This document shows positions 1-64,000 of a stretch of DNA of 64,000 nucleotides, in pieces. The translations under genes and the position numbers were made by a program. The stretch is taken from the NCBI GenBank assembly GCA_050015075.1, contig JBEKCB010000002.1:160001-224000 (forward strand). Direction: 5' to 3'. Origin of the DNA: Candidatus Brocadiia bacterium. GTDB taxonomy: Bacteria > Planctomycetota > Brocadiia > CAIUPP01. The notes beneath the pieces were generated by a model. The model was not told the origin of the DNA and did not search any database. It was given only the letters and a program-made list of their open reading frames with translations. The stretch's first letter is position 1. Every line of letters begins with the position of its first letter.

Positions 1-71
1 TTGTCATTAACTGCTCTTACGAACTTTACACGACGCGTGCGTTTCTCAGCGGCTGGAGCTATACAGCGCCA

Positions 72-1049
72 ATGGCGGACTATACGGCATTTCTTCCAAG
101 TTTCAGTGATTTCGGGATGCTCGTATGCCGTGATTTCGAAAAGGTGCGCGCCCACGTTCCGGTGGGCGTGGGCCTGGCGTGGGCGCTGCTTTACGCAGGA
201 TGTTTTCTTCTCTCTGGTCGCGTCGGTGCCCTGCTGCGATCCGAGTCCGGACTGGATGCCCGCAGTGCCCGCCGCTGGCATGTGGTTTTCGTAACCGGCG
301 CATGCGCCGGCATCATCCGGCAAAGTAGCGCTGTGTGGAAATGGTACCGTTTATCCCACCTAGCAAATAGAATTTACATCCTCAGTACCCCCTTTGTTGA
401 CCTTGCCGCAGTGCCCATTATCGCACTGAGTGTCGCATTCTACCTCACGATCATCGTTCGGAGCGTCCGCAAAGAGCCTCTAGTGAGAGGCGAAGTCTTG
501 AAGTCAACATTTCACACGGCCTGGCCGCTTGCCTTACTCTATTCGGTCACGCCGATCATCTATCTCCTGCTGGAATGCGTGTCGGTAGTGCTTGCTCTGA
601 CACATAACAGTCAGCCCTCAGTTTTGTACGCATGGGTAGGGTGGATGGTGACGCCCATTGCTGAGACGACGATTTCAGCCTTCCAATTAGTGAGAGCACT
701 GGTCCCCGTGATAATCGTGAGCGACCAATGCGGCCTCTTGAGGGCATTCGGGCGTCTCGGGCTTTTCCTGTGGCGCTATGTTTGGCGCTACGCGGCCTTC
801 GTCCTTTGCGGCGCACTGCTTTTCAGCCTGGCAACGACCCTGGATTCTACGGGTAAGGCCGTTGGCCTGAAAAGCGGCATTCTGCCAATCTATGTTGGAT
901 TTGAGGTGCTAGGACTTGCGGCGCGCTGGGCTACGAGTGTGGTGGTGAGCGTGCTGTGCTTTAAGTTCTACCTCGCAGACGCCGGAAACGACGAGGAGGT
1001 CGCGGATAAAACGGACGCTCCGGAGGTTCAGTCGCGGACAGATGAATAG
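72..1049 (+). CDS. hypothetical multi-pass membrane protein
   Basis: 325-aa ORF with several hydrophobic segments and an acidic C-tail; visibly AT-richer than the neighbours; start uncertain. Confidence 0.55.
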   Translation: MADYTAFLPSFSDFGMLVCRDFEKVRAHVPVGVGLAWALLYAGCFLLSGRVGALLRSESGLDARSARRWHVVFVTGACAGIIRQSSAVWKWYRLSHLANRIYILSTPFVDLAAVPIIALSVAFYLTIIVRSVRKEPLVRGEVLKSTFHTAWPLALLYSVTPIIYLLLECVSVVLALTHNSQPSVLYAWVGWMVTPIAETTISAFQLVRALVPVIIVSDQCGLLRAFGRLGLFLWRYVWRYAAFVLCGALLFSLATTLDSTGKAVGLKSGILPIYVGFEVLGLAARWATSVVVSVLCFKFYLADAGNDEEVADKTDAPEVQSRTDE

Positions 1050-1098
1050 CGTCCGAAGCTTGCCGGTTGGATAGTCAAGCGACCGATGTGAATCTGCA

Positions 1099-1974
1099 TC
1101 AGAACAGCGGATTCAACGTCTTCGCCAGGGACTTCAGCTCCGCCTGCTCTTCCTTGGTGATCGGCTCGTACTTCAGGGCGGACTCGATCGCCAGGCGCAT
1201 CAGGGCTTCCTCGCCGGGGGTTACGGCGGCGGTGATCGGAAGGCTGAGCGTGAACTTTACGGCCAGCTCGGCCTCGCGCGCGTCGGAGATCGGCTGGTAC
1301 CAGCATTTCCGGAACGCCGACTTTTCCCGTTCGCCCTCCGGCCACTTCTGGCGCGCGAGCATCTTCAGCGCCAGGACCGACGCGCCCTTCGCGCGCGCTT
1401 TCTCGATCACCGCCGGGCCGAACTGGTTCCGGTGCCAGGCGGCGAAGTTGAGCGGGAAGAGGACGGAATCGAAGTCGTACCGGTCCAGCGCCGCCAGCGC
1501 CGCCTCGGTGGTGTGGGCCGAGAAGCCGATGTGCCGCACCTGCCCGGCCTCCTTGGCCTTGATGAGCCACGGCATGATGCCGCTCCTGGCGAAGGACGCG
1601 TCCACGTCCTTCTTGGCGTCGCAGAGGCCGTGGAGCTGGAAGAGGTCGAAATGATCCGTGCGCAGGCGTTTCAGCGACCGCTTGAATTCCGCTTCCGCCT
1701 TCGCCCGCGCGTGCTCGCCGCTTTTGCAGGCGAGGAAGGCGTCCTTGCGGTAAGGCTCCAGCGCCGGGCCGAGCTGCACTTCCGCGTCGCCGTAGGAGGG
1801 CGCGACGTCGAAGTAGTTGACGCCGCGTTCCACCGCCCAGGCGACGGCGCGGTTCGCTTTGCCTTGCTCAGTCTCCATCACGACGATACCGCCGAAGCCG
1901 ATGACTGAAAGTTTGATCCCGTCCCTGCCGTAGGCGCGGCGCGGCAGTGTGGCGGCGTTGCTTTTCTTGCTCAT
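1099..1974 (-). CDS. aldo/keto reductase
   Basis: LSVIGFGG, NYFDVAPSYG, K, SLKRLRTDHFDLFQLH, IGFSAH motifs; GGAG upstream. Confidence 0.9.
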   Translation of the reverse strand: MSKKSNAATLPRRAYGRDGIKLSVIGFGGIVVMETEQGKANRAVAWAVERGVNYFDVAPSYGDAEVQLGPALEPYRKDAFLACKSGEHARAKAEAEFKRSLKRLRTDHFDLFQLHGLCDAKKDVDASFARSGIMPWLIKAKEAGQVRHIGFSAHTTEAALAALDRYDFDSVLFPLNFAAWHRNQFGPAVIEKARAKGASVLALKMLARQKWPEGEREKSAFRKCWYQPISDAREAELAVKFTLSLPITAAVTPGEEALMRLAIESALKYEPITKEEQAELKSLAKTLNPLF

Positions 1975-2058
1975 GGAATCCCTCCGGTAGCGCTCCCCAA
2001 AAGCGAACGAGACGAACTGACCTTCACCCTATCACCCGTTATCGGCCGAGTCAAGACT

Positions 2059-2115
2059 GCTTGTAGTGGCGCCGTCAGGCGCTGCTCTGTATGCCCTGAC
2101 GGGTACACTACGAGC
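2059..2115. repeat. 57-bp GTAG-type palindromic extragenic repeat (REP-like), copy 1
   Basis: gcttgtagtggcgccgtcaggcgc...gccctgacgggtacactacgagc; imperfect hairpin; near-identical copy at 47854-47910. Confidence 0.8.
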
Positions 2116-2119
2116 GGCG

Positions 2120-3616
2120 CTAGTGAGTCCCGCCCATCTTGGCGAGGTATTGGCGGATCGTTTCCAGCCGCGCGGGGTCAATCGGTTCCTTCTGCGCGGA
2201 GGAGATGACGGAGTGCAATCGCTGCTGCGCCATCTGGATGCGGTTGGGTCTCTCCGGCTTGAGCAGCCAGTACCTGTACGCCGCCAGGGCGCGCCAGTAC
2301 AAAGGCTCTTCGGCATGGTGGTACTCGATGACCACGGCATCGAGGAGCGGCAGCGCCCAGGTATAGTGTTCCACCTTCTCCTTCATCAGGATCGCCGCCG
2401 CGACGGTATAGTAGGCCTTGCCCCAGCGTCCGATATACCACTCGTCATTCTTGTCATGCGACGAGCCGCGGCGGCATTTCTCCGTGAAGCGCGGGACGAC
2501 TTTCTGCGCCAGGGCTTCGGCCGGGGCCGTTCGCCCCGCCTCGGCGAGCGCGGCCAGGGTGAAGGCCAGCGTAATCATCCGCGGGTCGGTCCCCACCAGC
2601 GCGGAGAACTGCCCTTCCTCTCTCCGATAGTACTTGTCGCAACTGTCGTTCAGCGGAATGGAGTTCATATCGAGCCCGCCGAACGTCCCGCAGAGAAGGG
2701 CATCATTATACTGGGTGAGAAGGTCCGTGACGTCCGCGGCGAACACGCGCGAGCTAACCGGGGCCGCAAGGACGGCGGACACCCCGCCTTCCGCATCCTC
2801 CACCTGCCGGGCGCCGGTCCTGCACGCATAGATCCGCTGCAGCAAGGCCAGTTCCCGGGGACTCCGCAATACCCGCTTCGACGTGGTAGGCCCTACCACT
2901 CCAGTCGCGGCCTTGGCGCTCAGGTCCCCTGACCGGACGCCGAAGTACATCAGCTCGACCTCTTGCCGGTTCCATCCGAAGGTATACAGCCGCTCGCGGA
3001 AAACCATGGAGATGCCGTCGGCGGAAACCTTGGGCAGGCTGGGACGAGGCGCGTCCTTCCGTACGGTGCCGATGAAGTTGAGCTGGACGGGACGCCCGTC
3101 CATGGGCGATTTTTCAATCCGAAGCTCCTGCAGCGGTATGGAACCGTGCTCGCTCGACCAGGCCGTCAGATTGGTGGGCAGCACGAGGCCGGTCAGGCAC
3201 AGGCAGCCGCGGTCTCTCCGGACCGGATGCAGCAACACGCAGAGTCCCCTGCCGTTCGGGAATACGGACTCCTCGACGAACACGTCGAACTTGCCCTGGT
3301 AGTCGCGGGCGAAGTCAACGACCTCCGCGGGCGACATGACGAACACGCCCCAGACTTTGCCGGCGTCTATCTTCCGCTGTTGCGGAGTGTGATGTTTTTC
3401 GGCGAGGAATTCCGCGAAATACTCCAGGTGTCCCGATTCGATGGCGGACAGCGGCGACATCACCTCCGCGGGCGCGGTTTGGGAAATCACCGATTCCAGT
3501 TTGGCCGGCACCTCCACCATCTGCCGGCAGCCCGAGCAGCGGCGGCCCTTCATTCCCAGCTCATCATGGACGAGGAGAGTCCGCCCGCAATGTGGGCACT
3601 TGAACGTGACTGGCAT
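2120..3616 (-). CDS. hypothetical protein with N-terminal zinc ribbon and helical (TPR-like) C-terminus
   Basis: MPVTFKCPHCG...CSGC ribbon; GGAG RBS; promoter upstream. Confidence 0.7.
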   Translation of the reverse strand: MPVTFKCPHCGRTLLVHDELGMKGRRCSGCRQMVEVPAKLESVISQTAPAEVMSPLSAIESGHLEYFAEFLAEKHHTPQQRKIDAGKVWGVFVMSPAEVVDFARDYQGKFDVFVEESVFPNGRGLCVLLHPVRRDRGCLCLTGLVLPTNLTAWSSEHGSIPLQELRIEKSPMDGRPVQLNFIGTVRKDAPRPSLPKVSADGISMVFRERLYTFGWNRQEVELMYFGVRSGDLSAKAATGVVGPTTSKRVLRSPRELALLQRIYACRTGARQVEDAEGGVSAVLAAPVSSRVFAADVTDLLTQYNDALLCGTFGGLDMNSIPLNDSCDKYYRREEGQFSALVGTDPRMITLAFTLAALAEAGRTAPAEALAQKVVPRFTEKCRRGSSHDKNDEWYIGRWGKAYYTVAAAILMKEKVEHYTWALPLLDAVVIEYHHAEEPLYWRALAAYRYWLLKPERPNRIQMAQQRLHSVISSAQKEPIDPARLETIRQYLAKMGGTH

Positions 3617-3751
3617 GTCAATCTCCGCGCGGACCGTACACAGGGACTCCTTGCGCCACGCAGGAACTGAACCGAATTCCTGCGCCGCTTGCGCTGCCCG
3701 GAATCTGTTACGTGGTCATCCGGCAAGAGACGGTTGTCTTTCCTGAGTGAA

Positions 3752-3779
3752 ATTATACACCTGAAGCAGCCGCCGTCAA
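3752..3779 (-). promoter_or_regulatory. sigma70-type promoter TTGACG-N16-TATAAT
   Basis: minus strand, upstream of 2120..3616. Confidence 0.55.
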
Positions 3780-3822
3780 GCATTTACTGAGGCATGTTCT
3801 GAAGTTCCCGCCGGCGCGTCAT

Positions 3823-3851
3823 TTGACGGAAGCGGTCCCGGCCGTCACAAT
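3823..3851 (+). promoter_or_regulatory. sigma70-type promoter TTGACG-N17-CACAAT
   Basis: upstream of the amidase, divergent from the previous promoter. Confidence 0.45.
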
Positions 3852-3982
3852 GTGGTACTGAATGCCCGGCTGCCGCGTGAACGATTGCCCGCCGGCTTGC
3901 CTGCCGTCTGTGCGGCAGGCGGTGTGGAGGCCGGCCATAGGGCGGAGTTCGGATTGATGCTCAATCGCACAGGGAGACATAG

Positions 3983-4939
3983 ATGAGACGACTGATCGGA
4001 TGCGGTGTTCTCCTGGCTGTCCTTATCATGGCCGCCGGCTGCGTGACTCCTGAGCCGATTCAGACCGGCCACGAAATCCTGCCGGTCCCCGACCGGACGA
4101 TTTCCGTTCAACAACTGGCGCAACGGCTTGGGCTGGCCGTTGAGGAAGACACCCCCTCGATGGTCACGCTGCGCAACGGCGCGAACCGCGTGATGCTGGT
4201 TCCGGACCCGGCCGGCCAGGCTTTTGTCAACGGCATGCGCGTCGGACCTGAAGGGGGCTTTGTGCGGGTCAGAGGCATTCTTTTCGTGCCTGAGACGCTG
4301 GAGGCGGATATTCGATCTGCTCTGAGTCCGCGCCCTGCATCGGTGAGCCCGGCTCCCGCGCTCAGACCGCTTCCCGAGCGCACAAGGCCTACTTTGGCGC
4401 GCGCGTACCGCATTGTCGTTGATCCCGGTCATGGCGGAAAGGATCCCGGGACGACCAGCCGGATCGGTCTGCGGGAGAAGACGATCACTCTGCCGGTGGC
4501 CAAAGACCTGGCGCGGTTGCTGAAGGAGGATGGATTCGATGTCATCATGACACGGCAGTCCGATGTCTTCATCGAGCTGGACGAACGGGCGGCCATCGCC
4601 AACCGCTTTTCGGCGGACCTGTTTGTCAGCATTCACGCCGACGCGTGTCCCGATCCGTTCATGCGAGGGTTCACCGTCTACACCTGCCGCGATCCCTCCG
4701 CAGGCTCGCTCGGCGTCGCCACGGCGGTGGATGAGGCGCTGCACGGCGCCAGCCTCGAAGGTCTGGGAATCCGTCAAGCGAACTATCGCGTCCTCGTCCT
4801 TACCCAATGCCCCGCCATCCTGGTGGAATTGGGCTACCTGTCCAACGGCCTCGACGCCGAGATGCTCGCGGACCGCGCCAACCAGGCGCGGCTGGCCCGC
4901 TCGATCGCCGACGGAATCGCCGCATATTTCAGCCGATGA
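3983..4939 (+). CDS. N-acetylmuramoyl-L-alanine amidase (Amidase_3), putative lipoprotein
   Basis: IVVDPGHGGKDPG, EK, SIHAD, LVELGYLSN motifs; lipobox-like LIMAAGC. Confidence 0.9.
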   Translation: MRRLIGCGVLLAVLIMAAGCVTPEPIQTGHEILPVPDRTISVQQLAQRLGLAVEEDTPSMVTLRNGANRVMLVPDPAGQAFVNGMRVGPEGGFVRVRGILFVPETLEADIRSALSPRPASVSPAPALRPLPERTRPTLARAYRIVVDPGHGGKDPGTTSRIGLREKTITLPVAKDLARLLKEDGFDVIMTRQSDVFIELDERAAIANRFSADLFVSIHADACPDPFMRGFTVYTCRDPSAGSLGVATAVDEALHGASLEGLGIRQANYRVLVLTQCPAILVELGYLSNGLDAEMLADRANQARLARSIADGIAAYFSR

Positions 4940-6024
4940 GAGCCGCACCCGTGGTATGCAAGGCGCAGTCAGGCAGAACGCTGCGGTATGCGCTGCTCCT
5001 GTGCCTGCTCGCCGCTGTGCTCGTCATCGTCTTCTGCCTCCGCGGAAACCGCGCTTGGGAAGTCTTCCGCCCGGCGGCCCATCCCGTCAGCATCTCCGAG
5101 ACGCGCAGCATGCTCGGCACGTACCTGACGCTCACCGTCGTGGACGAGAGCGAGTCGAGGGCGCGGGCGGACATCGCCGCCGGCTTCGAGCGCATCGCCG
5201 AACTCGATAAGGTGATGAGCTTCCAAAGGCCGGACTCGGAACTCTCCCGGCTCAACGCGCAAGCCGGGCGCGGGCCTGTCGTGGTGTCGGAGGACCTTTA
5301 CCGGGCCGTAGAAACCGGCGTGACCTGGTGCGGCCGCACCCTGGGCACGTTCGACATCGCCGTGGGACCGCTCGTGGAACTCTGGCAAACCTGCGGCAAG
5401 TTGAACCGCCTTCCCACGGCCGAGGAATTCGCCCGAGTGAAGCTGCTCCTGGGAGCGGGCCGGATCGTCCTGAATCCCGCCGACCGCACGATTCGATTCC
5501 CGGTCGAGGGCATGCGCCTGGACCTGGGCGGCCTGAAAGGATACATCGCCGACGAGGTGACGAAGCTGCTGGTCCGTCGCGGCGTGAAGTCGGCCCTCGT
5601 CGCAATGGCCGGTGACATTCACGCCCTGGGCCGCAACCTGGGAGGCGGCCCCTGGCGCGTCGGCGTCCAGGACCCGCGCAACCCCGAAGGGATCGTCGCC
5701 ACGCTGGAGCTCGCCGACCGCAGCGTCTCCACCTCCGGCAATTATGAACGGTTCGTGGAAATCCAGGGACGGCGCTACTCGCACATCGTGGACCCGCGCA
5801 CGTGCCAGACTGCTGAGAGCGTCCCCAGCGTGACCGTCATCGGTCCCGACACCGTTACCTCGGACATCCTCTGCAAACCCATGAGCATCCTGGGAGTCCA
5901 GGACGGTCTGGCCCTGCTCGAGAAGTTCCCGCAAGCCGAGGCGCTGTTCATCACCTACGACGAAAAAGGCGAGATGCGCCTGACCCGCAGCAAAGGCTTC
6001 GCCGCGTACGAGGCGAAGCCGTAA
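4936..6024 (+). CDS. apbE: FAD:protein FMN transferase
   Basis: MLGT, SELSRLN, FDIAVGPLVELW, LDLGG-KGY, VSTSGNYE, YSHIVDPRT; ATGA overlap with the amidase; N-terminal TM. Confidence 0.9.
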   Translation: MRAAPVVCKAQSGRTLRYALLLCLLAAVLVIVFCLRGNRAWEVFRPAAHPVSISETRSMLGTYLTLTVVDESESRARADIAAGFERIAELDKVMSFQRPDSELSRLNAQAGRGPVVVSEDLYRAVETGVTWCGRTLGTFDIAVGPLVELWQTCGKLNRLPTAEEFARVKLLLGAGRIVLNPADRTIRFPVEGMRLDLGGLKGYIADEVTKLLVRRGVKSALVAMAGDIHALGRNLGGGPWRVGVQDPRNPEGIVATLELADRSVSTSGNYERFVEIQGRRYSHIVDPRTCQTAESVPSVTVIGPDTVTSDILCKPMSILGVQDGLALLEKFPQAEALFITYDEKGEMRLTRSKGFAAYEAKP

Positions 6025-6087
6025 TCACCTTTGCATAACCACGACGTCACCACAGGCACAACGGACATGAACACAACGGAGTGCCGC

Positions 6088-6201
6088 AACTTCACCACGA
6101 CGACGCGGCGGCCACGACGGAACGGCTGTTACGGCAATCCGCAATTTTGACGTTCGTTATGCGACGTTCGCCGTGCCCGTCGTGTCGTCGTTGTGAAAGT
6201 T
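6088..6201. repeat. long imperfect inverted repeat (CACGACG-rich) between convergent genes, possible bidirectional terminator
   Basis: aacttcaccacgacgacgcggcggccacgacg pairs with cgccgtgcccgtcgtgtcgtcgttgtgaaagtt; a degenerate extra arm lies near 6038-6063. Confidence 0.6.
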
Positions 6202-6231
6202 CGCCTCGTGGTGGTGGAAGGTTGCATTCCG

Positions 6232-7440
6232 CTACTTCGCGCTCCAGACGCCCGCGATCGGGGCGCCGCAGTCCGGGCAGCGGCCGTCGCGGATGTCGTT
6301 GCGCACCACGATGAACCCCTGCCGCTGGACCAGCACGCGGCCGCATTTCGGGCAGAGCGTATCCTCGCCGGCGGGCGTGGCGATGTTGCCGACGTAGACG
6401 TAACGGATGCCGGCCTCGCGCGCGATCCGCGCGGCGGTCTGGAGCGTCTCAAGCGGCGTCGGCGCGTCATCGAGCATCCGGTACATCGGGAAGAAACGCG
6501 AGAAGTGCATCGGCACGTCCGGCCCGAGATGCGCCACGTGCCACTTGCACAGATCGGCGATCATGCGCGGAGCGTCATTGCCGCCCGGCACGATGAGGTT
6601 GGTCACCTCGACCCAGACTTTTTCCTCGCGAGCGATCCGCAGCGCCGTCAGCACCGGCTCGAGCGAGCCGCCGCAGTAGCGCCGGTAGTACGACTCGTCG
6701 AAGGCCTTCACGTCAATGTTCGCGGCGTCGAGCACCTTGCAGAGTTCGCGCAGCGGCGTGGGGTTGATGTAGCCGCAGGTGACCCAGACGTTGCGGATTC
6801 CCTCCTTGTGCGCGAGGCGGGCGCAGTCGAGCATGAACTCGTAGAAGACCGTCGGCTCGGTGTAGGTGTAGGAAATCGAGCGGCAGCCGAGGCGCTTCGC
6901 CTCCGCGACGACCTGCTCCGGCGTCATCAGCCGGTACGGCGCCTCCTCGGGCAGCGCCTGGGAAATCTGCCAGTTCTGGCAGAACACGCAGCCGAGATTG
7001 CACCCGGCCGTGGCGATGGAGTACGACCGCGAGCCGGGCAGGAAATGGAAGAGCGGCTTTTTCTCGATCGGGTCGTCGTTCGCGGCCAGCAGATGGCCGT
7101 AGACCAGCGTCCGCAGGATGCCGCCGATGTTGATCCGCGCCCGGCACGAGCCGCGCTCGCCCTCGCCGAGGACGCACATCACCGGGCAGAGCGTGCACTG
7201 CACTTTGCCGCCGGGAAGCTTCTCATAGTACATCGCCTCACGCATGCTGAGGCCGGCGTGGCGAATCTCGTCGGCGGAGAGGCCGGGAACCAGGCGGCGC
7301 TCGATCCGCGCGCCCGCCGCCGCGTCCGACGACGACACGGCCGCCTCGCCGCGGAAGCCGTGGGTCACAATGGTCGCGATCAACACCAGCCCGGCGAGCA
7401 CCAGCCCCGTGACGATCCAGTTACTTCTGCGCGATTCCAT
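6232..7440 (-). CDS. amrS: AmmeMemoRadiSam system radical SAM enzyme with N-terminal signal/anchor
   Basis: CTLCPVMC...C, DPIEKKPLFHF, GCNLGCVFCQNWQISQ, YTYTEP, HFSRFFP, YVYVGN, CPKC..CPDC. Confidence 0.88.
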   Translation of the reverse strand: MESRRSNWIVTGLVLAGLVLIATIVTHGFRGEAAVSSSDAAAGARIERRLVPGLSADEIRHAGLSMREAMYYEKLPGGKVQCTLCPVMCVLGEGERGSCRARINIGGILRTLVYGHLLAANDDPIEKKPLFHFLPGSRSYSIATAGCNLGCVFCQNWQISQALPEEAPYRLMTPEQVVAEAKRLGCRSISYTYTEPTVFYEFMLDCARLAHKEGIRNVWVTCGYINPTPLRELCKVLDAANIDVKAFDESYYRRYCGGSLEPVLTALRIAREEKVWVEVTNLIVPGGNDAPRMIADLCKWHVAHLGPDVPMHFSRFFPMYRMLDDAPTPLETLQTAARIAREAGIRYVYVGNIATPAGEDTLCPKCGRVLVQRQGFIVVRNDIRDGRCPDCGAPIAGVWSAK

Positions 7441-7461
7441 GTCCTGCGATCCCTTGCATTG

Positions 7462-9267
7462 CTAAGAATACTTCGGCGTCCAATCTTTCTTCTTCGGGCA
7501 TGAGACCATGCATTCGCCGCACTCCAGGCAGCGGTTCGGCCGGACGCGGCCGAAGAGGCGATGCCGCGCGAAGAACGCCATCGCCGCGCCCGCCGGACAA
7601 AGGTATCGGCAGAAGAACCGGAACACGAGAAGCGAGGCGACGCCCAGGAAGACCAGCCACGCAATCCGCGGCGCGGCGTCGCTCCCGGCCGTCAGGAAGC
7701 CGAGCGTGAACGTGTCCGAGAACGGCTCGACGTCGCGCACTCCGGTGTTCCGCCAGATGACATAGATCAGCGGCAGGACCAGCAGCAGGCCGTACTTGAC
7801 GCGCCGCAGCCGGCGGTCCCAGGGCTCGCTGATTTCCAGCGGCGAGCGGAAGAGCCGCCCGAGCAATTCGGTGACCGCGCCGAACGGGCAGATCCACGCG
7901 CAGTACAGCCGCCCCGCCAGCAGCGCGCTGCCCAGCGCGAGCGCGGTCAGAAGATACCAGAGCGGCTGCGCGCTCAGCGAAGGCACTTTTCCTGCGGCGA
8001 TGTCCAGGATGTGAATGAGCGAGAAGAACGCCTTCAGCCCGAACCCAAGGCAGAGGACGGAGGCTGCAAGGACGAACGGCCGCAGCCGGGGCAGGCGCTG
8101 CGCCTGTCCGATCGCCGCAACGATGAAGAACGCCGGCACCGCCAGGCGCCAGGGATTGAACGGCGCGCGCTGCGCGGGCGCCTCGGCCGGCGCGCTCAGG
8201 CCTAGCACCTGCTCCGCCGCGCGGCGCGCCGTCAGCCGCACGCCGTCCATCACGGCCGACGACGTGACCGTTGCGCCGGTAATGGCGTCCAGGCCGCGGC
8301 CCGGCGACAAGGCGTCGGAATACCGCTTTCCCCGGAACTGCGCCGCGAACTCCGACGCGTAGACCTTCTCGCGGTAGCCGGGCGATTCCCGGCCCGGCAG
8401 CACGCGCACCTCCACGATCCGCCCGTCCGGGTCGAGCGCCACCGCCACCGGCACGTGCCCGCCGAACCCCTGCACTTCAGGCGCCAGGTCGCTGGAGAGA
8501 ACGATAATGCCGATCTCCCGCGACTCGGTCGAGCCGACGAAGTGCCGCACCGGCTTCTGCTCCTCGCGGAACTCCCGCGCTCCCGGCAGGAGCTGCTGGA
8601 GCAGCGCGGGCTCCGGTTTGATATCGAGAATCTCGACCTGCGCGCCCGCCGCCGGCGCGATATACGCCGCCGCCATACACAGGGAAACGAACCCGACGAC
8701 GCCGCAGGCCATGCGGCCCAGCGATTGGACGACCGGAAGGAAACTCCCGAGCGCCAGCACCAGCAGCGGCAGCGAAACCAGGCTCGTCGCGGCGAAGAAC
8801 GCGACGAAGTACGCCAGGCCGTTGAACGCGCCGCCGGCCCGCAGGGCGTCGGCCATCGCCGTGACGAACGGCGGGCAGATGTTCGCGCCCGTGAGGAAAC
8901 CCAGCAGCAGCGGAAACGTTCCGCCGCGGCCCCATCGCTTCACCGCGCGGCAGAAGGCGCTCTCCTGCGTCGTCTCGGAGACCGCGTAGAGCAGCAGCGC
9001 GGCGCCGAGCAGCGCCAGCGCGGCGGACATCGCCCACGGCGGCATCTTCGCGCCGGCCGCGCCGCCGATCCAGCCGACGAGCAGGCCCACCGCGGCATAA
9101 GCAACCAGCCGGCCGAGCAGAAACTCCCCGAGCGCCGCCGCCTGCGCGCCGAACCGCGCCTTCTCCCGCGACAGGACCACCGGCAGAAACACCGGCGCAC
9201 ACGCCGCCGCGCAGAATGGAGCCGTGGCCAGCCCGAGGAGGAACGCCCGTGAAAGCATCGCGAACAT
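7462..9267 (-). CDS. membrane electron-transfer protein: DsbD_2/TauE-like + FMN-binding + NapH/NosR-like 4Fe-4S domains
   Basis: CAAAC...GRLVAY...NICPP; DAITGATVTS flavinylation motif; CAWICPFG, CRYLCPAG, CLECGECMVSCP. Confidence 0.8.
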   Translation of the reverse strand: MFAMLSRAFLLGLATAPFCAAACAPVFLPVVLSREKARFGAQAAALGEFLLGRLVAYAAVGLLVGWIGGAAGAKMPPWAMSAALALLGAALLLYAVSETTQESAFCRAVKRWGRGGTFPLLLGFLTGANICPPFVTAMADALRAGGAFNGLAYFVAFFAATSLVSLPLLVLALGSFLPVVQSLGRMACGVVGFVSLCMAAAYIAPAAGAQVEILDIKPEPALLQQLLPGAREFREEQKPVRHFVGSTESREIGIIVLSSDLAPEVQGFGGHVPVAVALDPDGRIVEVRVLPGRESPGYREKVYASEFAAQFRGKRYSDALSPGRGLDAITGATVTSSAVMDGVRLTARRAAEQVLGLSAPAEAPAQRAPFNPWRLAVPAFFIVAAIGQAQRLPRLRPFVLAASVLCLGFGLKAFFSLIHILDIAAGKVPSLSAQPLWYLLTALALGSALLAGRLYCAWICPFGAVTELLGRLFRSPLEISEPWDRRLRRVKYGLLLVLPLIYVIWRNTGVRDVEPFSDTFTLGFLTAGSDAAPRIAWLVFLGVASLLVFRFFCRYLCPAGAAMAFFARHRLFGRVRPNRCLECGECMVSCPKKKDWTPKYS

Positions 9268-9306
9268 GACGACCGCCTGAAGGGAGCCGATTGGGTTGCT
9301 CCATCC

Positions 9307-9335
9307 ATTATATGTCAGTCACGCCCTTCTGTCCA
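9307..9335 (-). promoter_or_regulatory. sigma70-type promoter TGGACA-N17-TATAAT
   Basis: 40 nt upstream of the 9267 start. Confidence 0.6.
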
Positions 9336-9364
9336 AGCGCGCGGATAGAGTGGCGAAGAATCGC

Positions 9365-9398
9365 TTGACGGGCGTGGCCGCAGTCGTCAGAATGTGAC
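9365..9398 (+). promoter_or_regulatory. promoter TTGACG-N17-CAGAAT overlapped by palindrome GTCAGAATGTGAC
   Basis: upstream of the M55 gene; identical 13-mer at 34261-34273 on the minus strand. Confidence 0.6.
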
Positions 9399-9452
9399 CT
9401 TCGATGCCGGCCGGCGTGTGAAGAACTGTCCTATGGAAAAAGGAGGAACGCG

Positions 9453-10229
9453 ATGAAGATCTACATTCATACCGATCTCGAGGGAATCTCCGGGGTGGAC
9501 ACGGCGGAGATGATCGAGCCGGAGCATCCGCGCCGGCGCGAGGCGATCGAGTGTCTCATGGCGGACGCGAATGCCGCGGTCGAGGGCGCCCTGCAGGGCG
9601 GCGCGACCCACGTGACCGTGCTCGACAGCCACGGCGGCGGCGGCAACTTCATCCTCGAGCTGCTCGACCGCCGGGCGGACAACGACCCGAAGGCAAACAA
9701 GAAGTGGTGGGGCAAGATGGACACGTCGTACGCGGGCACTTTTTTCATCGGCGCGCACGCGATGGCCGGGACGCAGAACGCGTTCCTGGACCACACGCAG
9801 AATTCGGAGAGCTGGTACAACTACTGGCTCAACGGGCGGCGGATGGGCGAGCTGGCGCAGTGGGCGATCGTGTCAGGGAACTTCGGAATCCCGATGCTGA
9901 TGGTCAGCGGCGACGAGGCCGCGTGCGTCGAGGCGCGGCAGTTCTTCTCTCCGGTCGAGACGGCCGCGGTCAAGCGCGGGATCGGGCGGAACCGCGCGGA
10001 ACTGGTCCCGGTCGAGGAGGCGCGCGCCCGCATCCGCGAGGCCGCCCGGCGGGCGATTGCGCTCGTCGGAAAGGCCGCGCCGCTCATACCCACCAAGCCG
10101 ATGGAAGTCCGCCTGGAGCTATGCCGCGCGGATTACTGCGACCGGTTTGCGGGCAAGCCGGGAGTCGAGCGCCTCGATGCGCGCTCGGTCCGGAAGGTCT
10201 CGAGCGATCCGCTCAACATCTTCCCTTGA
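9453..10229 (+). CDS. M55 family D-aminopeptidase (DppA-like)
   Basis: MKIYIHTDLEGISGV, DSHGGG, GAHAMAG, LDHT, GEL, VSGD; AGGAGG RBS. Confidence 0.88.
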   Translation: MKIYIHTDLEGISGVDTAEMIEPEHPRRREAIECLMADANAAVEGALQGGATHVTVLDSHGGGGNFILELLDRRADNDPKANKKWWGKMDTSYAGTFFIGAHAMAGTQNAFLDHTQNSESWYNYWLNGRRMGELAQWAIVSGNFGIPMLMVSGDEAACVEARQFFSPVETAAVKRGIGRNRAELVPVEEARARIREAARRAIALVGKAAPLIPTKPMEVRLELCRADYCDRFAGKPGVERLDARSVRKVSSDPLNIFP

Positions 10230-10387
10230 GCCGCGCGCGTTCCGGCGAAATCGGAAGCTGAGCTTCGGGCAAAGCTCGGAGTACCGGCGCGTTGTCCCTG
10301 TGGAAACCGGCGGGCTGGGCCCGTCCATTCCGGCGTGGACTGCGGAATCATTGCCCACTACCCGCGAGACCCGGCTGGAGGAAAATC

Positions 10388-13126
10388 ATGAGAAGTTCGC
10401 TCCGTCTGGTTGGAACGGTATTGCTGGCGGCGCTGGCCGGCGCGATATCAAGTTCCCGCTGCGCCGACGCCCTGGATCTCTACGTCGCCGCCGACGGACG
10501 CGACGCGTGGAGCGGCCGGCTCACCGCGCCCGATGCCGCCGGCAAGGACGGACCTTTCGCCTCGCTGGAGCGGGCCCGCGATGAAGTCCGCGCGCTCAAG
10601 CGGGAAAAAGGTCTTCATGAATCCGTGACCGTACACGTTCGCGGCGGCACGTACTTCCTGGACCGGACTTTCCAACTCACCGCCGAAGATTCCGGGACGG
10701 CCGACGCGCCGGTCGTCTATCTCGGCGAGAGCGCGGCGCGGCCGCTGCTGGTCGGCGGAAAACCCGTCGCCGGTTTCGCTCCGTACAAGGACAAGATCCT
10801 CGTGGCCGACGTGGCCTCGCAAGGCTTGAAGGGCGTCGCCTTCCGGCAGCTCTTTTTCGACGGCCGGCGGCAGGTCCTGGCGCGATATCCGAACTTCGAT
10901 CCGACGAATCCCTATGCCGGCGGCTGGGCCTACGTCGAGGGCAAGCCGGTGGAGATGTACCAGGACCGGCCGGACGACTCCAGGCGCCTGCTGCACTTCA
11001 AGGCCGAGGACGCCCGCGCGATCTCGCGGCCGGAGGAGGCCGAGGTCTGCATCTTCGCGCGATACAACTGGTGGAACGACATCGTCCGCATCGCGTCGGT
11101 GGACCGCGAGAAGCGCGTCATCACGCTGGCGGGCGACTGCTCCTACGCGGTCCGCCCCGGCGACCGCTACTACGTGCAGGGGCTTTTCGAGGAGCTCGAC
11201 TCGCCCGGCGAGTGGTGGCTGGACAAGTCCGCGGGCAAGCTCTACTTCTGGCCGCCGGCGCCCTGGGAAGGCAAGCCGGTCGTCGCGCCGACGCTTCGCA
11301 CGATCATCGAGATCGGCCCCGGCGTCTCGGACGTCACCGTCCGCGGTTTCGACATCGAGTGCTGCGAGGGCAACGCGGTGACGCTCACGAAGGCGACGAA
11401 TTGTCTCATCGCCGGCTGCGTGATCCGCAACGTCGGCGACTACAACGGCTCGGCCGTGGTGATCAACGAGGGCTCGGGCAACGGCGTGGCGGGGTGCGAC
11501 ATCTCCGAAGTCGGCCGCGACGGCGCCTATATCGGCGGCGGCGACCGCAAGACGCTCACGGCCGCGGGCAATTACGCGGACAACAATTACATCCACCACG
11601 TCGGGGTGTTCTACAAACAGGGCGCGGGCGTTTTGCTCGATGGCGTCGGCAACCGCGCGTCGCACAACCTGATCCACGACGGCCCGCGGATAGGAATCGA
11701 GTTCAGCGGCAATAACCTGGTCATCGAATACAACCACATCCGGCACGTGAGCCTGGAGACCGAGGACACCGGCGCGGTCTACACCGGCGGGCGGGACTGG
11801 ATCAGCTCGCGCGGCACCGTGATCCGCTACAACTATTTCCACGACATACTCGGCTTCGGGCGGGAGGACGGCCGGTGGACGATGCCCTACTTCGCGTGGG
11901 GAGTCTACCTGGACGACAACGCCGGCGGCGTGGATGTGATCGGCAACATCGTGACCCGCTGCTCGCGGGCGGGCCTGCACCTGCACAACGGGCGGGATAA
12001 CCTGATCGAGAACAACGTCTTCATAGACAACAGCCGCTACCAGGTGGAATATAACGGCTGGACGCAGGATTCGCAGATGTGGAAGACCCATTTCCCCACG
12101 ATGGTCAAGGGATACGAGATGGTCGCCGGCGAGCCGGCCTGGCAGAACATGCGGAACATGAAGACGCATCCGAAGGACGCCATCCTGCCCGGCGGGCTGA
12201 TCATGTCGGGCAACACGCTCTCGCACAATATCTTCTATTACCGCGCACCGGCGGCCAGTCTCTGCCGCTTCTCGAACGTCTCATTCGACCATAATTGGGC
12301 CGATGACAACCTGGTCTGGCATTGCGGGTTGCCGATCTCGACCGGACAGTTCAAGGCGGGAAAAACGATCTCCGATAACCTGCTGGTCAACCCCGGCTTC
12401 GAAGGCGGCCAGCCGGGCGAGTTGCCCAACGGCTGGATCTGGCAGGCCAGGCCGAGCGCGGACTGCAAGGCCGGCGTTTCGGATGAGGCCGCGGCCGGCG
12501 GCAAACGGTCGCTGAAGATCGAAGGCGTGCCGGTGAAGGACGCCAAGTGCAATCCTCCGTGGCCCGTGGTCGTCAGCACGGAGGTCGCCGCGAAACCGGG
12601 CCATGCTTACCGGCTGACCGCGAAGATGAAGGCCGCCAAGGCCGGAACGCGCGTCGAGCTGATGGTTCAGTCGTACGTCGCCAATGTGTACTTCTGGTCC
12701 AGGAACACGCCGGCCAGCCTCGGCGCCGAGTGGCGGGATTACGAACTGGTCTTCAGATTCCCAGCCGAAGGCGAGCAGGACTACAATGCGCAGATGAAGG
12801 CGGTCCGAGCCCGGTTCGATCTGCCGGCGAGCGACGGCACGGTGTGGATTGCTGATGTCCACCTGGTCGAAGCGGAAACGCTGGATGAGTGGCAATCGCT
12901 CCAGGCGATGGGGTTCGACCGGAACTCGCTCGTCGCCGACCCGCTTTTCGTCGCTCCGGAGAAAGACGACTGGCGTCTCAGGCCCGGCTCGCCGGCGTTC
13001 AAGCTCGGGTTCCAGCCGATCCCGGTGGACAAGATCGGGCCGTACCAGGATCCCCTGCGCGCATCCTGGCCGATCATCGAGGCGCCCGGCGTGCGGGAAT
13101 GGCTGAAGCTGAACAAGGCCGGATGA
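10388..13126 (+). CDS. secreted right-handed beta-helix protein with C-terminal CBM4/9-like domain
   Basis: signal peptide; LYVAADG, DGPFASLERARD, ELDSPGEW, repeated N-x-IH rungs, DTGAVY, GVYLDD; NLLVNPGFE module. Confidence 0.8.
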   Translation: MRSSLRLVGTVLLAALAGAISSSRCADALDLYVAADGRDAWSGRLTAPDAAGKDGPFASLERARDEVRALKREKGLHESVTVHVRGGTYFLDRTFQLTAEDSGTADAPVVYLGESAARPLLVGGKPVAGFAPYKDKILVADVASQGLKGVAFRQLFFDGRRQVLARYPNFDPTNPYAGGWAYVEGKPVEMYQDRPDDSRRLLHFKAEDARAISRPEEAEVCIFARYNWWNDIVRIASVDREKRVITLAGDCSYAVRPGDRYYVQGLFEELDSPGEWWLDKSAGKLYFWPPAPWEGKPVVAPTLRTIIEIGPGVSDVTVRGFDIECCEGNAVTLTKATNCLIAGCVIRNVGDYNGSAVVINEGSGNGVAGCDISEVGRDGAYIGGGDRKTLTAAGNYADNNYIHHVGVFYKQGAGVLLDGVGNRASHNLIHDGPRIGIEFSGNNLVIEYNHIRHVSLETEDTGAVYTGGRDWISSRGTVIRYNYFHDILGFGREDGRWTMPYFAWGVYLDDNAGGVDVIGNIVTRCSRAGLHLHNGRDNLIENNVFIDNSRYQVEYNGWTQDSQMWKTHFPTMVKGYEMVAGEPAWQNMRNMKTHPKDAILPGGLIMSGNTLSHNIFYYRAPAASLCRFSNVSFDHNWADDNLVWHCGLPISTGQFKAGKTISDNLLVNPGFEGGQPGELPNGWIWQARPSADCKAGVSDEAAAGGKRSLKIEGVPVKDAKCNPPWPVVVSTEVAAKPGHAYRLTAKMKAAKAGTRVELMVQSYVANVYFWSRNTPASLGAEWRDYELVFRFPAEGEQDYNAQMKAVRARFDLPASDGTVWIADVHLVEAETLDEWQSLQAMGFDRNSLVADPLFVAPEKDDWRLRPGSPAFKLGFQPIPVDKIGPYQDPLRASWPIIEAPGVREWLKLNKAG

Positions 13127-13164
13127 AGCGCCGGTCATCCCCGAAGTCTCGGAGGAACAGCCGC

Positions 13165-14016
13165 ATGAAATTTCTGCCGATGTCCGAATTGCTTTCCGAC
13201 GCCGCCTCGCGCGGATACGCCGTTCCGGCGTTCTGCGTCTGGAACGCCGAAGCCATGGACTGCGCGCTGCGCGTCGCCACGGAGTGCCGCGCGCCGGTGA
13301 TCCTGATGAATGGCCCCGGCGAGTTTTCGCTTCTTCCGCCGGCAGCCATGGCGGCGACGGCCGTCGCCATTTCGGCCAGGTACTCGGTGCGTGCGGCCCT
13401 GCACCTCGACCACGGAGACAGCATCGAGCAAGCGGAGGCCTGCCTCGCCGCCGGCTATACATCCGTCATGCTCGACTTCTCGGCGCGCCCCTATGCGGAG
13501 AACGCCGCCGCGCTCCGGCAGGTCGCTCAGCGGGCGCATCCGCTGGGAGTGACCGTCGAGGGAGAGATCGGGCACGTCGGCAAGGTGGACGACGTCACGA
13601 CCGAAGGCGCGCCCGGTTCCACTCTCACCGTTCCGGCGGAGGCCGCCCGCTATGCCGAGGAGACGGGAGTGGACGTCCTGGCGGTGTCCATCGGCAATGC
13701 GCACGGACAATATACGCGGCTGCCGCGCCTGGACTTCGACCGGCTGGCCGAGATTCACAAGGCGGTGCGCGTTCCCCTCGTGTTGCACGGCGGATCGGGG
13801 ACGCCCGAGGCGGACATCAAGAAAGCGATCTTGCTGGGCATCGCAAAAATCAACGTGGCGACCGAGCTGATCGCAGCCGTCCGCGAATCGCTCAGGGGCC
13901 AGTGGCGCGACGGCCGGAACCTCTGGCTGCCGCTGGCGCAGGCGGAGGCGATGCAGGCGATGGAGCCGGTGCTGCGGAAGTGGATTGCCGCGACCGGCGC
14001 CGCGGGGCGCGGTTGA
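13165..14016 (+). CDS. class II fructose/tagatose-bisphosphate aldolase family
   Basis: HLDHG, GYTSVMLD, VEGEIG, GNAHG, LVLHGGSG, KINVAT. Confidence 0.9.
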   Translation: MKFLPMSELLSDAASRGYAVPAFCVWNAEAMDCALRVATECRAPVILMNGPGEFSLLPPAAMAATAVAISARYSVRAALHLDHGDSIEQAEACLAAGYTSVMLDFSARPYAENAAALRQVAQRAHPLGVTVEGEIGHVGKVDDVTTEGAPGSTLTVPAEAARYAEETGVDVLAVSIGNAHGQYTRLPRLDFDRLAEIHKAVRVPLVLHGGSGTPEADIKKAILLGIAKINVATELIAAVRESLRGQWRDGRNLWLPLAQAEAMQAMEPVLRKWIAATGAAGRG

Positions 14017-14057
14017 CGGGAACGGGCGGATATACGCAACTGCGAAGGAGGGATTCG

Positions 14058-15404
14058 ATGGGCTCGGATTCAGTCGTTCGAGACCTCGAGGGCGAACTCG
14101 CGGAGATTCCCGCGCTGGACATCCACACGCACTTGACGTGTGGAAAGCTCGCCGCGCGCGGGCTGCACGACGTGCTGCTTTACCACATGGTGGTCACCGA
14201 CCTGTATGCCGCCGGCTGCCCCAGCGGCGCGCGGCTGACGCAGTATCCGGGTTGGCCGACGCGCGAAGAGGCGCACTCGAGAATCCAGGAGGCGCTGCCG
14301 TACCTGGACAGGATTCGGAACACGAGCCTCTTCTGGGCGTTGCGGACCATCCTGCGCGACCTGTACGACTGGAACGAGCCGATCACCGGCAGGAACTGGG
14401 CGGCGCTCGATGCACTGATCCGTGAACGCGCCGACGATCGCGCCTGGTCGCGCGAGATTATCCGCCGGGCGGGCGTCAAAAAGCTCACCACCGAACTCTC
14501 CCGGCGCGGCGACGGCGGGGATGACGATCTCTTCCACTACTCCATGGAATGGGCCTTCTTCACGCGCACGCAGCGCGGCGAATATGACACGGCGCTCTAC
14601 GAGCTGGAACGATGCTGGGGCAAGAAGCCGGGGACGCCGATTCCGCATGCGGCGGGCGGGCGGCCGGCCTCCGACCGGATTATTCGGACTGTCGAGGACG
14701 TGCGCGCGGCCATGGCCCATTTCGTGAAAGAACTGGCGGCTTCCCGCGTGCTCTCGATCGCCACTCATATCTCGACGGACATCTCCTTCCGGCGCGTCAC
14801 GGACGGCGAGATGGAATCGGCGCTGGCGCGGCGAGCCAAAGCGGGCGCCGAAGAGAGGGACCTGTACGCGTCCTACATTCACGAGCTGTTCCTGGAACAA
14901 CTGACGTCCCTCGCCGACCCGATCGTCTTCCAGTTCAGTTTTGCCGCCGAGCCGATGCCGTTCGAGACGGCCAGCCTGATCCCCCAGCGCGCCATCGCGG
15001 ACCTGGCGGCCGTCGTCGCGCGCCATCCCAAGGTCAAATTCCTCTGCTTCCTGGCGAGCCGCCACGCCAACCAGTCGCTGTGCACGCTCTGCCGGGAACT
15101 GCCCAATCTCTCCCTGGCGGGTTACTGGTGGCACAATTTCTTTCCGGATATCATGCGGCAGGTTTTGGCCGAGCGCCTGGACCTGCTCCCGCTCAACAAG
15201 CAGATAGGTTTTTTCACCGACGCTTACAGCCTCGAATGGACTTACGGGAAGGCGTTCATCATCCGGAAAGTCATGTCGCGCGTGCTGGCGGACAAGATCG
15301 AGTCGGGGCAGTACACGCGCCAGGACGCGCTCGACATCGCCAGGGAGATTCTTTTCGAGACGCCGCAATCGCTGCTTGGAATGGTCCCGGCGAAAGGGCA
15401 ATAG
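14058..15404 (+). CDS. amidohydrolase-fold protein, glucuronate isomerase (UxaC)-like
   Basis: DIHTH, GYWW, FFTDAYS, C-terminal AREILFETP pattern; GGAGG RBS. Confidence 0.7.
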   Translation: MGSDSVVRDLEGELAEIPALDIHTHLTCGKLAARGLHDVLLYHMVVTDLYAAGCPSGARLTQYPGWPTREEAHSRIQEALPYLDRIRNTSLFWALRTILRDLYDWNEPITGRNWAALDALIRERADDRAWSREIIRRAGVKKLTTELSRRGDGGDDDLFHYSMEWAFFTRTQRGEYDTALYELERCWGKKPGTPIPHAAGGRPASDRIIRTVEDVRAAMAHFVKELAASRVLSIATHISTDISFRRVTDGEMESALARRAKAGAEERDLYASYIHELFLEQLTSLADPIVFQFSFAAEPMPFETASLIPQRAIADLAAVVARHPKVKFLCFLASRHANQSLCTLCRELPNLSLAGYWWHNFFPDIMRQVLAERLDLLPLNKQIGFFTDAYSLEWTYGKAFIIRKVMSRVLADKIESGQYTRQDALDIAREILFETPQSLLGMVPAKGQ

Positions 15405-15479
15405 TCCGACCTTCTTGCGGTTCCCGGCGGCGCGTGCTAAAGTCCCGCGGGCGCAGGATGATGGAGAAAGGAGACCGCG

Positions 15480-16256
15480 ATGCCTAAACAGAATTCTCTG
15501 CTCGACGGAACGCGCTCGTCGCCGCAATGGCGGAAGGCCCGGCCGAAACTGTGCGTGCTGCCCGTCGGCGCGTTCGAGCAGCATTCCGAGCATCTGCCGC
15601 TCGCCACCGATGACATCCAGGTGGAGTACTTCGGCCGGTTCGTCGCAGGCGAGCTGGGCGCGGCGCTGCTGCCCACTCTGGATTACGGGACCAGCCTGGA
15701 GCATACCGGCTTCCCGGGAACGGTCTCGCTCAAGCCGGAGACGCTCATGCAGGTGATCCGCGACATCGCCGGCGAGGTCGAGCGGCAAGGGATCACGACC
15801 ATGATCCTCCTCAACGGCCACGGCGGAAACTTCGCGCTGGTGCCGGTCGTGCGCGACATCAACCGCTCGGACCGGAAGCTGAAGATTCTGCTCGTGACGT
15901 GGTACGGTTTCCAGGATGAAGAGGGCCTCGACTCAACCGCGCAGGGCAAGCCGGACATCCACGCGGGCGAAGGCGAGACTTCCGTCATGCTCGCCCTGCG
16001 GCCCGATCTCGTCCAGCCGGGCAGGCCGCGCCTGAAGTTCACCGTCAAGGGCTTTGAACAGCCGGACCTCACGACGTTCGGCGTCGGCTTTGTCGCGCCC
16101 AGGGGCAATTACGGAGACGCTTCGCTGGCCTCGCGCGAGAAAGGCGAGAAGTTCATCCTCAGCAGCAAGCGCAACTTGATGAAGCACATCCGGCAACGCC
16201 TGGCGTGGCTGCGCAAGAGCCGAATCTATTACCGGAGCGGACGAGCCGGAAAATAA
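15480..16256 (+). CDS. creatininase/cyclic amide hydrolase family
   Basis: PVGAFEQHSEHLPLATD, NGHGGN, HAGEGETS. Confidence 0.88.
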   Translation: MPKQNSLLDGTRSSPQWRKARPKLCVLPVGAFEQHSEHLPLATDDIQVEYFGRFVAGELGAALLPTLDYGTSLEHTGFPGTVSLKPETLMQVIRDIAGEVERQGITTMILLNGHGGNFALVPVVRDINRSDRKLKILLVTWYGFQDEEGLDSTAQGKPDIHAGEGETSVMLALRPDLVQPGRPRLKFTVKGFEQPDLTTFGVGFVAPRGNYGDASLASREKGEKFILSSKRNLMKHIRQRLAWLRKSRIYYRSGRAGK

Positions 16257-16371
16257 AAGCCAGCCGCCGCGATCGGGCACGCGGCGGCGGCCCGTCGCGA
16301 CATTGCATCCCCAGTGACGTGCTGATATTATTGCCCCATACCCTTTAGAATCGCAGGAGCGCTGAGCAACC

Positions 16372-17697
16372 ATGAAAATGCAGAGCACGCCGAACGCCGT
16401 GATTCCCGCGCGGCTGCATGCGTCGGGTTTCGAGAAGTCCGACTCCAATTTCTACTCCCTGTCGCCGGCGAGCGACGGGAACGTGTATTACACCCTCTCC
16501 TCGCACGACTTGAACACGCACGGCCGGGTCTACCGCTACGAGCCTTCAACCGACCGGGTGAAACTCCTCGGCGACCTGGGCGAACTGGTCGGCGAGGCGG
16601 GGCGCAAGACGATTCCGCAGGGGAAATCGCACTGCCCGTTCTTCGAGTGCGACGGGAAACTGTATCTCTCCACGCAGTACGGATTCTTCAAGGCCTCCGA
16701 CGACAAGGAACGGCCGGCGGGAGTGCCCGAGGGATACAAACCGTATCCCGGCGGACATTTCATCTCATACGATCTGGCGACAGGGCGATTCGAGGACCTG
16801 GTGATCGGCGTGCCGGAGGAAGGCATCATCGCGATGCAGCTCGACCCCGCGCGCAAGCGCATCTATGGGCTGACCTGGCCGAAGGGCTACTTCCTGGTCT
16901 ATGACATCGCCGCGCGCCGGCTGCGCAACCTGGGCAAGGTCTCCCGCGACGGCGAGGTCGGCGAAGGCCAGAATTACCTCTGCCTGTGCCGTAGCATGGG
17001 CGTCTGGCCGGAGACGGGCGACGTTTACTTCACGAATGCCGACGGCGAAATCCTGCGATACAGCTTCGCACGCGACCTCGTGGAGCCGGCGGCGGGCGTC
17101 CATATGAAACGCGACATCTTCGGCGCGTGGGACCCGCACAAGCCCGGCCACCAGGGGTACAACTGGCGCGACCTGTTCTGGCACGAGGCGGACCACGTCT
17201 TCTACGGTGTCCATCCGAAATCCGGCTATCTCTTCCGCTTCGATCCGGCCGCGCCGCGGCTGACGCTGCTCGACCGGATCTGCGCGCAGGAACTGCGCGA
17301 AAGCGGGCAGTTCGAGCCGTTCCGCTATGGCTATCTCTCGCTCCGGATCGGCCCGGACGGTCACACCGTTTACTATCTCACGAGCACTTACGGTCTCACG
17401 ACGGACGACGGCCGGCGCGTGAAGGAGGCCGTTCACCTGGTGACGTACCATCTCCGCAGCGGGGAGTACGCCGACCATGGCGTGCTGCGGCTGGCCGACG
17501 GCCGATACCCCTCGATGGCGCACACGCTCGTCGTCCACCCGAACGGAAAGCTGTACTCCTGCCCGTGGATCGAGCCTTCTCCAACGGGCCTGGACCGCAA
17601 GGCGGCGCCTATCTGTGACCTGATCAGTTTCGATGGCCCTGCGCCCGCGGCCGCAGAAAATCGGCGCCCGGCGAAAAATCGAAAGGGCCGCGAATGA
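16372..17697 (+). CDS. uncharacterised beta-propeller protein (homologue of 31162..32424)
   Basis: repeated x-D-G-x-(L/V)Y blades; QGKSH, GGHFISYD, IYGLTWPKGYF. Confidence 0.7.
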   Translation: MKMQSTPNAVIPARLHASGFEKSDSNFYSLSPASDGNVYYTLSSHDLNTHGRVYRYEPSTDRVKLLGDLGELVGEAGRKTIPQGKSHCPFFECDGKLYLSTQYGFFKASDDKERPAGVPEGYKPYPGGHFISYDLATGRFEDLVIGVPEEGIIAMQLDPARKRIYGLTWPKGYFLVYDIAARRLRNLGKVSRDGEVGEGQNYLCLCRSMGVWPETGDVYFTNADGEILRYSFARDLVEPAAGVHMKRDIFGAWDPHKPGHQGYNWRDLFWHEADHVFYGVHPKSGYLFRFDPAAPRLTLLDRICAQELRESGQFEPFRYGYLSLRIGPDGHTVYYLTSTYGLTTDDGRRVKEAVHLVTYHLRSGEYADHGVLRLADGRYPSMAHTLVVHPNGKLYSCPWIEPSPTGLDRKAAPICDLISFDGPAPAAAENRRPAKNRKGRE

Positions 17698-18464
17698 GCA
17701 TGATCGTGCTCGAGGAGACCTGCCAGGCGGACCTCAAGGGAAAGCCCGTCGAGGTCGCCGTGCTGCCCATCGGGTCGTGCGAGGTGCACGGGCTGCACTT
17801 GCCGTACGGGACCGACGCGTTCCAGGCGGGGATCTTCGCGCGCCGGGCGGCGGAACTGGCGGCCGCGCGCGGCGCGGGCGTCCTCGTGATGCCGGCTCTG
17901 CCCTATGGCTGCGATCAAAACCTCATGGCGTTTCCGTTCACGGTCGGCCTGAGTCCGAGCACGATCCTCAAGGTGATGGACGATCTCGTCGGCGCCCTGG
18001 CGCAGCATGGGATCCGAAAGGTCCTCCTGCTCAACGGGCATGGAGGCAACAGCGGCACGCTCGACGCGACGCTGCGCGAACTCTACGGCAAGCACAAAGT
18101 TTTCCTGGCTCGGATGGACTGCTGGTCCGTCGCCTCTGACGTGGTGGACGCCGTGCGCGAAACGGCGGAGATCGAGCACGCGGATGAAATCGAGACCTCG
18201 ATCGCGCTGGCGCTTTTCCCGCAATTCGTCAACATGGCCGCAGCGAAGCCGGCGCCGACGAATCCGTCGCGCCTTCCGCTGCTCAAGAAGTACGGCAAGT
18301 TCAGCCGGCCCTGGCATCTCTTCACCCGGAACGGCGGCGTCGGAGATCCGACGAAGGCGACTCGCGAGAAGGGCGAAAAGGTCGTTCAGGCGACCATCGC
18401 CCGGATCGCGGACGTCCTTGTGGAACTTTCCACGACTAAATACGACGAGCGGTTTCCATACTGA
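17694..18464 (+). CDS. creatininase family protein
   Basis: PIGSCEVHGLHLPYGTD, NGHGGN, HADEIETS; ATGA overlap. Confidence 0.88.
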   Translation: MSMIVLEETCQADLKGKPVEVAVLPIGSCEVHGLHLPYGTDAFQAGIFARRAAELAAARGAGVLVMPALPYGCDQNLMAFPFTVGLSPSTILKVMDDLVGALAQHGIRKVLLLNGHGGNSGTLDATLRELYGKHKVFLARMDCWSVASDVVDAVRETAEIEHADEIETSIALALFPQFVNMAAAKPAPTNPSRLPLLKKYGKFSRPWHLFTRNGGVGDPTKATREKGEKVVQATIARIADVLVELSTTKYDERFPY

Positions 18465-18556
18465 GCGGGGTGTTGAGTCAAACCCATCCGACCGTTCCGG
18501 CACGGCATCTAAGTCTATCCTGCCTACCCAAGTTTCCAGATTGCGTCTCCTCCTGA

Positions 18557-18606
18557 TTTAACGTTTTCTTAACAACTTTGCCCCACATTCTTACAGCAAC
18601 CTTATG
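18557..18606 (+). promoter_or_regulatory. phased 11-bp direct repeats, OmpR-family (KdpE-like) binding site
   Basis: TTTAAC 18557, CTTAAC 18568, CTTACA 18590, CTTATG 18601 in an AT-rich stretch upstream of porin-kdp. Confidence 0.55.
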
Positions 18607-18688
18607 TCCCCTTTGTTAAACTTTTCAGAATAGCGTGGGGGCATGACGACGCACAGTGTGGGGCGGAGTTGGAGAGAAGAGATCGCCG

Positions 18689-19981
18689 ATGAGACACAAG
18701 TGGTTGGAATTCAGCGCGGGGGCTTTCGCAACATTGCTTAGCGCAGCCGGATATCTCTGCGCGGCGGATTCGCCAACGAGCGCGGCGTCCGAGCCCGCCG
18801 GCCAGTCCGCGCCGGCGACTCCGCCGCCGGCGGCCGCGCCGGAGGTCTGGCCGCCCGGGCTGATCATGGATGGCTTGAAGGACACGTCGATCGGGAAAGA
18901 GATGAACGATCTGGGACTGAGACTCTGGGGCGCTGCCGAGATAGGGTTCACCGGCCGGCTGACCAACGGTGAGAGCCCGCTGCCGTTGCGCGATTACGAC
19001 GCGCCGCGGCCGGACAGCCTGCGCCTCAATCAAGTGCAACTGACGCTGGACCGCCCGTACGACAACAGCAAGAGCTTCGACTTCGGCGGACGCCTCGACC
19101 TGCTGTACGGCGGCGACGCCCGATTCACGCACGCCGCGGGCCTGGCCGACCATATCGGCGGGATGGGCAACGACGACTTCCAGTGGGCCGACCTGCTCCA
19201 AGCGTACGGCCAGCTCTGGTTCAAGACCGGAGCGGACAGCGGGCTGGAGCTGACGTTCGGAAAGTTCCTCGAACTGGCCGGCAGCGAGTCGGCCGAGGCG
19301 ACGAACAACCTGCTTTATTCCCACAGCGACATCTACACCTTCCTCGAGCCGACGACCCACACAGGCGGCATGGCGAAGTATATCTTCAACTCTCAATTCT
19401 TCGCCTACTTCGGCATCGTTGAGGGTTGGGACGTGGTCGAGGACAACAACACCGCGGTGACCTACATCGCCGGCGGCGGCTGGTCAAGCAAGACGCAGGT
19501 CGCAGGGCACGCGCAGACGCAGGCGCTCCTGAACATCATCACCGGTCCCGAGCGGACCGACGACAACAGCGACTATCGAACGCTGACGGACGTGGTGATC
19601 AACCAGAGCTGGACCGACAAGCTGACCGAGTCGTTGAACTTCGATTGGCTGGCGGAGGAGAACGTGCCGGGGATCGCCCACAAGCGCGCCGACGCCTACG
19701 GCGCCGCGCACTACCTGACGTACGTCTTCAACGACTACGTCAGCGGCACGTGGCGGCTGGAGGAGATGCGCGACGACGGCGGCTGGCGGACCGGGGTGAA
19801 CGGTGACCTCTACGAGAGCACGATCGGCGCGAGCCTGACGCCGGCGCCGAGCCATCCGCAACTGAAGAACCTGGTGCTGCGGCCGGAGTTCCGCTGCGAC
19901 TGGTCGGACAACCCCGACGCCTTCGGCCATGGCCACGAGAGCCAGCTCACTCTGGCCGTGGACCTCATCTACAAGTTCTAA
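18689..19981 (+). CDS. outer-membrane beta-barrel porin (putative BBP2/OmpL-like), copy 1
   Basis: signal peptide, LNQVQL, TFGKF, NNLLYSHS, PTTHTG, LRPEFRCDW, terminal LIYKF. Confidence 0.8.
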   Translation: MRHKWLEFSAGAFATLLSAAGYLCAADSPTSAASEPAGQSAPATPPPAAAPEVWPPGLIMDGLKDTSIGKEMNDLGLRLWGAAEIGFTGRLTNGESPLPLRDYDAPRPDSLRLNQVQLTLDRPYDNSKSFDFGGRLDLLYGGDARFTHAAGLADHIGGMGNDDFQWADLLQAYGQLWFKTGADSGLELTFGKFLELAGSESAEATNNLLYSHSDIYTFLEPTTHTGGMAKYIFNSQFFAYFGIVEGWDVVEDNNTAVTYIAGGGWSSKTQVAGHAQTQALLNIITGPERTDDNSDYRTLTDVVINQSWTDKLTESLNFDWLAEENVPGIAHKRADAYGAAHYLTYVFNDYVSGTWRLEEMRDDGGWRTGVNGDLYESTIGASLTPAPSHPQLKNLVLRPEFRCDWSDNPDAFGHGHESQLTLAVDLIYKF

Positions 19982-20004
19982 CTCTGAGAAGAGAGGAGTG
20001 TCCT

Positions 20005-20100
20005 ATGAATCTCGCATTCTGGTTGCCGGCAATGTTTGCGCTGGGCTTTGTGGGGCTGGGATTGTGTTTTCTGTTCCTGATCGCTTGCGAGAAAATCTAA
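20005..20100 (+). CDS. 31-aa hydrophobic peptide upstream of kdpF
   Basis: MNLAFWLPAMFALGFVGLGLCFLFLIACEKI; GAGGAG RBS; not in the ORF track. Confidence 0.65.
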   Translation: MNLAFWLPAMFALGFVGLGLCFLFLIACEKI

Positions 20101-20110
20101 GGAGAGGCTA

Positions 20111-20191
20111 ATGATCTACCTAACTGCAGTGGTCGCGGCGTTCCTCTTTATTTATTTAATCGTCGCCATGGTCCGGCCGGAATGGTTCTAA
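20111..20191 (+). CDS. kdpF: K+-transporting ATPase subunit F
   Basis: MIYLTAVVAAFLFIYLIVAMVRPEWF, with the YL..A...PExF signature; GGAGAGG RBS. Confidence 0.85.
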   Translation: MIYLTAVVAAFLFIYLIVAMVRPEWF

Positions 20192-20233
20192 ACCACGGCG
20201 ATCCGGCGTCCTGAAAAGGAAGGAGCATATCCC

Positions 20234-22057
20234 ATGACAATCTGGCTTCTGCCGCTTGTGCTGTTAGTCTTCACAACGCTCTGCGCGATCCCGCTGAGCC
20301 GCTACCTGGCGTGGATCATGGATGGAAAATACCGCGCCCCGAAACTGCTGAGCTGGTTTGAAAAGCGATTGGACACCGGCCCGCAGGATTGGAAGCGGTA
20401 CACGGCCGCGTTGCTCATATTCAACGCGGTGATGTTCGTCTTCGGGTACCTGGTCCTGGCGCTCCAGCCGTTTATGCCGTGGAACCCGCGTGGACTAGGC
20501 CTCTTGTCGCCGACGGCCATTTTCAATGCCGTCGCTTCCTTCATCACGAATACGAACCTCCAGCACTATGCGGGCGACCAGCATTTCTCCAACTTTAGCC
20601 AGGTGTTTTTCGTCATCTTCAATCAATTCACTTCAGCAGCGGTAGGGTTCTGCGCGCTGACGGCGATCATCCGCGCCTTCCGCGGCGAGAAGACCGTCGG
20701 CAATTACTTTATTGACATGTGGCGAGTGGTGGTCTACGCGTTCCTCCCGGCCGCCTTCATCATCGGCGTCATCTTCATCACCCAGGGCATGCCGATGACG
20801 CACCGAAGCGCGTACCAGGTCTCGACGCTTGAAGCCGGGGCGATGGGCACGGACGACAAGGGCCAGGCGAAACAGCAAACGGTGGTGGTCGGCCCGGTCG
20901 CGGCCGTCATCCCGATCAAGATGCTCGGCACGAACGGCGGCGGATTCTACGGCATGAACTCCGCCCATCCGTTCGAGAATCCCACGGGCCTAACCAACTT
21001 CGTGACGACGTTTGCCATGATGCTGTTCCCATTCGCGTTGGTATTGATGTACGGTCGAATGCTCGGCCGGTTGCGACACGCCGCGGTGATCTTCGCCGTG
21101 ATGATGCTCATGATGATCGGCACGATCGTGTGGGTGATCCACTTCGACACCCTGAAACCGAACCCCGGATTGACCGCGCATCCGGTTGCCCAAACCTACG
21201 AGATCCGCAGCGCCACGTCGCCGGGCGCAAAACGCATCGTGACCTCGCCGGCGGTTGCGGGGCTGCCGGTGGATCAGCACATGGGCAATCTCGAAGGCAA
21301 AGAAATGCGCTTCGGCACGTCGGCGGGCGCGACGTTCGCCGCCGTCACGGTGGACGTGACCTGCGGCGCCGTGAACGCCGAACACGACAGCCTGAATCCC
21401 GTCGCCGCGTTGTCGCCCATGACCGGAATGTGGCTGAACTGCATTTTCGGCGGCAAAGGTGTCGGCATGATCAACATGCTGATCTTCGTGATCATCGGCA
21501 TCTTCATCGCCGGGATGATGGTCGGGCGGACGCCCGAATACCTGGGCAGGAAGATCGGCGCTCGCGAGGTCAAGCTCGCGGTCATCGCCTTGCTGGTCCA
21601 TCCGTTCATGATCCTGTTCCCCACCGGCCTGTTCGCCGCGACGGACTGGGGGCTCAAGGCCACCAGCAATCCCGGCTCGCACGGCTTCTCGCAGATGGTG
21701 TACCAGTTCTCCTCCGCGTCCGCCAACAACGGGTCGGCCTTCGACGGACTGGGCGTCACCTACGGGTTCTACAACAATCCGAATCCGTCGCCGGAAGCCA
21801 TTCCATGGGACATCGCGACGGGCCTGGTGATGCTGTTCAGCCGTTATCTTCCGATCATCGCGCCGATCGCCATGGCCGCTTATCTCGGCGCGAAGAAGCC
21901 CGCTCCGTTCGGTCCGGGAACCTTGCGCGATGACACCGCCACGTTCGGTTTCCTGGTGCTCGCGACGGTGGTCATCGTCGGCGCCTTGCTTTTTCTGCCG
22001 GTGGCGGCACTCGGGCCGCTGGCGGAACACCTGGGACCGATTCCGTTTGGCGGTTGA
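20234..22057 (+). CDS. kdpA: K+-transporting ATPase subunit A
   Basis: filter motifs TNTNLQ, LGTNGGG, CGAV, ANNGSAF; NSAHPFENP, GRTPEYLG. Confidence 0.96.
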   Translation: MTIWLLPLVLLVFTTLCAIPLSRYLAWIMDGKYRAPKLLSWFEKRLDTGPQDWKRYTAALLIFNAVMFVFGYLVLALQPFMPWNPRGLGLLSPTAIFNAVASFITNTNLQHYAGDQHFSNFSQVFFVIFNQFTSAAVGFCALTAIIRAFRGEKTVGNYFIDMWRVVVYAFLPAAFIIGVIFITQGMPMTHRSAYQVSTLEAGAMGTDDKGQAKQQTVVVGPVAAVIPIKMLGTNGGGFYGMNSAHPFENPTGLTNFVTTFAMMLFPFALVLMYGRMLGRLRHAAVIFAVMMLMMIGTIVWVIHFDTLKPNPGLTAHPVAQTYEIRSATSPGAKRIVTSPAVAGLPVDQHMGNLEGKEMRFGTSAGATFAAVTVDVTCGAVNAEHDSLNPVAALSPMTGMWLNCIFGGKGVGMINMLIFVIIGIFIAGMMVGRTPEYLGRKIGAREVKLAVIALLVHPFMILFPTGLFAATDWGLKATSNPGSHGFSQMVYQFSSASANNGSAFDGLGVTYGFYNNPNPSPEAIPWDIATGLVMLFSRYLPIIAPIAMAAYLGAKKPAPFGPGTLRDDTATFGFLVLATVVIVGALLFLPVAALGPLAEHLGPIPFGG

Positions 22058-22103
22058 CGCCTTTTCAAATGAACTCGTCCATGACTGATAAGGAGTGCTC
22101 CTC

Positions 22104-24278
22104 ATGACGCCCGATAGTGTGCTCGATGCCAGGTCAACCGCCTCGTCCGAACTCAACCCGTCGCCGCAGGCGCGCCGGCCGCGCCGGGTTAAGCGGCAGC
22201 CTTTGCTGACGCGGGACACATGCCTGCCCGCATTGAAGCAAGCCGCGATCATGCTGCGGCCCGATATCCAATGGAACAATCCGGTCATGTTCGTCGTCGA
22301 GGTCGGCGCCTGCCTGACCTTGCTCTACATCGGCAAGGCGATCTTCGGCACGGCCGCCAGCCAGGTGCCCTTGAGCTACTTCATCGCGCTGGATATCTGG
22401 CTGTTCCTGACCGTTCTCTTTGCGAATTTCGCCACGGCCCTGGCCGAGGCGCGCGGCAAGGCGCACGCCGAATCGCTGCGCCGGACGCGTGTGGAAACGG
22501 TGGCCTATCGCCTGCGCGACAAGGGCCAGGTTGAGCAGGTCTCCTCCGCCGCGCTGCGGCCGGGAGATAAGGTGGTCGTGAGCGCAGGCCAAATCATTCC
22601 GGGCGACGGCGAGGTGATCGAGGGAATCGCTTCCGTGGACGAGGCGGCGATCACCGGCGAATCGGCGCCCGTGATCCGCGAGTCGGGCGGCGACCGCTCC
22701 GGCGTGACCGGCGGGACCACCGTCCAGTCCGATCGAATCGTGGTCCGGATCACGGCGCAGCCTGGCGAATCGTTCCTCGATCGCATGATCGCGCTCGTCG
22801 AGGGCGCCAAGCGCCAGCGGACTCCCAACGAAATCGCCCTGACGCTTCTCCTCTCCGCGTTCACGCTGGTCTTCCTGATCGTCGTGATACCGCTCTACCC
22901 GATGGCCTGGAACGCCGAGCAATACATGATGGGCTACCTGGGCGTTCAAGAGCCCCTGCACAGTCTCGGCACGGACGTGCCAACGTTGATCGCGCTCCTG
23001 GTTTGCCTGATCCCGACCACCATCGGCGCGCTGCTGGCCGCCATCGGGATCGCGGGAATGGATCGCGCCCTGGAGGCCAACATTATCGCGAAGAGCGGCA
23101 AGGCCGTTGAGACCGCCGGCGATATTGACGTCGTCCTGCTGGACAAGACCGGCACGATCACCCTGGGCAACCGGCGCGCGGTGGAATTCATCCCGGCCGA
23201 TGGCGTGGCGACCGAACTGCTGGCTTCGAGCGCCCAGATGGCCTCTCTCTCCGACGAGACGCCCGAGGGCCGCAGCATCGTCGTTCTCGCCAAGGAAAAA
23301 TATAAACTCCGCGCGTGGGCGGCGGGCGAACTGCGCGGGACATTCATCCCGTTCAGCGCGCAAACCCGAATGAGCGGCATTGACCTGGAAGACGGCCAGC
23401 ACATCCGCAAAGGGGCTTCGGAAGCCGTTGAAGCCTACGTGAAGCAACACGGCGGGACGATGCCGGCGGACGTCCGGCAGTCGGTCGAAAAGATCTCCCG
23501 GTTGGGCGGAACGCCGCTCGTGGTGGCCAGCCAGGGCGCCGTGCTGGGCGTGGTTCATCTGAAGGACATCATCAAGGGCGGGATCAAGGAACGGTTCGAG
23601 CACCTTCGGAAAATGGGCGTCAACAGTGTGATGATCACCGGCGACAACCCCTTGACGGCGGCGGCCATTGCGGCCGAAGCGGGAGTCAATGATTTCCTGG
23701 CGGAGGCCACGCCGGAGCAGAAGCTGGCGTTCATCCGCAAGGAGCAGGCCGAGGGAAAACTGGTCGCCATGATGGGCGACGGCACCAACGACGCGCCCGC
23801 TCTCGCGCAAGGCGACGTTGCCCTGGCCATGAACGCCGGCACGCAGGCGGCCAAAGAAGCGGCCAACATGGTTGACCTGGACAGCGACCCCACGAAGCTG
23901 ATCGAAGTGGTGGAGATCGGCAAGCAACTGCTGATGACGCGCGGCGCGCTGACGACGTTCTCGATCGCCAACGACGTGGCGAAATACTTCGCCATCATCC
24001 CGGCGCTGTTCGCCGGGACGCTGCCATGGCTGAAAGCTATAGACATCATGCACCTGCATTCGCCGACCTCCGCGATTTTGTCGGCGATCATATTCAACGC
24101 GCTCATTATCCCCGCCTTGATCCCGGTGGCGCTCAAAGGCGTTTCGTACCGGCCGCTCGGCGCCGACGCGCTTCTGCGAAGGAACCTTTTCATCTGGGGG
24201 CTCGGAGGCGTGATCCTTCCGTTCATCGGCATCAAGCTCATTGACGTGTTCATGGTCGCGCTGCACCTGGTCAACTGA
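22104..24278 (+). CDS. kdpB: K+-transporting ATPase subunit B
   Basis: [27 protein letters not shown]. Confidence 0.97.
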
Positions 24279-24304
24279 ACATTTCGAAGAAAGGAGTCAT
24301 CAAT

Positions 24305-25342
24305 ATGCGGCAAATCATTTCAAAGAGCCTCGAGTTGCTGCTGCTCTTCGTGATCATCTGTTGCGTCATCTACCCGGCGGCGCTCTGGGCGGTCGGCCAG
24401 ACGCTGTTTTCAGACAAGGCGAACGGCAGCATGGTCAAAGGTCCCGATGGCGCGCCGGTCGGATCGCTGCTCATCGCGCAGCCGTTCACGAAAGACGAGT
24501 ACTTCCAGCCGCGCCCGTCGGCTTGCTCCTACGATGGATCGGCGTCCTCCTCGTCGGCGCTGGCGGCCAGCAATTACGCGCTTCGCGGGCGGGTCGCCGC
24601 GACGCTCGGCCCGATCGCCGCGTACCAGGGCGGTCCCAACGACGGCAAACCGGTGGCGCCGGACATCGAGGCATGGTTCCAGAAGGACCAGTTCCAGGGC
24701 GGCCCCAACATCGTCGCGCAATGGGCCGACGTTCATAACGGTATGGCGCAGGCCTGGGTGGGAACGACGTTCGATGCCAAGAACCCGACGCCGCAACAGC
24801 AGTATGTGCTGGACTGGGAGAAGGCCCACGCCGCCGTCGTGGCCAAGTTCAAGCAGGACAACCCCACGATCGCCGAGCCGGCGCCATCCGACTTGGCGGT
24901 CGTGTTTTTTGAAGCGTTCTCCAAGGAGAATCCCGGTCGGTTTCTCTCGGCGGTCACGACCAACGGACCCGATGGCAAGCCCGTCACGAAGATTCAGGTG
25001 GTCAAGGACGGCTCGGATGTTCAATCGAACTTCTTCGATATGTGGCGGCAGGAGCATCCGGATATTGCGCTTCAGGATATCCCCGGCGACCTCGTGACGA
25101 CTTCCGCCTCCGGGCTTGACCCGCACATCACCCTGCAAAACGCCGAGTACCAGTTGGACCGGGTCGCGTCCAAGTGGGCGGCTGATCTCAAGCGCGACCC
25201 GGCGGACGTGCGCCGGGAAATTGACAGCCTCCTGAAGACGCAGGCGTCGGCGCCGCTCGGCGGGCTTGCGGGCGAGCCGTTCATCAACGTGCTCGACGTC
25301 AATCTCCAGCTTCGCAACCGATACGGAGCCTTGCCGCAATAA
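24305..25342 (+). CDS. kdpC: K+-transporting ATPase subunit C, long form
   Basis: ANGS, GSLLIAQPF..YFQPRPS, DLVTTSASGLDPHI, INVLDVN. Confidence 0.92.
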   Translation: MRQIISKSLELLLLFVIICCVIYPAALWAVGQTLFSDKANGSMVKGPDGAPVGSLLIAQPFTKDEYFQPRPSACSYDGSASSSSALAASNYALRGRVAATLGPIAAYQGGPNDGKPVAPDIEAWFQKDQFQGGPNIVAQWADVHNGMAQAWVGTTFDAKNPTPQQQYVLDWEKAHAAVVAKFKQDNPTIAEPAPSDLAVVFFEAFSKENPGRFLSAVTTNGPDGKPVTKIQVVKDGSDVQSNFFDMWRQEHPDIALQDIPGDLVTTSASGLDPHITLQNAEYQLDRVASKWAADLKRDPADVRREIDSLLKTQASAPLGGLAGEPFINVLDVNLQLRNRYGALPQ

Positions 25343-25435
25343 CAAGCCGGGAGCGGTCTTCTTGCGGTTGTCCGGGCTTCGTGGTAAATTTCTCCAACCG
25401 CCGGCCTGCAAGAATAACACTCCAAGGCGAATGAA

Positions 25436-27340
25436 ATGGTTGCTCTGCTGAGACGCTGGGGACTGTTGCCCGCCGAACCTGCGCACCTGCGCGCCGTCGG
25501 TCGAATGGTCCTGCTGGCCGGCCTGGTCGGCGTGGTGGCGGGTCTCGGCGCGGTGGCGTTTCAGTTCTTATCGCACCTGGTACTCAAGTACGGCCTGGAG
25601 TTCGTCGCCGGTTACAAGCCCGCCGGCCCTTCGGGCGAATGGAGCATCTTCTCGGATATCCGGCCGGTCTTCGGCGGCTTTGCGCCCTGGATGCTGCTGG
25701 TCGTCATCACGGCCGGCGGATTGATTTCAGGCATCATCGTTTATTCCCTCGCGCCCGAAGCCGAAGGGCACGGAACGGACGCCGCCATCAAGGCCTATCA
25801 CAAGGGCCGGGCCATCATCCGGCCGGTGGTGCCGCTGGTGAAGATCGTCTGCTCGGCGCTGACTCTCGGCTCGGGCGGTTCCGGCGGCCGGGAAGGCCCC
25901 ATCGCGCAGATCGGCGCGGGGTTCGGCTCGTACATCGCCCGTGTGCTGAAACTCTCCGAGCATGACCGGCGGATGCTGCTGTGCGCCGGCCTGGGAGCGG
26001 GCATCGCGGCTATCTTCAAGGCGCCGCTGGCCGGGGCGATCTTCGCCATCGAGGTGCTCTACCGCGACGAGGACTTCGAGGCCGAGGCGCTGATTCCCGC
26101 CTTCATCTCCTGCACCGTCGCCTATTGCGTGTTCGGGCTGATCGCACTGTATGGGTTCAGCACCGGCTCGGGTTTTGCCCCGCTGCTGGGCGTCCAGCCG
26201 GGCTTGAAATTCGATAAGCCGGCGCTGCTCCTGCCGCTGACGATCCTGGCGGCGTTCATGGTCATCGCCTCGCTGATTTACGTGCGGTGCTTTTACGCCG
26301 TCGTGGGCCTCTTCAAGCGCTTCAAGATCCCGCCGCATGTGAAACCCGCGATCGGCGCTCTCGCCACGGGCCTCTTCGCGCTGGGGGTCTTTCGCGCCCT
26401 GGAGTATTTCGGGCCGGAGGCGCAGATGGATTCGCTCAATATCCTCTCCTTCGGCTACGGCATCCTGCAGAAACTGCTCGATGGCCCATTCCATCACCAC
26501 CTCGTCGGCGCAGTGGTCGTACTCGCGGCCATCGGAATCGGAAAGATCCTGACCACCTCCCTGACCATCGGCTCGGGCGGATCCGGCGGCGTGTTCGGAC
26601 CGAGCATGGTCATCGGCGGGACCCTCGGCGGCGCCGTCGGCCTGCTCCTTCAGCACTGGATGCCGACGGTCGTCACGCGCGTGGACGTCTTCGTCATCCT
26701 CGGCATGGCCAGCTTCTTCTCCGCCGCCGCCAAGGTCCCCGTCAGCACCATCATCATGGTCTCGGAACTGACCGCCGGCTACGAGCTGCTGATCCCGGCG
26801 ATGTGGGTCTCCGCCTTCGCCTACCTCCTCAGCCGCGGCTGGTCCATCTACCGCGAGCAGGTCCCCTCGCGCTTTTACTCCGACGCGCACCGCGGTGATT
26901 TCGTCATCGGCATCCTCAAAGGAATGGCCGTCGGCAAAATCTGGAAACCTCCCGCGAAACCGGTCGTCTGTTTCCCGTTCGACGCGCCGCTCACGCGCGT
27001 CACCGACGCGATCCCCGTCACGACGCAGACGGTATTCCCCGTCCTGGACAAGGAAGGCAAGTACTACGGCCTGATCCACCTGAACCAGATCCGGCGCGTC
27101 ATTTACGAGAAGGAAGTCAGGCAACTGGTCATCGTCGAGGACATCGCGGTGGAGAACATCGAGCCGCTTCGCCTGGACACGGACTTATCCAGCGTGGTGA
27201 CCATGTTCGCGCAACTGGACTACGCCGAATTGCCCGTGGTGGACGCGGACTCGGGGAAGGTCCTCGGCCTGTTGCGCCGCCAGGAGCTTCTCGCCGCCTA
27301 CAATGCGCGGTTGTCGGAAATGCAGGCGCAGAAGCCGTGA
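25436..27340 (+). CDS. ClC chloride channel/H+-Cl- antiporter with CBS pair
   Basis: PEAEGHG, GSGGREGP, GGVFGP, C-terminal CBS domains. Confidence 0.9.
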   Translation: MVALLRRWGLLPAEPAHLRAVGRMVLLAGLVGVVAGLGAVAFQFLSHLVLKYGLEFVAGYKPAGPSGEWSIFSDIRPVFGGFAPWMLLVVITAGGLISGIIVYSLAPEAEGHGTDAAIKAYHKGRAIIRPVVPLVKIVCSALTLGSGGSGGREGPIAQIGAGFGSYIARVLKLSEHDRRMLLCAGLGAGIAAIFKAPLAGAIFAIEVLYRDEDFEAEALIPAFISCTVAYCVFGLIALYGFSTGSGFAPLLGVQPGLKFDKPALLLPLTILAAFMVIASLIYVRCFYAVVGLFKRFKIPPHVKPAIGALATGLFALGVFRALEYFGPEAQMDSLNILSFGYGILQKLLDGPFHHHLVGAVVVLAAIGIGKILTTSLTIGSGGSGGVFGPSMVIGGTLGGAVGLLLQHWMPTVVTRVDVFVILGMASFFSAAAKVPVSTIIMVSELTAGYELLIPAMWVSAFAYLLSRGWSIYREQVPSRFYSDAHRGDFVIGILKGMAVGKIWKPPAKPVVCFPFDAPLTRVTDAIPVTTQTVFPVLDKEGKYYGLIHLNQIRRVIYEKEVRQLVIVEDIAVENIEPLRLDTDLSSVVTMFAQLDYAELPVVDADSGKVLGLLRRQELLAAYNARLSEMQAQKP

Positions 27341-27368
27341 GCGGCCCCTTTCATAAGGATCGGATGCC

Positions 27369-28460
27369 ATGAGCGCACCAACCGGAAAGTCCTATGTGTA
27401 CGCGGGCACCTATACCGCCAAGACCGCAAAGGGCATCTGCTTCTCCCGGTTCGATGAGGCCGCCGGAATTTTGGAGCCCTTTGTTCTCGCTGCGGAAATG
27501 CCCAACCCTACGTTCCTGACTATACACCCGAACGGGCAATTCCTATACGCAGTCAGCGAGGTCCGCGACTCCACCGGCAGGCACGGCGGGTCCGTCAATG
27601 CCTTCGCCATCTCTCCCGGGACGGGACAGTTGCGGTTCCTCAACCGGCAGTCGTCGGAGGGCGCCGGGCCCTGCCACCTGAGCGTGGATCGGACCGGGCG
27701 GGTTGTGCTCGTGGCGAATTACGCGTCCGGGAGCGCGGCGGTCCTGCCCGTGGGCGGCGACGGCTGTCTCGGCGCCGCGTCCGATAAGGTTCAGCATCAC
27801 GGTTCGAGCGTCCATCCTCAGCGGCAAGAGGGTCCTCATGCCCACTCGATTACTCCCTCGCCGGACAACCGGTTCGCCCTGGTAGCGGACCTGGGATTGG
27901 ATCGGATCATGGTCTACCGGCTCGATGCGTCGGCGGGGCGCTTGACGCCGAACGATCCGCCGTGGGCGGCCGTCAAGCCGGGCGCCGGGCCGCGCCATCT
28001 CGCGTTTCATCCGGTCCTGCCGCTCGTCTACCTCGTCACCGAACTCGGCAACACGGTGACGGCGTTCGCCTGGGACGCTCTGCGGGGCGCGCTGCGGGAA
28101 GCGCAGACGATCTCGACGCTGCCGCCGGATTTCCATGACACGAGCTACGGCGCGGACGTGCACATTGCCCCTTCAGGCCGGTTCCTCTATGCCTCGAACC
28201 GCGGCCACGACAGCATCGCCATCTTCTCCGTTGACCAGTCCACCGGCCTGCTTTCTGCGGTTGGCCATCAGCCGACGCTGGGCAAATGGCCGCGCAATTT
28301 CGTTATTGACTCGACCGGCGCATGGCTGCTGGCGGCCAACCAGGAGGGCGACTCGGTGGTGGTCTTCCGCATCGAGGCCGAGACCGGGAAACTGGCCTCC
28401 GTCGGTCATGCGGCCGACGTGTCCATGCCCGTCTGCCTGAAACTCCTTCCATGCGGGTGA
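27369..28460 (+). CDS. pgl: 6-phosphogluconolactonase/lactonase family beta-propeller
   Basis: YAGTYT, GPCHL, ANY, RQEGPHAH, GPRH, SNRGHDS, WPRNF. Confidence 0.85.
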   Translation: MSAPTGKSYVYAGTYTAKTAKGICFSRFDEAAGILEPFVLAAEMPNPTFLTIHPNGQFLYAVSEVRDSTGRHGGSVNAFAISPGTGQLRFLNRQSSEGAGPCHLSVDRTGRVVLVANYASGSAAVLPVGGDGCLGAASDKVQHHGSSVHPQRQEGPHAHSITPSPDNRFALVADLGLDRIMVYRLDASAGRLTPNDPPWAAVKPGAGPRHLAFHPVLPLVYLVTELGNTVTAFAWDALRGALREAQTISTLPPDFHDTSYGADVHIAPSGRFLYASNRGHDSIAIFSVDQSTGLLSAVGHQPTLGKWPRNFVIDSTGAWLLAANQEGDSVVVFRIEAETGKLASVGHAADVSMPVCLKLLPCG

Positions 28461-28493
28461 GGCGCAGGGCCGCAATGCCGTCGCCGGCCTGCG

Positions 28494-29984
28494 CTACAGC
28501 TTGCCCTCTTCGCGAAGCCGGGCTTCGGCCTCTTTGACAATCTCGTCCACGTCCTTGATCTGGTCGGGCGCGAGCGGCGAGGCGATGTCGTTGGATATGA
28601 GTTGCCGCGCCCTCTCGCGCGCCATGTTCTCCCATTGACGCGTTTCGTCGCCGCGCGGGTCCACGCCCCACGGCGCTACGGCGAAGAACGGCGACAGGTC
28701 CAGAAAGTTGCGGAACTGCTTGGCGGTGTCCATCTCGGAAAGGTAGTTCCCGCCGATGCCGACCTCGCGGATGAGGTCCACGTCAATCGCCTCGTCGGTC
28801 ACTTCGAATCCCTGGACGGCGCGGCGGACGTAGCGCGTCACTTCGTTGTCGAGGACGAGTTGGATGGGCGAGTACGTGATGGCGTTCTCGAGGTGGCCGA
28901 CGACGCCGTAGCCGACCGCGCCGCACAGCACCGCCATGAGCATCGTCACGCCCTTCTCGACTCCGGCGCGGGCGCCCGGCAGACAGGCATCAGTCTTGCC
29001 GCCGTGCACCCCGCTCGGGCAGCCGTAATACTCGCTGATGATCTGTATGCGCGCGCCGTTCATCGAGACGCGCTCCGGCCCGGCGTAGCGGAAAATCCCC
29101 GTCCGCATGTCCGCGAAGGACGGGCAGATGTCGAGCGTCACCACCGCCTCCTCGTCCGCCGCATAGCAGAGCACCAGCCCGGCGAGCGTCTCCGCCAGGC
29201 CCACGGCGAGCGTCGCGGCCGGATGGATCGGCGCCGTGGCCCCCGCGTTCGGCATCGTGTCGAGCGACTGCGGCATGCCGTGCTTCACGTACGCGAGCAT
29301 GATGTCGCACATGTTGCGGTCGAGCGTCAGCGGCGTCTTCGCCTCAGCGTAGCCGACGAGGATCGGGCGCTTGCGCAGCTCCTCGCGGCCTCCGCGGACG
29401 ACCTCGCCGATGCGCATCGTGTACTCGACGTCGAACGGCGTCAGCGTCTCGATGCCGCCGAACTTGTCGGTGATCTTGACGAGTTCCGCCGCCATGCGCA
29501 CCGGCCGGATCGGCAGCGGCACGTCCTGCGCGGCGACGGGCAGGCCGGTGTAGGCGATCTGGTCGAGCTGAGCGGCGAGCTTGAGCGAGTCGCGCGTGTC
29601 CTGCAGCGTGGCGCGCCGGCGCACGCCGTCGAAATCGTAGATGAACACGCAGTAGCCGCCCGCGCTGGCGGTGAAGTCCGGGTGGATCCCGAACGGCTCC
29701 TTGCGGAACCGGACGTGCGAGTAGCGCACCGCCATGCGCTCGGGGAACTCGCGCGTCTCGAAGTCGCGCCGCATCTTCTTCACGCGCTTCTCGACGAGGT
29801 CCTCCGGGAACCGGACCTGCTTCTTCTGGCGGTCCACCTTGCAGCCGGCCGCCTGCAGGTAATCCAGCGCCTCGTCGTGGTCAATCCTCATCCCGACTTC
29901 GGCGAGGATCCGCAGCGCCTTGCGGTGGATGATCTCCATCTCCTCGAAGGCGAGGAATCGGACCGGCTCTCGTAAAGTCTTCAA
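28494..29984 (-). CDS. trimethylamine methyltransferase (MttB) family, non-pyrrolysine
   Basis: IHRKALRILAEVG, GATAP, YYGCP..GGKTDA..AGVEK, VGIGGNYL; TTG start after AGGAG. Confidence 0.85.
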   Translation of the reverse strand: MKTLREPVRFLAFEEMEIIHRKALRILAEVGMRIDHDEALDYLQAAGCKVDRQKKQVRFPEDLVEKRVKKMRRDFETREFPERMAVRYSHVRFRKEPFGIHPDFTASAGGYCVFIYDFDGVRRRATLQDTRDSLKLAAQLDQIAYTGLPVAAQDVPLPIRPVRMAAELVKITDKFGGIETLTPFDVEYTMRIGEVVRGGREELRKRPILVGYAEAKTPLTLDRNMCDIMLAYVKHGMPQSLDTMPNAGATAPIHPAATLAVGLAETLAGLVLCYAADEEAVVTLDICPSFADMRTGIFRYAGPERVSMNGARIQIISEYYGCPSGVHGGKTDACLPGARAGVEKGVTMLMAVLCGAVGYGVVGHLENAITYSPIQLVLDNEVTRYVRRAVQGFEVTDEAIDVDLIREVGIGGNYLSEMDTAKQFRNFLDLSPFFAVAPWGVDPRGDETRQWENMARERARQLISNDIASPLAPDQIKDVDEIVKEAEARLREEGKL

Positions 29985-30014
29985 CCGCGGTCTCCTGCAG
30001 GCGAAGATCTCGCG

Positions 30015-31148
30015 TCATGTCTGGGGATTCGTCCGGCCTGCCGCCGTTTTCTCGACGATCCGGGGGAAATAGAGCCAGAGATGTCCCGAGTCGTCGTCCT
30101 CGCCGAAAACGATCTCCCCGTCGCGCCCGACGACGGCGTCGCCGAAGACGTAGCCGTACCGCCGGCGCTGGATCACTGAGACTGCGGCGCCGATATCGGT
30201 GACCTTGCCTGTGTCAGGGTCGTAACAGAACATTCTGGAAATCTCGTCGCCGCAGAAACCGAAAACGCGGCCGTCCAGAGTCACGGCCATGGGCCCGACG
30301 GGAGTTAACCCTGCGCGGCCCAGCGGGCCGGTGAACCGCCCTGCCTCGTCGAGGGCGAAGAGGTCCCCTTTTCCGTCGGCCGTGTAGAGCAGTCCCGGAC
30401 CGCGGCGCCTTGCCCATACCTTGGGCGCATGGGCCCAGTCGCCGTTGGAAAGCGCAATAGCCCGGCGATCGAGCTTCTTTGCAGCGGGGTCGAAGCGCCA
30501 CAGCGTATCGCCTTCATCGAAGCCCAGAATGCCGCCGCCGGCATCCACGGCCAACCGGCCCACGCCGCGGAGTTCGCCCAGGACCTCTACGGCGCCGGTC
30601 TCGATTTCCACCACAAGAAGATGCTTGAGAGTCGTTGCGAACGCCCGTCGGCCCGAAGGGTCGGTCACCGCGTGGACGATCCGCTCTCCGCCCGTCGGCA
30701 CGGCGTGATACTTAAGCGGCTTCCGCGTGAAACCCCATTCCTGGATCAGGCTGAAAGGCGCGCGCTCCAGTTCCCGGCTGACGATGCGGGCGCCGGCCGG
30801 CCCGTTGACGAAGGCAGCGAAACCCGCCGGCCCGCAGCCGACGGCGACGCACTGTTCCGCCCCATCCACGACGCCCATGTCGTACACCGCGCCCATGTCG
30901 GCGCGGAACATGCCGACGAACAGGTGGACGCGTTTTCCGCTTGTGCCGCCGTAGATGACGCCTTCGCGCGTCGCATCCAAGGCGGTGACCCTGCTCTCGT
31001 CCGCGATGATGGGAACGGTCACGCCCGGAAAACACATCGGGAAGGCGACCATCATCCCTTCGTTGATGAACGATCCGTGAACGATCTTGTCGTGGAGGGT
31101 TCTCACCTCCGGATCATGCCAGTCCAGCGGCTTCTTGACGGATTTCAA
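30015..31148 (-). CDS. uncharacterised beta-propeller protein
   Basis: GVIYGGT, DGRVFG, DGEIVFGE blades; TTG start after GGGAG. Confidence 0.65.
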   Translation of the reverse strand: MKSVKKPLDWHDPEVRTLHDKIVHGSFINEGMMVAFPMCFPGVTVPIIADESRVTALDATREGVIYGGTSGKRVHLFVGMFRADMGAVYDMGVVDGAEQCVAVGCGPAGFAAFVNGPAGARIVSRELERAPFSLIQEWGFTRKPLKYHAVPTGGERIVHAVTDPSGRRAFATTLKHLLVVEIETGAVEVLGELRGVGRLAVDAGGGILGFDEGDTLWRFDPAAKKLDRRAIALSNGDWAHAPKVWARRRGPGLLYTADGKGDLFALDEAGRFTGPLGRAGLTPVGPMAVTLDGRVFGFCGDEISRMFCYDPDTGKVTDIGAAVSVIQRRRYGYVFGDAVVGRDGEIVFGEDDDSGHLWLYFPRIVEKTAAGRTNPQT

Positions 31149-31161
31149 AGCGTTCTCCCTT

Positions 31162-32424
31162 CTATCCCCACATGCGGATGGGCAAATGGGCATTGGGTTT
31201 CTTCCGGTCCGCCGGCATCGCCACCCGGAAGATGCCGACCGGCCTCGGCCCGACGTGCGCAAAGAACAGGTCGCCGTTGTGGTCTATCGCGGCGCGCGAA
31301 ACGTACTGCGCCGCCTGGCCCGGGCGCTTCAGTTCAAAGACCTCCTCGCGCTCCAGCGTGGCGGGATTCAGCCGATAGACGATCCCCCACATGTTGACGC
31401 TGCCGTCGCCCGCCTCGCGGGGCGAGTCGTCCGTCTTGCCTTCGCGCCATCTCGACGCGCAGTAGTACAGATACCCGTCGCCGCCGAACACCAGCCCGCC
31501 GCAGTGGTCGAGGAAAGTGGACAAGGGCAGCGTCAGGTCGCGGCGCTGCGTCGTCGGGCCCAGGTCCTCCACGCGCCCCCATTCGCCCTCATTCGGCCAG
31601 ATGCGCATCAGCCTCGGGTTGGCGATCCACGTCGAGGCATAAACACATTCCCCATCCGGCGACGGCGCGACATCGTAGAGCACGCTGTGCCAGCCGGTCT
31701 GGTAAGTCGGGTCGTGCGGCAGGATGTACGGCGAAGTCTCCAGCCGGTCTTTATCCGGATCGTAGCGCACGATCCGGCCGTCGTCATTCGACGTCAAAAC
31801 GCGATGGCGCTTGTCCAGGAAGAGCGCCTGCGCGTTGACGGAGCCGATGCGGCCCACGTCGCGAGTCTTGCGCTTGGCGATGTCATAGATGAAAAAATGG
31901 TCGCGAGGATAGCTCAGCGAATAGAGAAGCCCGCGCTCTTCGTCGTGCAGCAGGCAGCGGCAGCCTTCCTTGGGGATCATCGTATCCCACCAGAGCACCT
32001 GGTCGGTGCGCGTGTCGAAGGCCAGCAGCGCGCTGCCGCGGAAGCAGCGCTCCTTGTCGTGCCACATTCCCCACGGCGAGTAGGCCGGCAGGTCAATGGG
32101 CGGTCCGGAAAGGTGCGTCGCCATATAGAGAACGCCGTCGTGCATCGAGGGGACAAAGCTGTAATGGATCTTGCACTGCGTCGCGCGGCCGGAGTCGGCG
32201 GGATCGTCCACCATCCGGTCGAGAGGAAAGAGATAATCCAGCGCGTCCGTCTTCTCATTATAGCGCACGAGCTTGACCGACTTGCCGGGCGACCCTTCGG
32301 CGCAGGCCGCGGCGTAGATGCGGCCGTCGGGGCCGACCGACAGCGACCAGCAGGAATCCGATTCCGGATGCTCGGTGAATTGGTACCACGAGACAGGATA
32401 CGCCGAAGAAGGTGTGTCTGTCAT
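31162..32424 (-). CDS. uncharacterised beta-propeller protein (homologue of 16372..17697)
   Basis: SDSCWSL..GPDGRIY, QCKIH, LYSLSYPRDHFFIYD. Confidence 0.7.
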   Translation of the reverse strand: MTDTPSSAYPVSWYQFTEHPESDSCWSLSVGPDGRIYAAACAEGSPGKSVKLVRYNEKTDALDYLFPLDRMVDDPADSGRATQCKIHYSFVPSMHDGVLYMATHLSGPPIDLPAYSPWGMWHDKERCFRGSALLAFDTRTDQVLWWDTMIPKEGCRCLLHDEERGLLYSLSYPRDHFFIYDIAKRKTRDVGRIGSVNAQALFLDKRHRVLTSNDDGRIVRYDPDKDRLETSPYILPHDPTYQTGWHSVLYDVAPSPDGECVYASTWIANPRLMRIWPNEGEWGRVEDLGPTTQRRDLTLPLSTFLDHCGGLVFGGDGYLYYCASRWREGKTDDSPREAGDGSVNMWGIVYRLNPATLEREEVFELKRPGQAAQYVSRAAIDHNGDLFFAHVGPRPVGIFRVAMPADRKKPNAHLPIRMWG

Positions 32425-34199
32425 GACTTGTTCTCTCCTACCTTGTGCCTGGTCATTACACGCTTGAGCATGAGGGCCTTGGACTCCTCCAGAGGACGGC
32501 TTTCCGCGATCTCCTTGATCTGTGCCGCTTCGACATCCTCACAAAACCGGTCAATCCGCTCTTCCAAACCCGCGGCGTCGGCGGGAGCAATGCACAATCT
32601 GACGTAACGGATGGGCAACCGGGCGGTCCGAACTCTCTTCAACACTTCTTCATTGTCCGCAACCATTTCAGCCTTGTTGAACAATTCGTCAGCTTCATTC
32701 AGCATGTTTTCGTTCAGATAGGCGCTCGTGGGGGGATCATAGATGCTCATGTGCCTATTAGCCGCCTTGACCTGCTTGTGAATGAGATCATAGTACTGGC
32801 GCATAGTCGCCGCCGCCATTCCATAGTAGGCCGTCATGAACTCATTCACCGCGAGATCAACGTCATAATCGGGGTTCCACAGCAATTTGGCGAGAACATA
32901 CTGGCGCATCTGATCGAACTCGCTGCTCTCGCCCTTGGCTGAATTGTTGCCCTCTTCGAATATGCCTTTGACATGATGCCTGACAAAATACCGGATGTTG
33001 GCCTGCAATACTTTGAAGTTCGGAAAAGGTTGAACATAATGTTGAAAGTTAGTTACGTAGTCCCAGACGTACAACCTGCCGCATACCTTGGACCAGGCTT
33101 CCAGGTCGTCCGAAAAACCGCCTTTGACCCAAGTGCGGGACCTGTCGAGGCCATGGAAACTTACTTCGTTATGGCATTTTTTCAAGGGATGGGAGAAACA
33201 GCACTCAATGCTGCACAGCCTGAGAATGACGTTCTTCCGAGGTCTGACATGCTTGGGAGGCTTCCTGGTATATTGGTATGCCAGAGTATCCACAGCCACA
33301 TTGGGATATTCCCGCTCAAGCGCCTCGGCGATTTCATTGACGAAGCGGATCAGCGTCCCGCTGTGTGAACCTTCATACTCATCAATGGCCTTGCACTTCT
33401 CGCATTGGCACGGATTCCTCCAGTCGTTCTGCGACACCGACACGATGGAAGCCTTTGGTTCCTCCTTCAGCCATCGTTGGATGCTGCTGATGGAAATCCT
33501 CAATACATCGGGATTGGTCAGGCAGAGCTGCGTCCTCTCGGAGATCCGGCGGCCGTCCACTTCCGAAAAATACTCCGGGTGCGAATCAAAGTATTTTGCC
33601 ACGGGAACCAGCGAGTCAAAGGTATGCACGAAATGGCTGTAGACCACCTTACAGCCGTGGATATCCTCTAAGTTCGCGAAATGGGAGTTCGACTTGTTTC
33701 GCGCATGCCACTCTCCATCTCTGGAGCCGGCGAAATAAGGATCCCTGTATTCAAGCGCGGGAATCTGTTCGTCATGGATCTCGCCGATCTCTATCCGGTC
33801 TCTCTTAGGTATCCGGGAGACTTTTCTGTAGAACCACCTGCAGCCCAGGTAATCCTCCAGGAAAGTATAAACGCCGTACAATGTGCCGCGCGGCTTGCCG
33901 CCGGCTACGACAAGAGAGCCGCCCGCGGTTTGTATGCAGAAGCCTTCGCTCCCCAATTTAGCATAATCGAGCTGAACGCCGGTCCTGGAGCAATGCTTGT
34001 TGTCGCCCACGATGATTTCGTTGCGGCCATACGGAGCATCGTCCTCGACGATCGGGAAATGCGCCCCGCTGATCTCGCGCAGAAAATGCTGGAGCTCTTT
34101 CGCCGCATGACGTTCCGGCGCGATTGCATCTGCCCCGACAACAATCTTCCAGTCGCTCTTTCCATTGCCGGCCAGCACATACTGGGAACTCGCGCGCAT
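32421..34199 (-). CDS. DUF4838-like putative glycoside hydrolase
   Basis: AAKELQHFLREISG, RGTLYGVYTFLEDYLGCRW, HPEYFS, QLCLTNP, ND..CQCEKC, LAYQYT; no signal peptide. Confidence 0.75.
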   Translation of the reverse strand: MRASSQYVLAGNGKSDWKIVVGADAIAPERHAAKELQHFLREISGAHFPIVEDDAPYGRNEIIVGDNKHCSRTGVQLDYAKLGSEGFCIQTAGGSLVVAGGKPRGTLYGVYTFLEDYLGCRWFYRKVSRIPKRDRIEIGEIHDEQIPALEYRDPYFAGSRDGEWHARNKSNSHFANLEDIHGCKVVYSHFVHTFDSLVPVAKYFDSHPEYFSEVDGRRISERTQLCLTNPDVLRISISSIQRWLKEEPKASIVSVSQNDWRNPCQCEKCKAIDEYEGSHSGTLIRFVNEIAEALEREYPNVAVDTLAYQYTRKPPKHVRPRKNVILRLCSIECCFSHPLKKCHNEVSFHGLDRSRTWVKGGFSDDLEAWSKVCGRLYVWDYVTNFQHYVQPFPNFKVLQANIRYFVRHHVKGIFEEGNNSAKGESSEFDQMRQYVLAKLLWNPDYDVDLAVNEFMTAYYGMAAATMRQYYDLIHKQVKAANRHMSIYDPPTSAYLNENMLNEADELFNKAEMVADNEEVLKRVRTARLPIRYVRLCIAPADAAGLEERIDRFCEDVEAAQIKEIAESRPLEESKALMLKRVMTRHKVGENKS

Positions 34200-34260
34200 T
34201 TGAGTAGTATTCCCTCAAGGCGTTCCAAGCGAGGCGCCATACGACGCCGGGGCGTGAAGC

Positions 34261-34294
34261 GTCACATTCTGACAGCGAAGGTCACGGCTGTCAA
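34261..34294 (-). promoter_or_regulatory. promoter TTGACA-N17-CAGAAT overlapped by palindrome GTCAGAATGTGAC
   Basis: upstream of the DUF4838-like operon. Confidence 0.6.
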
Positions 34295-34334
34295 GCAACT
34301 CCTCGGCAATCCGCCCGTCTTAAGGAGATTCCGC

Positions 34335-34362
34335 TTGACATTCCGCAGGAGGGATATAGAAT
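34335..34362 (+). promoter_or_regulatory. sigma70-type promoter TTGACA-N16-TAGAAT
   Basis: about 230 nt upstream of the 34594 start. Confidence 0.6.
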
Positions 34363-34593
34363 AGCAACGTGCTGCCGCAGCGTGTCGTAACGCGCCCGGT
34401 GTCTTGGCTTTGTCTGTGTTGCTCCGCTGACCACGGGCCCCTCTCGACGGCATTGCGCGCGAAGCCCCTGTCGCGCTTTTGAGCCGGCGCACGGTCTGCC
34501 GCCGGCGACCACGCCGGAAGATGCCGCTGAGACGATGCGTCTGTACTGTGAATACGAGGAAGCGGTAATGAGATTGAATGAGGGTTCCCAGCG

Positions 34594-36615
34594 GTGACAT
34601 GGCGCGCGGTTCTGGCCGGGATTCTGGCGGGCGCGTTCGTCTGCGCGTTCTGCTATTTCAACGACGCAGTGATGCACCAGACGATGTTCGTCGGCAGCAT
34701 TATGCCGATTTCAGTGTACGGGGGCCTGATCCTTTTCGTTCTCCTGATCAACCCGCTTCTGGGACGACGGGCATTCTCTGCCGGCGAGCTGACGGTGGCG
34801 CTGGCGATGACGCTGGTGATGTGCGGCATTCCCGGCGCGGGGTTGCTGCGGTCGGGCACGGCGGCGATGATGATGCCGTGGCATTGGGAGCGAAGCAACC
34901 CGGGTTGGCGGGCGGAGGGAATTGTCGAGACGGCGCCCCGGCAGATGCTGGCCTCGCCGGGGGACCAGGACGATGCGGTCAACGGTTTTGTGCGGGGGCT
35001 CGGCAACGGGCGCGGGACTCCCAGCCTGCGCGCGGTGCCCTGGCGGGACTGGACCCGGACGCTGGCCTTCTGGCTTCCGCTGGCTCTGCTGTTATGGGTC
35101 GGGCTGATCGGACTGGCGCTGGTGGTCCATCGCCAATGGTCGGAGCACGAGCACCTGCGCTATCCCCTGGCGACGTTCTCGAATGCGTTGCTGCCGGAGC
35201 CGGGGAAGCGATGGGCCGCCGTTTTCAGCGACCGCCTGTTCTGGATCGGGGCGGGACTCGTGTTCCTGGTCCATTTCAACAACTACCTCGCGGTATGGTT
35301 CCCGCAGTTTCTCGTGACGGTCCCCACCAAAATTGATCTGACCTCGCTCCTGCAACTGTCCCCCACCTACGCGGAAGGCGGCGGGTGGCCGCTGTTGCAG
35401 CCGCAACTGTATTTTTCAGTCCTGGCTTTCGCGTACTTCCTGGCCTCGGACGTGTCCTTGGCGATGGGGATCGGACCGTTCCTCAATCCGTTCCTGGTCG
35501 GCGCGCTGGCGAGCTACGGGCTTTCGCTCCAGTGGAGCGGGGTGAGCACGCCGAACGTGCAGAGCTTCATGAATTTCGGCGCCTATTTCGGCCTGCTGCT
35601 GGTGATCCTGTACACCGGGCGGCATTACTACAGCCAGGTATTTCGGCGGGCGGTCCTGATTCCGACGCCGGAGGCGCAGGCGTCGGAGACGGTCTGGGGC
35701 GCGCGCGTGTTCCTGCTCTGCGCCGGCCTCTTCACCGTCAGCCTCATTGCCGTGGGCCTGGACTGGCCGCTGGCGGTGCTGTACACGGGGTTAATCTTCG
35801 CGCTCTTCCTCGTCGTCGGCCGGCTCGTCGCGGAGACGGGGGCGTTTCTGGTCCAGGCGTACTGGTATCCCGGCGTCATCGTCTGGGGTTTCTTCGGCGC
35901 GAGGGCGCTGGGGGTGAAGAGCGTACTGATCATGCTGCTCTTGTCTTCGGTCCTAATCATCGATCCGCGCGAGGCCATGATGCCGTTCGTGGTGAATGCC
36001 TTGAAGCTGCTCGACCTGCGGCGCCAGAGAATGGGGCGGACGGCCGCGTGGTGCGGCATAGCGCTTCTGGTGGGGCTGGCGGTGGCGGTGCCGGCGACTT
36101 TGGCATTCCAATACGACCGGGGTGTTGATCGCGACGACGCGTTCGCGATGGTGGTGGCGTCGCAGAGACCGTTCGACAAGGCCATCGAAGTTAAGGAGCG
36201 ACTGGTCGGGCAAGGCAATTTGGCGGTGGCCGAGGCGACGAGCGGTTGGAGCCGGTTCGCCGAGATATCGCCCAAGGTGCCCTGCCTGATCGGGTTTGCG
36301 GGCGGCCTGACGGCGGTGCTCGCGTTTGCGGCGCTTCGGCTGCGCTGGGCAAAATGGCCGCTGCACCCGGTGTTGTTCCTGGTCTGGAGCACATGGGCCG
36401 GGCGGGACATGTCGGCCTCGTTCCTGGGCGGATGGATGATCAAGCTCTTGGTGACGCGGTACGGCGGAGCGTCATGGTATCAGCGGCTCAAGCCGCTGAT
36501 GTTCGGGCTGATTGCCGGGGAGCTGCTCGGCGGACTCGTGCCGATGGGGATCGGATTCATCTACTGGCTGAAGACCGGACTACCCCCCAAGGTATTCAAT
36601 ATTTTGCCGAACTAG
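34594..36615 (+). CDS. OPT-like polytopic membrane protein (DUF6785/6784-like), paralog 1
   Basis: 673 aa, many TMs; RQWSEHEHLRYPL, RLVAETG, WPLHPV, GLIAGE. Confidence 0.8.
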   Translation: MTWRAVLAGILAGAFVCAFCYFNDAVMHQTMFVGSIMPISVYGGLILFVLLINPLLGRRAFSAGELTVALAMTLVMCGIPGAGLLRSGTAAMMMPWHWERSNPGWRAEGIVETAPRQMLASPGDQDDAVNGFVRGLGNGRGTPSLRAVPWRDWTRTLAFWLPLALLLWVGLIGLALVVHRQWSEHEHLRYPLATFSNALLPEPGKRWAAVFSDRLFWIGAGLVFLVHFNNYLAVWFPQFLVTVPTKIDLTSLLQLSPTYAEGGGWPLLQPQLYFSVLAFAYFLASDVSLAMGIGPFLNPFLVGALASYGLSLQWSGVSTPNVQSFMNFGAYFGLLLVILYTGRHYYSQVFRRAVLIPTPEAQASETVWGARVFLLCAGLFTVSLIAVGLDWPLAVLYTGLIFALFLVVGRLVAETGAFLVQAYWYPGVIVWGFFGARALGVKSVLIMLLLSSVLIIDPREAMMPFVVNALKLLDLRRQRMGRTAAWCGIALLVGLAVAVPATLAFQYDRGVDRDDAFAMVVASQRPFDKAIEVKERLVGQGNLAVAEATSGWSRFAEISPKVPCLIGFAGGLTAVLAFAALRLRWAKWPLHPVLFLVWSTWAGRDMSASFLGGWMIKLLVTRYGGASWYQRLKPLMFGLIAGELLGGLVPMGIGFIYWLKTGLPPKVFNILPN

Positions 36616-36671
36616 CCGGCGTTGATGAATGAGATTGAGACCCGAGACCGTCTGAATAGGAATTCCCAGCC

Positions 36672-38693
36672 GTGACATGGCGCGCGGTACTGGCCGGGCT
36701 GGCGGGCGGCGCGTTCGTCTGCTCGTTCAGCTACTTCAACGACGCGGTCATGCACCAGACGATGTTGATCGGCAGCAACATGCCGATCTCGGTGTACGGC
36801 GGCCTGATCCTTTTCGTTTTGATCCTCAACCCGCTTCTGAAGCGCTGGGCATTTTCGGCCGCCGAGCTGGCGGTGTCGCTGGCGCTGGTGACGGTGATGT
36901 GCTGCATTCCCAGCGCGGGGTTGATGGAGACGTTCACGGCGACGCTGATGATGCCGTGGCACTGGGAGCGAAGCACGCCGGGTTGGCGGGCGGAGGGCAT
37001 TGTCGAGACGGCCCCTCGCCGGATGCTGGCCTCGCCGGGAGATCGAGAGGACGCGCTGAACGGTTTTGTGCGGGGCATCGGCAACGGGCGCGGCCTTCCC
37101 AATCCGCGCGAGGTGCCCTGGCGGGCATGGCGCGCAACGCTGGTCTTCTGGCTTCCGGTGATTCTGCTGCTGTGGATCGGGCTGATCGGACTGGCGCTGG
37201 CCGTGCATCGCCAATGGTCGGAGCATGAGCATCTCCGCTATCCGCTGGCGACGTTCTCGAACGCGCTCCTGCCGGAGGCGGGAAAGCGATGGGGCACCGT
37301 ATTCGGAGACCGCCTGTTCTGGATCGGGGCGGCGGTTGTGTTTCTGATCCACTTCAACAACTACCTCGCGACCTGGTTCCCGGAGTATCTCGTGACGGTC
37401 CCGACCAAGGTGGACTTGTCGTCCCTGGCGACGCTGTTTCCGACCTTCGCCGCAGGCAACGGCGGCGAAATGTTGCACCCAACCCTGTTTTTTTCGGTCC
37501 TGGCCTTCGCGTACTTCCTGGCCTCGGACGTGTCATTGGCGATGGGGATCGGACCGTTCCTCTATCCGGTGTTGGTCGGGGCGCTGGCCGGCTACGGGCT
37601 TTCGCTCACCGGCGGCGGAATGTCCGCCCCGAACGCGCAAAGCTTCATGAATTTCGGAGCTTATTTCGGCCTGCTGCTGGCGATCCTGTACACCGGGCGG
37701 CATTACTATAGCCGGGTATTTCGGCAGGCGGTCATGATCCCGACGGCGGAAGCGCAGCCGACGGAGGCGGTCTGGGGCGCGCGCGTGTTTCTGATTTGCG
37801 CCGGCCTCTTCACCGTCAATCTCGTCTGCGTGGGTCTGGACTGGCAACTGGCGATCCTGTACACCGGGTTGATCTTCATGCTCTACCTGCTCGTCGCCCG
37901 CCTCATCGCGGAGACGGGAGCGTTCATGGTCCAGCCGTATTGGTTCCCCTGCGTCACGCTCTGGGGAATCTTCGGCGCGAGGGCGCTGGGAGCGAAGACC
38001 GTGCTGATCATGCTGCTGCTCTCGGCGGTCCTGGCCGTTGACCCGCGCGAGGCGCTGATGCCGTTCCTGGTCAACGCCTTCAAGCTGCTCGACCTGCGGC
38101 GGCAGAGAATCGGCCGGCCGGCCGCGTGGTGCGGTGTGGCCCTTTTGATCGGGCTGGCGGTGGCGGTGCCGGTGACTTTGGCGTTCCAGTACGACCGGGG
38201 CATTGATCATGACGACTGGTGGGCGACGGAGATCGTGCCGCAGAGACCGTTCGACAAGGCCGTCGAAGTTCGGGAGCGGCTGACGGCGCAAGGCGCGCTG
38301 GCGGCGGCCGAGGCGACGACCGGATGGCGGCGCTTCGCGGAGATGTCGCCCAAGGCGCCCTGCCTGATCGGGTTCGGGAGCGGCCTGGCGGTTGTGCTCG
38401 CGTTTGCGGCGCTCCGCCTGCGCTGGCCGAAATGGCCGCTGCACCCGGTGCTGTTCCTGGTTTGGGGCACGTATGCCGGGCAGCAGTTCGGCGCCTCGTT
38501 CCTCGGCGGATGGGGCGTTAAGCTCCTGGTGACTCGGTACGGCGGAGCCTTGTGGTATCAGCGGCTCAAGCCGCTCATGTTCGGGCTGATCGCCGGCGAG
38601 ATGCTCGGAGGGCTCGCGCCGATGGCGATTGGATTCGTCTACTGGCTGTCCACGGGACTGCCGCCGAAGAGTTTCTACATTCTTCCGGGCTAG
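36672..38693 (+). CDS. OPT-like polytopic membrane protein (DUF6785/6784-like), paralog 2
   Basis: collinear 673-aa tandem paralog of the preceding gene. Confidence 0.8.
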   Translation: MTWRAVLAGLAGGAFVCSFSYFNDAVMHQTMLIGSNMPISVYGGLILFVLILNPLLKRWAFSAAELAVSLALVTVMCCIPSAGLMETFTATLMMPWHWERSTPGWRAEGIVETAPRRMLASPGDREDALNGFVRGIGNGRGLPNPREVPWRAWRATLVFWLPVILLLWIGLIGLALAVHRQWSEHEHLRYPLATFSNALLPEAGKRWGTVFGDRLFWIGAAVVFLIHFNNYLATWFPEYLVTVPTKVDLSSLATLFPTFAAGNGGEMLHPTLFFSVLAFAYFLASDVSLAMGIGPFLYPVLVGALAGYGLSLTGGGMSAPNAQSFMNFGAYFGLLLAILYTGRHYYSRVFRQAVMIPTAEAQPTEAVWGARVFLICAGLFTVNLVCVGLDWQLAILYTGLIFMLYLLVARLIAETGAFMVQPYWFPCVTLWGIFGARALGAKTVLIMLLLSAVLAVDPREALMPFLVNAFKLLDLRRQRIGRPAAWCGVALLIGLAVAVPVTLAFQYDRGIDHDDWWATEIVPQRPFDKAVEVRERLTAQGALAAAEATTGWRRFAEMSPKAPCLIGFGSGLAVVLAFAALRLRWPKWPLHPVLFLVWGTYAGQQFGASFLGGWGVKLLVTRYGGALWYQRLKPLMFGLIAGEMLGGLAPMAIGFVYWLSTGLPPKSFYILPG

Positions 38694-38781
38694 CCGGCGT
38701 TGCGGACGAGGAATGTTTCATGAATCTTGGCGCGCATTTCGGTATGCTATGGGTGATCCTGCTTCCGCCCTGGGTGTGTTG

Positions 38782-40248
38782 ATGAAAAAGATCGAGATCA
38801 GAGATCAGCCGTCGCTGGGGGTCGGGAAGACCTTGTCCCTGACGCTTACCGGCATCCGCTATCGTCTTTTCCGGTCGCTGGTGACCGTCGGCGTTGTGGC
38901 GGTGGCGATGGCGTTCCTGATGAACGTGCTGAGCGAGAGTCTCGTCCGGGGCGCGGTGCTCCGGGCCACGACGCTGCGCGCGGCTCAGTTGCACCAGGCC
39001 TACGTGTGGGTCACGAAGCTCTCCGACCCCGGCGTGCTGGATTCCATTCTGACCGCGATGGCGGCCCCGCGCCCCGAGGCGGTTGACGAGGCCGTCTCCA
39101 TGGCGAAGCTGCCGCCGGAAGACGGGGTCTTTCTGGAGAGCCGGTGCCGGCAGGCGGCCGAATACCTGCGCTTCTTTGCGGCGCTCGATTACGGCGCGCG
39201 ACGGCAGCTCACCGGCAAGGCGGAGGGTACGGCCATTTTCGACGGTCTCCAATCGCCGGCGGCACAGGCCGATTTCTTCGGCAAGGCAAAAGAGATTCGG
39301 TCGCTCCGGCTTCCAGGCGGCGCCGACACGTTCCAGAAGTTCCTGCGCGAGTGGCCGGGAGTGAAGGAAAAACTGGAGCGCATCCGCGCGGCGCGAGCGG
39401 CGGCGATCGCGCAGCTTCAAGGCTCGCTGCGCGGTCGTACGGTCATGGAAGCGCTTGCCGAGGCCGACGGCGCGTTCGGCGCGGCGATCCGGGCGGCCGG
39501 GTTCCGTTTCCCGGAAGATGTGGCGCGCACCGTCGCCGAGCAGGCGCGCCAGGCGTGCGACGGCCAGTTCCTGGAAGCGGGGCTTCTCCGACCCGCCGTG
39601 CGGCAGGCCGTCGCCGGCCGGCTGGACCTCACATTGAACGAGGTCAACCCGCAGGTCCTCTGGACGTTCCTGAGGAGCCGCGAGAGCGCCGCATGGTACC
39701 TGGACCGGCTCAAGGAAGCCGACATTCCCGTGGCCGGCCTGACGCCCGAGCGCCTGATGGCGCTGGCGCGCGTCCAGACGGAGGAGGCGACGCTCGCGCA
39801 ACTCGTGCCGCTTCAGGCCGACGTCGAAGCGGGCGAGACCGGAATCCAGGAACGGATGCTCTGGCTGATCCTGGTCTCGATGGTCGTCTGCGCGGTGGGG
39901 ATCGCCAACGCCATGCTCATGTCCGTCACGGAGCGTTTCCGGGAAATTGCGACGTTGAAATGTCTCGGCGCGCTGGACCGGACCATCATGGGCATGTGCG
40001 TCATCGAAGCGACGATCCTCGGCGTGACGGGCGGCGCGGCCGGCGCCCTGGCCGGGACACTGCTCGGGTTGAGCCGGATGAGCGCCGCGTTCGGCGGCAT
40101 TGCGCTGAGCACGATGCCGATCGGCGCGTTGTGCCTGGCCATGGCCGGTTCGATCCTGGTCGGAATCGCCCTGGCCGCGGTGGCGGCATTGTACCCCTCG
40201 TTCAAAGCCGCGCGGCTGGCGCCGATGGAAGCGATGCGGGTAGAATGA
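38782..40248 (+). CDS. FtsX/MacB-type ABC permease with large extracytoplasmic domain
   Basis: RSLVT + TM1; GIANAMLMSVTERFREIATLKCLGA; ALYPSFKAARLAPMEAMRVE. Confidence 0.88.
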   Translation: MKKIEIRDQPSLGVGKTLSLTLTGIRYRLFRSLVTVGVVAVAMAFLMNVLSESLVRGAVLRATTLRAAQLHQAYVWVTKLSDPGVLDSILTAMAAPRPEAVDEAVSMAKLPPEDGVFLESRCRQAAEYLRFFAALDYGARRQLTGKAEGTAIFDGLQSPAAQADFFGKAKEIRSLRLPGGADTFQKFLREWPGVKEKLERIRAARAAAIAQLQGSLRGRTVMEALAEADGAFGAAIRAAGFRFPEDVARTVAEQARQACDGQFLEAGLLRPAVRQAVAGRLDLTLNEVNPQVLWTFLRSRESAAWYLDRLKEADIPVAGLTPERLMALARVQTEEATLAQLVPLQADVEAGETGIQERMLWLILVSMVVCAVGIANAMLMSVTERFREIATLKCLGALDRTIMGMCVIEATILGVTGGAAGALAGTLLGLSRMSAAFGGIALSTMPIGALCLAMAGSILVGIALAAVAALYPSFKAARLAPMEAMRVE

Positions 40249-40284
40249 CGGGAACGCGGACTGTAGAGTGAGCAACCACAAATT

Positions 40285-41049
40285 ATGAATATGACCATCG
40301 CCATAACATCCGCGAAGGGGCGCGTGATCATCCGCACCGTGAACCTCAAGAAAATCTACATCAAGAAGGACGTGATAACCGAGGCGCTCCGCGGCGTGGA
40401 CGTGGAGATTTTCACCGGCGAGTTCATCTCTCTCATGGGGCCGTCCGGCTCCGGCAAGAGCACCTTCTTCAACATGGTCGGCGGGCTGGACAGTCCCACG
40501 AGCGGGCGCGTGTTCATTGACGAAGTGGACGTGGCGCAATTGACGGCGGTGGAACTGGCTTTTCTGCGATGCCGGAAGATCGGCTACATCTTCCAGAGCT
40601 ACAACCTGATCCAGTACCTGACGGCGCTGGAAAACGTCACCACGCCGATGGCGTTCGCCGGCGTGGACCCCGACGAGGCGCGCACGCGCGGGATGGAACT
40701 CCTGACGCTGGTGGGCCTGAAGGAGCGGTGGACCCACCGGCCGATCGAAATGTCCGGCGGCCAGCAGCAGCGCGTCGCGATCGCGCGTTCCATGGCCAAC
40801 CGCCCGTCGCTGCTCCTGTGCGACGAGCCGACGGCCAACCTGGACCTGAAGACCGGCCGGGAGATCCTGGAGATCCTCCGGATGCTGAACCAGGAACGCA
40901 ACATGACGATTCTTTGCGCCACGCACGACCACCGCATGTTGGACATCTGCGACCGGCTGATCTGGATCCGTGACGGCCGCGTCGAGCGGATCGCGCGCCG
41001 GGACCAGGTGCAGATCGAAGTCGGCAGCATCGGCGGAGAAAAAGCCTAA
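40285..41049 (+). CDS. ABC ATP-binding protein (LolD/MacB type)
   Basis: GPSGSGKST, MSGGQQQRVAIAR, CDEPTANLD, THD. Confidence 0.93.
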   Translation: MNMTIAITSAKGRVIIRTVNLKKIYIKKDVITEALRGVDVEIFTGEFISLMGPSGSGKSTFFNMVGGLDSPTSGRVFIDEVDVAQLTAVELAFLRCRKIGYIFQSYNLIQYLTALENVTTPMAFAGVDPDEARTRGMELLTLVGLKERWTHRPIEMSGGQQQRVAIARSMANRPSLLLCDEPTANLDLKTGREILEILRMLNQERNMTILCATHDHRMLDICDRLIWIRDGRVERIARRDQVQIEVGSIGGEKA

Positions 41050-44000
41050 GTGCAAATACGGAAGCCTGTTTTCTCGCGTTCATACTCTCTCGCGTTGATC
41101 GGCGCGCTTCTCCTGGCCGCCGCTCCGCGCGCGCCGGCGGAAAACACCGACGCGTTCCACGCCGATTGCCTGGCGCTGACGGCGGACGCTCATCGGCTGA
41201 CCGGCAGCCCCGAATACCGGCGCGCGGCCGACTACGTGGAGCAGCGGTTGCGCGCGAGCGGCATGGACGAGGTCGTCGTCGAGGAGTTCCCCGCCGTCCG
41301 CGCCGTCGTGAAGCGCTGCGACATGACGCTGGAGAATTCGCGGCGGCTCGATCTCCTCCCGATGCGGGCGAACGGGCTGATGCTCCCCGTCACGCCGGCG
41401 GACGGAATCACCGGGCCGATTCAATACGCCGGGATGGGCCGGCTGGAGGACTACGGCCGCGCGCCGGCCGGCGCGATTGTGGTCCTGGACTACAACGCCG
41501 GCGCGGCGTGGATGGATGCCTTCCGGATGGGGGCCAAAGCGGTGGTGTTCGTCCGCAACGGCCCCACGACGGCGCCGGCCGCCCACTCGATCGAGAACCA
41601 CGCCGACTTCCCGCGTTTCTACTATCCGGGTCCGGCCAGCGACCTGCCCGACGGCGCGCCGGCTACCCTTCGCAGCGAAATCGTGTGGGAAAGCGCCACC
41701 GGCCGCAACGTCTTCGGTTTCCTCAAAGGAACCAAGCCGACGTTCGACCTGGAGAAAGAGGAATGCCTTATCCTGGCGGCGAATCTCGACAGCTTCGGCG
41801 AGGTCCCCGAGCGTTCGCCCGGCGCGCGCGGCGCGGCCAACGCCGCCGCCTTGATCCAGATGGCGGAGTACCTGAAGGCGCATCGTCCGCGCCGGCACGT
41901 GCTGCTGGCCTTCTTCGACGGCCAGGCCCAGGGGCATGCCGGAAGCCGGGCGTTCTACCAGGCGCTCGAACCGACCGACAACGAAGCCGGGCTGGTGAAG
42001 CGCGAAGCGTCCTGGAGCGAGGAGACGAAATTCCTCGGCGAGTTGGTCGAAGCCGCCAAGTCGCAGGACCCGTTTGCTCCGGCCGCCGCCGGTGCGGAAC
42101 TGCTCCTTCGATTGAAGGAAAAGGCCAAATGGCACGCCAGCACGCTCAGTATTGATCTGGCGGAATGGCGCCGTAGCGCGGCGCTCGGCACGGCCGCGCC
42201 GGCGGAGGTCGAAGCGCTCCAGAGCCGGATCACGCAGGCGGAGGCGGCCAAGGAGCGGTGGAACGCACTGCTGCGCTGCCTGTCGCGTCGAACACCGGTC
42301 GAGACGGTCCGGACGGAGCTGACGCAGGTCTTCAAGGAGGTCGGCGACGACGTGGACGCCCGCCGGGCGGAATTGGCCGCGGACCGCCGCACGCTCGACG
42401 CGGACCGCCGGCTCCAGGAACTGGTCGGGCAACGATGGATCAGCCTTCATCTCTCGCTGATGCTCGGGGACACGACGCCGCGCTGCGCGTTGATCATCGG
42501 CGGCGAATCGCGATTCCATGCCATTCAGGACAACCCCGGTCTCTACGACCGCATCCAGGCCGCCGCCCTGGCCGCCGCCAGGGAATCGAATGTCCAGCAG
42601 TTCGAGATCTCCTCAGCGGACCTGTCGTTCCCGCAGACGCGCGCGCTGTGGGCCGCGCCGAAGCTGGTCCATAGCGGCGAGGTGGCCGGGCGAATGGGAA
42701 TCTACGATGCCGTGCTGGGCACGGTGCAGGAGGACCTGCGGCTCGAGGGTACGCCGGACGACGTCCCGGCCGCCCTGGACCTGGCGCGGATCGAAACGCA
42801 GGCGCAGGGAATGGCGCCGTTCGTCAAGTCCCTCGCCGACTGCAAGGAGCTTTCGGCGCTCCGGGTGATCGTGCCCGACTACCAGTTCTTCCCCGCCAAG
42901 TTCGAATCCGATCACCGCTCGCACGGACCGCTGGTTATGAGCCGCGCGCCGGGCAGCGCGCTGGCGGACCACCCCCTGAACGGCGCCATGGTCCAGGTCC
43001 TTGCGGACCGCCGGCAGCAGTTCAGCCTCCTTCCCAGGCGCGCTTACGCCTTCAATGATTTCATCCTGCTGCGCACGAACCGGAACGGCGCCTTTCCCTT
43101 CGGCCCGGTGCGCCCGCAGCCGTCCGATCTGACCATCCAGTCATTCGCCGTCTCCTTCGATGAGCACGGGCAGATCCTCCAGGCGAGCACGTACTACTCG
43201 GGTTGGGAGACGCCGTACGAGCGGCTGGAGACCTTCCCCGCAACTCACGGCTGTCTCGTCGTCTCGCAGCGCGCCATGGCCACCGACCCGGTTTCCACGC
43301 GGGTCGAGGCGCAGGTCATGGATGCGCGCTCGGACAGCCCGCTCGACACTGAGCACGCCTGGACCATGACGCGCGACAACAGCGTCGCCTGGTTCTGCGA
43401 GCCGAAGGTGCGGGCGACGAAGCTTTTCGGCCTTCGCTCGGTGGTAGCCTTAAGCGACAAGCCGGTGCTCTATACCAACGTCGCGGAGCGTTCGGCGGAG
43501 GACCTCTGGCAGTTGGACCAGGGGCGCATGCTGACGCTCCAGTCGCGCGGGGTGAACCACCACGCTCTCGACGAGTTGCAGGGGCGCAGCGAGGACCTCT
43601 TCCGCGAGGCCGGCTCCACGGAGGGCGTCCGGGTCGCGGAAGCCCTGCGCGCCTCTTCCTTCATGGCGGGAGCGCCGATTTACTGGGAAGTGCGCACCGC
43701 GCTCGACGACCTCGTCCGAGCCGTGCTGATCCTCCTGGCGCTCGCGGTGCCCTTCGCCTTCGCCCTCGAACGCCTGCTGATCGGCGCGACCAATATTTAC
43801 CGCCAGATCCTCTGGTTCGGCCTCTTCTTTACCGCAACGTTCCTGTTGCTCTTCTTCACCCATCCGGCGTTCGCCGTCTCCAACAGCTCGATCATCATCT
43901 TCCTGGGATTCGTCGTACTGGTACTCTCGCTCGTCGTCATCACGATCATCATGCGGAAATTTGAGACGGAGCTCAAAGCGCTCCGCGGGATGACCACCAC

Positions 44001-45786
44001 CGTTCACAGCGCTGACGTCTCCCGCTTCGGGACGATCATGGCGGCCATGAGCATGGGCGTCTCCACCATGCGCCGCCGCCCGTTGCGCACGGTGCTGACC
44101 GCCGTGACGATCCTCCTGCTGACTTTCACGATCCTCTGCTTTGCCTCCTTCGGCACGGAGCTCGGCGTGATCCGTCTCCGCCTGGGCCCGCCGACCCCTT
44201 ATGCCGGCGCGCTGCTGCACGGGGTCAACTGGGAAATCCTGGACACGCACCTGCTGGAGGTCCTTCGCAGCCGGTGGCCCGACGCGGCGGTCTGCCCGCG
44301 GTACTGGCTGACGCGCGAGAACGACGACGAGCCGGAGTGGACGCTCACGCGCAGCGACGGCACGCGCCCCGCACCGTTGCTCGGGGTCATGGGACTGAGC
44401 CCCGATGAGGTGCGCTATCGCCCCGACCTGGCGGCGCTCCTGGGCAAGCCTTCCACTTCCGACGCGCCGCGAATCTGGATCACCCGGGCCATGGCGGACC
44501 AACTAGGCGTCAAGCCCGGAGAGCAAGTGCTCCTGGGCGGCAAGGCGCTGGAGGTGGGGCCCCTGCTCGACTCCGCGCAGCTCTCCATCGTGCAGGACAT
44601 GGACGAGAGCAGCATCGTGCCCGTGGATTTCCGGCAGCCGCGCAGCAGCCCGCCGCCCCAGACGCCTGAGGCGATGCTGGCGCCGCTCAAGGAAAGCTGG
44701 TCGGCGCTCCCGGTGGACTCGACGGCGATCATCTCGGCGGAAACATCGCTGACTCTCGGCGCGACGCTGCGCGCGGCGCATCTCTATGCCCCGGATGCCG
44801 GGAGAGCCGCCCTCATCGCCGACGACCTGGCGCGGATGGTTCCGTTCCCCGTCAACGCCACGCGCGAGGACGGCGTCTATCGGCTTCTCCTGGGCCCCAA
44901 GCTGAAGGCCAGCGGCGCCGCCGACCTCTTCTTCCCGCTCCTGCTGGGCGGCCTGGTGATCTTCGGCGCGATGCTCGGCTCGGTCGCCGACCGCGAAAAG
45001 GAAATCTACAGTTTCAGCGCCCTCGGCCTGGCGCCGCCCCACGTCGCCGGCCTCTTCTTCGCGGAGGCCATGGTCTACTCCATCCTCGGCGGCCTGGGCG
45101 GTTATCTCGTCGCGCAGGGGATGGTGAAGGCGCTCTCGTTCCTGGCCGGCTTCGGCATCGTGCGCAGGCCGGAGATGAATTATTCCTCCGGCAACGCGGT
45201 GATCGCGATCCTCATCGTGATGGCCACGGTCCTGCTCTCGGCGCTGTACCCGGCGATCCGCGCCAGCCGCAGCGCCAATCCCGGCATCCTGCGCGCGTGG
45301 CGGCCGCCGCGCCCGGTGGGAGACCGCTGCGACATCGTCTTCCCGTTCACGATCTCCGATCACGATGTCGAGGGCGTCATCGGCTTCCTGAAAGAGCACT
45401 TCGACAACTTCGGCGATACGGGCCTGGGTGTCTTTATCGCCAAAGACACCTGTGTGACGCTCGGGAAGGAAGGCCGCCTGGTCCTGGTCTCCGCCGTCTC
45501 CCTGGCGCCGTTCGACCTGGGAGTGGCTCAGCACTTTGAGCTGTCCTATCGCCCCAGCGAGATTCCGGGGATTGACGAGGTCGCTCTCCTCCTCGTCCGC
45601 CAGTCCGGCGAGCCCAAGGACTGGCAGCGCCTCAACAAGCTCTTCCTCGACGACCTGCGCAAACAGTTCCTCATCTGGCGCTCGCTCGCCCCGGAGACGA
45701 TGGATTCATACCGGAGGAATGCGGAGCTGCGGACGCAGAATGCCGAAGCCGGCAACCGGGAAGGACAAGAGTTGAAAGATGGCTGA
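41050..45786 (+). CDS. 1578-aa protein: signal peptide, PA/M28-like ectodomain, multi-TM FtsX-type permease, C-terminal soluble domain
   Basis: HRLTGS..AADYV, PA segment, GRNVFG..ILAANLDS..PGA; MRRRPLRTVLT, MLGSVADREKEIYSFSALGLAP, LYPAIRASR. Confidence 0.8.
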   Translation: MQIRKPVFSRSYSLALIGALLLAAAPRAPAENTDAFHADCLALTADAHRLTGSPEYRRAADYVEQRLRASGMDEVVVEEFPAVRAVVKRCDMTLENSRRLDLLPMRANGLMLPVTPADGITGPIQYAGMGRLEDYGRAPAGAIVVLDYNAGAAWMDAFRMGAKAVVFVRNGPTTAPAAHSIENHADFPRFYYPGPASDLPDGAPATLRSEIVWESATGRNVFGFLKGTKPTFDLEKEECLILAANLDSFGEVPERSPGARGAANAAALIQMAEYLKAHRPRRHVLLAFFDGQAQGHAGSRAFYQALEPTDNEAGLVKREASWSEETKFLGELVEAAKSQDPFAPAAAGAELLLRLKEKAKWHASTLSIDLAEWRRSAALGTAAPAEVEALQSRITQAEAAKERWNALLRCLSRRTPVETVRTELTQVFKEVGDDVDARRAELAADRRTLDADRRLQELVGQRWISLHLSLMLGDTTPRCALIIGGESRFHAIQDNPGLYDRIQAAALAAARESNVQQFEISSADLSFPQTRALWAAPKLVHSGEVAGRMGIYDAVLGTVQEDLRLEGTPDDVPAALDLARIETQAQGMAPFVKSLADCKELSALRVIVPDYQFFPAKFESDHRSHGPLVMSRAPGSALADHPLNGAMVQVLADRRQQFSLLPRRAYAFNDFILLRTNRNGAFPFGPVRPQPSDLTIQSFAVSFDEHGQILQASTYYSGWETPYERLETFPATHGCLVVSQRAMATDPVSTRVEAQVMDARSDSPLDTEHAWTMTRDNSVAWFCEPKVRATKLFGLRSVVALSDKPVLYTNVAERSAEDLWQLDQGRMLTLQSRGVNHHALDELQGRSEDLFREAGSTEGVRVAEALRASSFMAGAPIYWEVRTALDDLVRAVLILLALAVPFAFALERLLIGATNIYRQILWFGLFFTATFLLLFFTHPAFAVSNSSIIIFLGFVVLVLSLVVITIIMRKFETELKALRGMTTTVHSADVSRFGTIMAAMSMGVSTMRRRPLRTVLTAVTILLLTFTILCFASFGTELGVIRLRLGPPTPYAGALLHGVNWEILDTHLLEVLRSRWPDAAVCPRYWLTRENDDEPEWTLTRSDGTRPAPLLGVMGLSPDEVRYRPDLAALLGKPSTSDAPRIWITRAMADQLGVKPGEQVLLGGKALEVGPLLDSAQLSIVQDMDESSIVPVDFRQPRSSPPPQTPEAMLAPLKESWSALPVDSTAIISAETSLTLGATLRAAHLYAPDAGRAALIADDLARMVPFPVNATREDGVYRLLLGPKLKASGAADLFFPLLLGGLVIFGAMLGSVADREKEIYSFSALGLAPPHVAGLFFAEAMVYSILGGLGGYLVAQGMVKALSFLAGFGIVRRPEMNYSSGNAVIAILIVMATVLLSALYPAIRASRSANPGILRAWRPPRPVGDRCDIVFPFTISDHDVEGVIGFLKEHFDNFGDTGLGVFIAKDTCVTLGKEGRLVLVSAVSLAPFDLGVAQHFELSYRPSEIPGIDEVALLLVRQSGEPKDWQRLNKLFLDDLRKQFLIWRSLAPETMDSYRRNAELRTQNAEAGNREGQELKDG

Positions 45787-47785
45787 ACCCGCCAGAAAAC
45801 AGGATCGGGAGTTGGAGGAATTCCGCGGCGCGATGACGCCGCCCGCCTTCTTCGAGGAAGGGTTCAATTGGACCTCCCTGGCCGGAGCGATCTTCATCGG
45901 CCTCTTCATGGTGCCCGGGGCCATCTACATGGGCCTCCTGGCCGGCCAGGGAATCGGGCCGGCGGCCCAATGGGTCACCGTGATCCTCTTCATCGAGGTG
46001 GCCCGCCGCGCCCAGAAGCAACTCAAAGGCGCGGAAATCTTCGTCCTCTTCTTCATGGCCGGCATCATGATGGCCGCCACCGCCGGCGGCGCGGGCGGAT
46101 TGCTCTGGAGCCAGTTCTTCGTGCGCAGTGAGTCCGCGACCGCCTTCGGCCTGGCCGGAAAAATTCCCACCTGGTTTGCGCCGCCGGCCGATTCCTCTTC
46201 CTACAGCCAGCGCAGTTTCCTCCGCATGGACTGGCTCGTGCCGATCGTCCTGATGGTCTTCCAGTTCATCGTCGGCCAGTTGAGCATCATGCTCATCGGG
46301 TACGCGTTCTTCCGGGCCACCAGCGACGTGGAGAAGCTCCCGTTCCCGATGGCGCCGATCGGGGCGCAGGGCGTCATGGCCCTGGCGGAGGACGTGGAGA
46401 AAAAGGAAACCGCCGCCGGCGAGCGCCCGTGGCGCTGGAGGGTCTTCGCGATCGGCGGCGCGATCGGGCTGGCCTTCGGCGCGGTTTACCTGCTCCTGCC
46501 GACCCTCACCGGCGGGCTGACCGGGAAGCCGGTCATGCTCCTGCCGATTCCCTTCAGCGACTTCACCGTCAAGACCCAGAGTTATCTGCCCGCCGTGGCC
46601 ACCGGCATGGCCTGGAACCTCGGCGACCTGATCGTCGGCATGGTGCTGCCGTTCTGGGCGATGGTCGGCAGCCTCGTCGGCCTGTTCATGTCCATGGCCG
46701 CCAATCCGATCCTCTATCACTTGGGCGTCCTCTCTTCCTGGACGCCCGGCGACGACACCGTCACCACGCTGTTCAAGAACAACGTGGACTTCTATTTCAG
46801 CTTCGGCATCGGCATCTCCGTGGCCATCGCCATCGTCGGCATAACGCAGGCGGTCCGCGCCTTCCTGCGGAGCGCCCGCGCGCGAAAGGCCGCCGGGCGG
46901 GCGCCGGCCAGCGACATCCCTAAAGGACGCGGCGATTTCCGGATGTGGATCGTCATCGTCGGTTATACGCTCCTGACGCTCTCTTACATCCTCCTCTCCG
47001 GCTGGCTCGTCCACTGGCACAAGGGAGTCATGCTGGTGCTCATCCTGATCGGGTTTGTTTACACGCCGCTCATCGGCTATGTCACCACCCGCCTCGAAGG
47101 AATCGCCGGGCAGGTCGTGGAAATCCCCATGGTCCGCGAGGCCGGACTCATCCTCAGCGGATTCCGGGGCATCCAGGTCTGGTTCCTGCCCACCGCCAGC
47201 TCCAGCATGTCGCAGATCAGCGGGATGACCGTTTTCTACCGCCAGTGCGAGCTAACCGGCACGAGCTTCCGAAGCATCTGGAAGAGCGTCGTCGCCCTCT
47301 TCCCGGTGATCCTGATCTGCACGGTCCTCTTCTCCAGCTTCATCTGGGGCCTCGCCGAGCTTCCGTCGGTGGTGTATCCGTACTCCCAGAAGATGTGGGA
47401 ACTTTCGGCGGCCAATTCGTGTGTGGTTTACTCCTCCACGACCGGGGATTATTCCATCTTCGAGGACGCCTTCAAATGGAAGAACGTGTTCGTTGGCACC
47501 GGCTTCGGCATGATGATCTTCGGCGTTCTCACCCACCTTGGCGCGCCGATCTTCCTGGTTTACGGTCTCGTGCGCGGGCTCGGCCAGAGCCTGCCGCACA
47601 TCATCATCCCGCAGTTTATCGGCGCGCTGATCGGGCGGTATTACTTCAGGAAGAAACTCGGTCTGAAGTGGCGGCAATACGTCCCCGTCGTCGCCGCCGG
47701 CTTTGCCTGCGGCATGGGGCTGGTGGCCACCGTCGGCGTCGGGATCACGTTCCTGAGCAAGGCGGTCGTCGCGCTGCCGTACTAG
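45779..47785 (+). CDS. OPT/YSL-like putative peptide transporter
   Basis: 668 aa, many TMs; DVEKLPFPMAP, VAAGFACG; overlaps the preceding gene. Confidence 0.75.
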   Translation: MAEPARKQDRELEEFRGAMTPPAFFEEGFNWTSLAGAIFIGLFMVPGAIYMGLLAGQGIGPAAQWVTVILFIEVARRAQKQLKGAEIFVLFFMAGIMMAATAGGAGGLLWSQFFVRSESATAFGLAGKIPTWFAPPADSSSYSQRSFLRMDWLVPIVLMVFQFIVGQLSIMLIGYAFFRATSDVEKLPFPMAPIGAQGVMALAEDVEKKETAAGERPWRWRVFAIGGAIGLAFGAVYLLLPTLTGGLTGKPVMLLPIPFSDFTVKTQSYLPAVATGMAWNLGDLIVGMVLPFWAMVGSLVGLFMSMAANPILYHLGVLSSWTPGDDTVTTLFKNNVDFYFSFGIGISVAIAIVGITQAVRAFLRSARARKAAGRAPASDIPKGRGDFRMWIVIVGYTLLTLSYILLSGWLVHWHKGVMLVLILIGFVYTPLIGYVTTRLEGIAGQVVEIPMVREAGLILSGFRGIQVWFLPTASSSMSQISGMTVFYRQCELTGTSFRSIWKSVVALFPVILICTVLFSSFIWGLAELPSVVYPYSQKMWELSAANSCVVYSSTTGDYSIFEDAFKWKNVFVGTGFGMMIFGVLTHLGAPIFLVYGLVRGLGQSLPHIIIPQFIGALIGRYYFRKKLGLKWRQYVPVVAAGFACGMGLVATVGVGITFLSKAVVALPY

Positions 47786-47819
47786 TGTGGCGTCCCGGAA
47801 AGAAGCTGGATAGTGATGA

Positions 47820-47846
47820 GTCATTCCGAGCGAAGCGAGGAATCTC
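47820..47846. repeat. short palindromic repeat unit GTCATTCCGAGCGAAGCGAGGAATCTC
   Basis: ATTCC...GGAAT stem related to the 58907-58975 element; abuts REP copy 2. Confidence 0.5.
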
Positions 47847-47853
47847 ATACGCC

Positions 47854-47910
47854 GCTTGCAGTGGCGCCGTCAGGCGCTATTTCGTATGCCCTGACGGGCA
47901 CACTACGAGC
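47854..47910. repeat. 57-bp GTAG-type REP-like repeat, copy 2
   Basis: matches 2059-2115 with a few substitutions. Confidence 0.8.
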
Positions 47911-47992
47911 AGCCAGAGCGCGCAGAGTACTGCGCGCGACATGACGCGAGCTGGACTTATGTATGTCATTTCCGGGACAGTAGGATTCTGAA

Positions 47993-48727
47993 ATGAACTC
48001 AGGCGAACCGGCGGTCCTGATCTCGGTGCGGAACCTGAACAAGGAATTCCACATGGGCCGCGCCGTCGTCCAGGCGCTCAGGGACGTCAACGTGGACGTC
48101 CTCACGGGAGAGTACCTTTCCATCATGGGACCGAGCGGCTCCGGCAAAACGACGCTGTTCAACATGCTCGGCGCGCTCGACCGGCCCACCTCCGGGCATG
48201 TCACCGTCGCCGGCGTGGACCTGACCAAGCTCTCGGCGAAGCAACTGGCCTATTTCCGCGGCAACCATATCGGCTACGTCTTTCAGAACTACAATCTCAT
48301 CCCCGCCTATAGCGCCGTGGACAACGTGGCGATGCCCCTCATTTTCAGCGGCGTGCCCCACGACCGCGCCGCCGCGCGCGCCGCAGAGGTCCTCGGCAAA
48401 GTGGGCCTGAGCCATCGCCTGACCCACCGCCCCGACGAACTCTCCGGCGGCCAGCAACAGCGCGTCGCCATCGCCCGCGCGCTGGCCAACGAACCGGCGA
48501 TCATCCTGGCCGATGAGCCCACCGGCAACCTCGACCTGCACACCGGCGAGGAGATCATCCACCTGCTCTTCCGCCTCAGCAAAGACGAAGGGGTGACAGT
48601 CATCGCCTCGACCCACGACTACAAAATGCTCGACGTGTCCGACCGCATTCTGTGGATCAAGGACGGCGCCGTGGAGAAACTCCAGCGCCGCTCGGAATTG
48701 GACATCCGGATTGGAAACGTGAAGTAA
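47993..48727 (+). CDS. ABC ATP-binding protein (LolD/MacB type)
   Basis: GPSGSGKTT, LSGGQQQRVAIARAL, ADEPTGNLD, THD. Confidence 0.93.
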   Translation: MNSGEPAVLISVRNLNKEFHMGRAVVQALRDVNVDVLTGEYLSIMGPSGSGKTTLFNMLGALDRPTSGHVTVAGVDLTKLSAKQLAYFRGNHIGYVFQNYNLIPAYSAVDNVAMPLIFSGVPHDRAAARAAEVLGKVGLSHRLTHRPDELSGGQQQRVAIARALANEPAIILADEPTGNLDLHTGEEIIHLLFRLSKDEGVTVIASTHDYKMLDVSDRILWIKDGAVEKLQRRSELDIRIGNVK

Positions 48728-48756
48728 GCGAACTCTGCAGGACGCCGAGACGAGGC

Positions 48757-50184
48757 CTACCGCTCCAGGTACGCGTCCACCGCATCGGCGGCGCTGCGGC
48801 CGAGCCCGATGGCCCGGACGACGAGCGAGGCGCCGAGGACGGAATCGCCCGCGGCGAACACGCCCCGCGCCGAGGTCGCGAAGGAGTTGTTGACCTGGAT
48901 GTTCCCGCGCTCGTCCGTGCGGAGGTCCAGGTCGCGGACGAGCGGGCCGTGCTCCGCGTGAAGGAATCCCATCGCGAGGAGCACCAGGTCGGCCTTGAGG
49001 TCGAACTCCGAACCGGGCACTTCGCTGAACTGCGACCGCCCCGCCGCGTCCGGCGCCGACCAGCGGACCTTGACGCAGCGCAGCTTGCGGACGCGCCCCT
49101 CGCCGCCGACGAATTCCTTCGCCGTCGCGCTCCACAGCCGCTCGCAGCCTTCCTCGTGCGAGGTCGAGGTGCGCAGGATCAGCGGCCAGGTCGGCCACGG
49201 GTTCTGCGGCGTCCGCTCCGCGGGCGGCTCGGGAAGGATTTCGATCTGGCGGATCTCGCGCGCTCCCTGCCGGCGGCAAGTACCGATGCAGTCCGCGCCG
49301 GTATCGCCGCCGCCGATGACGACCACGTTCAGGTCCTTCGCGGAGATGCGGTTCTCCGGCGGGATGATCTCGCCCGCGTTCAGCCGGTTCTGCTGCGAGA
49401 GGAAATCCGTGGCGAAGTGGATGCCGCCGAGTTCGCGGCCGGCGATCTTCAAATCGCGCGGCACCCGCGAGCCGGTCGTCAGCACCAGGGCGTCGAAGCT
49501 GCTGCGCAGGTAGCGCCCCGAAAGGTCCAGACCGGCTTCGACGCCGGTCTCAAACGCCACGCCTTCGGCGCGCAACTGCTCGACGCGCCGGTCAATCACC
49601 CATTTCTCGAGCTTGAAATCCGGGATGCCGTACCGCAGCACGCCGCCGACGGCCGGGTCACGCTCGAAGACCACCACCTGGTGGCCGCGCCGCGCCAACT
49701 GCTGCGCCGCCGAAAGCCCCGCCGGCCCCGAGCCGATGATCGCGATCTTCCGGCCCGTGCGGAACGCCGCCGGCTCCGGCTGCACCCACCCTTCGTGCCA
49801 GCCGCGCTCGATGATCTGCAGCTCGATCTGCCGGATCGAGACCGCCGGCTGGTTGATGGAGAGCGAGCAGGCCGCCTCGCACAGCGCCGGGCAGATGCGG
49901 CCCGTGATCTCCGGCAGATTGTTGGCCGAGTGCAGCAGGTCCAGCGCCTTGCGCCACTGGCGCCGATGGACCATCTCGTTCCAGTCCGGCACCAGCGCCT
50001 TCACCGGGCAGCCGTAAGCGTGGCAATACGGAATGCCGCAGTCCATGCAGCGCGAAGCCTGCGTCTCGAGCCTCTCCGCGCCCAGGCGCTGCTCGATCTC
50101 CCTGAAGTCGCGGACCCGCTCGGCGACGGGCCGTTTGGCCGCGTCCTCGCGGGTGTGCAGGATGAATCCGACCGGGTTACCCAT
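48757..50184 (-). CDS. gltD: glutamate synthase small subunit
   Basis: MGNPVGF, RCMDCGIPYC, GRICPALCE, GSGPAG, GGGDTGADC, AAGD. Confidence 0.95.
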   Translation of the reverse strand: MGNPVGFILHTREDAAKRPVAERVRDFREIEQRLGAERLETQASRCMDCGIPYCHAYGCPVKALVPDWNEMVHRRQWRKALDLLHSANNLPEITGRICPALCEAACSLSINQPAVSIRQIELQIIERGWHEGWVQPEPAAFRTGRKIAIIGSGPAGLSAAQQLARRGHQVVVFERDPAVGGVLRYGIPDFKLEKWVIDRRVEQLRAEGVAFETGVEAGLDLSGRYLRSSFDALVLTTGSRVPRDLKIAGRELGGIHFATDFLSQQNRLNAGEIIPPENRISAKDLNVVVIGGGDTGADCIGTCRRQGAREIRQIEILPEPPAERTPQNPWPTWPLILRTSTSHEEGCERLWSATAKEFVGGEGRVRKLRCVKVRWSAPDAAGRSQFSEVPGSEFDLKADLVLLAMGFLHAEHGPLVRDLDLRTDERGNIQVNNSFATSARGVFAAGDSVLGASLVVRAIGLGRSAADAVDAYLER

Positions 50185-53100
50185 GGTAGACTTCCTCCGT
50201 CGCGGAGACGGTCTCGCGGTCGGTGTCTTCGGCCATCCGCATCCGCTCGAGCGACTTGCGATAATCAATCGGCATGACCTTCACGAAGAGCGGAAGGCTC
50301 GCCTCCCAGTTCGCCAGCACGCGCTGGGCGCGAAGACTGCGGGTGTAACGCCGATGGTTTTCGATCAGCGCCCGCAGCCGCGCCTTGTCCTCTTCCAGCC
50401 AGACGCTTTCCAGGTCCACCATGTCCAGGTTGCAGCAGGTGTCGAGGACGCCGGATTCGTTGAAAACGTACGCGATGCCGCCGCTCATGCCCGCCGCAAA
50501 GTTGTAGCCGGTCGGCCCGAGCACCACCACCGTCCCGCCGGTCATGTACTCGCAACCGTGGTCGCCGAGCCCTTCGACCACCGCCTGCACGCCGCTGTTG
50601 CGGACGGCGAACCGCTCGCCCGCGAGCCCGTTGATATACACTTCGCCGGCGGTCGCGCCATAGAGCGCCACGTTGCCGGCGATCACGTTCTCGTGCGCGA
50701 TGAATCCCGCTGTTGCCGGCGGAACGAGCACGATTCTGCCGCCGGACATTCCTTTGCCGAGATAGTCGTTCGCGTCGCCCTCGACGCGGATGCTGATTCC
50801 CGGCGCCAGGAACGCGCCGAGGCTCTGGCCCGCCGAGCCCTTGAATGAAAGCTCGATGGCGCCTTCCGGCAATCCGCCCGGCCCGAACCGCCGGACGATT
50901 TCGCCGCTGAGCGTGGCGGCCGTGGCGCGGTCCACGTTGCGGATCGGCATCTCCAGCCGCACGGGCTTATGCGCATCGAGCGCCGGCGCGGCCTGCCGCA
51001 GCAACTCGGCGTTGAGCGGCGAAAAAGAATCCAAACCGCCAACGCCGCCGGCTTGATGAACGGAATTCCTCCCGTCGCCGCCGTTCTTCACGCCCTGAGG
51101 ATCATACAGGATCGCGCTGAAATCGAGCCGGCTCGCTTTTCCGCCGCCGGACGGCGCCGGAAACTCCAGCAGGTCCACGCGGCCGATCATCTCGTCCACC
51201 GTCCGGAATCCGAGTTGCGCCATCTGCTCCCGGAACTCCTGGGCGATGAAACGCAGGAAGCGCTCGACGTGCTCCGGCTTTCCGGCGAACCGCGCGCGAA
51301 GCGCGGGGTCCTGCGTGCCGATGCCGACCGAGCAGGTGTTCAGGTGGCACTTGCGGAGCATCACGCAGCCGAGCGACACGAGCACCGGCGTGCCGAAGCC
51401 GAACTCCTCCGCCCCGAGCAGCGCCGCGATGGCCAAGTCGCGCCCGGTGCGCAGTTGCCCGTCCACCTGCACTCGTACGCGGTCGCGCAGCCGGTTCGCG
51501 ATGAGCGTCTGCTGCGTTTCGGCCAGCCCGAGTTCCCACGGCAGGCCCGCGTGCTTGATCGCCGTCAGCGGCGAGGCGCCCGTGCCGCCGTCGTGCCCGG
51601 AGATCAGAATCATGTCCGCCTTCGCCTTGGCCACGCCTGCGGCAATCGTCCCGACGCCGACTTCGCTGACGAGCTTGACCGAGACGCGCGCCCGCGGGTT
51701 CACGCATTTCAGGTCGTGGATCAACTGCGCGATGTCCTCGATCGAGTAGATGTCGTGGTGCGGCGGCGGCGAGATCAGCGTCACGCCCGGCGTGGTGTGC
51801 CGCACGCGCGCGATCTCCGCGCTGACCTTGTGGCCGGGCAACTGGCCGCCTTCGCCGGGCTTGGCGCCCTGGGCGATCTTGATCTGCAGCTCGTCGGCGC
51901 TCATCAGGTATTCGGTCGTCACGCCGAACCGGCCCGAAGCCACCTGCTTGGTGCGCGAGCGCCGGCTGTCGCCGTTCGGCAGCGGCGTGTACCGCGCCGG
52001 GTCCTCGCCGCCCTCGCCGGAATTGCTCCGCGCGCCGAGCCGGTTCATCGCCACGGCGATCGTCTCGTGCGCCTCCTTGCTGATCGAGCCGAACGACATC
52101 GCCGAGGAGGCGAACCGCGGGAGGATCTTCTCCACCGGCTCGACCTCCTCGATCGGGACCGGCTTCGCCGGCTTGAGCCGGAGCAGGCTGCGCAGCGTCA
52201 CGCCCTCGCCGAGCGGCTCGTCCACCGCGCGCGAGTATTCCTTGAAGGCCGCGTAGTCGTTCAGGCGCACCGCCTGTTGAAGGCTGTAGATCGCCTTCGG
52301 GGACCACAAATGCTTCTCGCCGCCGGCGCGGGCGTAATACGCTCCGCCGCCTTCGAGCAGCCGCGGCAGCGGAGAGCCGTTGTTCGGGAACGCCTTGGCG
52401 TGGCGCGCGCGGGCCTCAGCGGCGATTTCCTCCAGGCCGATGCCGCCGACGCGCGAGACGGTGGACGTGAAGTACTTCCCGATCAGCTCCGGCCCGAGGC
52501 CGACCGCCTCGAAGATCTGCGAGCCGCAGAAGCTGCGGATGGTCGAGATGCCCATGCGGCTGAACGTCTTCATCAGCCCCTTCTTGACCGCGGTGATGTA
52601 CGAATCCATCGCCTCATCCGGCGTCGCGGCCTCCTCGAGCATGCCGCTTTCGGCCAGGTCGCGCACGGTGGAGAAGGCGACGTACGGGCAGATGGCGTTT
52701 GCGCCGAACGCCAGCAGCATGCCGAAGTGGATCACCTCGCGCGTCTCGCCGGTCTCGACCAGGATCCCCGCCGCGGTGCGCAGGCCCTTGCGGATCAGGT
52801 GGTGGTGCAGCCCGCTCGCCGCGAGGAGCGAAGGGATCGGCGCGCGCTTCTCGTCCAGCCCGCGGTCGGTCAGGATCAGCAGCGTGGCGCCCTGCGCCAG
52901 GTGTTGCTCGGCCTGAAGAAAGACGGCGTCGAGCGCCGCCTCCAGCGCCTTGCCGTCGCCATCCGCCGGGAAGAGGATGTCCAGGTCCCGCGCGACGACT
53001 TCCGGGTGCTTGACGTTGCGCAGCCGGAGCAGGTCCTCCGGCGTGAGAATCGGGTGATGCAGCTTGAGCTGCCCGCAGTGCTCGGGCGTTTCGGCCAGGA

Positions 53101-54784
53101 GGTTGCGCTCGCGCCCGACGAAGCTCATGAGCGACATCACAAGCTCCTCGCGCAGCGGGTCAATCGGCGGGTTGGTCACCTGGGCGAAGAGCTGCTTGAA
53201 GTACGCGAAGAGCAGTTGCGGCCGGCGCGAGAGCACCGCGAGCGCCGCGTCGTTGCCCATCGAGCCGATGGCCTCCTGCCCGCGCGCGGCCATCGGCGCG
53301 ATGATCATTTTCAGGTCTTCTTCGGTGTATCCGAAGACGCGCTGCTTGCGGCGAAGCACCTCGGGGTCCTCCGGCGGCACCTGCGACGGGGCCAGCAGCC
53401 CGCGCAGCTCGATCCGGCGCTCCTTGACCCAGTGCCGATACGGGCGCTGACGCGAGACCTTCGCCTTGATCTCGTTATCGGGGATGATGCGATGTTCCGA
53501 CAGATCCACGAGGAACATTTTCCCCGGCTGAAGCCGCCCTCGGCTGAGGATGCGGTCGCCGGGAATGTCCAGCACGCCCGTCTCGGAGGCGAGGACGACC
53601 AGCCCGTCGCGCGTGACGGTGTAGCGCGCCGGGCGCAGGCCGTTGCGGTCGAGCGTGGCGCCGATGTTCGATCCGTCCGTGAAGACGAGCGCGGCCGGCC
53701 CGTCCCACGGCTCCATGACGGCGGAATGATATTCGTAGAAAGCGCGCTTGTCCTCGCTCATCAGGAACTTGGCGCCCCACGCCTCGGGCACGAGCATCAT
53801 CATCACGTGAGGCAGCGACCGGCCGCTCATGAGCAGCAGCTCGGCCACATTGTCGAGCACCGCGGAGTCGCTGCCGCCTTCGAGGATGACCGGCTTGATC
53901 TTTTCGAGGTCCGGTCCGAACAGCTCCGAGGCGACCCGCGCCTCCCGCGCATGCATGCGGGTGATGTTGCCTCGCAGGGTGTTGATCTCGCCGTTGTGCG
54001 CGAGAATGCGGAACGGCTGCGCCAAGCGCCACATCGGGAAGGTGTTGGTGCTGTAGCGCTGGTGCACGATGCCGAAGGCGCTCTCGAAGCGCTCGTCGCG
54101 CAAGTCGGGATAGAATTGCGGAAGCTGCGTCGCGGTCAGCATGCCCTTGTAGACGACCGTCCGGCTGGAGAGGCTGGCGACGTAGAACCGGCTGGCGTCT
54201 TCGGCGAATGCGGCGACTTCTTTCTCGACGAGCCGGCGGATGACGTAGAGCTTGCGCTCGAACGCTGCCCGCGGGATCTCGCGCCGCGCGAGGAGGATCT
54301 GCCGCACCTCCGGCTGCGTGGCCTGCGCGAGTTCGCCCAGCGTCGCGGGGTTGACCGCCACGCGCCGCCAGCCGACCACTCCGCACCCTTCCGCCTCGGC
54401 GATGCGCTCGAACGCCTGCACGCAGCGGTCGCGCAGCGCCGCATCCGGCGGCAGGAAAACCATGCCGACGGCGTAGTTTCCCGACCTCGGGAGTTCCAGG
54501 TGAAGGGCCTGGCATTCCGCGCGGAGGAAGCCGTCGGGGATCTGCATCAAGACGCCGGCGCCGTCGCCGGTGCACGTGTCGCCGCCCAGAGCGCCCCGAT
54601 GCTCCAGGTTGATCAGGATGCGGACGGCGTCTTCGACCACCGAATGGCGCGCCACGCCGTCCAGGCGGGCGACGAACCCAACGCCGCAACTGTCGTGCTC
54701 CCAGGCCGAGGTATAAAGCCCTCGCGGCCTGGGAGCACCACTCGCGTCGCACGTCAGAGGGAAAGCGCTGGGCTCAACTGTCAT
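50177..54784 (-). CDS. gltB: glutamate synthase large subunit
   Basis: [47 protein letters not shown] domain. Confidence 0.97.
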
Positions 54785-56186
54785 AATACAGGTGGAACTC
54801 GTACGGGTGCGGCCGCAGGTGCATCGGATCGAGTTCCTTTTCCTTCTTCCAGGTGACCCACGCTTCGACGAGGTCCTCGGTGAACACGCCGCCGTCGAGG
54901 AGGAATGCGTGGTCCTTCTCGAGCGCCGCGATGGCTTCCTCGAGCGAGCCGGGCGTCTTGCGCGTGCCGGCGAGTTCCTCCGGGCTCATCTCGTAGATAT
55001 CGCGGTCGAGCGGCTTGCCCGGGTCGGTGCGGTGCTTGATGCCGTCGAGCGCGGCCATCATGATCGCGGCGAAGGTCAGGTACGGGTTGCAGCTCGGGTC
55101 GGGGCAGCGGAACTCAACGCGCCGGGCCTTCGGGTTCTGGGTGTACATCGGGATGCGGCACGAGGCGGAGCGGTTGCGCGCGGAGAGGCACAGGTTGACG
55201 GGGGCCTCGAAGCCGGGCACCAGGCGGCGGTACGAGTTGGTCGTCGGCGCGGCGAAGGCCAGGATCGCCGGGGCGTGCTTGAGAATGCCGCCGATGGCGT
55301 GAAGGCCCAGGTCGCTCAAGCCGGCGTACTTCGGCCCGGCGAAGAGGTTCTTTCCGCCCTTCCAGAGCGAGGTGTGCGTGTGCATGCCGCTGCCGTTGTC
55401 CTCGAAGATCGGCTTGGGCATGAAAGTCACGGTCTTGCCGGCCTTCTTGGCGACGTTCTTGCAGATGTACTTGTACCACATCACTTGGTCGCCCATACGG
55501 AGGAGGTTGCGGAACCTCATGTCAATCTCGCTCTGCCCGGCGGTGGCCACTTCGTGGTGGTGGGCCTCGACCTGGATGCCGACCTTGCGCATCTCGTAGA
55601 CCATCTCGCCGCGCAGATTGTGATACGTGTCGGTCGGGCTGACCGGGAAGTAGCCGCCCTTGAAGCTGGGCTTGTAGCCCAGGTTCGGCTCCTCGAAGCG
55701 GGCCGAGTTCCACGCGCCCTCGATCGAGTCAATCTTGTACATCCCGGTGTGCTGGTTCTGCTCGAAGCGGACCTCGTCGAAGATGAAGAACTCCAGCTCC
55801 GGGCCGATGTAGCAGGTGTCGGCGATGCCCGTCTTCTTCAGGAACGCCTCGGCCTTCTTCGCGACGTGGCGCGGGTCGCGGCTGTACTTCCCGCGCGTGA
55901 CCGGGTCCACGATGTCCGCGATCACGCTCACCGTCGGCCTGTCGAAGAACGGGTCCATGCACGCGGTGTCCGCCTCGGGCACCGCCATCATGTCCGACAT
56001 GTGGATCCCCTGCCAGCCGCGGATCGAGGAGCCGTCGAACCCGAGCCCCTCGACGAACGTGCCTTCGTCCAGCACGTCAATCGGGAACGAACAATGCTGC
56101 CATGATCCGAGAAGGTCCACGAACTTCAGGTCCACCATCTCCGAGCCGTTCTTCTTCATGTACGCGAAAAATTGCTTGGGCGTCAT
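54774..56186 (-). CDS. glnA: glutamine synthetase type I
   Basis: [46 protein letters not shown] adenylylation loop. Confidence 0.97.
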
Positions 56187-56314
56187 TCACGTCTCCTTTC
56201 CAAGGCCGATGGAACGCCGCGCTTCGGCGTGGCCGGTGATCGGACGCGACAGCGCAAGTCGCTCCATCATGTAGGACGGAATTGGCGACAGGGCCAGAGC
56301 ACTGGCGTGGCATT

Positions 56315-56330
56315 CGCAAACAACGTGCCA
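56315..56330 (-). promoter_or_regulatory. sigma54 promoter TGGCAC-N5-TTGCG (glnA)
   Basis: canonical -24/-12 spacing. Confidence 0.8.
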
Positions 56331-56404
56331 CACCCTGCGTCCGCAAGAAACGTATTATACAAACGCTTCGGCCCGAAAACAACCTGAAAATGGCCGATAA
56401 AAGG

Positions 56405-56448
56405 CTACCGTTTCGTATGTTTTTTGCGCAAAAAATACCGAAATGTAT
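56405..56448. promoter_or_regulatory. two TAC-N6-GTA palindromes 30 bp apart, putative activator sites for glnA
   Basis: CTACcgtttcGTAT and ATACcgaaatGTAT. Confidence 0.6.
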
Positions 56449-56469
56449 GAACTTATTTCTCGCGTCCGA

Positions 56470-56811
56470 TTATCCGATGGCGTCATGGCCCTCTTCGCCC
56501 GTTCGGATCCGCACGCATCGTTCCAGCGGCAGCACGAAGATCTTGCCGTCGCCGAGCTCTCCCGTGCGGGCGCCCTTGGTCAGAGCGTTGATGGCCGGTT
56601 GAACGAAATCGTCATTGACCGCGATTTCCAGGCGAATCTTGCGCAACAGGTTCCCGCCCTCTTTGATACCGCGGTAGACCTCGGTCACTCCCTTCTGCCG
56701 GCCGTGACCCACGACTTCGCTGACCGTAATCAGGTTCACATCGGCCGCATACAGCGCCTGCTTGACTTCCTCGAGCCGGTACGGCTGAATAATGGCGACG
56801 ATCAACTTCAT
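56470..56811 (-). CDS. glnK: PII nitrogen regulator
   Basis: GHGRQKG.TEVYRG, TGELGDGKIFV, RIRTGE; follows amtB. Confidence 0.92.
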   Translation of the reverse strand: MKLIVAIIQPYRLEEVKQALYAADVNLITVSEVVGHGRQKGVTEVYRGIKEGGNLLRKIRLEIAVNDDFVQPAINALTKGARTGELGDGKIFVLPLERCVRIRTGEEGHDAIG

Positions 56812-56820
56812 GTGGGGTTC

Positions 56821-58056
56821 CTATTCCAGCACGGTGTAAGCCGCCTCGCGGTGCTGGCTCAGATCCAGCCCGAGCAGCTCGTCCCTCTCCGCCACGCGCA
56901 AGCCGACGAAGCGGTCCACGAGTTTGTAGATGATCAAGGTCGAGACGAAGGCGTATGCGGCGGTCGCGCCAACGCCCGCGGCCTGCACCAGCAGTTGCCT
57001 AGGGTTCCCGTAGAAAAGTCCGTTCGCGCCGGCGGCGTTGATGGCCGTGCTGGCGAACAAGCCCGTCAGCAAGGCGCCCAGCGTTCCGCCGACGCCATGG
57101 ACACCGAATGCGTCGAGCGCGTCGTCGTAGCCGGCTTTCGCCTTCAGTACCGTCACCGCGAAGAAACAGACCACGCCGACGGCCACGCCGATGATGATTG
57201 CCGACACCGGACCTACGAACCCCGCCGCCGGCGTGATCGCCACCAGCCCCGCCACCGCGCCGGTCGCGATGCCGAACATCGTCGGCTTCCCGTTCCACAC
57301 CGAGTCCATAAACGCCCAGGCCAGGCCCGCAGCCGCGGCGGCGGTGTTCGTGACCACGAAGGCGCTGGTGGCCAGGCTGCCGGCGGACAGCGCGCTGCCC
57401 GCGTTGAACCCGAACCAGCCGAACCACAGCATGGCCGCGCCCAACACAGTCAGCGGAAGATTGTGCGGCGGACTGGCTACGCCGCTGTATCCTTTCCGTC
57501 GGCCGATCATCAGCGCCGTCGCCAGCGCCGAGACGCCCGAGATGACGTGCACCACCGTCCCGCCTGCAAAATCAAGCACGCCCATGTTGTGCAACCAGCC
57601 GCCGACTCCCCAGACCCAGTGGCAAACCGGGTCGTAGACGAACGTCGCCCAGAGGAGCGTAAAGAGCAGGAACGCGGAGAATTTCATCCGCTCCGCGAAC
57701 GCCCCGATGATCAAGGCCGGCGTGATGACCGCAAACATCGCCTGGAAAATCATGAACGCCTGGTGCGGGATCGTCGCCGCGTAGTCCGGGTAAGGCTGCC
57801 CGCCGACCCCGTTCAGCCCGATCCACGAGAGCCCGCCGATGAACCAGTTTCCGGGCGAGAACGCGAGACTGTAGCCGAAGAGCACCCATTGCACGCTCAC
57901 CAGGCACAGGATCACGCAGCACTGCATCAGGATGCCCAGTATGTTCTTGCGCCGAACCATGCCCCCATAGAAGAAGGCCAGTCCCGGCGTCATCAGCATG
58001 ACCAGGCCGGCGCAGATCAAAACAAATGCGGTGTCGCCCGCGTTGACCGCGTTCAT
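56821..58056 (-). CDS. amtB: ammonium transporter
   Basis: MTPGLAFFYGG, DFAGGTVVH, WFGWFGFNAGS, DDALDAFGVHG. Confidence 0.96.
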   Translation of the reverse strand: MNAVNAGDTAFVLICAGLVMLMTPGLAFFYGGMVRRKNILGILMQCCVILCLVSVQWVLFGYSLAFSPGNWFIGGLSWIGLNGVGGQPYPDYAATIPHQAFMIFQAMFAVITPALIIGAFAERMKFSAFLLFTLLWATFVYDPVCHWVWGVGGWLHNMGVLDFAGGTVVHVISGVSALATALMIGRRKGYSGVASPPHNLPLTVLGAAMLWFGWFGFNAGSALSAGSLATSAFVVTNTAAAAAGLAWAFMDSVWNGKPTMFGIATGAVAGLVAITPAAGFVGPVSAIIIGVAVGVVCFFAVTVLKAKAGYDDALDAFGVHGVGGTLGALLTGLFASTAINAAGANGLFYGNPRQLLVQAAGVGATAAYAFVSTLIIYKLVDRFVGLRVAERDELLGLDLSQHREAAYTVLE

Positions 58057-58338
58057 CCGCTCTCATCCTTTCCCAAAACCATGCGCATCACAAACCGGGT
58101 CCGCCGAACCGAAACCGGAGAAGATGTCTTTGGGCGGCGAGGCTGTCGCTTCCCAGAAAGGCTTGAATTCGGCAGTTCTCAAGGCTGCCCGGCTCGGCAG
58201 GGTGAACGATAATCCGCATCAACTGCTCCGCGGGCGTCTTCGGCCCCGGCGGTTTCGCAGGCGGCCCATCGGCCTTCGATTCGCCCGGCGGTTTCATCGT
58301 GATGACCTTTCAATCCGGACACAGTTACGCTCGGTGTA

Positions 58339-58354
58339 TGCAAGTCATGTGCCA
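58339..58354 (-). promoter_or_regulatory. sigma54 promoter TGGCAC-N5-TTGCA (amtB)
   Basis: exact consensus. Confidence 0.85.
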
Positions 58355-58462
58355 AGTTGGGAAGGATCGGACTGGGAGGACAGAATGCAGCAGAAGTTGC
58401 GGCATCAATGAGACTTACAGAATGCGGCCTCGCCGTGCGCCTACAGTTTCACCATGCGCCAC

Positions 58463-58482
58463 ATCCTACCAAACGGTAGGAT
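58463..58482. promoter_or_regulatory. palindrome ATCCTACC-AAAC-GGTAGGAT, putative activator site for amtB
   Basis: CTAC-N6-GTAG core about 110 bp upstream of the -24 box. Confidence 0.65.
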
Positions 58483-58522
58483 AGGCACCGGGAAAACTGA
58501 GCCTGCGAAGCGGCTCCGGCGG

Positions 58523-58861
58523 TTACAGCGCCTGGTCGCCGCGCTCGTTCGTTCGTATCCGCACGGCGTCCGCGACGGGGTGGATGAAGATCTTGCCGTC
58601 GCCGACTTCGCCGGTGCGGGCGGCATCGCAGATGGCGCTGACGATCCCCTCCACGTCTTCATCTTTCGCCACGACCTGGATAACGGCCTTGGTGAGAAAT
58701 TCCAGTTTGTAGGTCTTGCCGCGGAACTGCTGCTCGACGCCCCGTTGGGTGCCGTGGCCCTCGATCTCGCTGACCATGACGCCGGGATGGCCGACCTTGT
58801 CCAGGGCCGTGCATACGTCGCCGACTTTCGTGGTGCGGACGACCGCTTCGATTCTCTTCAC
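58523..58861 (-). CDS. PII family protein
   Basis: GHGTQRG..QQFRG, ARTGEVGDGKIF, RIRT; GTG start after AAGGAG. Confidence 0.9.
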   Translation of the reverse strand: MKRIEAVVRTTKVGDVCTALDKVGHPGVMVSEIEGHGTQRGVEQQFRGKTYKLEFLTKAVIQVVAKDEDVEGIVSAICDAARTGEVGDGKIFIHPVADAVRIRTNERGDQAL

Positions 58862-58906
58862 TATTATGCTCCTTGGGGCCGTTTCATAAGAGCGGTTGTC
58901 TGCTCT

Positions 58907-58975
58907 TCATTCCCGCGCGCGCGGGAATCCGGACGTTCGGCGTACGGCTCTGGATTCCCGCTTGGCCGGGAATGA
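58907..58975. repeat. inverted pair of ATTCCC-N8-GGGAAT palindromes (REP/dRS3-like)
   Basis: tcattcccgcgcgcgcgggaatcc...ggattcccgcttggccgggaatga. Confidence 0.75.
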
Positions 58976-59141
58976 CACAGAGACCTGATGCGCTTCTCCG
59001 CGGCCAAGGCGACCGCCAATTCCAGATAGTGGGTTCGTGACACGGGGAACTGGGACAGTTTCTCAGGAGCGTAGCGAAACATTTCACACCCTTAAACGTT
59101 GAATGACCGCGCATTACTCGAGTGATTTCCGGGGCACCGCA

Positions 59142-61034
59142 CTATATGGCCCTCACGCCTTTCTCTCCGGTGCGGATGCGCATGGCGTCGGAGGCGTCGA
59201 TAACGAAGATTTTCCCATCGCCGACGTTGCCGTTGCCCGTGTTGCCCGTGCGCGCGCCCTCGCCGACGAGGTCCATGACGCGCGGCACGTCCCAGTCCTT
59301 CACCACGAGGTCCACCCGGAGCTTGGAGACGAACGTGATCCGGCCGCCGTTGCCGTTGCCGCCGGGATCCCCGTCCGCATGGCCTTTCTGCCGACCGAAC
59401 CCTTTCACCTTCGTCACCGTCATGCCCATGATGAGGTCCTCGTCCTTGAGCGCCTCGACGACGAGCTGAAGCTGCTCCGGCCGGATCATGCAGGAGACCA
59501 TTTTCATGTTGTACGTCTTTTGCACGGTCGTCACCGCGACGTAGACCAGGCTGACCATCAGCCAGGCGCCCGCGATGATGAGGCAGATCAGCGCTTCTTT
59601 TTTCGAGTCGCCGCCGCCGATGATGCCCAGGTAGAGGATGGCCGCGAGCATCACCGCGTTGGTGAGGACGCCCATCACAGGAACGATGCCGTGTTTGAGG
59701 AGGCTGAAATCCTTTCGGCCCTTGAAGGCCACCACGGTCCACGCGCAGGTCAATCCGTAGAGCACGAAGGTCCCGAAGTTGGAGGCGAGCGTGATGCCGG
59801 TCAGGCCGACGACGTTGCGCACGCCGATCGCCGCGATGCCGGAGGTGACGAGGATCAGGACCCCGAGCGCAATGTGCGGCGTGGCGTGCTGGTCGTGAAT
59901 GAAGCTGAGTGACCGGGGCAGCTCGCGGTCCTCCGCCATGCCGCAACTGACGCGCATGGCCGTGTTCATGCAGCTCAGGGTTGTGCCGACAATGGCGATG
60001 GCCACGGTGATCGCCATGGTGATCATCAGCCCGAAGCCGAAGCCGGGGATGACCGCGTTGCCGAGGAGCTTCGTCATATCGCCCAGCGGCGCGCTGGAGG
60101 CCGCGGCGGCCGCCATCCCGGTCACGCCGCCCGTCCCGGCCAGTTTGTCGCTGACCATGTATCCGGCGGCGAAGTACTCGAACAGGTACGCGAACAATCC
60201 CTGGATCATGAGCGAGATAATAATGGCCTTCGGGATGGTGGTCTTCGGATCCTTGGTCTCCGCCGCCAGCGCGGTGCAGCTTTCAAACCCGACCAGGATC
60301 AGGATCGCCAGCGTGGACTGAACCAGGACGCCGCTGAACGAGTGCGGCTTGACGATGTCCCACGCGCCGGTGAACGACCATGCGGCGGCATGTGCCGGGT
60401 TCGCAACGCGGTACCAGATCGCCAGGCCGCTGAAGAAGACGAGCGCGACCAGCTGAATGACGTTGATCCACAGCGCCGTCCGGGTTGACCCGGTTACGCC
60501 CCGGTAGGCGATATATCCGGTCACGGCGGCGAAGACGATTCCGATCAGGGTCAGCGCCTCCGGGGACAACTCCTTCCCCGAAAACTGCGAATAGATGTAC
60601 CCGATCAGTATCGCCATCATGGCGACCATGATTCCCGGGTAGACCCAGTAGAAGAGGTGCGCGGACCAGCCGGTGGCGAGTTTCGCCATGCGCGCCAGAG
60701 ATTGTGGTCCGCTCGATTTTTCTCCCCGGCTGTCCAGAAAGGCCTTTTCCGCGAAATACGTGCAACTGGCAAAGCCGGCCTCCGGGTACAGCCGCGCCAG
60801 TTGCGAATACGAGTACGCCGTCAGGAACGCCACGCCGAGAGCCACCACGATGCCGAACCACATGTCGTTCGCCACCGACGCGCCGCTGGGAGCGGTTGCG
60901 GCCGCCTGCATCTGAATCGTGATCCAGAGAAACGCGCCCGGAGCGATCAGCGCCATCGCATTGACCGTGGCGCCGACCAATCCGAGCGTCGGCTTTATGC
61001 CGGAAGACGTCCGCAGTCCGATGGGGGTCGCCAT
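59142..61034 (-). CDS. APC-family amino acid/amine permease fused to a C-terminal PII domain
   Basis: IAPGAFLW and VGFESCTALAAETKDP APC motifs; in-frame tail MKMV..IRP..GFGRQKG..GDGKIFV..RIRTGE. Confidence 0.88.
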   Translation of the reverse strand: MATPIGLRTSSGIKPTLGLVGATVNAMALIAPGAFLWITIQMQAAATAPSGASVANDMWFGIVVALGVAFLTAYSYSQLARLYPEAGFASCTYFAEKAFLDSRGEKSSGPQSLARMAKLATGWSAHLFYWVYPGIMVAMMAILIGYIYSQFSGKELSPEALTLIGIVFAAVTGYIAYRGVTGSTRTALWINVIQLVALVFFSGLAIWYRVANPAHAAAWSFTGAWDIVKPHSFSGVLVQSTLAILILVGFESCTALAAETKDPKTTIPKAIIISLMIQGLFAYLFEYFAAGYMVSDKLAGTGGVTGMAAAAASSAPLGDMTKLLGNAVIPGFGFGLMITMAITVAIAIVGTTLSCMNTAMRVSCGMAEDRELPRSLSFIHDQHATPHIALGVLILVTSGIAAIGVRNVVGLTGITLASNFGTFVLYGLTCAWTVVAFKGRKDFSLLKHGIVPVMGVLTNAVMLAAILYLGIIGGGDSKKEALICLIIAGAWLMVSLVYVAVTTVQKTYNMKMVSCMIRPEQLQLVVEALKDEDLIMGMTVTKVKGFGRQKGHADGDPGGNGNGGRITFVSKLRVDLVVKDWDVPRVMDLVGEGARTGNTGNGNVGDGKIFVIDASDAMRIRTGEKGVRAI

Positions 61035-61055
61035 CCGAGACTCCTTTTCCAAAAG

Positions 61056-62348
61056 TTAGAACTTGTAGATGAGGTCCATGGCGAGAGTGAGCTGGCTCTC
61101 GTGGCCATGGCCGAAGGCGTCGGGGTTGTCCGACCAGTCGCACCGGAACTCCGGCCGCAGCACCAGGTTCTTCAGTTGCGCGTGGTTCGGCGCCGGCGTC
61201 AGGCTCGCCCCGATCGTGCTCTCGTAGAGGTCGCCGTTCACCCCGGTCCGCCAGCCGCCGTCGTCGCGCATCTCTTCCAGCCGCCACGTGCCGCTGATAT
61301 AGTCGTTGCAGATGTACGTGAGGTAGTGCGCCGCGCCGTAGGCGTCCGCCCGCTTGTGGGCGATCCCCGGGACGTTCTCCTCGGCGAGCCAGTCGAAGTT
61401 CAGCGACTCGGTCAGCTTGTCGGTCCAGCTCTGATTGATCACCACGTCCGTCAGCGTTCGACAGTCGCTGTTGTCGTCGGTCCGCTCGGGACCGGTGATG
61501 ATGTTGAGCGACGCCTGCGTCTGCGCGTGACCTGAGACCTGCGCCTTGCTCGACCAGCTCACACCGGCCAGGTAGCTCTCGGCGGTGTTATTGTCCTCGA
61601 CCACGTCCCAGCCCTCCACGATGCCGAAGTAGGCGTAGACCTGGGAGCTGAAGATATACTTCGCCACGCCTCCGGTGTGGGTCGTCGGCTCCAGGAAGGT
61701 GTAGATGTCGCTGTGCGAATAGAGCAGGTTGTTCGTCGCCTCGGCCGACTCGCTGCCGACCAGGGTGAGGAACTTTCCGAAGGTCAGCTCCAGCCCGCTC
61801 TCCGAGCCGGTCTTGAACCAGAGCTGGCCGTACGCCTGGAGCACGTCGGCCCACTGGAAGTCGTCGTTGCCCATCCCGCCGATATGGTCGGCCAGGCCCG
61901 CGGCGTGCGTGAATCGGGCGTCGCCGCCGTACAGCAGGTCGAAGCGTCCGCCGAAGTCGAAGCTCTTGGTGCTGTCGTAGGGGCGGTCCAGCGTCAATTG
62001 GACTTGATTGAGGCGCAGGCTGTCCGGCCGCGGCGCGTCGTAATCGCGCAGCGGCAGCGGGCTCTCACCGTTGGTCAGACGGCCGGTGAAACCGATCTCG
62101 GCAGCGCCCCAGAGTCTCAGTCCAAGATCGTCCATCACTTTCCCGATCGAAGTGTCCTTCAAGCTATCCATGATCAGCCCGGGCGGCCAGACCTCCGGCG
62201 CGGCCGCTGGAGGCGGAGTCGCCGGCGCGGACTGGCCGGCGGGCTCGGACGCCGCGCCCGTTGGCGCATCCGCCGCGCAAACATATCCGGCTGCACAAAG
62301 CGAGGCCGCCAAAGCCCTCGCGCTGATTTTCAACCAGTTGCATCTCAT
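61056..62348 (-). CDS. outer-membrane beta-barrel porin, copy 2
   Basis: 430 aa, about 90% identical to 18689..19981 by manual alignment. Confidence 0.8.
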   Translation of the reverse strand: MRCNWLKISARALAASLCAAGYVCAADAPTGAASEPAGQSAPATPPPAAAPEVWPPGLIMDSLKDTSIGKVMDDLGLRLWGAAEIGFTGRLTNGESPLPLRDYDAPRPDSLRLNQVQLTLDRPYDSTKSFDFGGRFDLLYGGDARFTHAAGLADHIGGMGNDDFQWADVLQAYGQLWFKTGSESGLELTFGKFLTLVGSESAEATNNLLYSHSDIYTFLEPTTHTGGVAKYIFSSQVYAYFGIVEGWDVVEDNNTAESYLAGVSWSSKAQVSGHAQTQASLNIITGPERTDDNSDCRTLTDVVINQSWTDKLTESLNFDWLAEENVPGIAHKRADAYGAAHYLTYICNDYISGTWRLEEMRDDGGWRTGVNGDLYESTIGASLTPAPNHAQLKNLVLRPEFRCDWSDNPDAFGHGHESQLTLAMDLIYKF

Positions 62349-62434
62349 CAAGTTGTCTTACCTCTCCGACTGCGCCTCACACGGGGGAAACATATGCCTG
62401 GCAGTTCACCTGCCCCCGCGTTCGGTGTCCACAT

Positions 62435-62450
62435 ATCAAACTGCGTGCCG
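62435..62450 (-). promoter_or_regulatory. sigma54 promoter variant CGGCAC-N5-TTGAT (porin operon)
   Basis: GG-N10-GA; CTAC-N6-GTAT at 62553-62566. Confidence 0.6.
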
Positions 62451-62582
62451 GACCGAACCCCGAATCGCGAAACACATCCTAAGCGGCAACCAAATCGTGG
62501 GTTAGGTGAAGAGAAGCCTTGCCGTTGGAACTGAACGGGCGAGGCTGTAAAGCTACCTGCTGGTATGATGGAGTAACTGAAC

Positions 62583-62819
62583 CTACACAGCGGTGTGGAA
62601 TTGTCGCGCCTGGATTCCGTGCTTGCGGACGCGAAGGCCCATGACGCGTTCGCTCACGCCGAGGCTGCGGGCGGCCCTGGCGATGTTGCCGCGAGAGGCT
62701 CTGAGAGCATCGAGAATGAGGTTCCGCTCGAGATCGTCGAGCGTCTCCTGGAGCGAATGCCGGTGCGCGACGCCGGCGGCCTCGGCGGTCTGAAGCATCG
62801 GCGGGAGATTGCATCCCAT
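62583..62819 (-). CDS. stand-alone Fis-type HTH protein derived from the activator C-terminus
   Basis: 78 aa MGCN-LPPMLQTAE...GNIARAARSLGVSER; alternative start at 62840. Confidence 0.7.
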   Translation of the reverse strand: MGCNLPPMLQTAEAAGVAHRHSLQETLDDLERNLILDALRASRGNIARAARSLGVSERVMGLRVRKHGIQARQFHTAV

Positions 62820-62905
62820 CGAGTCATCTTTCCTCTTCATCTGCACCTCACGCACGGAAAACGTCCGCCTGAAAGCTCCTCGGTCCGACGTTCCATATTC
62901 CCGCC

Positions 62906-62921
62906 ATCAAACCGCGTGCCA
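62906..62921 (-). promoter_or_regulatory. sigma54 promoter variant TGGCAC-N5-TTGAT (HTH gene)
   Basis: GG-N10-GA; CTAC-N6-GTAG at 63024-63037. Confidence 0.6.
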
Positions 62922-63053
62922 AGCTCGATGCCGAGCGAGGAAACACGTCTTAACTGGCTATCAACGCGCAGCTTAGATAGACAGAGGTCTCTCGACCGAA
63001 AGGGAATGGGCGCAACTGGTAAGCTACCCGCAGGTAGGAGTGACTGAATGAAC

Positions 63054-63998
63054 CTACAGAGCGGTTCGGAACCGTTTAGCTTCGATTCCGTGCTTGCGAA
63101 CGCGAAGTCCCATGAGGCGTTCACTCAGGCCGAGGCTGCGTGCGGCCTTCGCCATGTTGCCGCGCGAAGACTTGAGGGCGTCGAAGATGAGTTCACGCTC
63201 GAGTTCGTCGAGCGCCTCCTGCAAGGAACCCTGATGCGCGGTGCCGGTGGCCTCGGCGGTCTGAAGCGTCGGCGGGAGGTGGTGTCCGTGGATGACCTGG
63301 TCGTTGCTCACCAGCACCGCCCGTTCGATGCAGTTCTCCAGCTCGCGCACATTGCCCGGCCAATGGTAACTCATCAGCATGTCAATCGCCGGCGTCGAGA
63401 TCCGCTGGATCCCCTTGTGATTGAGCCGGCTGTACTTCTCGACGAAGAAGTCCACGAGCAGCGGCAGGTCCGTCTTCCGGTCGCGCAAGGGCGGCACGTG
63501 GATCGTGAACACGTTCAGGCGGTAATACAGGTCCTGCCGGAAATTCCCCTCCGCGATCAGATTCTCCACGTCGCGGTTGGTCGCCGCAATGATGCGGACG
63601 TCAGTCTTGATCGTGCCCGTTCCGCCGACGCGCTCGAACTCCTTTTCCTGAAGCACGCGCAGGAGCTTGATCTGCGTCGAGGGCGAGAAATCGCCGACCT
63701 CATCCAGGAAGATCGTCCCGCCCGCGGCCAGTTCGAACCGGCCCTTGCGCTGGTAGATGGCCCCCGTGAACGCGCCCTTCTCGTGACCGAACAGCTCGCT
63801 CTCGATCAACGTCTCCGGCAGCGCGGCGCAGTTAACTTTAATGAACGCCTTCGCGGCGCGCCGGCTGTTGTAATGGATCGCGTGCGCGACCAGCTCCTTG
63901 CCCACGCCGCTCTCGCCGCGGATCAGCACCGTCGTGTCGCTCTTGGCCACGTTCGCGATCAGGTCGTAAACCGCCTGCATCGCGCTGGAATTCCCGAT
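63054..63998 (-). CDS. sigma54-dependent transcriptional activator, NifA-like (5' end outside the window)
   Basis: [38 protein letters not shown]-terminal HTH. Confidence 0.92.
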
Positions 63999-64000
63999 GA

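Follow-up and report, generated by a model that had tools for sequence, protein, structure and literature searches.

What kind of system is encoded by a run of genes that sets an FtsX-type ABC motor beside large transporter-like membrane proteins? We examined this question in a window of DNA (the whole stretch analysed, 64,000 nucleotides of a Candidatus Brocadiia bacterium genome), for which a preliminary description had proposed seven co-directional genes behind one sigma70-like promoter. All seven ORFs were found on the forward strand and spanned 34594..48727, as claimed, and a putative TTGACA-16-TAGAAT site was present upstream of the operon; 8 such sites were found, against 2.0 ± 1.7 in shuffles. 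Together they make up one copy of a so far unstudied bacterial membrane machine, in which an ATP-driven MacB/Lol-type motor is combined with transporters of the oligopeptide/yellow-stripe (OPT/YSL) fold.

Table 1. Features of the operon and of the adjoining DNA, in window positions.
Feature	Position	Strand	Product	Evidence
Second sigma70-type site (putative), facing the divergent DUF4838 gene	34294-34266	-		consensus match
Sigma70-type promoter-like site (putative), TTGACA-16-TAGAAT, ~230 nt upstream of the first gene	34335..34362	+		11/12 consensus match
A1, DUF6785+DUF6784	34594..36615	+	673 aa	PF20581 E 4e-74, PF20580 E 2e-17
A2, second DUF6785+DUF6784 copy	36672..38693	+	673 aa	
F1, small FtsX-type permease	38782..40248	+	488 aa	PF02687 E 1e-13
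D1, LolD/MacB-type ABC ATPase	40285..41049	+	254 aa	
F2, giant FtsX-type permease	41050..45786	+	1578 aa	PF04389 E 7e-7, PF02687 E 2e-9
O, OPT-like membrane protein	45779..47785	+	668 aa	PF03169 28.5 bits (cut-off 25.8)
Dispersed intergenic repeat between O and D2, outside the machine	47786..47992	.		
D2, second LolD-type ATPase	47993..48727	+	244 aa	

The central genes were packed as tightly as described, with D1 abutting F2 and an overlap of 8 nt between F2 and O; the other gaps measured 56 nt (A1-A2), 88 nt (A2-F1), 36 nt (F1-D1) and 207 nt (O-D2), the last consisting of the dispersed repeat, which had 166 blastn matches across the genome. No Rfam match was obtained within 34100-48900. In agreement with the preliminary description, Pfam scans of genes called in the window turned up neither a solute-binding protein nor a MacA adaptor or TolC; the gltD/gltB/glnA-like ORFs at 48760-56186 were instead read from the sequence. 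The usual system comprises eight gene types; P290 and a PqqD-like gene, found in relatives, are both missing from the window copy. Structure searches with P290 gave weak matches only, and searching an atlas assigned it to no family.

The motor genes encode two LolD-type ATPases and FtsX-type permeases of 488 and 1578 aa, as had been proposed. D1 and D2 (50% identical) retained intact Walker A, Q-loop, signature, Walker B and H-loop motifs, and the best NCBIfam match of both was TIGR02211, below its cut-off. ECF ATPase models scored 140-154 bits on these two proteins, versus 214-236 bits for LolD. The LolC/E and LolD equivalog cut-offs were missed by F1 (42.9 vs 362 bits), D1 (214 vs 308 bits) and D2 (236 vs 308 bits), so assignment to LolCDE was not adopted; neither was a MacAB-TolC type pump, since no MacA-type adaptor or TolC-like channel was found among the families that recur in 80 loci. 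The FtsX/MacB-type 4-TM domain, whose TM1 and TM2 are separated by an outer domain, was recognised by PF02687 and hydropathy and by profile matches to MacB, LolF and YtrF, while PF12704 (MacB-like periplasmic core) had no match in F1 or F2 of the window and matched in two homologues (L001 and L055). In F1, hydropathy gave 4 TM and the start codon was backed by an alignment of 26 homologues, among which the outer domain, about 310 aa here, is reduced to about 40 aa in some.

The preliminary description had recognised the permease core of the 1578-aa protein and overlooked its N-terminal M28-like domain. F2 consists of a signal-like N-terminus, a PA+M28 pseudo-peptidase, helical and uncharacterised outer domains, three extra conserved TM, the FtsX 4-TM core with its periplasmic domain, and finally a conserved cytoplasmic domain at the C-terminus. 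Its profile matched the 2EK8 aminopeptidase (E 5e-21), nicastrin, nicalin, the transferrin receptor, MacB and LolF. An active M28 peptidase was not adopted, as the active site was lost in all 34 F2 sequences: the zinc-ligand His (HxD) was kept in 3 out of 34, the bridging Asp in none at column 261 and in 10 at column 260, and the Glu-Glu pair was represented by Glu in one sequence at 292 and in none at 293 (window F2: N245, Q292 and A293). The same PA+M28 fold without metal ligands is found in the transferrin receptor, nicastrin and nicalin, but F2 is bacterial, is fused to an ABC permease and carries an insert of ~180 aa that is poorly conserved. Identity among F2 homologues was 0.46-0.61 in the membrane parts versus 0.20-0.32 in the outer parts. 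The large outer domains kept by F1 and F2 fit work done in the periplasm, a point against the importer reading given below.

The three proteins of about 670 aa had been described as sharing OPT-like motifs. The motifs were present, but the proteins do not form one family: A1 and A2 are DUF6785+DUF6784 proteins (each with EHLRYPL at position 186 and GLIAGE at position 638), O scores as OPT (EKLPFPMA at 185 and GFACG at 641), and blastp detected no similarity between the DUF6785 proteins and O. A1 and A2 were 77% identical, A2 was 82% identical to an orphan DUF6785 copy on contig C52, and identity at third codon positions among these three was 0.71-0.78. The fold check suggested in the preliminary description supported the OPT/YSL assignment. 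The AF2 model of A1, the one window DUF6785 copy that was modelled (pLDDT 87), matched barley YS1 (PDB 7WSR) in Foldseek (E 3e-9, TM 0.62) and in structural alignment (Z 23.4, 540 aligned residues, rmsd 3.7; next best Z 6.6). O aligned along its length with 29 canonical OPTs in hhalign (probability 94.7, 552 columns), and the DUF6785 profile was also homologous to canonical OPTs over its full length; identity of DUF6785 and O to OPT/YSL was 13-17%. A single-sequence AlphaFold model of O was unusable (pLDDT 42), and HMM searches with the profiles of O and of DUF6785 found nothing among solved structures at E 10. A C-terminal LPx was frequent in both families, at the place of the dimer strand of YS1 as described in the accessible part of PMC9691689. 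Mean identity among homologues was 0.53 for O versus 0.31 for DUF6785.

The two OPT-fold families and the motor are linked in other genomes. Of the 75 loci for which upstream sequence was available, 71 had F2 directly before O (68 identified by script and another 3 by eye). In Planctomycetota, DUF6785 exceeded the cut-off in 50 of the 301 genomes and O likewise in 50, with 49 shared; in Verrucomicrobiota both were present in the same 27 of 201 genomes, so that the proposed co-occurrence across phyla was borne out. O, P290 and DUF6785 were all found in the same 14 of 21 genomes (this genome and its relatives). A complex prediction limited to O and two membrane pieces of F2 (residues 877-1037 and 1286-1417) scored 0.15, below the mark of 0.32, which speaks neither for nor against contact, and F2-O covariation in 60 paired rows yielded only clade-splitting columns.

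DUF6785 genes outnumbered O genes in 11 out of 13 unselected relatives (82 vs 16 genes), with an extreme of 15:1 in one genome (G517), and the extra copies were orphans scattered away from the motor operon. In two near-closed genomes (G064 and G285, DUF6785:O 7:1 and 8:1) no DUF6785 gene adjoined F2-O. The expansion is lineage-specific, because about 22 of the 27 Verrucomicrobiota genomes have equal numbers of DUF6785 and O. The genome studied here holds two motors with three DUF6785 proteins each: in the trees the window motor paired with A1, A2 and the C52 copy, and the motor of contig C14 with the copies on C14, C9 and C8. The O and DUF6785 trees had matching clades, a congruence to be read with the caveat that related genomes are not independent. 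All 17 orphans placed in clades with operon copies came from genomes that carry an O of the matching clade, though duplication from a genome's own operon would by itself produce such a match, irrespective of any binding to that motor. The other 47 of the 64 orphans fell in clades without any operon copy, and, contrary to our prediction, the orphans of G130 did not group with the operon copy of that genome (G130:C151). Gene counts and trees agree with several DUF6785 proteins per motor, the shared-motor trait of the ECF type, and DUF6785 looks like the interchangeable, cargo-choosing part, with many genes serving one motor.

The columns of the YS1 proton-coupling pair Asp490/Asp494, mapped indirectly via two profile alignments with identities of 13-17%, were acidic in 25 and 28 out of 29 canonical OPTs, respectively, and in 0 of 89 DUF6785 and 0 of 60 O sequences; in the two latter families, the same held for about three columns around. 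The pair is thus kept in canonical bacterial OPTs and missing at the mapped columns in both families. On DUF6785, YS1 Asp446 maps near G416 and Asp490/494 to 465/469, and our earlier candidate for the YS1 proton sites (E414 with DxRE) was dropped after this mapping. Nearby acidic residues are retained in DUF6785 (D457 in 63 of 89 sequences, E414 in 75 of 89) and in O (E440, E491), and these could act as proton carriers. Taken as a whole, the preliminary description stood in its type VII parts, OPT/YSL fold and cross-phylum co-occurrence, and the set matched no characterised transporter in the literature searched, while its picture of proton-coupled OPT carriers was weakened by the loss of this pair at the indirectly mapped columns.

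For cargo, we compared the neighbours of orphan DUF6785 genes with control genes. Matches to a sugar/solute list, which was fixed after the first test set had been seen, were found in 21 of 67 neighbours versus 13 of 121 controls (p 7e-4), and in a second set in 8 of 39 versus 5 of 89 (p 0.02). A generous list gave p 0.16 on the first set, in which 6 of the 7 glycoside hydrolases came from one genome; a strict test did not replicate on the second set (3/39 vs 3/89, p 0.37), and the four orphans of Fontivita pretiosa had no sugar neighbours. The neighbour genes lean modestly to sugar and small-solute catabolism over peptidases, and from this gene context the cargo would most likely be a set of small solutes released when glycans or sugar acids are degraded.

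The best explanation for the observed folds, dead active site, linkage, copy-number asymmetry and tree congruence is an importer powered by ATP through a type VII ABC motor on which exchangeable carriers take turns, an ECF-like logic with a modest link to sugar and solute catabolism; we give this reading about even weight, and its contacts, direction, energy coupling and cargo are what we infer. From family knowledge, F1 and F2 would pair like LolC/LolE and bear both ATPases, with O as the fixed OPT-fold partner of F2 and the dead PA+M28 head of F2 acting as a binding or scaffolding domain and not as an enzyme. DUF6785 would be the variable, cargo-choosing elevator carrier that docks on this core, most simply as a YS1-type O:DUF6785 heterodimer, and several paralogues, from the operon or scattered, may alternate on one motor like S-components on an ECF module. 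Movement of the motor by ATP would stand in for proton coupling. More tentatively, somewhat short of an even chance, the system may form a new architectural class of ABC importer, in which a MacB/Lol-type motor moves an elevator-type OPT-fold heterodimer sideways, with a fixed O and up to 15-18 exchangeable DUF6785 proteins. Such sideways coupling of motor and carrier appears unprecedented in the accessible part of the review PMC5985334, because MacB-type proteins are described there as having no route across the membrane and performing their work outside.

The type VII ABC systems (LolCDE, MacAB-TolC, FtsEX-EnvC, YbbAP-TesA) share with the window system the LolD/MacB-type ATPases and two 4-TM FtsX-type permeases, and LolC/LolE is likewise a heterodimer of two different permeases. 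The window system differs in having no adaptor, TolC or LolA-like gene, in the three extra TM and C-terminal domain of F2, and in being always encoded with OPT-fold proteins, which the accessible parts of the type VII papers do not mention. In YbbAP-TesA the motor is coupled to an outer-side hydrolase (PMC12646458, accessible part); the hydrolase-like domain of F2 is fused and dead. As for OPT/YSL proteins, two distinct subfamilies are here linked to an ABC motor, unlike in the accessible text of the family survey PMC3061005, where FtsX is unmentioned and the single mention of ABC is a contrast with peptide ABC transporters.

In ECF transporters, one energising module is shared among many substrate subunits. 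The likeness of the window system to these (type III ABC, group II) is confined to the logic: a single motor would serve many subunits that choose the substrate, sit in the membrane and are encoded at scattered places, without a soluble binding protein. EcfT and S-component models had no Pfam or NCBIfam match in the window membrane proteins, the ATPases are closer to LolD, and the variable subunit is an OPT-fold protein of ~670 aa whose exchange would be deduced from counts and trees. The genome paper of Thermofilum pendens reportedly discusses unusual ABC systems.

Among the alternatives, a peptide hand-over, the version of the preliminary description, is unlikely: the pseudo-peptidase head of F2 would bind a (glyco)peptide that the motor extracts or releases in the periplasm, the OPT-fold carriers would import it and the PqqD-like protein would bind it in the cytoplasm. 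Its PA+M28 fold, the PqqD/RRE-like gene found in 47 out of 80 loci (none in the window), the many prokaryotic OPTs predicted as peptide carriers by gene context (PMC3061005, accessible part) and the action of type VII motors on the outer side (PMC5985334, accessible part) would all suit it, but the active site is gone throughout, only one PqqD-like gene was found in this genome, which has two motors, and peptidases were scarce near orphans (one family, M42, and one transglutaminase-like protein among 67 neighbours; five peptidase matches in 121 controls). We find it rather improbable that the system serves export or builds the envelope, with OPT-fold proteins flipping or exporting a lipid, glycan or protein that the motor lifts from the membrane like LolCDE or YbbAP-TesA, and the dead M28 acting on membrane proteins like nicastrin or nicalin. 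No biosynthetic gene recurred in the 80 loci, and both the patchy presence (50 of 301 genomes; 0 of 7 in the sister family) and the repeated expansion of one subunit beside catabolic genes are more in keeping with nutrient uptake than with a core role in the envelope, even though the type VII examples in the accessible texts (PMC5985334, PMC12646458) all serve in extraction, export or the activation of cell division, the F2 profile matches nicastrin and nicalin, and the lost proton-coupling pair also fits a role other than import. We likewise give little credence to self-energised O and DUF6785 carriers whose ABC part is a mere sensor, regulator or substrate processor of the same pathway. OPT/YS1 proteins are proton symporters that may function even as monomers (PMC9691689, accessible part), other acidic residues are conserved in DUF6785 and O, and many DUF6785 genes stand alone; such carriers should nevertheless occur without the core, yet DUF6785 lacked O in one of the 50 Planctomycetota genomes and in none of the 27 Verrucomicrobiota genomes, the sole exception (G094, 89% complete) having F2 beside DUF6785, while canonical OPTs, by contrast, stood alone in 41 of 151 genomes. 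A RiPP cluster with an RRE was not adopted, as the window has no PqqD-like gene and no modifying enzyme recurred in the 80 loci (survey of ORFs of 120 aa or more).

In line with the preliminary description, for which no characterised system combined these parts, we found no description in print: the literature searched, with subscription journals and TCDB outside its range, held no account of DUF6785, PF20581/PF20580/DUF6784, or of OPT combined with PqqD, FtsX, M28, type VII, MacB or ECF. In the current classification, ABC importers fall into types I-III, type III having T plus S components, and MacB-like proteins are listed either as exporters or as mechanotransducers (PMC8386196 and PMC5985334, accessible parts); neither heading covers a type VII motor linked to OPT-fold carriers. 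Should the carriers prove exchangeable and driven by ATP, the shared-motor design of ECF transporters would have arisen a second time, independently. In that case DUF6785, found in about one sixth of the sampled Planctomycetota genomes, would also gain a function. The reading as a new class, if true, would further mean that a fold of secondary carriers has been turned over to ATP drive, and that glycan-degrading Planctomycetota and related phyla possess a major route of uptake not recognised so far. The model is testable in Fontivita pretiosa B-254, a cultured organism with a closed genome, one motor and five DUF6785 proteins: its chromosome carries one F2-O pair, four orphans and, at a distance of 0.4 Mb from that pair, a DUF-P290-PqqD-F1-D block.

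A check of the sequence confirmed the seven open reading frames of the preliminary description, together with its promoter-like site and the motifs that it quotes. Pfam and NCBIfam assigned the genes to two DUF6785+DUF6784 proteins (A1 and A2, 77% identical), an FtsX permease of 488 aa (F1), an ATPase (D1), a 1578-aa FtsX permease (F2), an OPT-like protein (O) and a second ATPase (D2). The ATPase motifs were intact in both D1 and D2, and the outer domain of F1 ranged from ~40 to ~310 aa among homologues. A Ca. Brocadiia MAG (Planctomycetota), the nearest relative with a name when judged by O (95%), shows the same order, DUF-DUF-F1-D-F2-O, as far as its contig reaches.

Coordinates of features in the window and in other loci, with side observations
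Location	Strand	Feature
window 20234-25339		kdpABC cluster; KdpC-like ORF (345 aa) with two KdpC-matching stretches
window 28494-34199	-	DUF4838 protein (GH67/GH20-like N-terminal domain; gene region GC 0.55 vs ~0.65), two beta-propeller-like proteins without confident family, MttB-like methyltransferase
window 34594-48727	+	seven-gene operon
window 47786-47992		207-nt gap from O to D2: dispersed repeat, 166 blastn matches genome-wide, some of them almost complete; resembles a MITE or REP element
window 48760-62171	-	directly downstream nitrogen cluster: two P-II genes, ammonium transporter, BBP2 porin, and ORFs resembling glutamate synthase and glutamine synthetase (assigned by reading the sequence)
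window 59145-61052		amino-acid permease-P-II domain fusion in the nitrogen cluster
L003:6030-7457		MttB-like gene before an orphan DUF6785 (contig C9)
L119:12509-14491; L190:125-2116		very divergent subtype, long branches for O and DUF6785 (genomes G258; G006)
L223:4320-14406		five tandem DUF6785 (G517, contig C10), mutual identity only 50-60%; second run of three 36 kb off
L145:10234-13233; L012:219-2717; L119:4801-7236; L100:6203-8593		DUF6785 with inserts of ~130-350 aa near model position 120-130, lacking any Pfam hit; candidate variable outer binding domains
L091:7951-8277		DUF6784-only gene, 109 aa, immediately 5' of a full DUF6785 gene

The three ~670-aa proteins had been described as one OPT-like group; their OPT kinship held, but they belong to two separate subfamilies, DUF6785 and O, and blastp detected no similarity to O for A1 or A2. 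The AlphaFold model of A1 (pLDDT 87, from a 32-row alignment) matched a single solved structure, barley YS1 (Foldseek E 3e-9, TM 0.62), with a structural alignment Z of 23.4 across 540 residues (runner-up 6.6). O exceeded the OPT cut-off in the Pfam scan and aligned to 29 canonical bacterial OPTs over 552 columns (prob 94.7), while DUF6785 aligned to the same 29 (prob 97.8) and, in the N-terminal third, to O (prob 96.2). Since the canonical set aligns to YS1 (E 3e-41), we could transfer to both subfamilies the positions of Asp490 and Asp494, which bind protons in YS1 according to PMC9691689. By this indirect mapping, the two columns were acidic in 25/29 and 28/29 canonical OPTs, 0/89 DUF6785 and 0/60 O sequences, a difference from OPTs at the proton site; other conserved acidic residues lie near the mapped columns.

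A GTDB scan with O found 97 relatives, of which 80 were kept as loci. Many of these were truncated, by the end of the contig or by the limit of the 10-kb flank. F2 was present in 72, ATPase in 57, F1 in 50 and DUF6785 in 37; of two gene types missing from the window, one, for a ~290-aa protein (P290), occurred in 51 loci and the other, PqqD-like, in 47. Seventy-five loci reached 600 nt or more beyond the 5' end of O, and in 71 of them F2 was the immediately preceding gene (68 by script; L008, L011 and L077 by eye); F2 lay ~2 kb off in L072 and was missing in L033 and L035, and L054 was short. According to the record labels (MAG labels, which may err), the loci came from Planctomycetota, Verrucomicrobiota, Lentisphaerales, Kiritimatiellota, Sumerlaeota, Omnitrophota and Deltaproteobacteria. 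Within Planctomycetota, DUF6785 (over cut-off) and O were each present in 50/301 genomes, 49 of them in common vs 8 expected under independence, an assumption that kin genomes depart from. Both occurred in the identical 27/201 genomes of Verrucomicrobiota, and O, P290 and DUF6785 in the identical 14 among the source genome and 20 relatives. Canonical OPT genes were found mainly in genomes without the system (for example, 0/8 in family f14 and none in the source genome), though family f74 has both. An atlas cluster of O look-alikes (rank 3) was only 70% bacterial, which hints at archaeal members, and the DUF6785 of the divergent subtype (table) may escape family searches.

The source genome carries a second, complete operon of eight genes (contig C14), three DUF6785 genes outside operons (orphans; C52, C9, C8), and one P290 and one PqqD-like gene in total. 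A genome of the same genus, G507, likewise carries two full O but a single P290, so the absence of both genes from the window operon is probably real, the two parts being shared or dispensable.

By hand count, DUF6785 outnumbered O in 11/13 unselected relatives (82 vs 16 genes), with 15:1 in G517, and ratios were 7:1, 8:1, 12:2, 18:3 and 11:4 in five genomes chosen for many candidates; copy numbers of F2 and P290 tracked O rather than DUF6785. In Verrucomicrobiota the two were equal in ~22/27 genomes, which counts against a general asymmetry. F2-O stood without neighbouring DUF6785 in G064 (8 contigs) and G285 (6 contigs), G302 had one core operon without DUF6785 and five orphans, and the closed Fontivita chromosome had a single F2-O, four orphans and, elsewhere, a DUF-P290-PqqD-F1-D block.

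FastTree trees of 42 O and of 98 DUF6785, 34 of them from operons and 64 of them orphans, had matching clades, and the pairs L179/L186 and L144/L185 were seen in both. Seventeen orphans shared clades with operon copies (support 93–100), and for every one of the 17 the host genome also encodes an O from the corresponding clade; the other 47/64 fell outside such clades. Each motor of the source genome had its own set of three DUF6785. The predicted grouping of G130 orphans with the G130 operon copy was not found in the DUF6785 tree. Duplication from the own operon is sufficient to explain the clade match and binding is not required; what points to dependence of DUF6785 on the core is that orphans are retained and that genomes with DUF6785 but no core are rare.

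PMC5985334 describes type VII motors as poreless, with outer domains that move, and PMC9691689 describes YS1 as an elevator carrier dimerising via its scaffold and C-terminal strand. We give about even chances to a complex in which F1, F2, D1 and D2 would be the motor, O its fixed OPT-fold partner and DUF6785 an exchangeable carrier driven by ATP, not protons, through presumed contacts. The N-terminal domain of F2 resembles PA+M28 aminopeptidases (2EK8, E 5e-21; nicastrin, nicalin and transferrin receptor also match), and peptide capture followed by hand-over might suit it; the zinc ligands are absent in the window copy and incomplete in 34/34 aligned homologues, genes flanking orphans showed no peptidase enrichment vs controls, and we hold this reading unlikely. 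Export or envelope building seems slightly less likely still. Uncoupled carriers with the ABC part as a sensor, compatible with orphans but hard to square with the rarity of DUF6785 without the core, are just as doubtful. The membrane and C-terminal parts of F2 were kept at a mean identity of 0.43–0.61, the outer parts poorly (0.20–0.32).

The individual parts are known folds, and the set does not belong to MacAB-TolC, LolCDE, ECF or active M28 peptidases. ECF transporters share one energising module; the working logic here would be alike, with different folds. No description was found in the literature searched, a search with most subscription journals outside it. The system is real, conserved, undescribed in that literature and categorically new as a whole, with putative coupling and cargo.

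Next to the window operon, in divergent orientation, lies a DUF4838 gene whose N-terminal domains are of glycosidase type. The C14 operon comes after genes for heparinase-like and GH129-like proteins, and a GH4 and an MttB-like gene precede the orphan on C9. Neighbour genes were called by our own script, and some calls may be wrong. In orphan flanks of G258, G130 and G278, 21/67 genes belonged to sugar/solute catabolic or regulator families vs 13/121 in control regions placed arbitrarily in these genomes, with 24 edge-cut control genes removed (p 7e-4, on a list set after the test genes were seen and before the control); a generous family list gave p 0.16. Glycoside hydrolases/lyases numbered 7 vs 0, six of the seven from G130. 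A replicate of 20 regions picked from 28 matches in G517, G512 and G514 gave 8/39 vs 5/89 (p 0.02), and 3 vs 3 for hydrolases alone (p 0.37). The sugar/solute neighbour signal is modest. No sugar genes were found next to the Fontivita orphans, whereas GH42, GH2 and a lyase-like gene lay close to those of G302.
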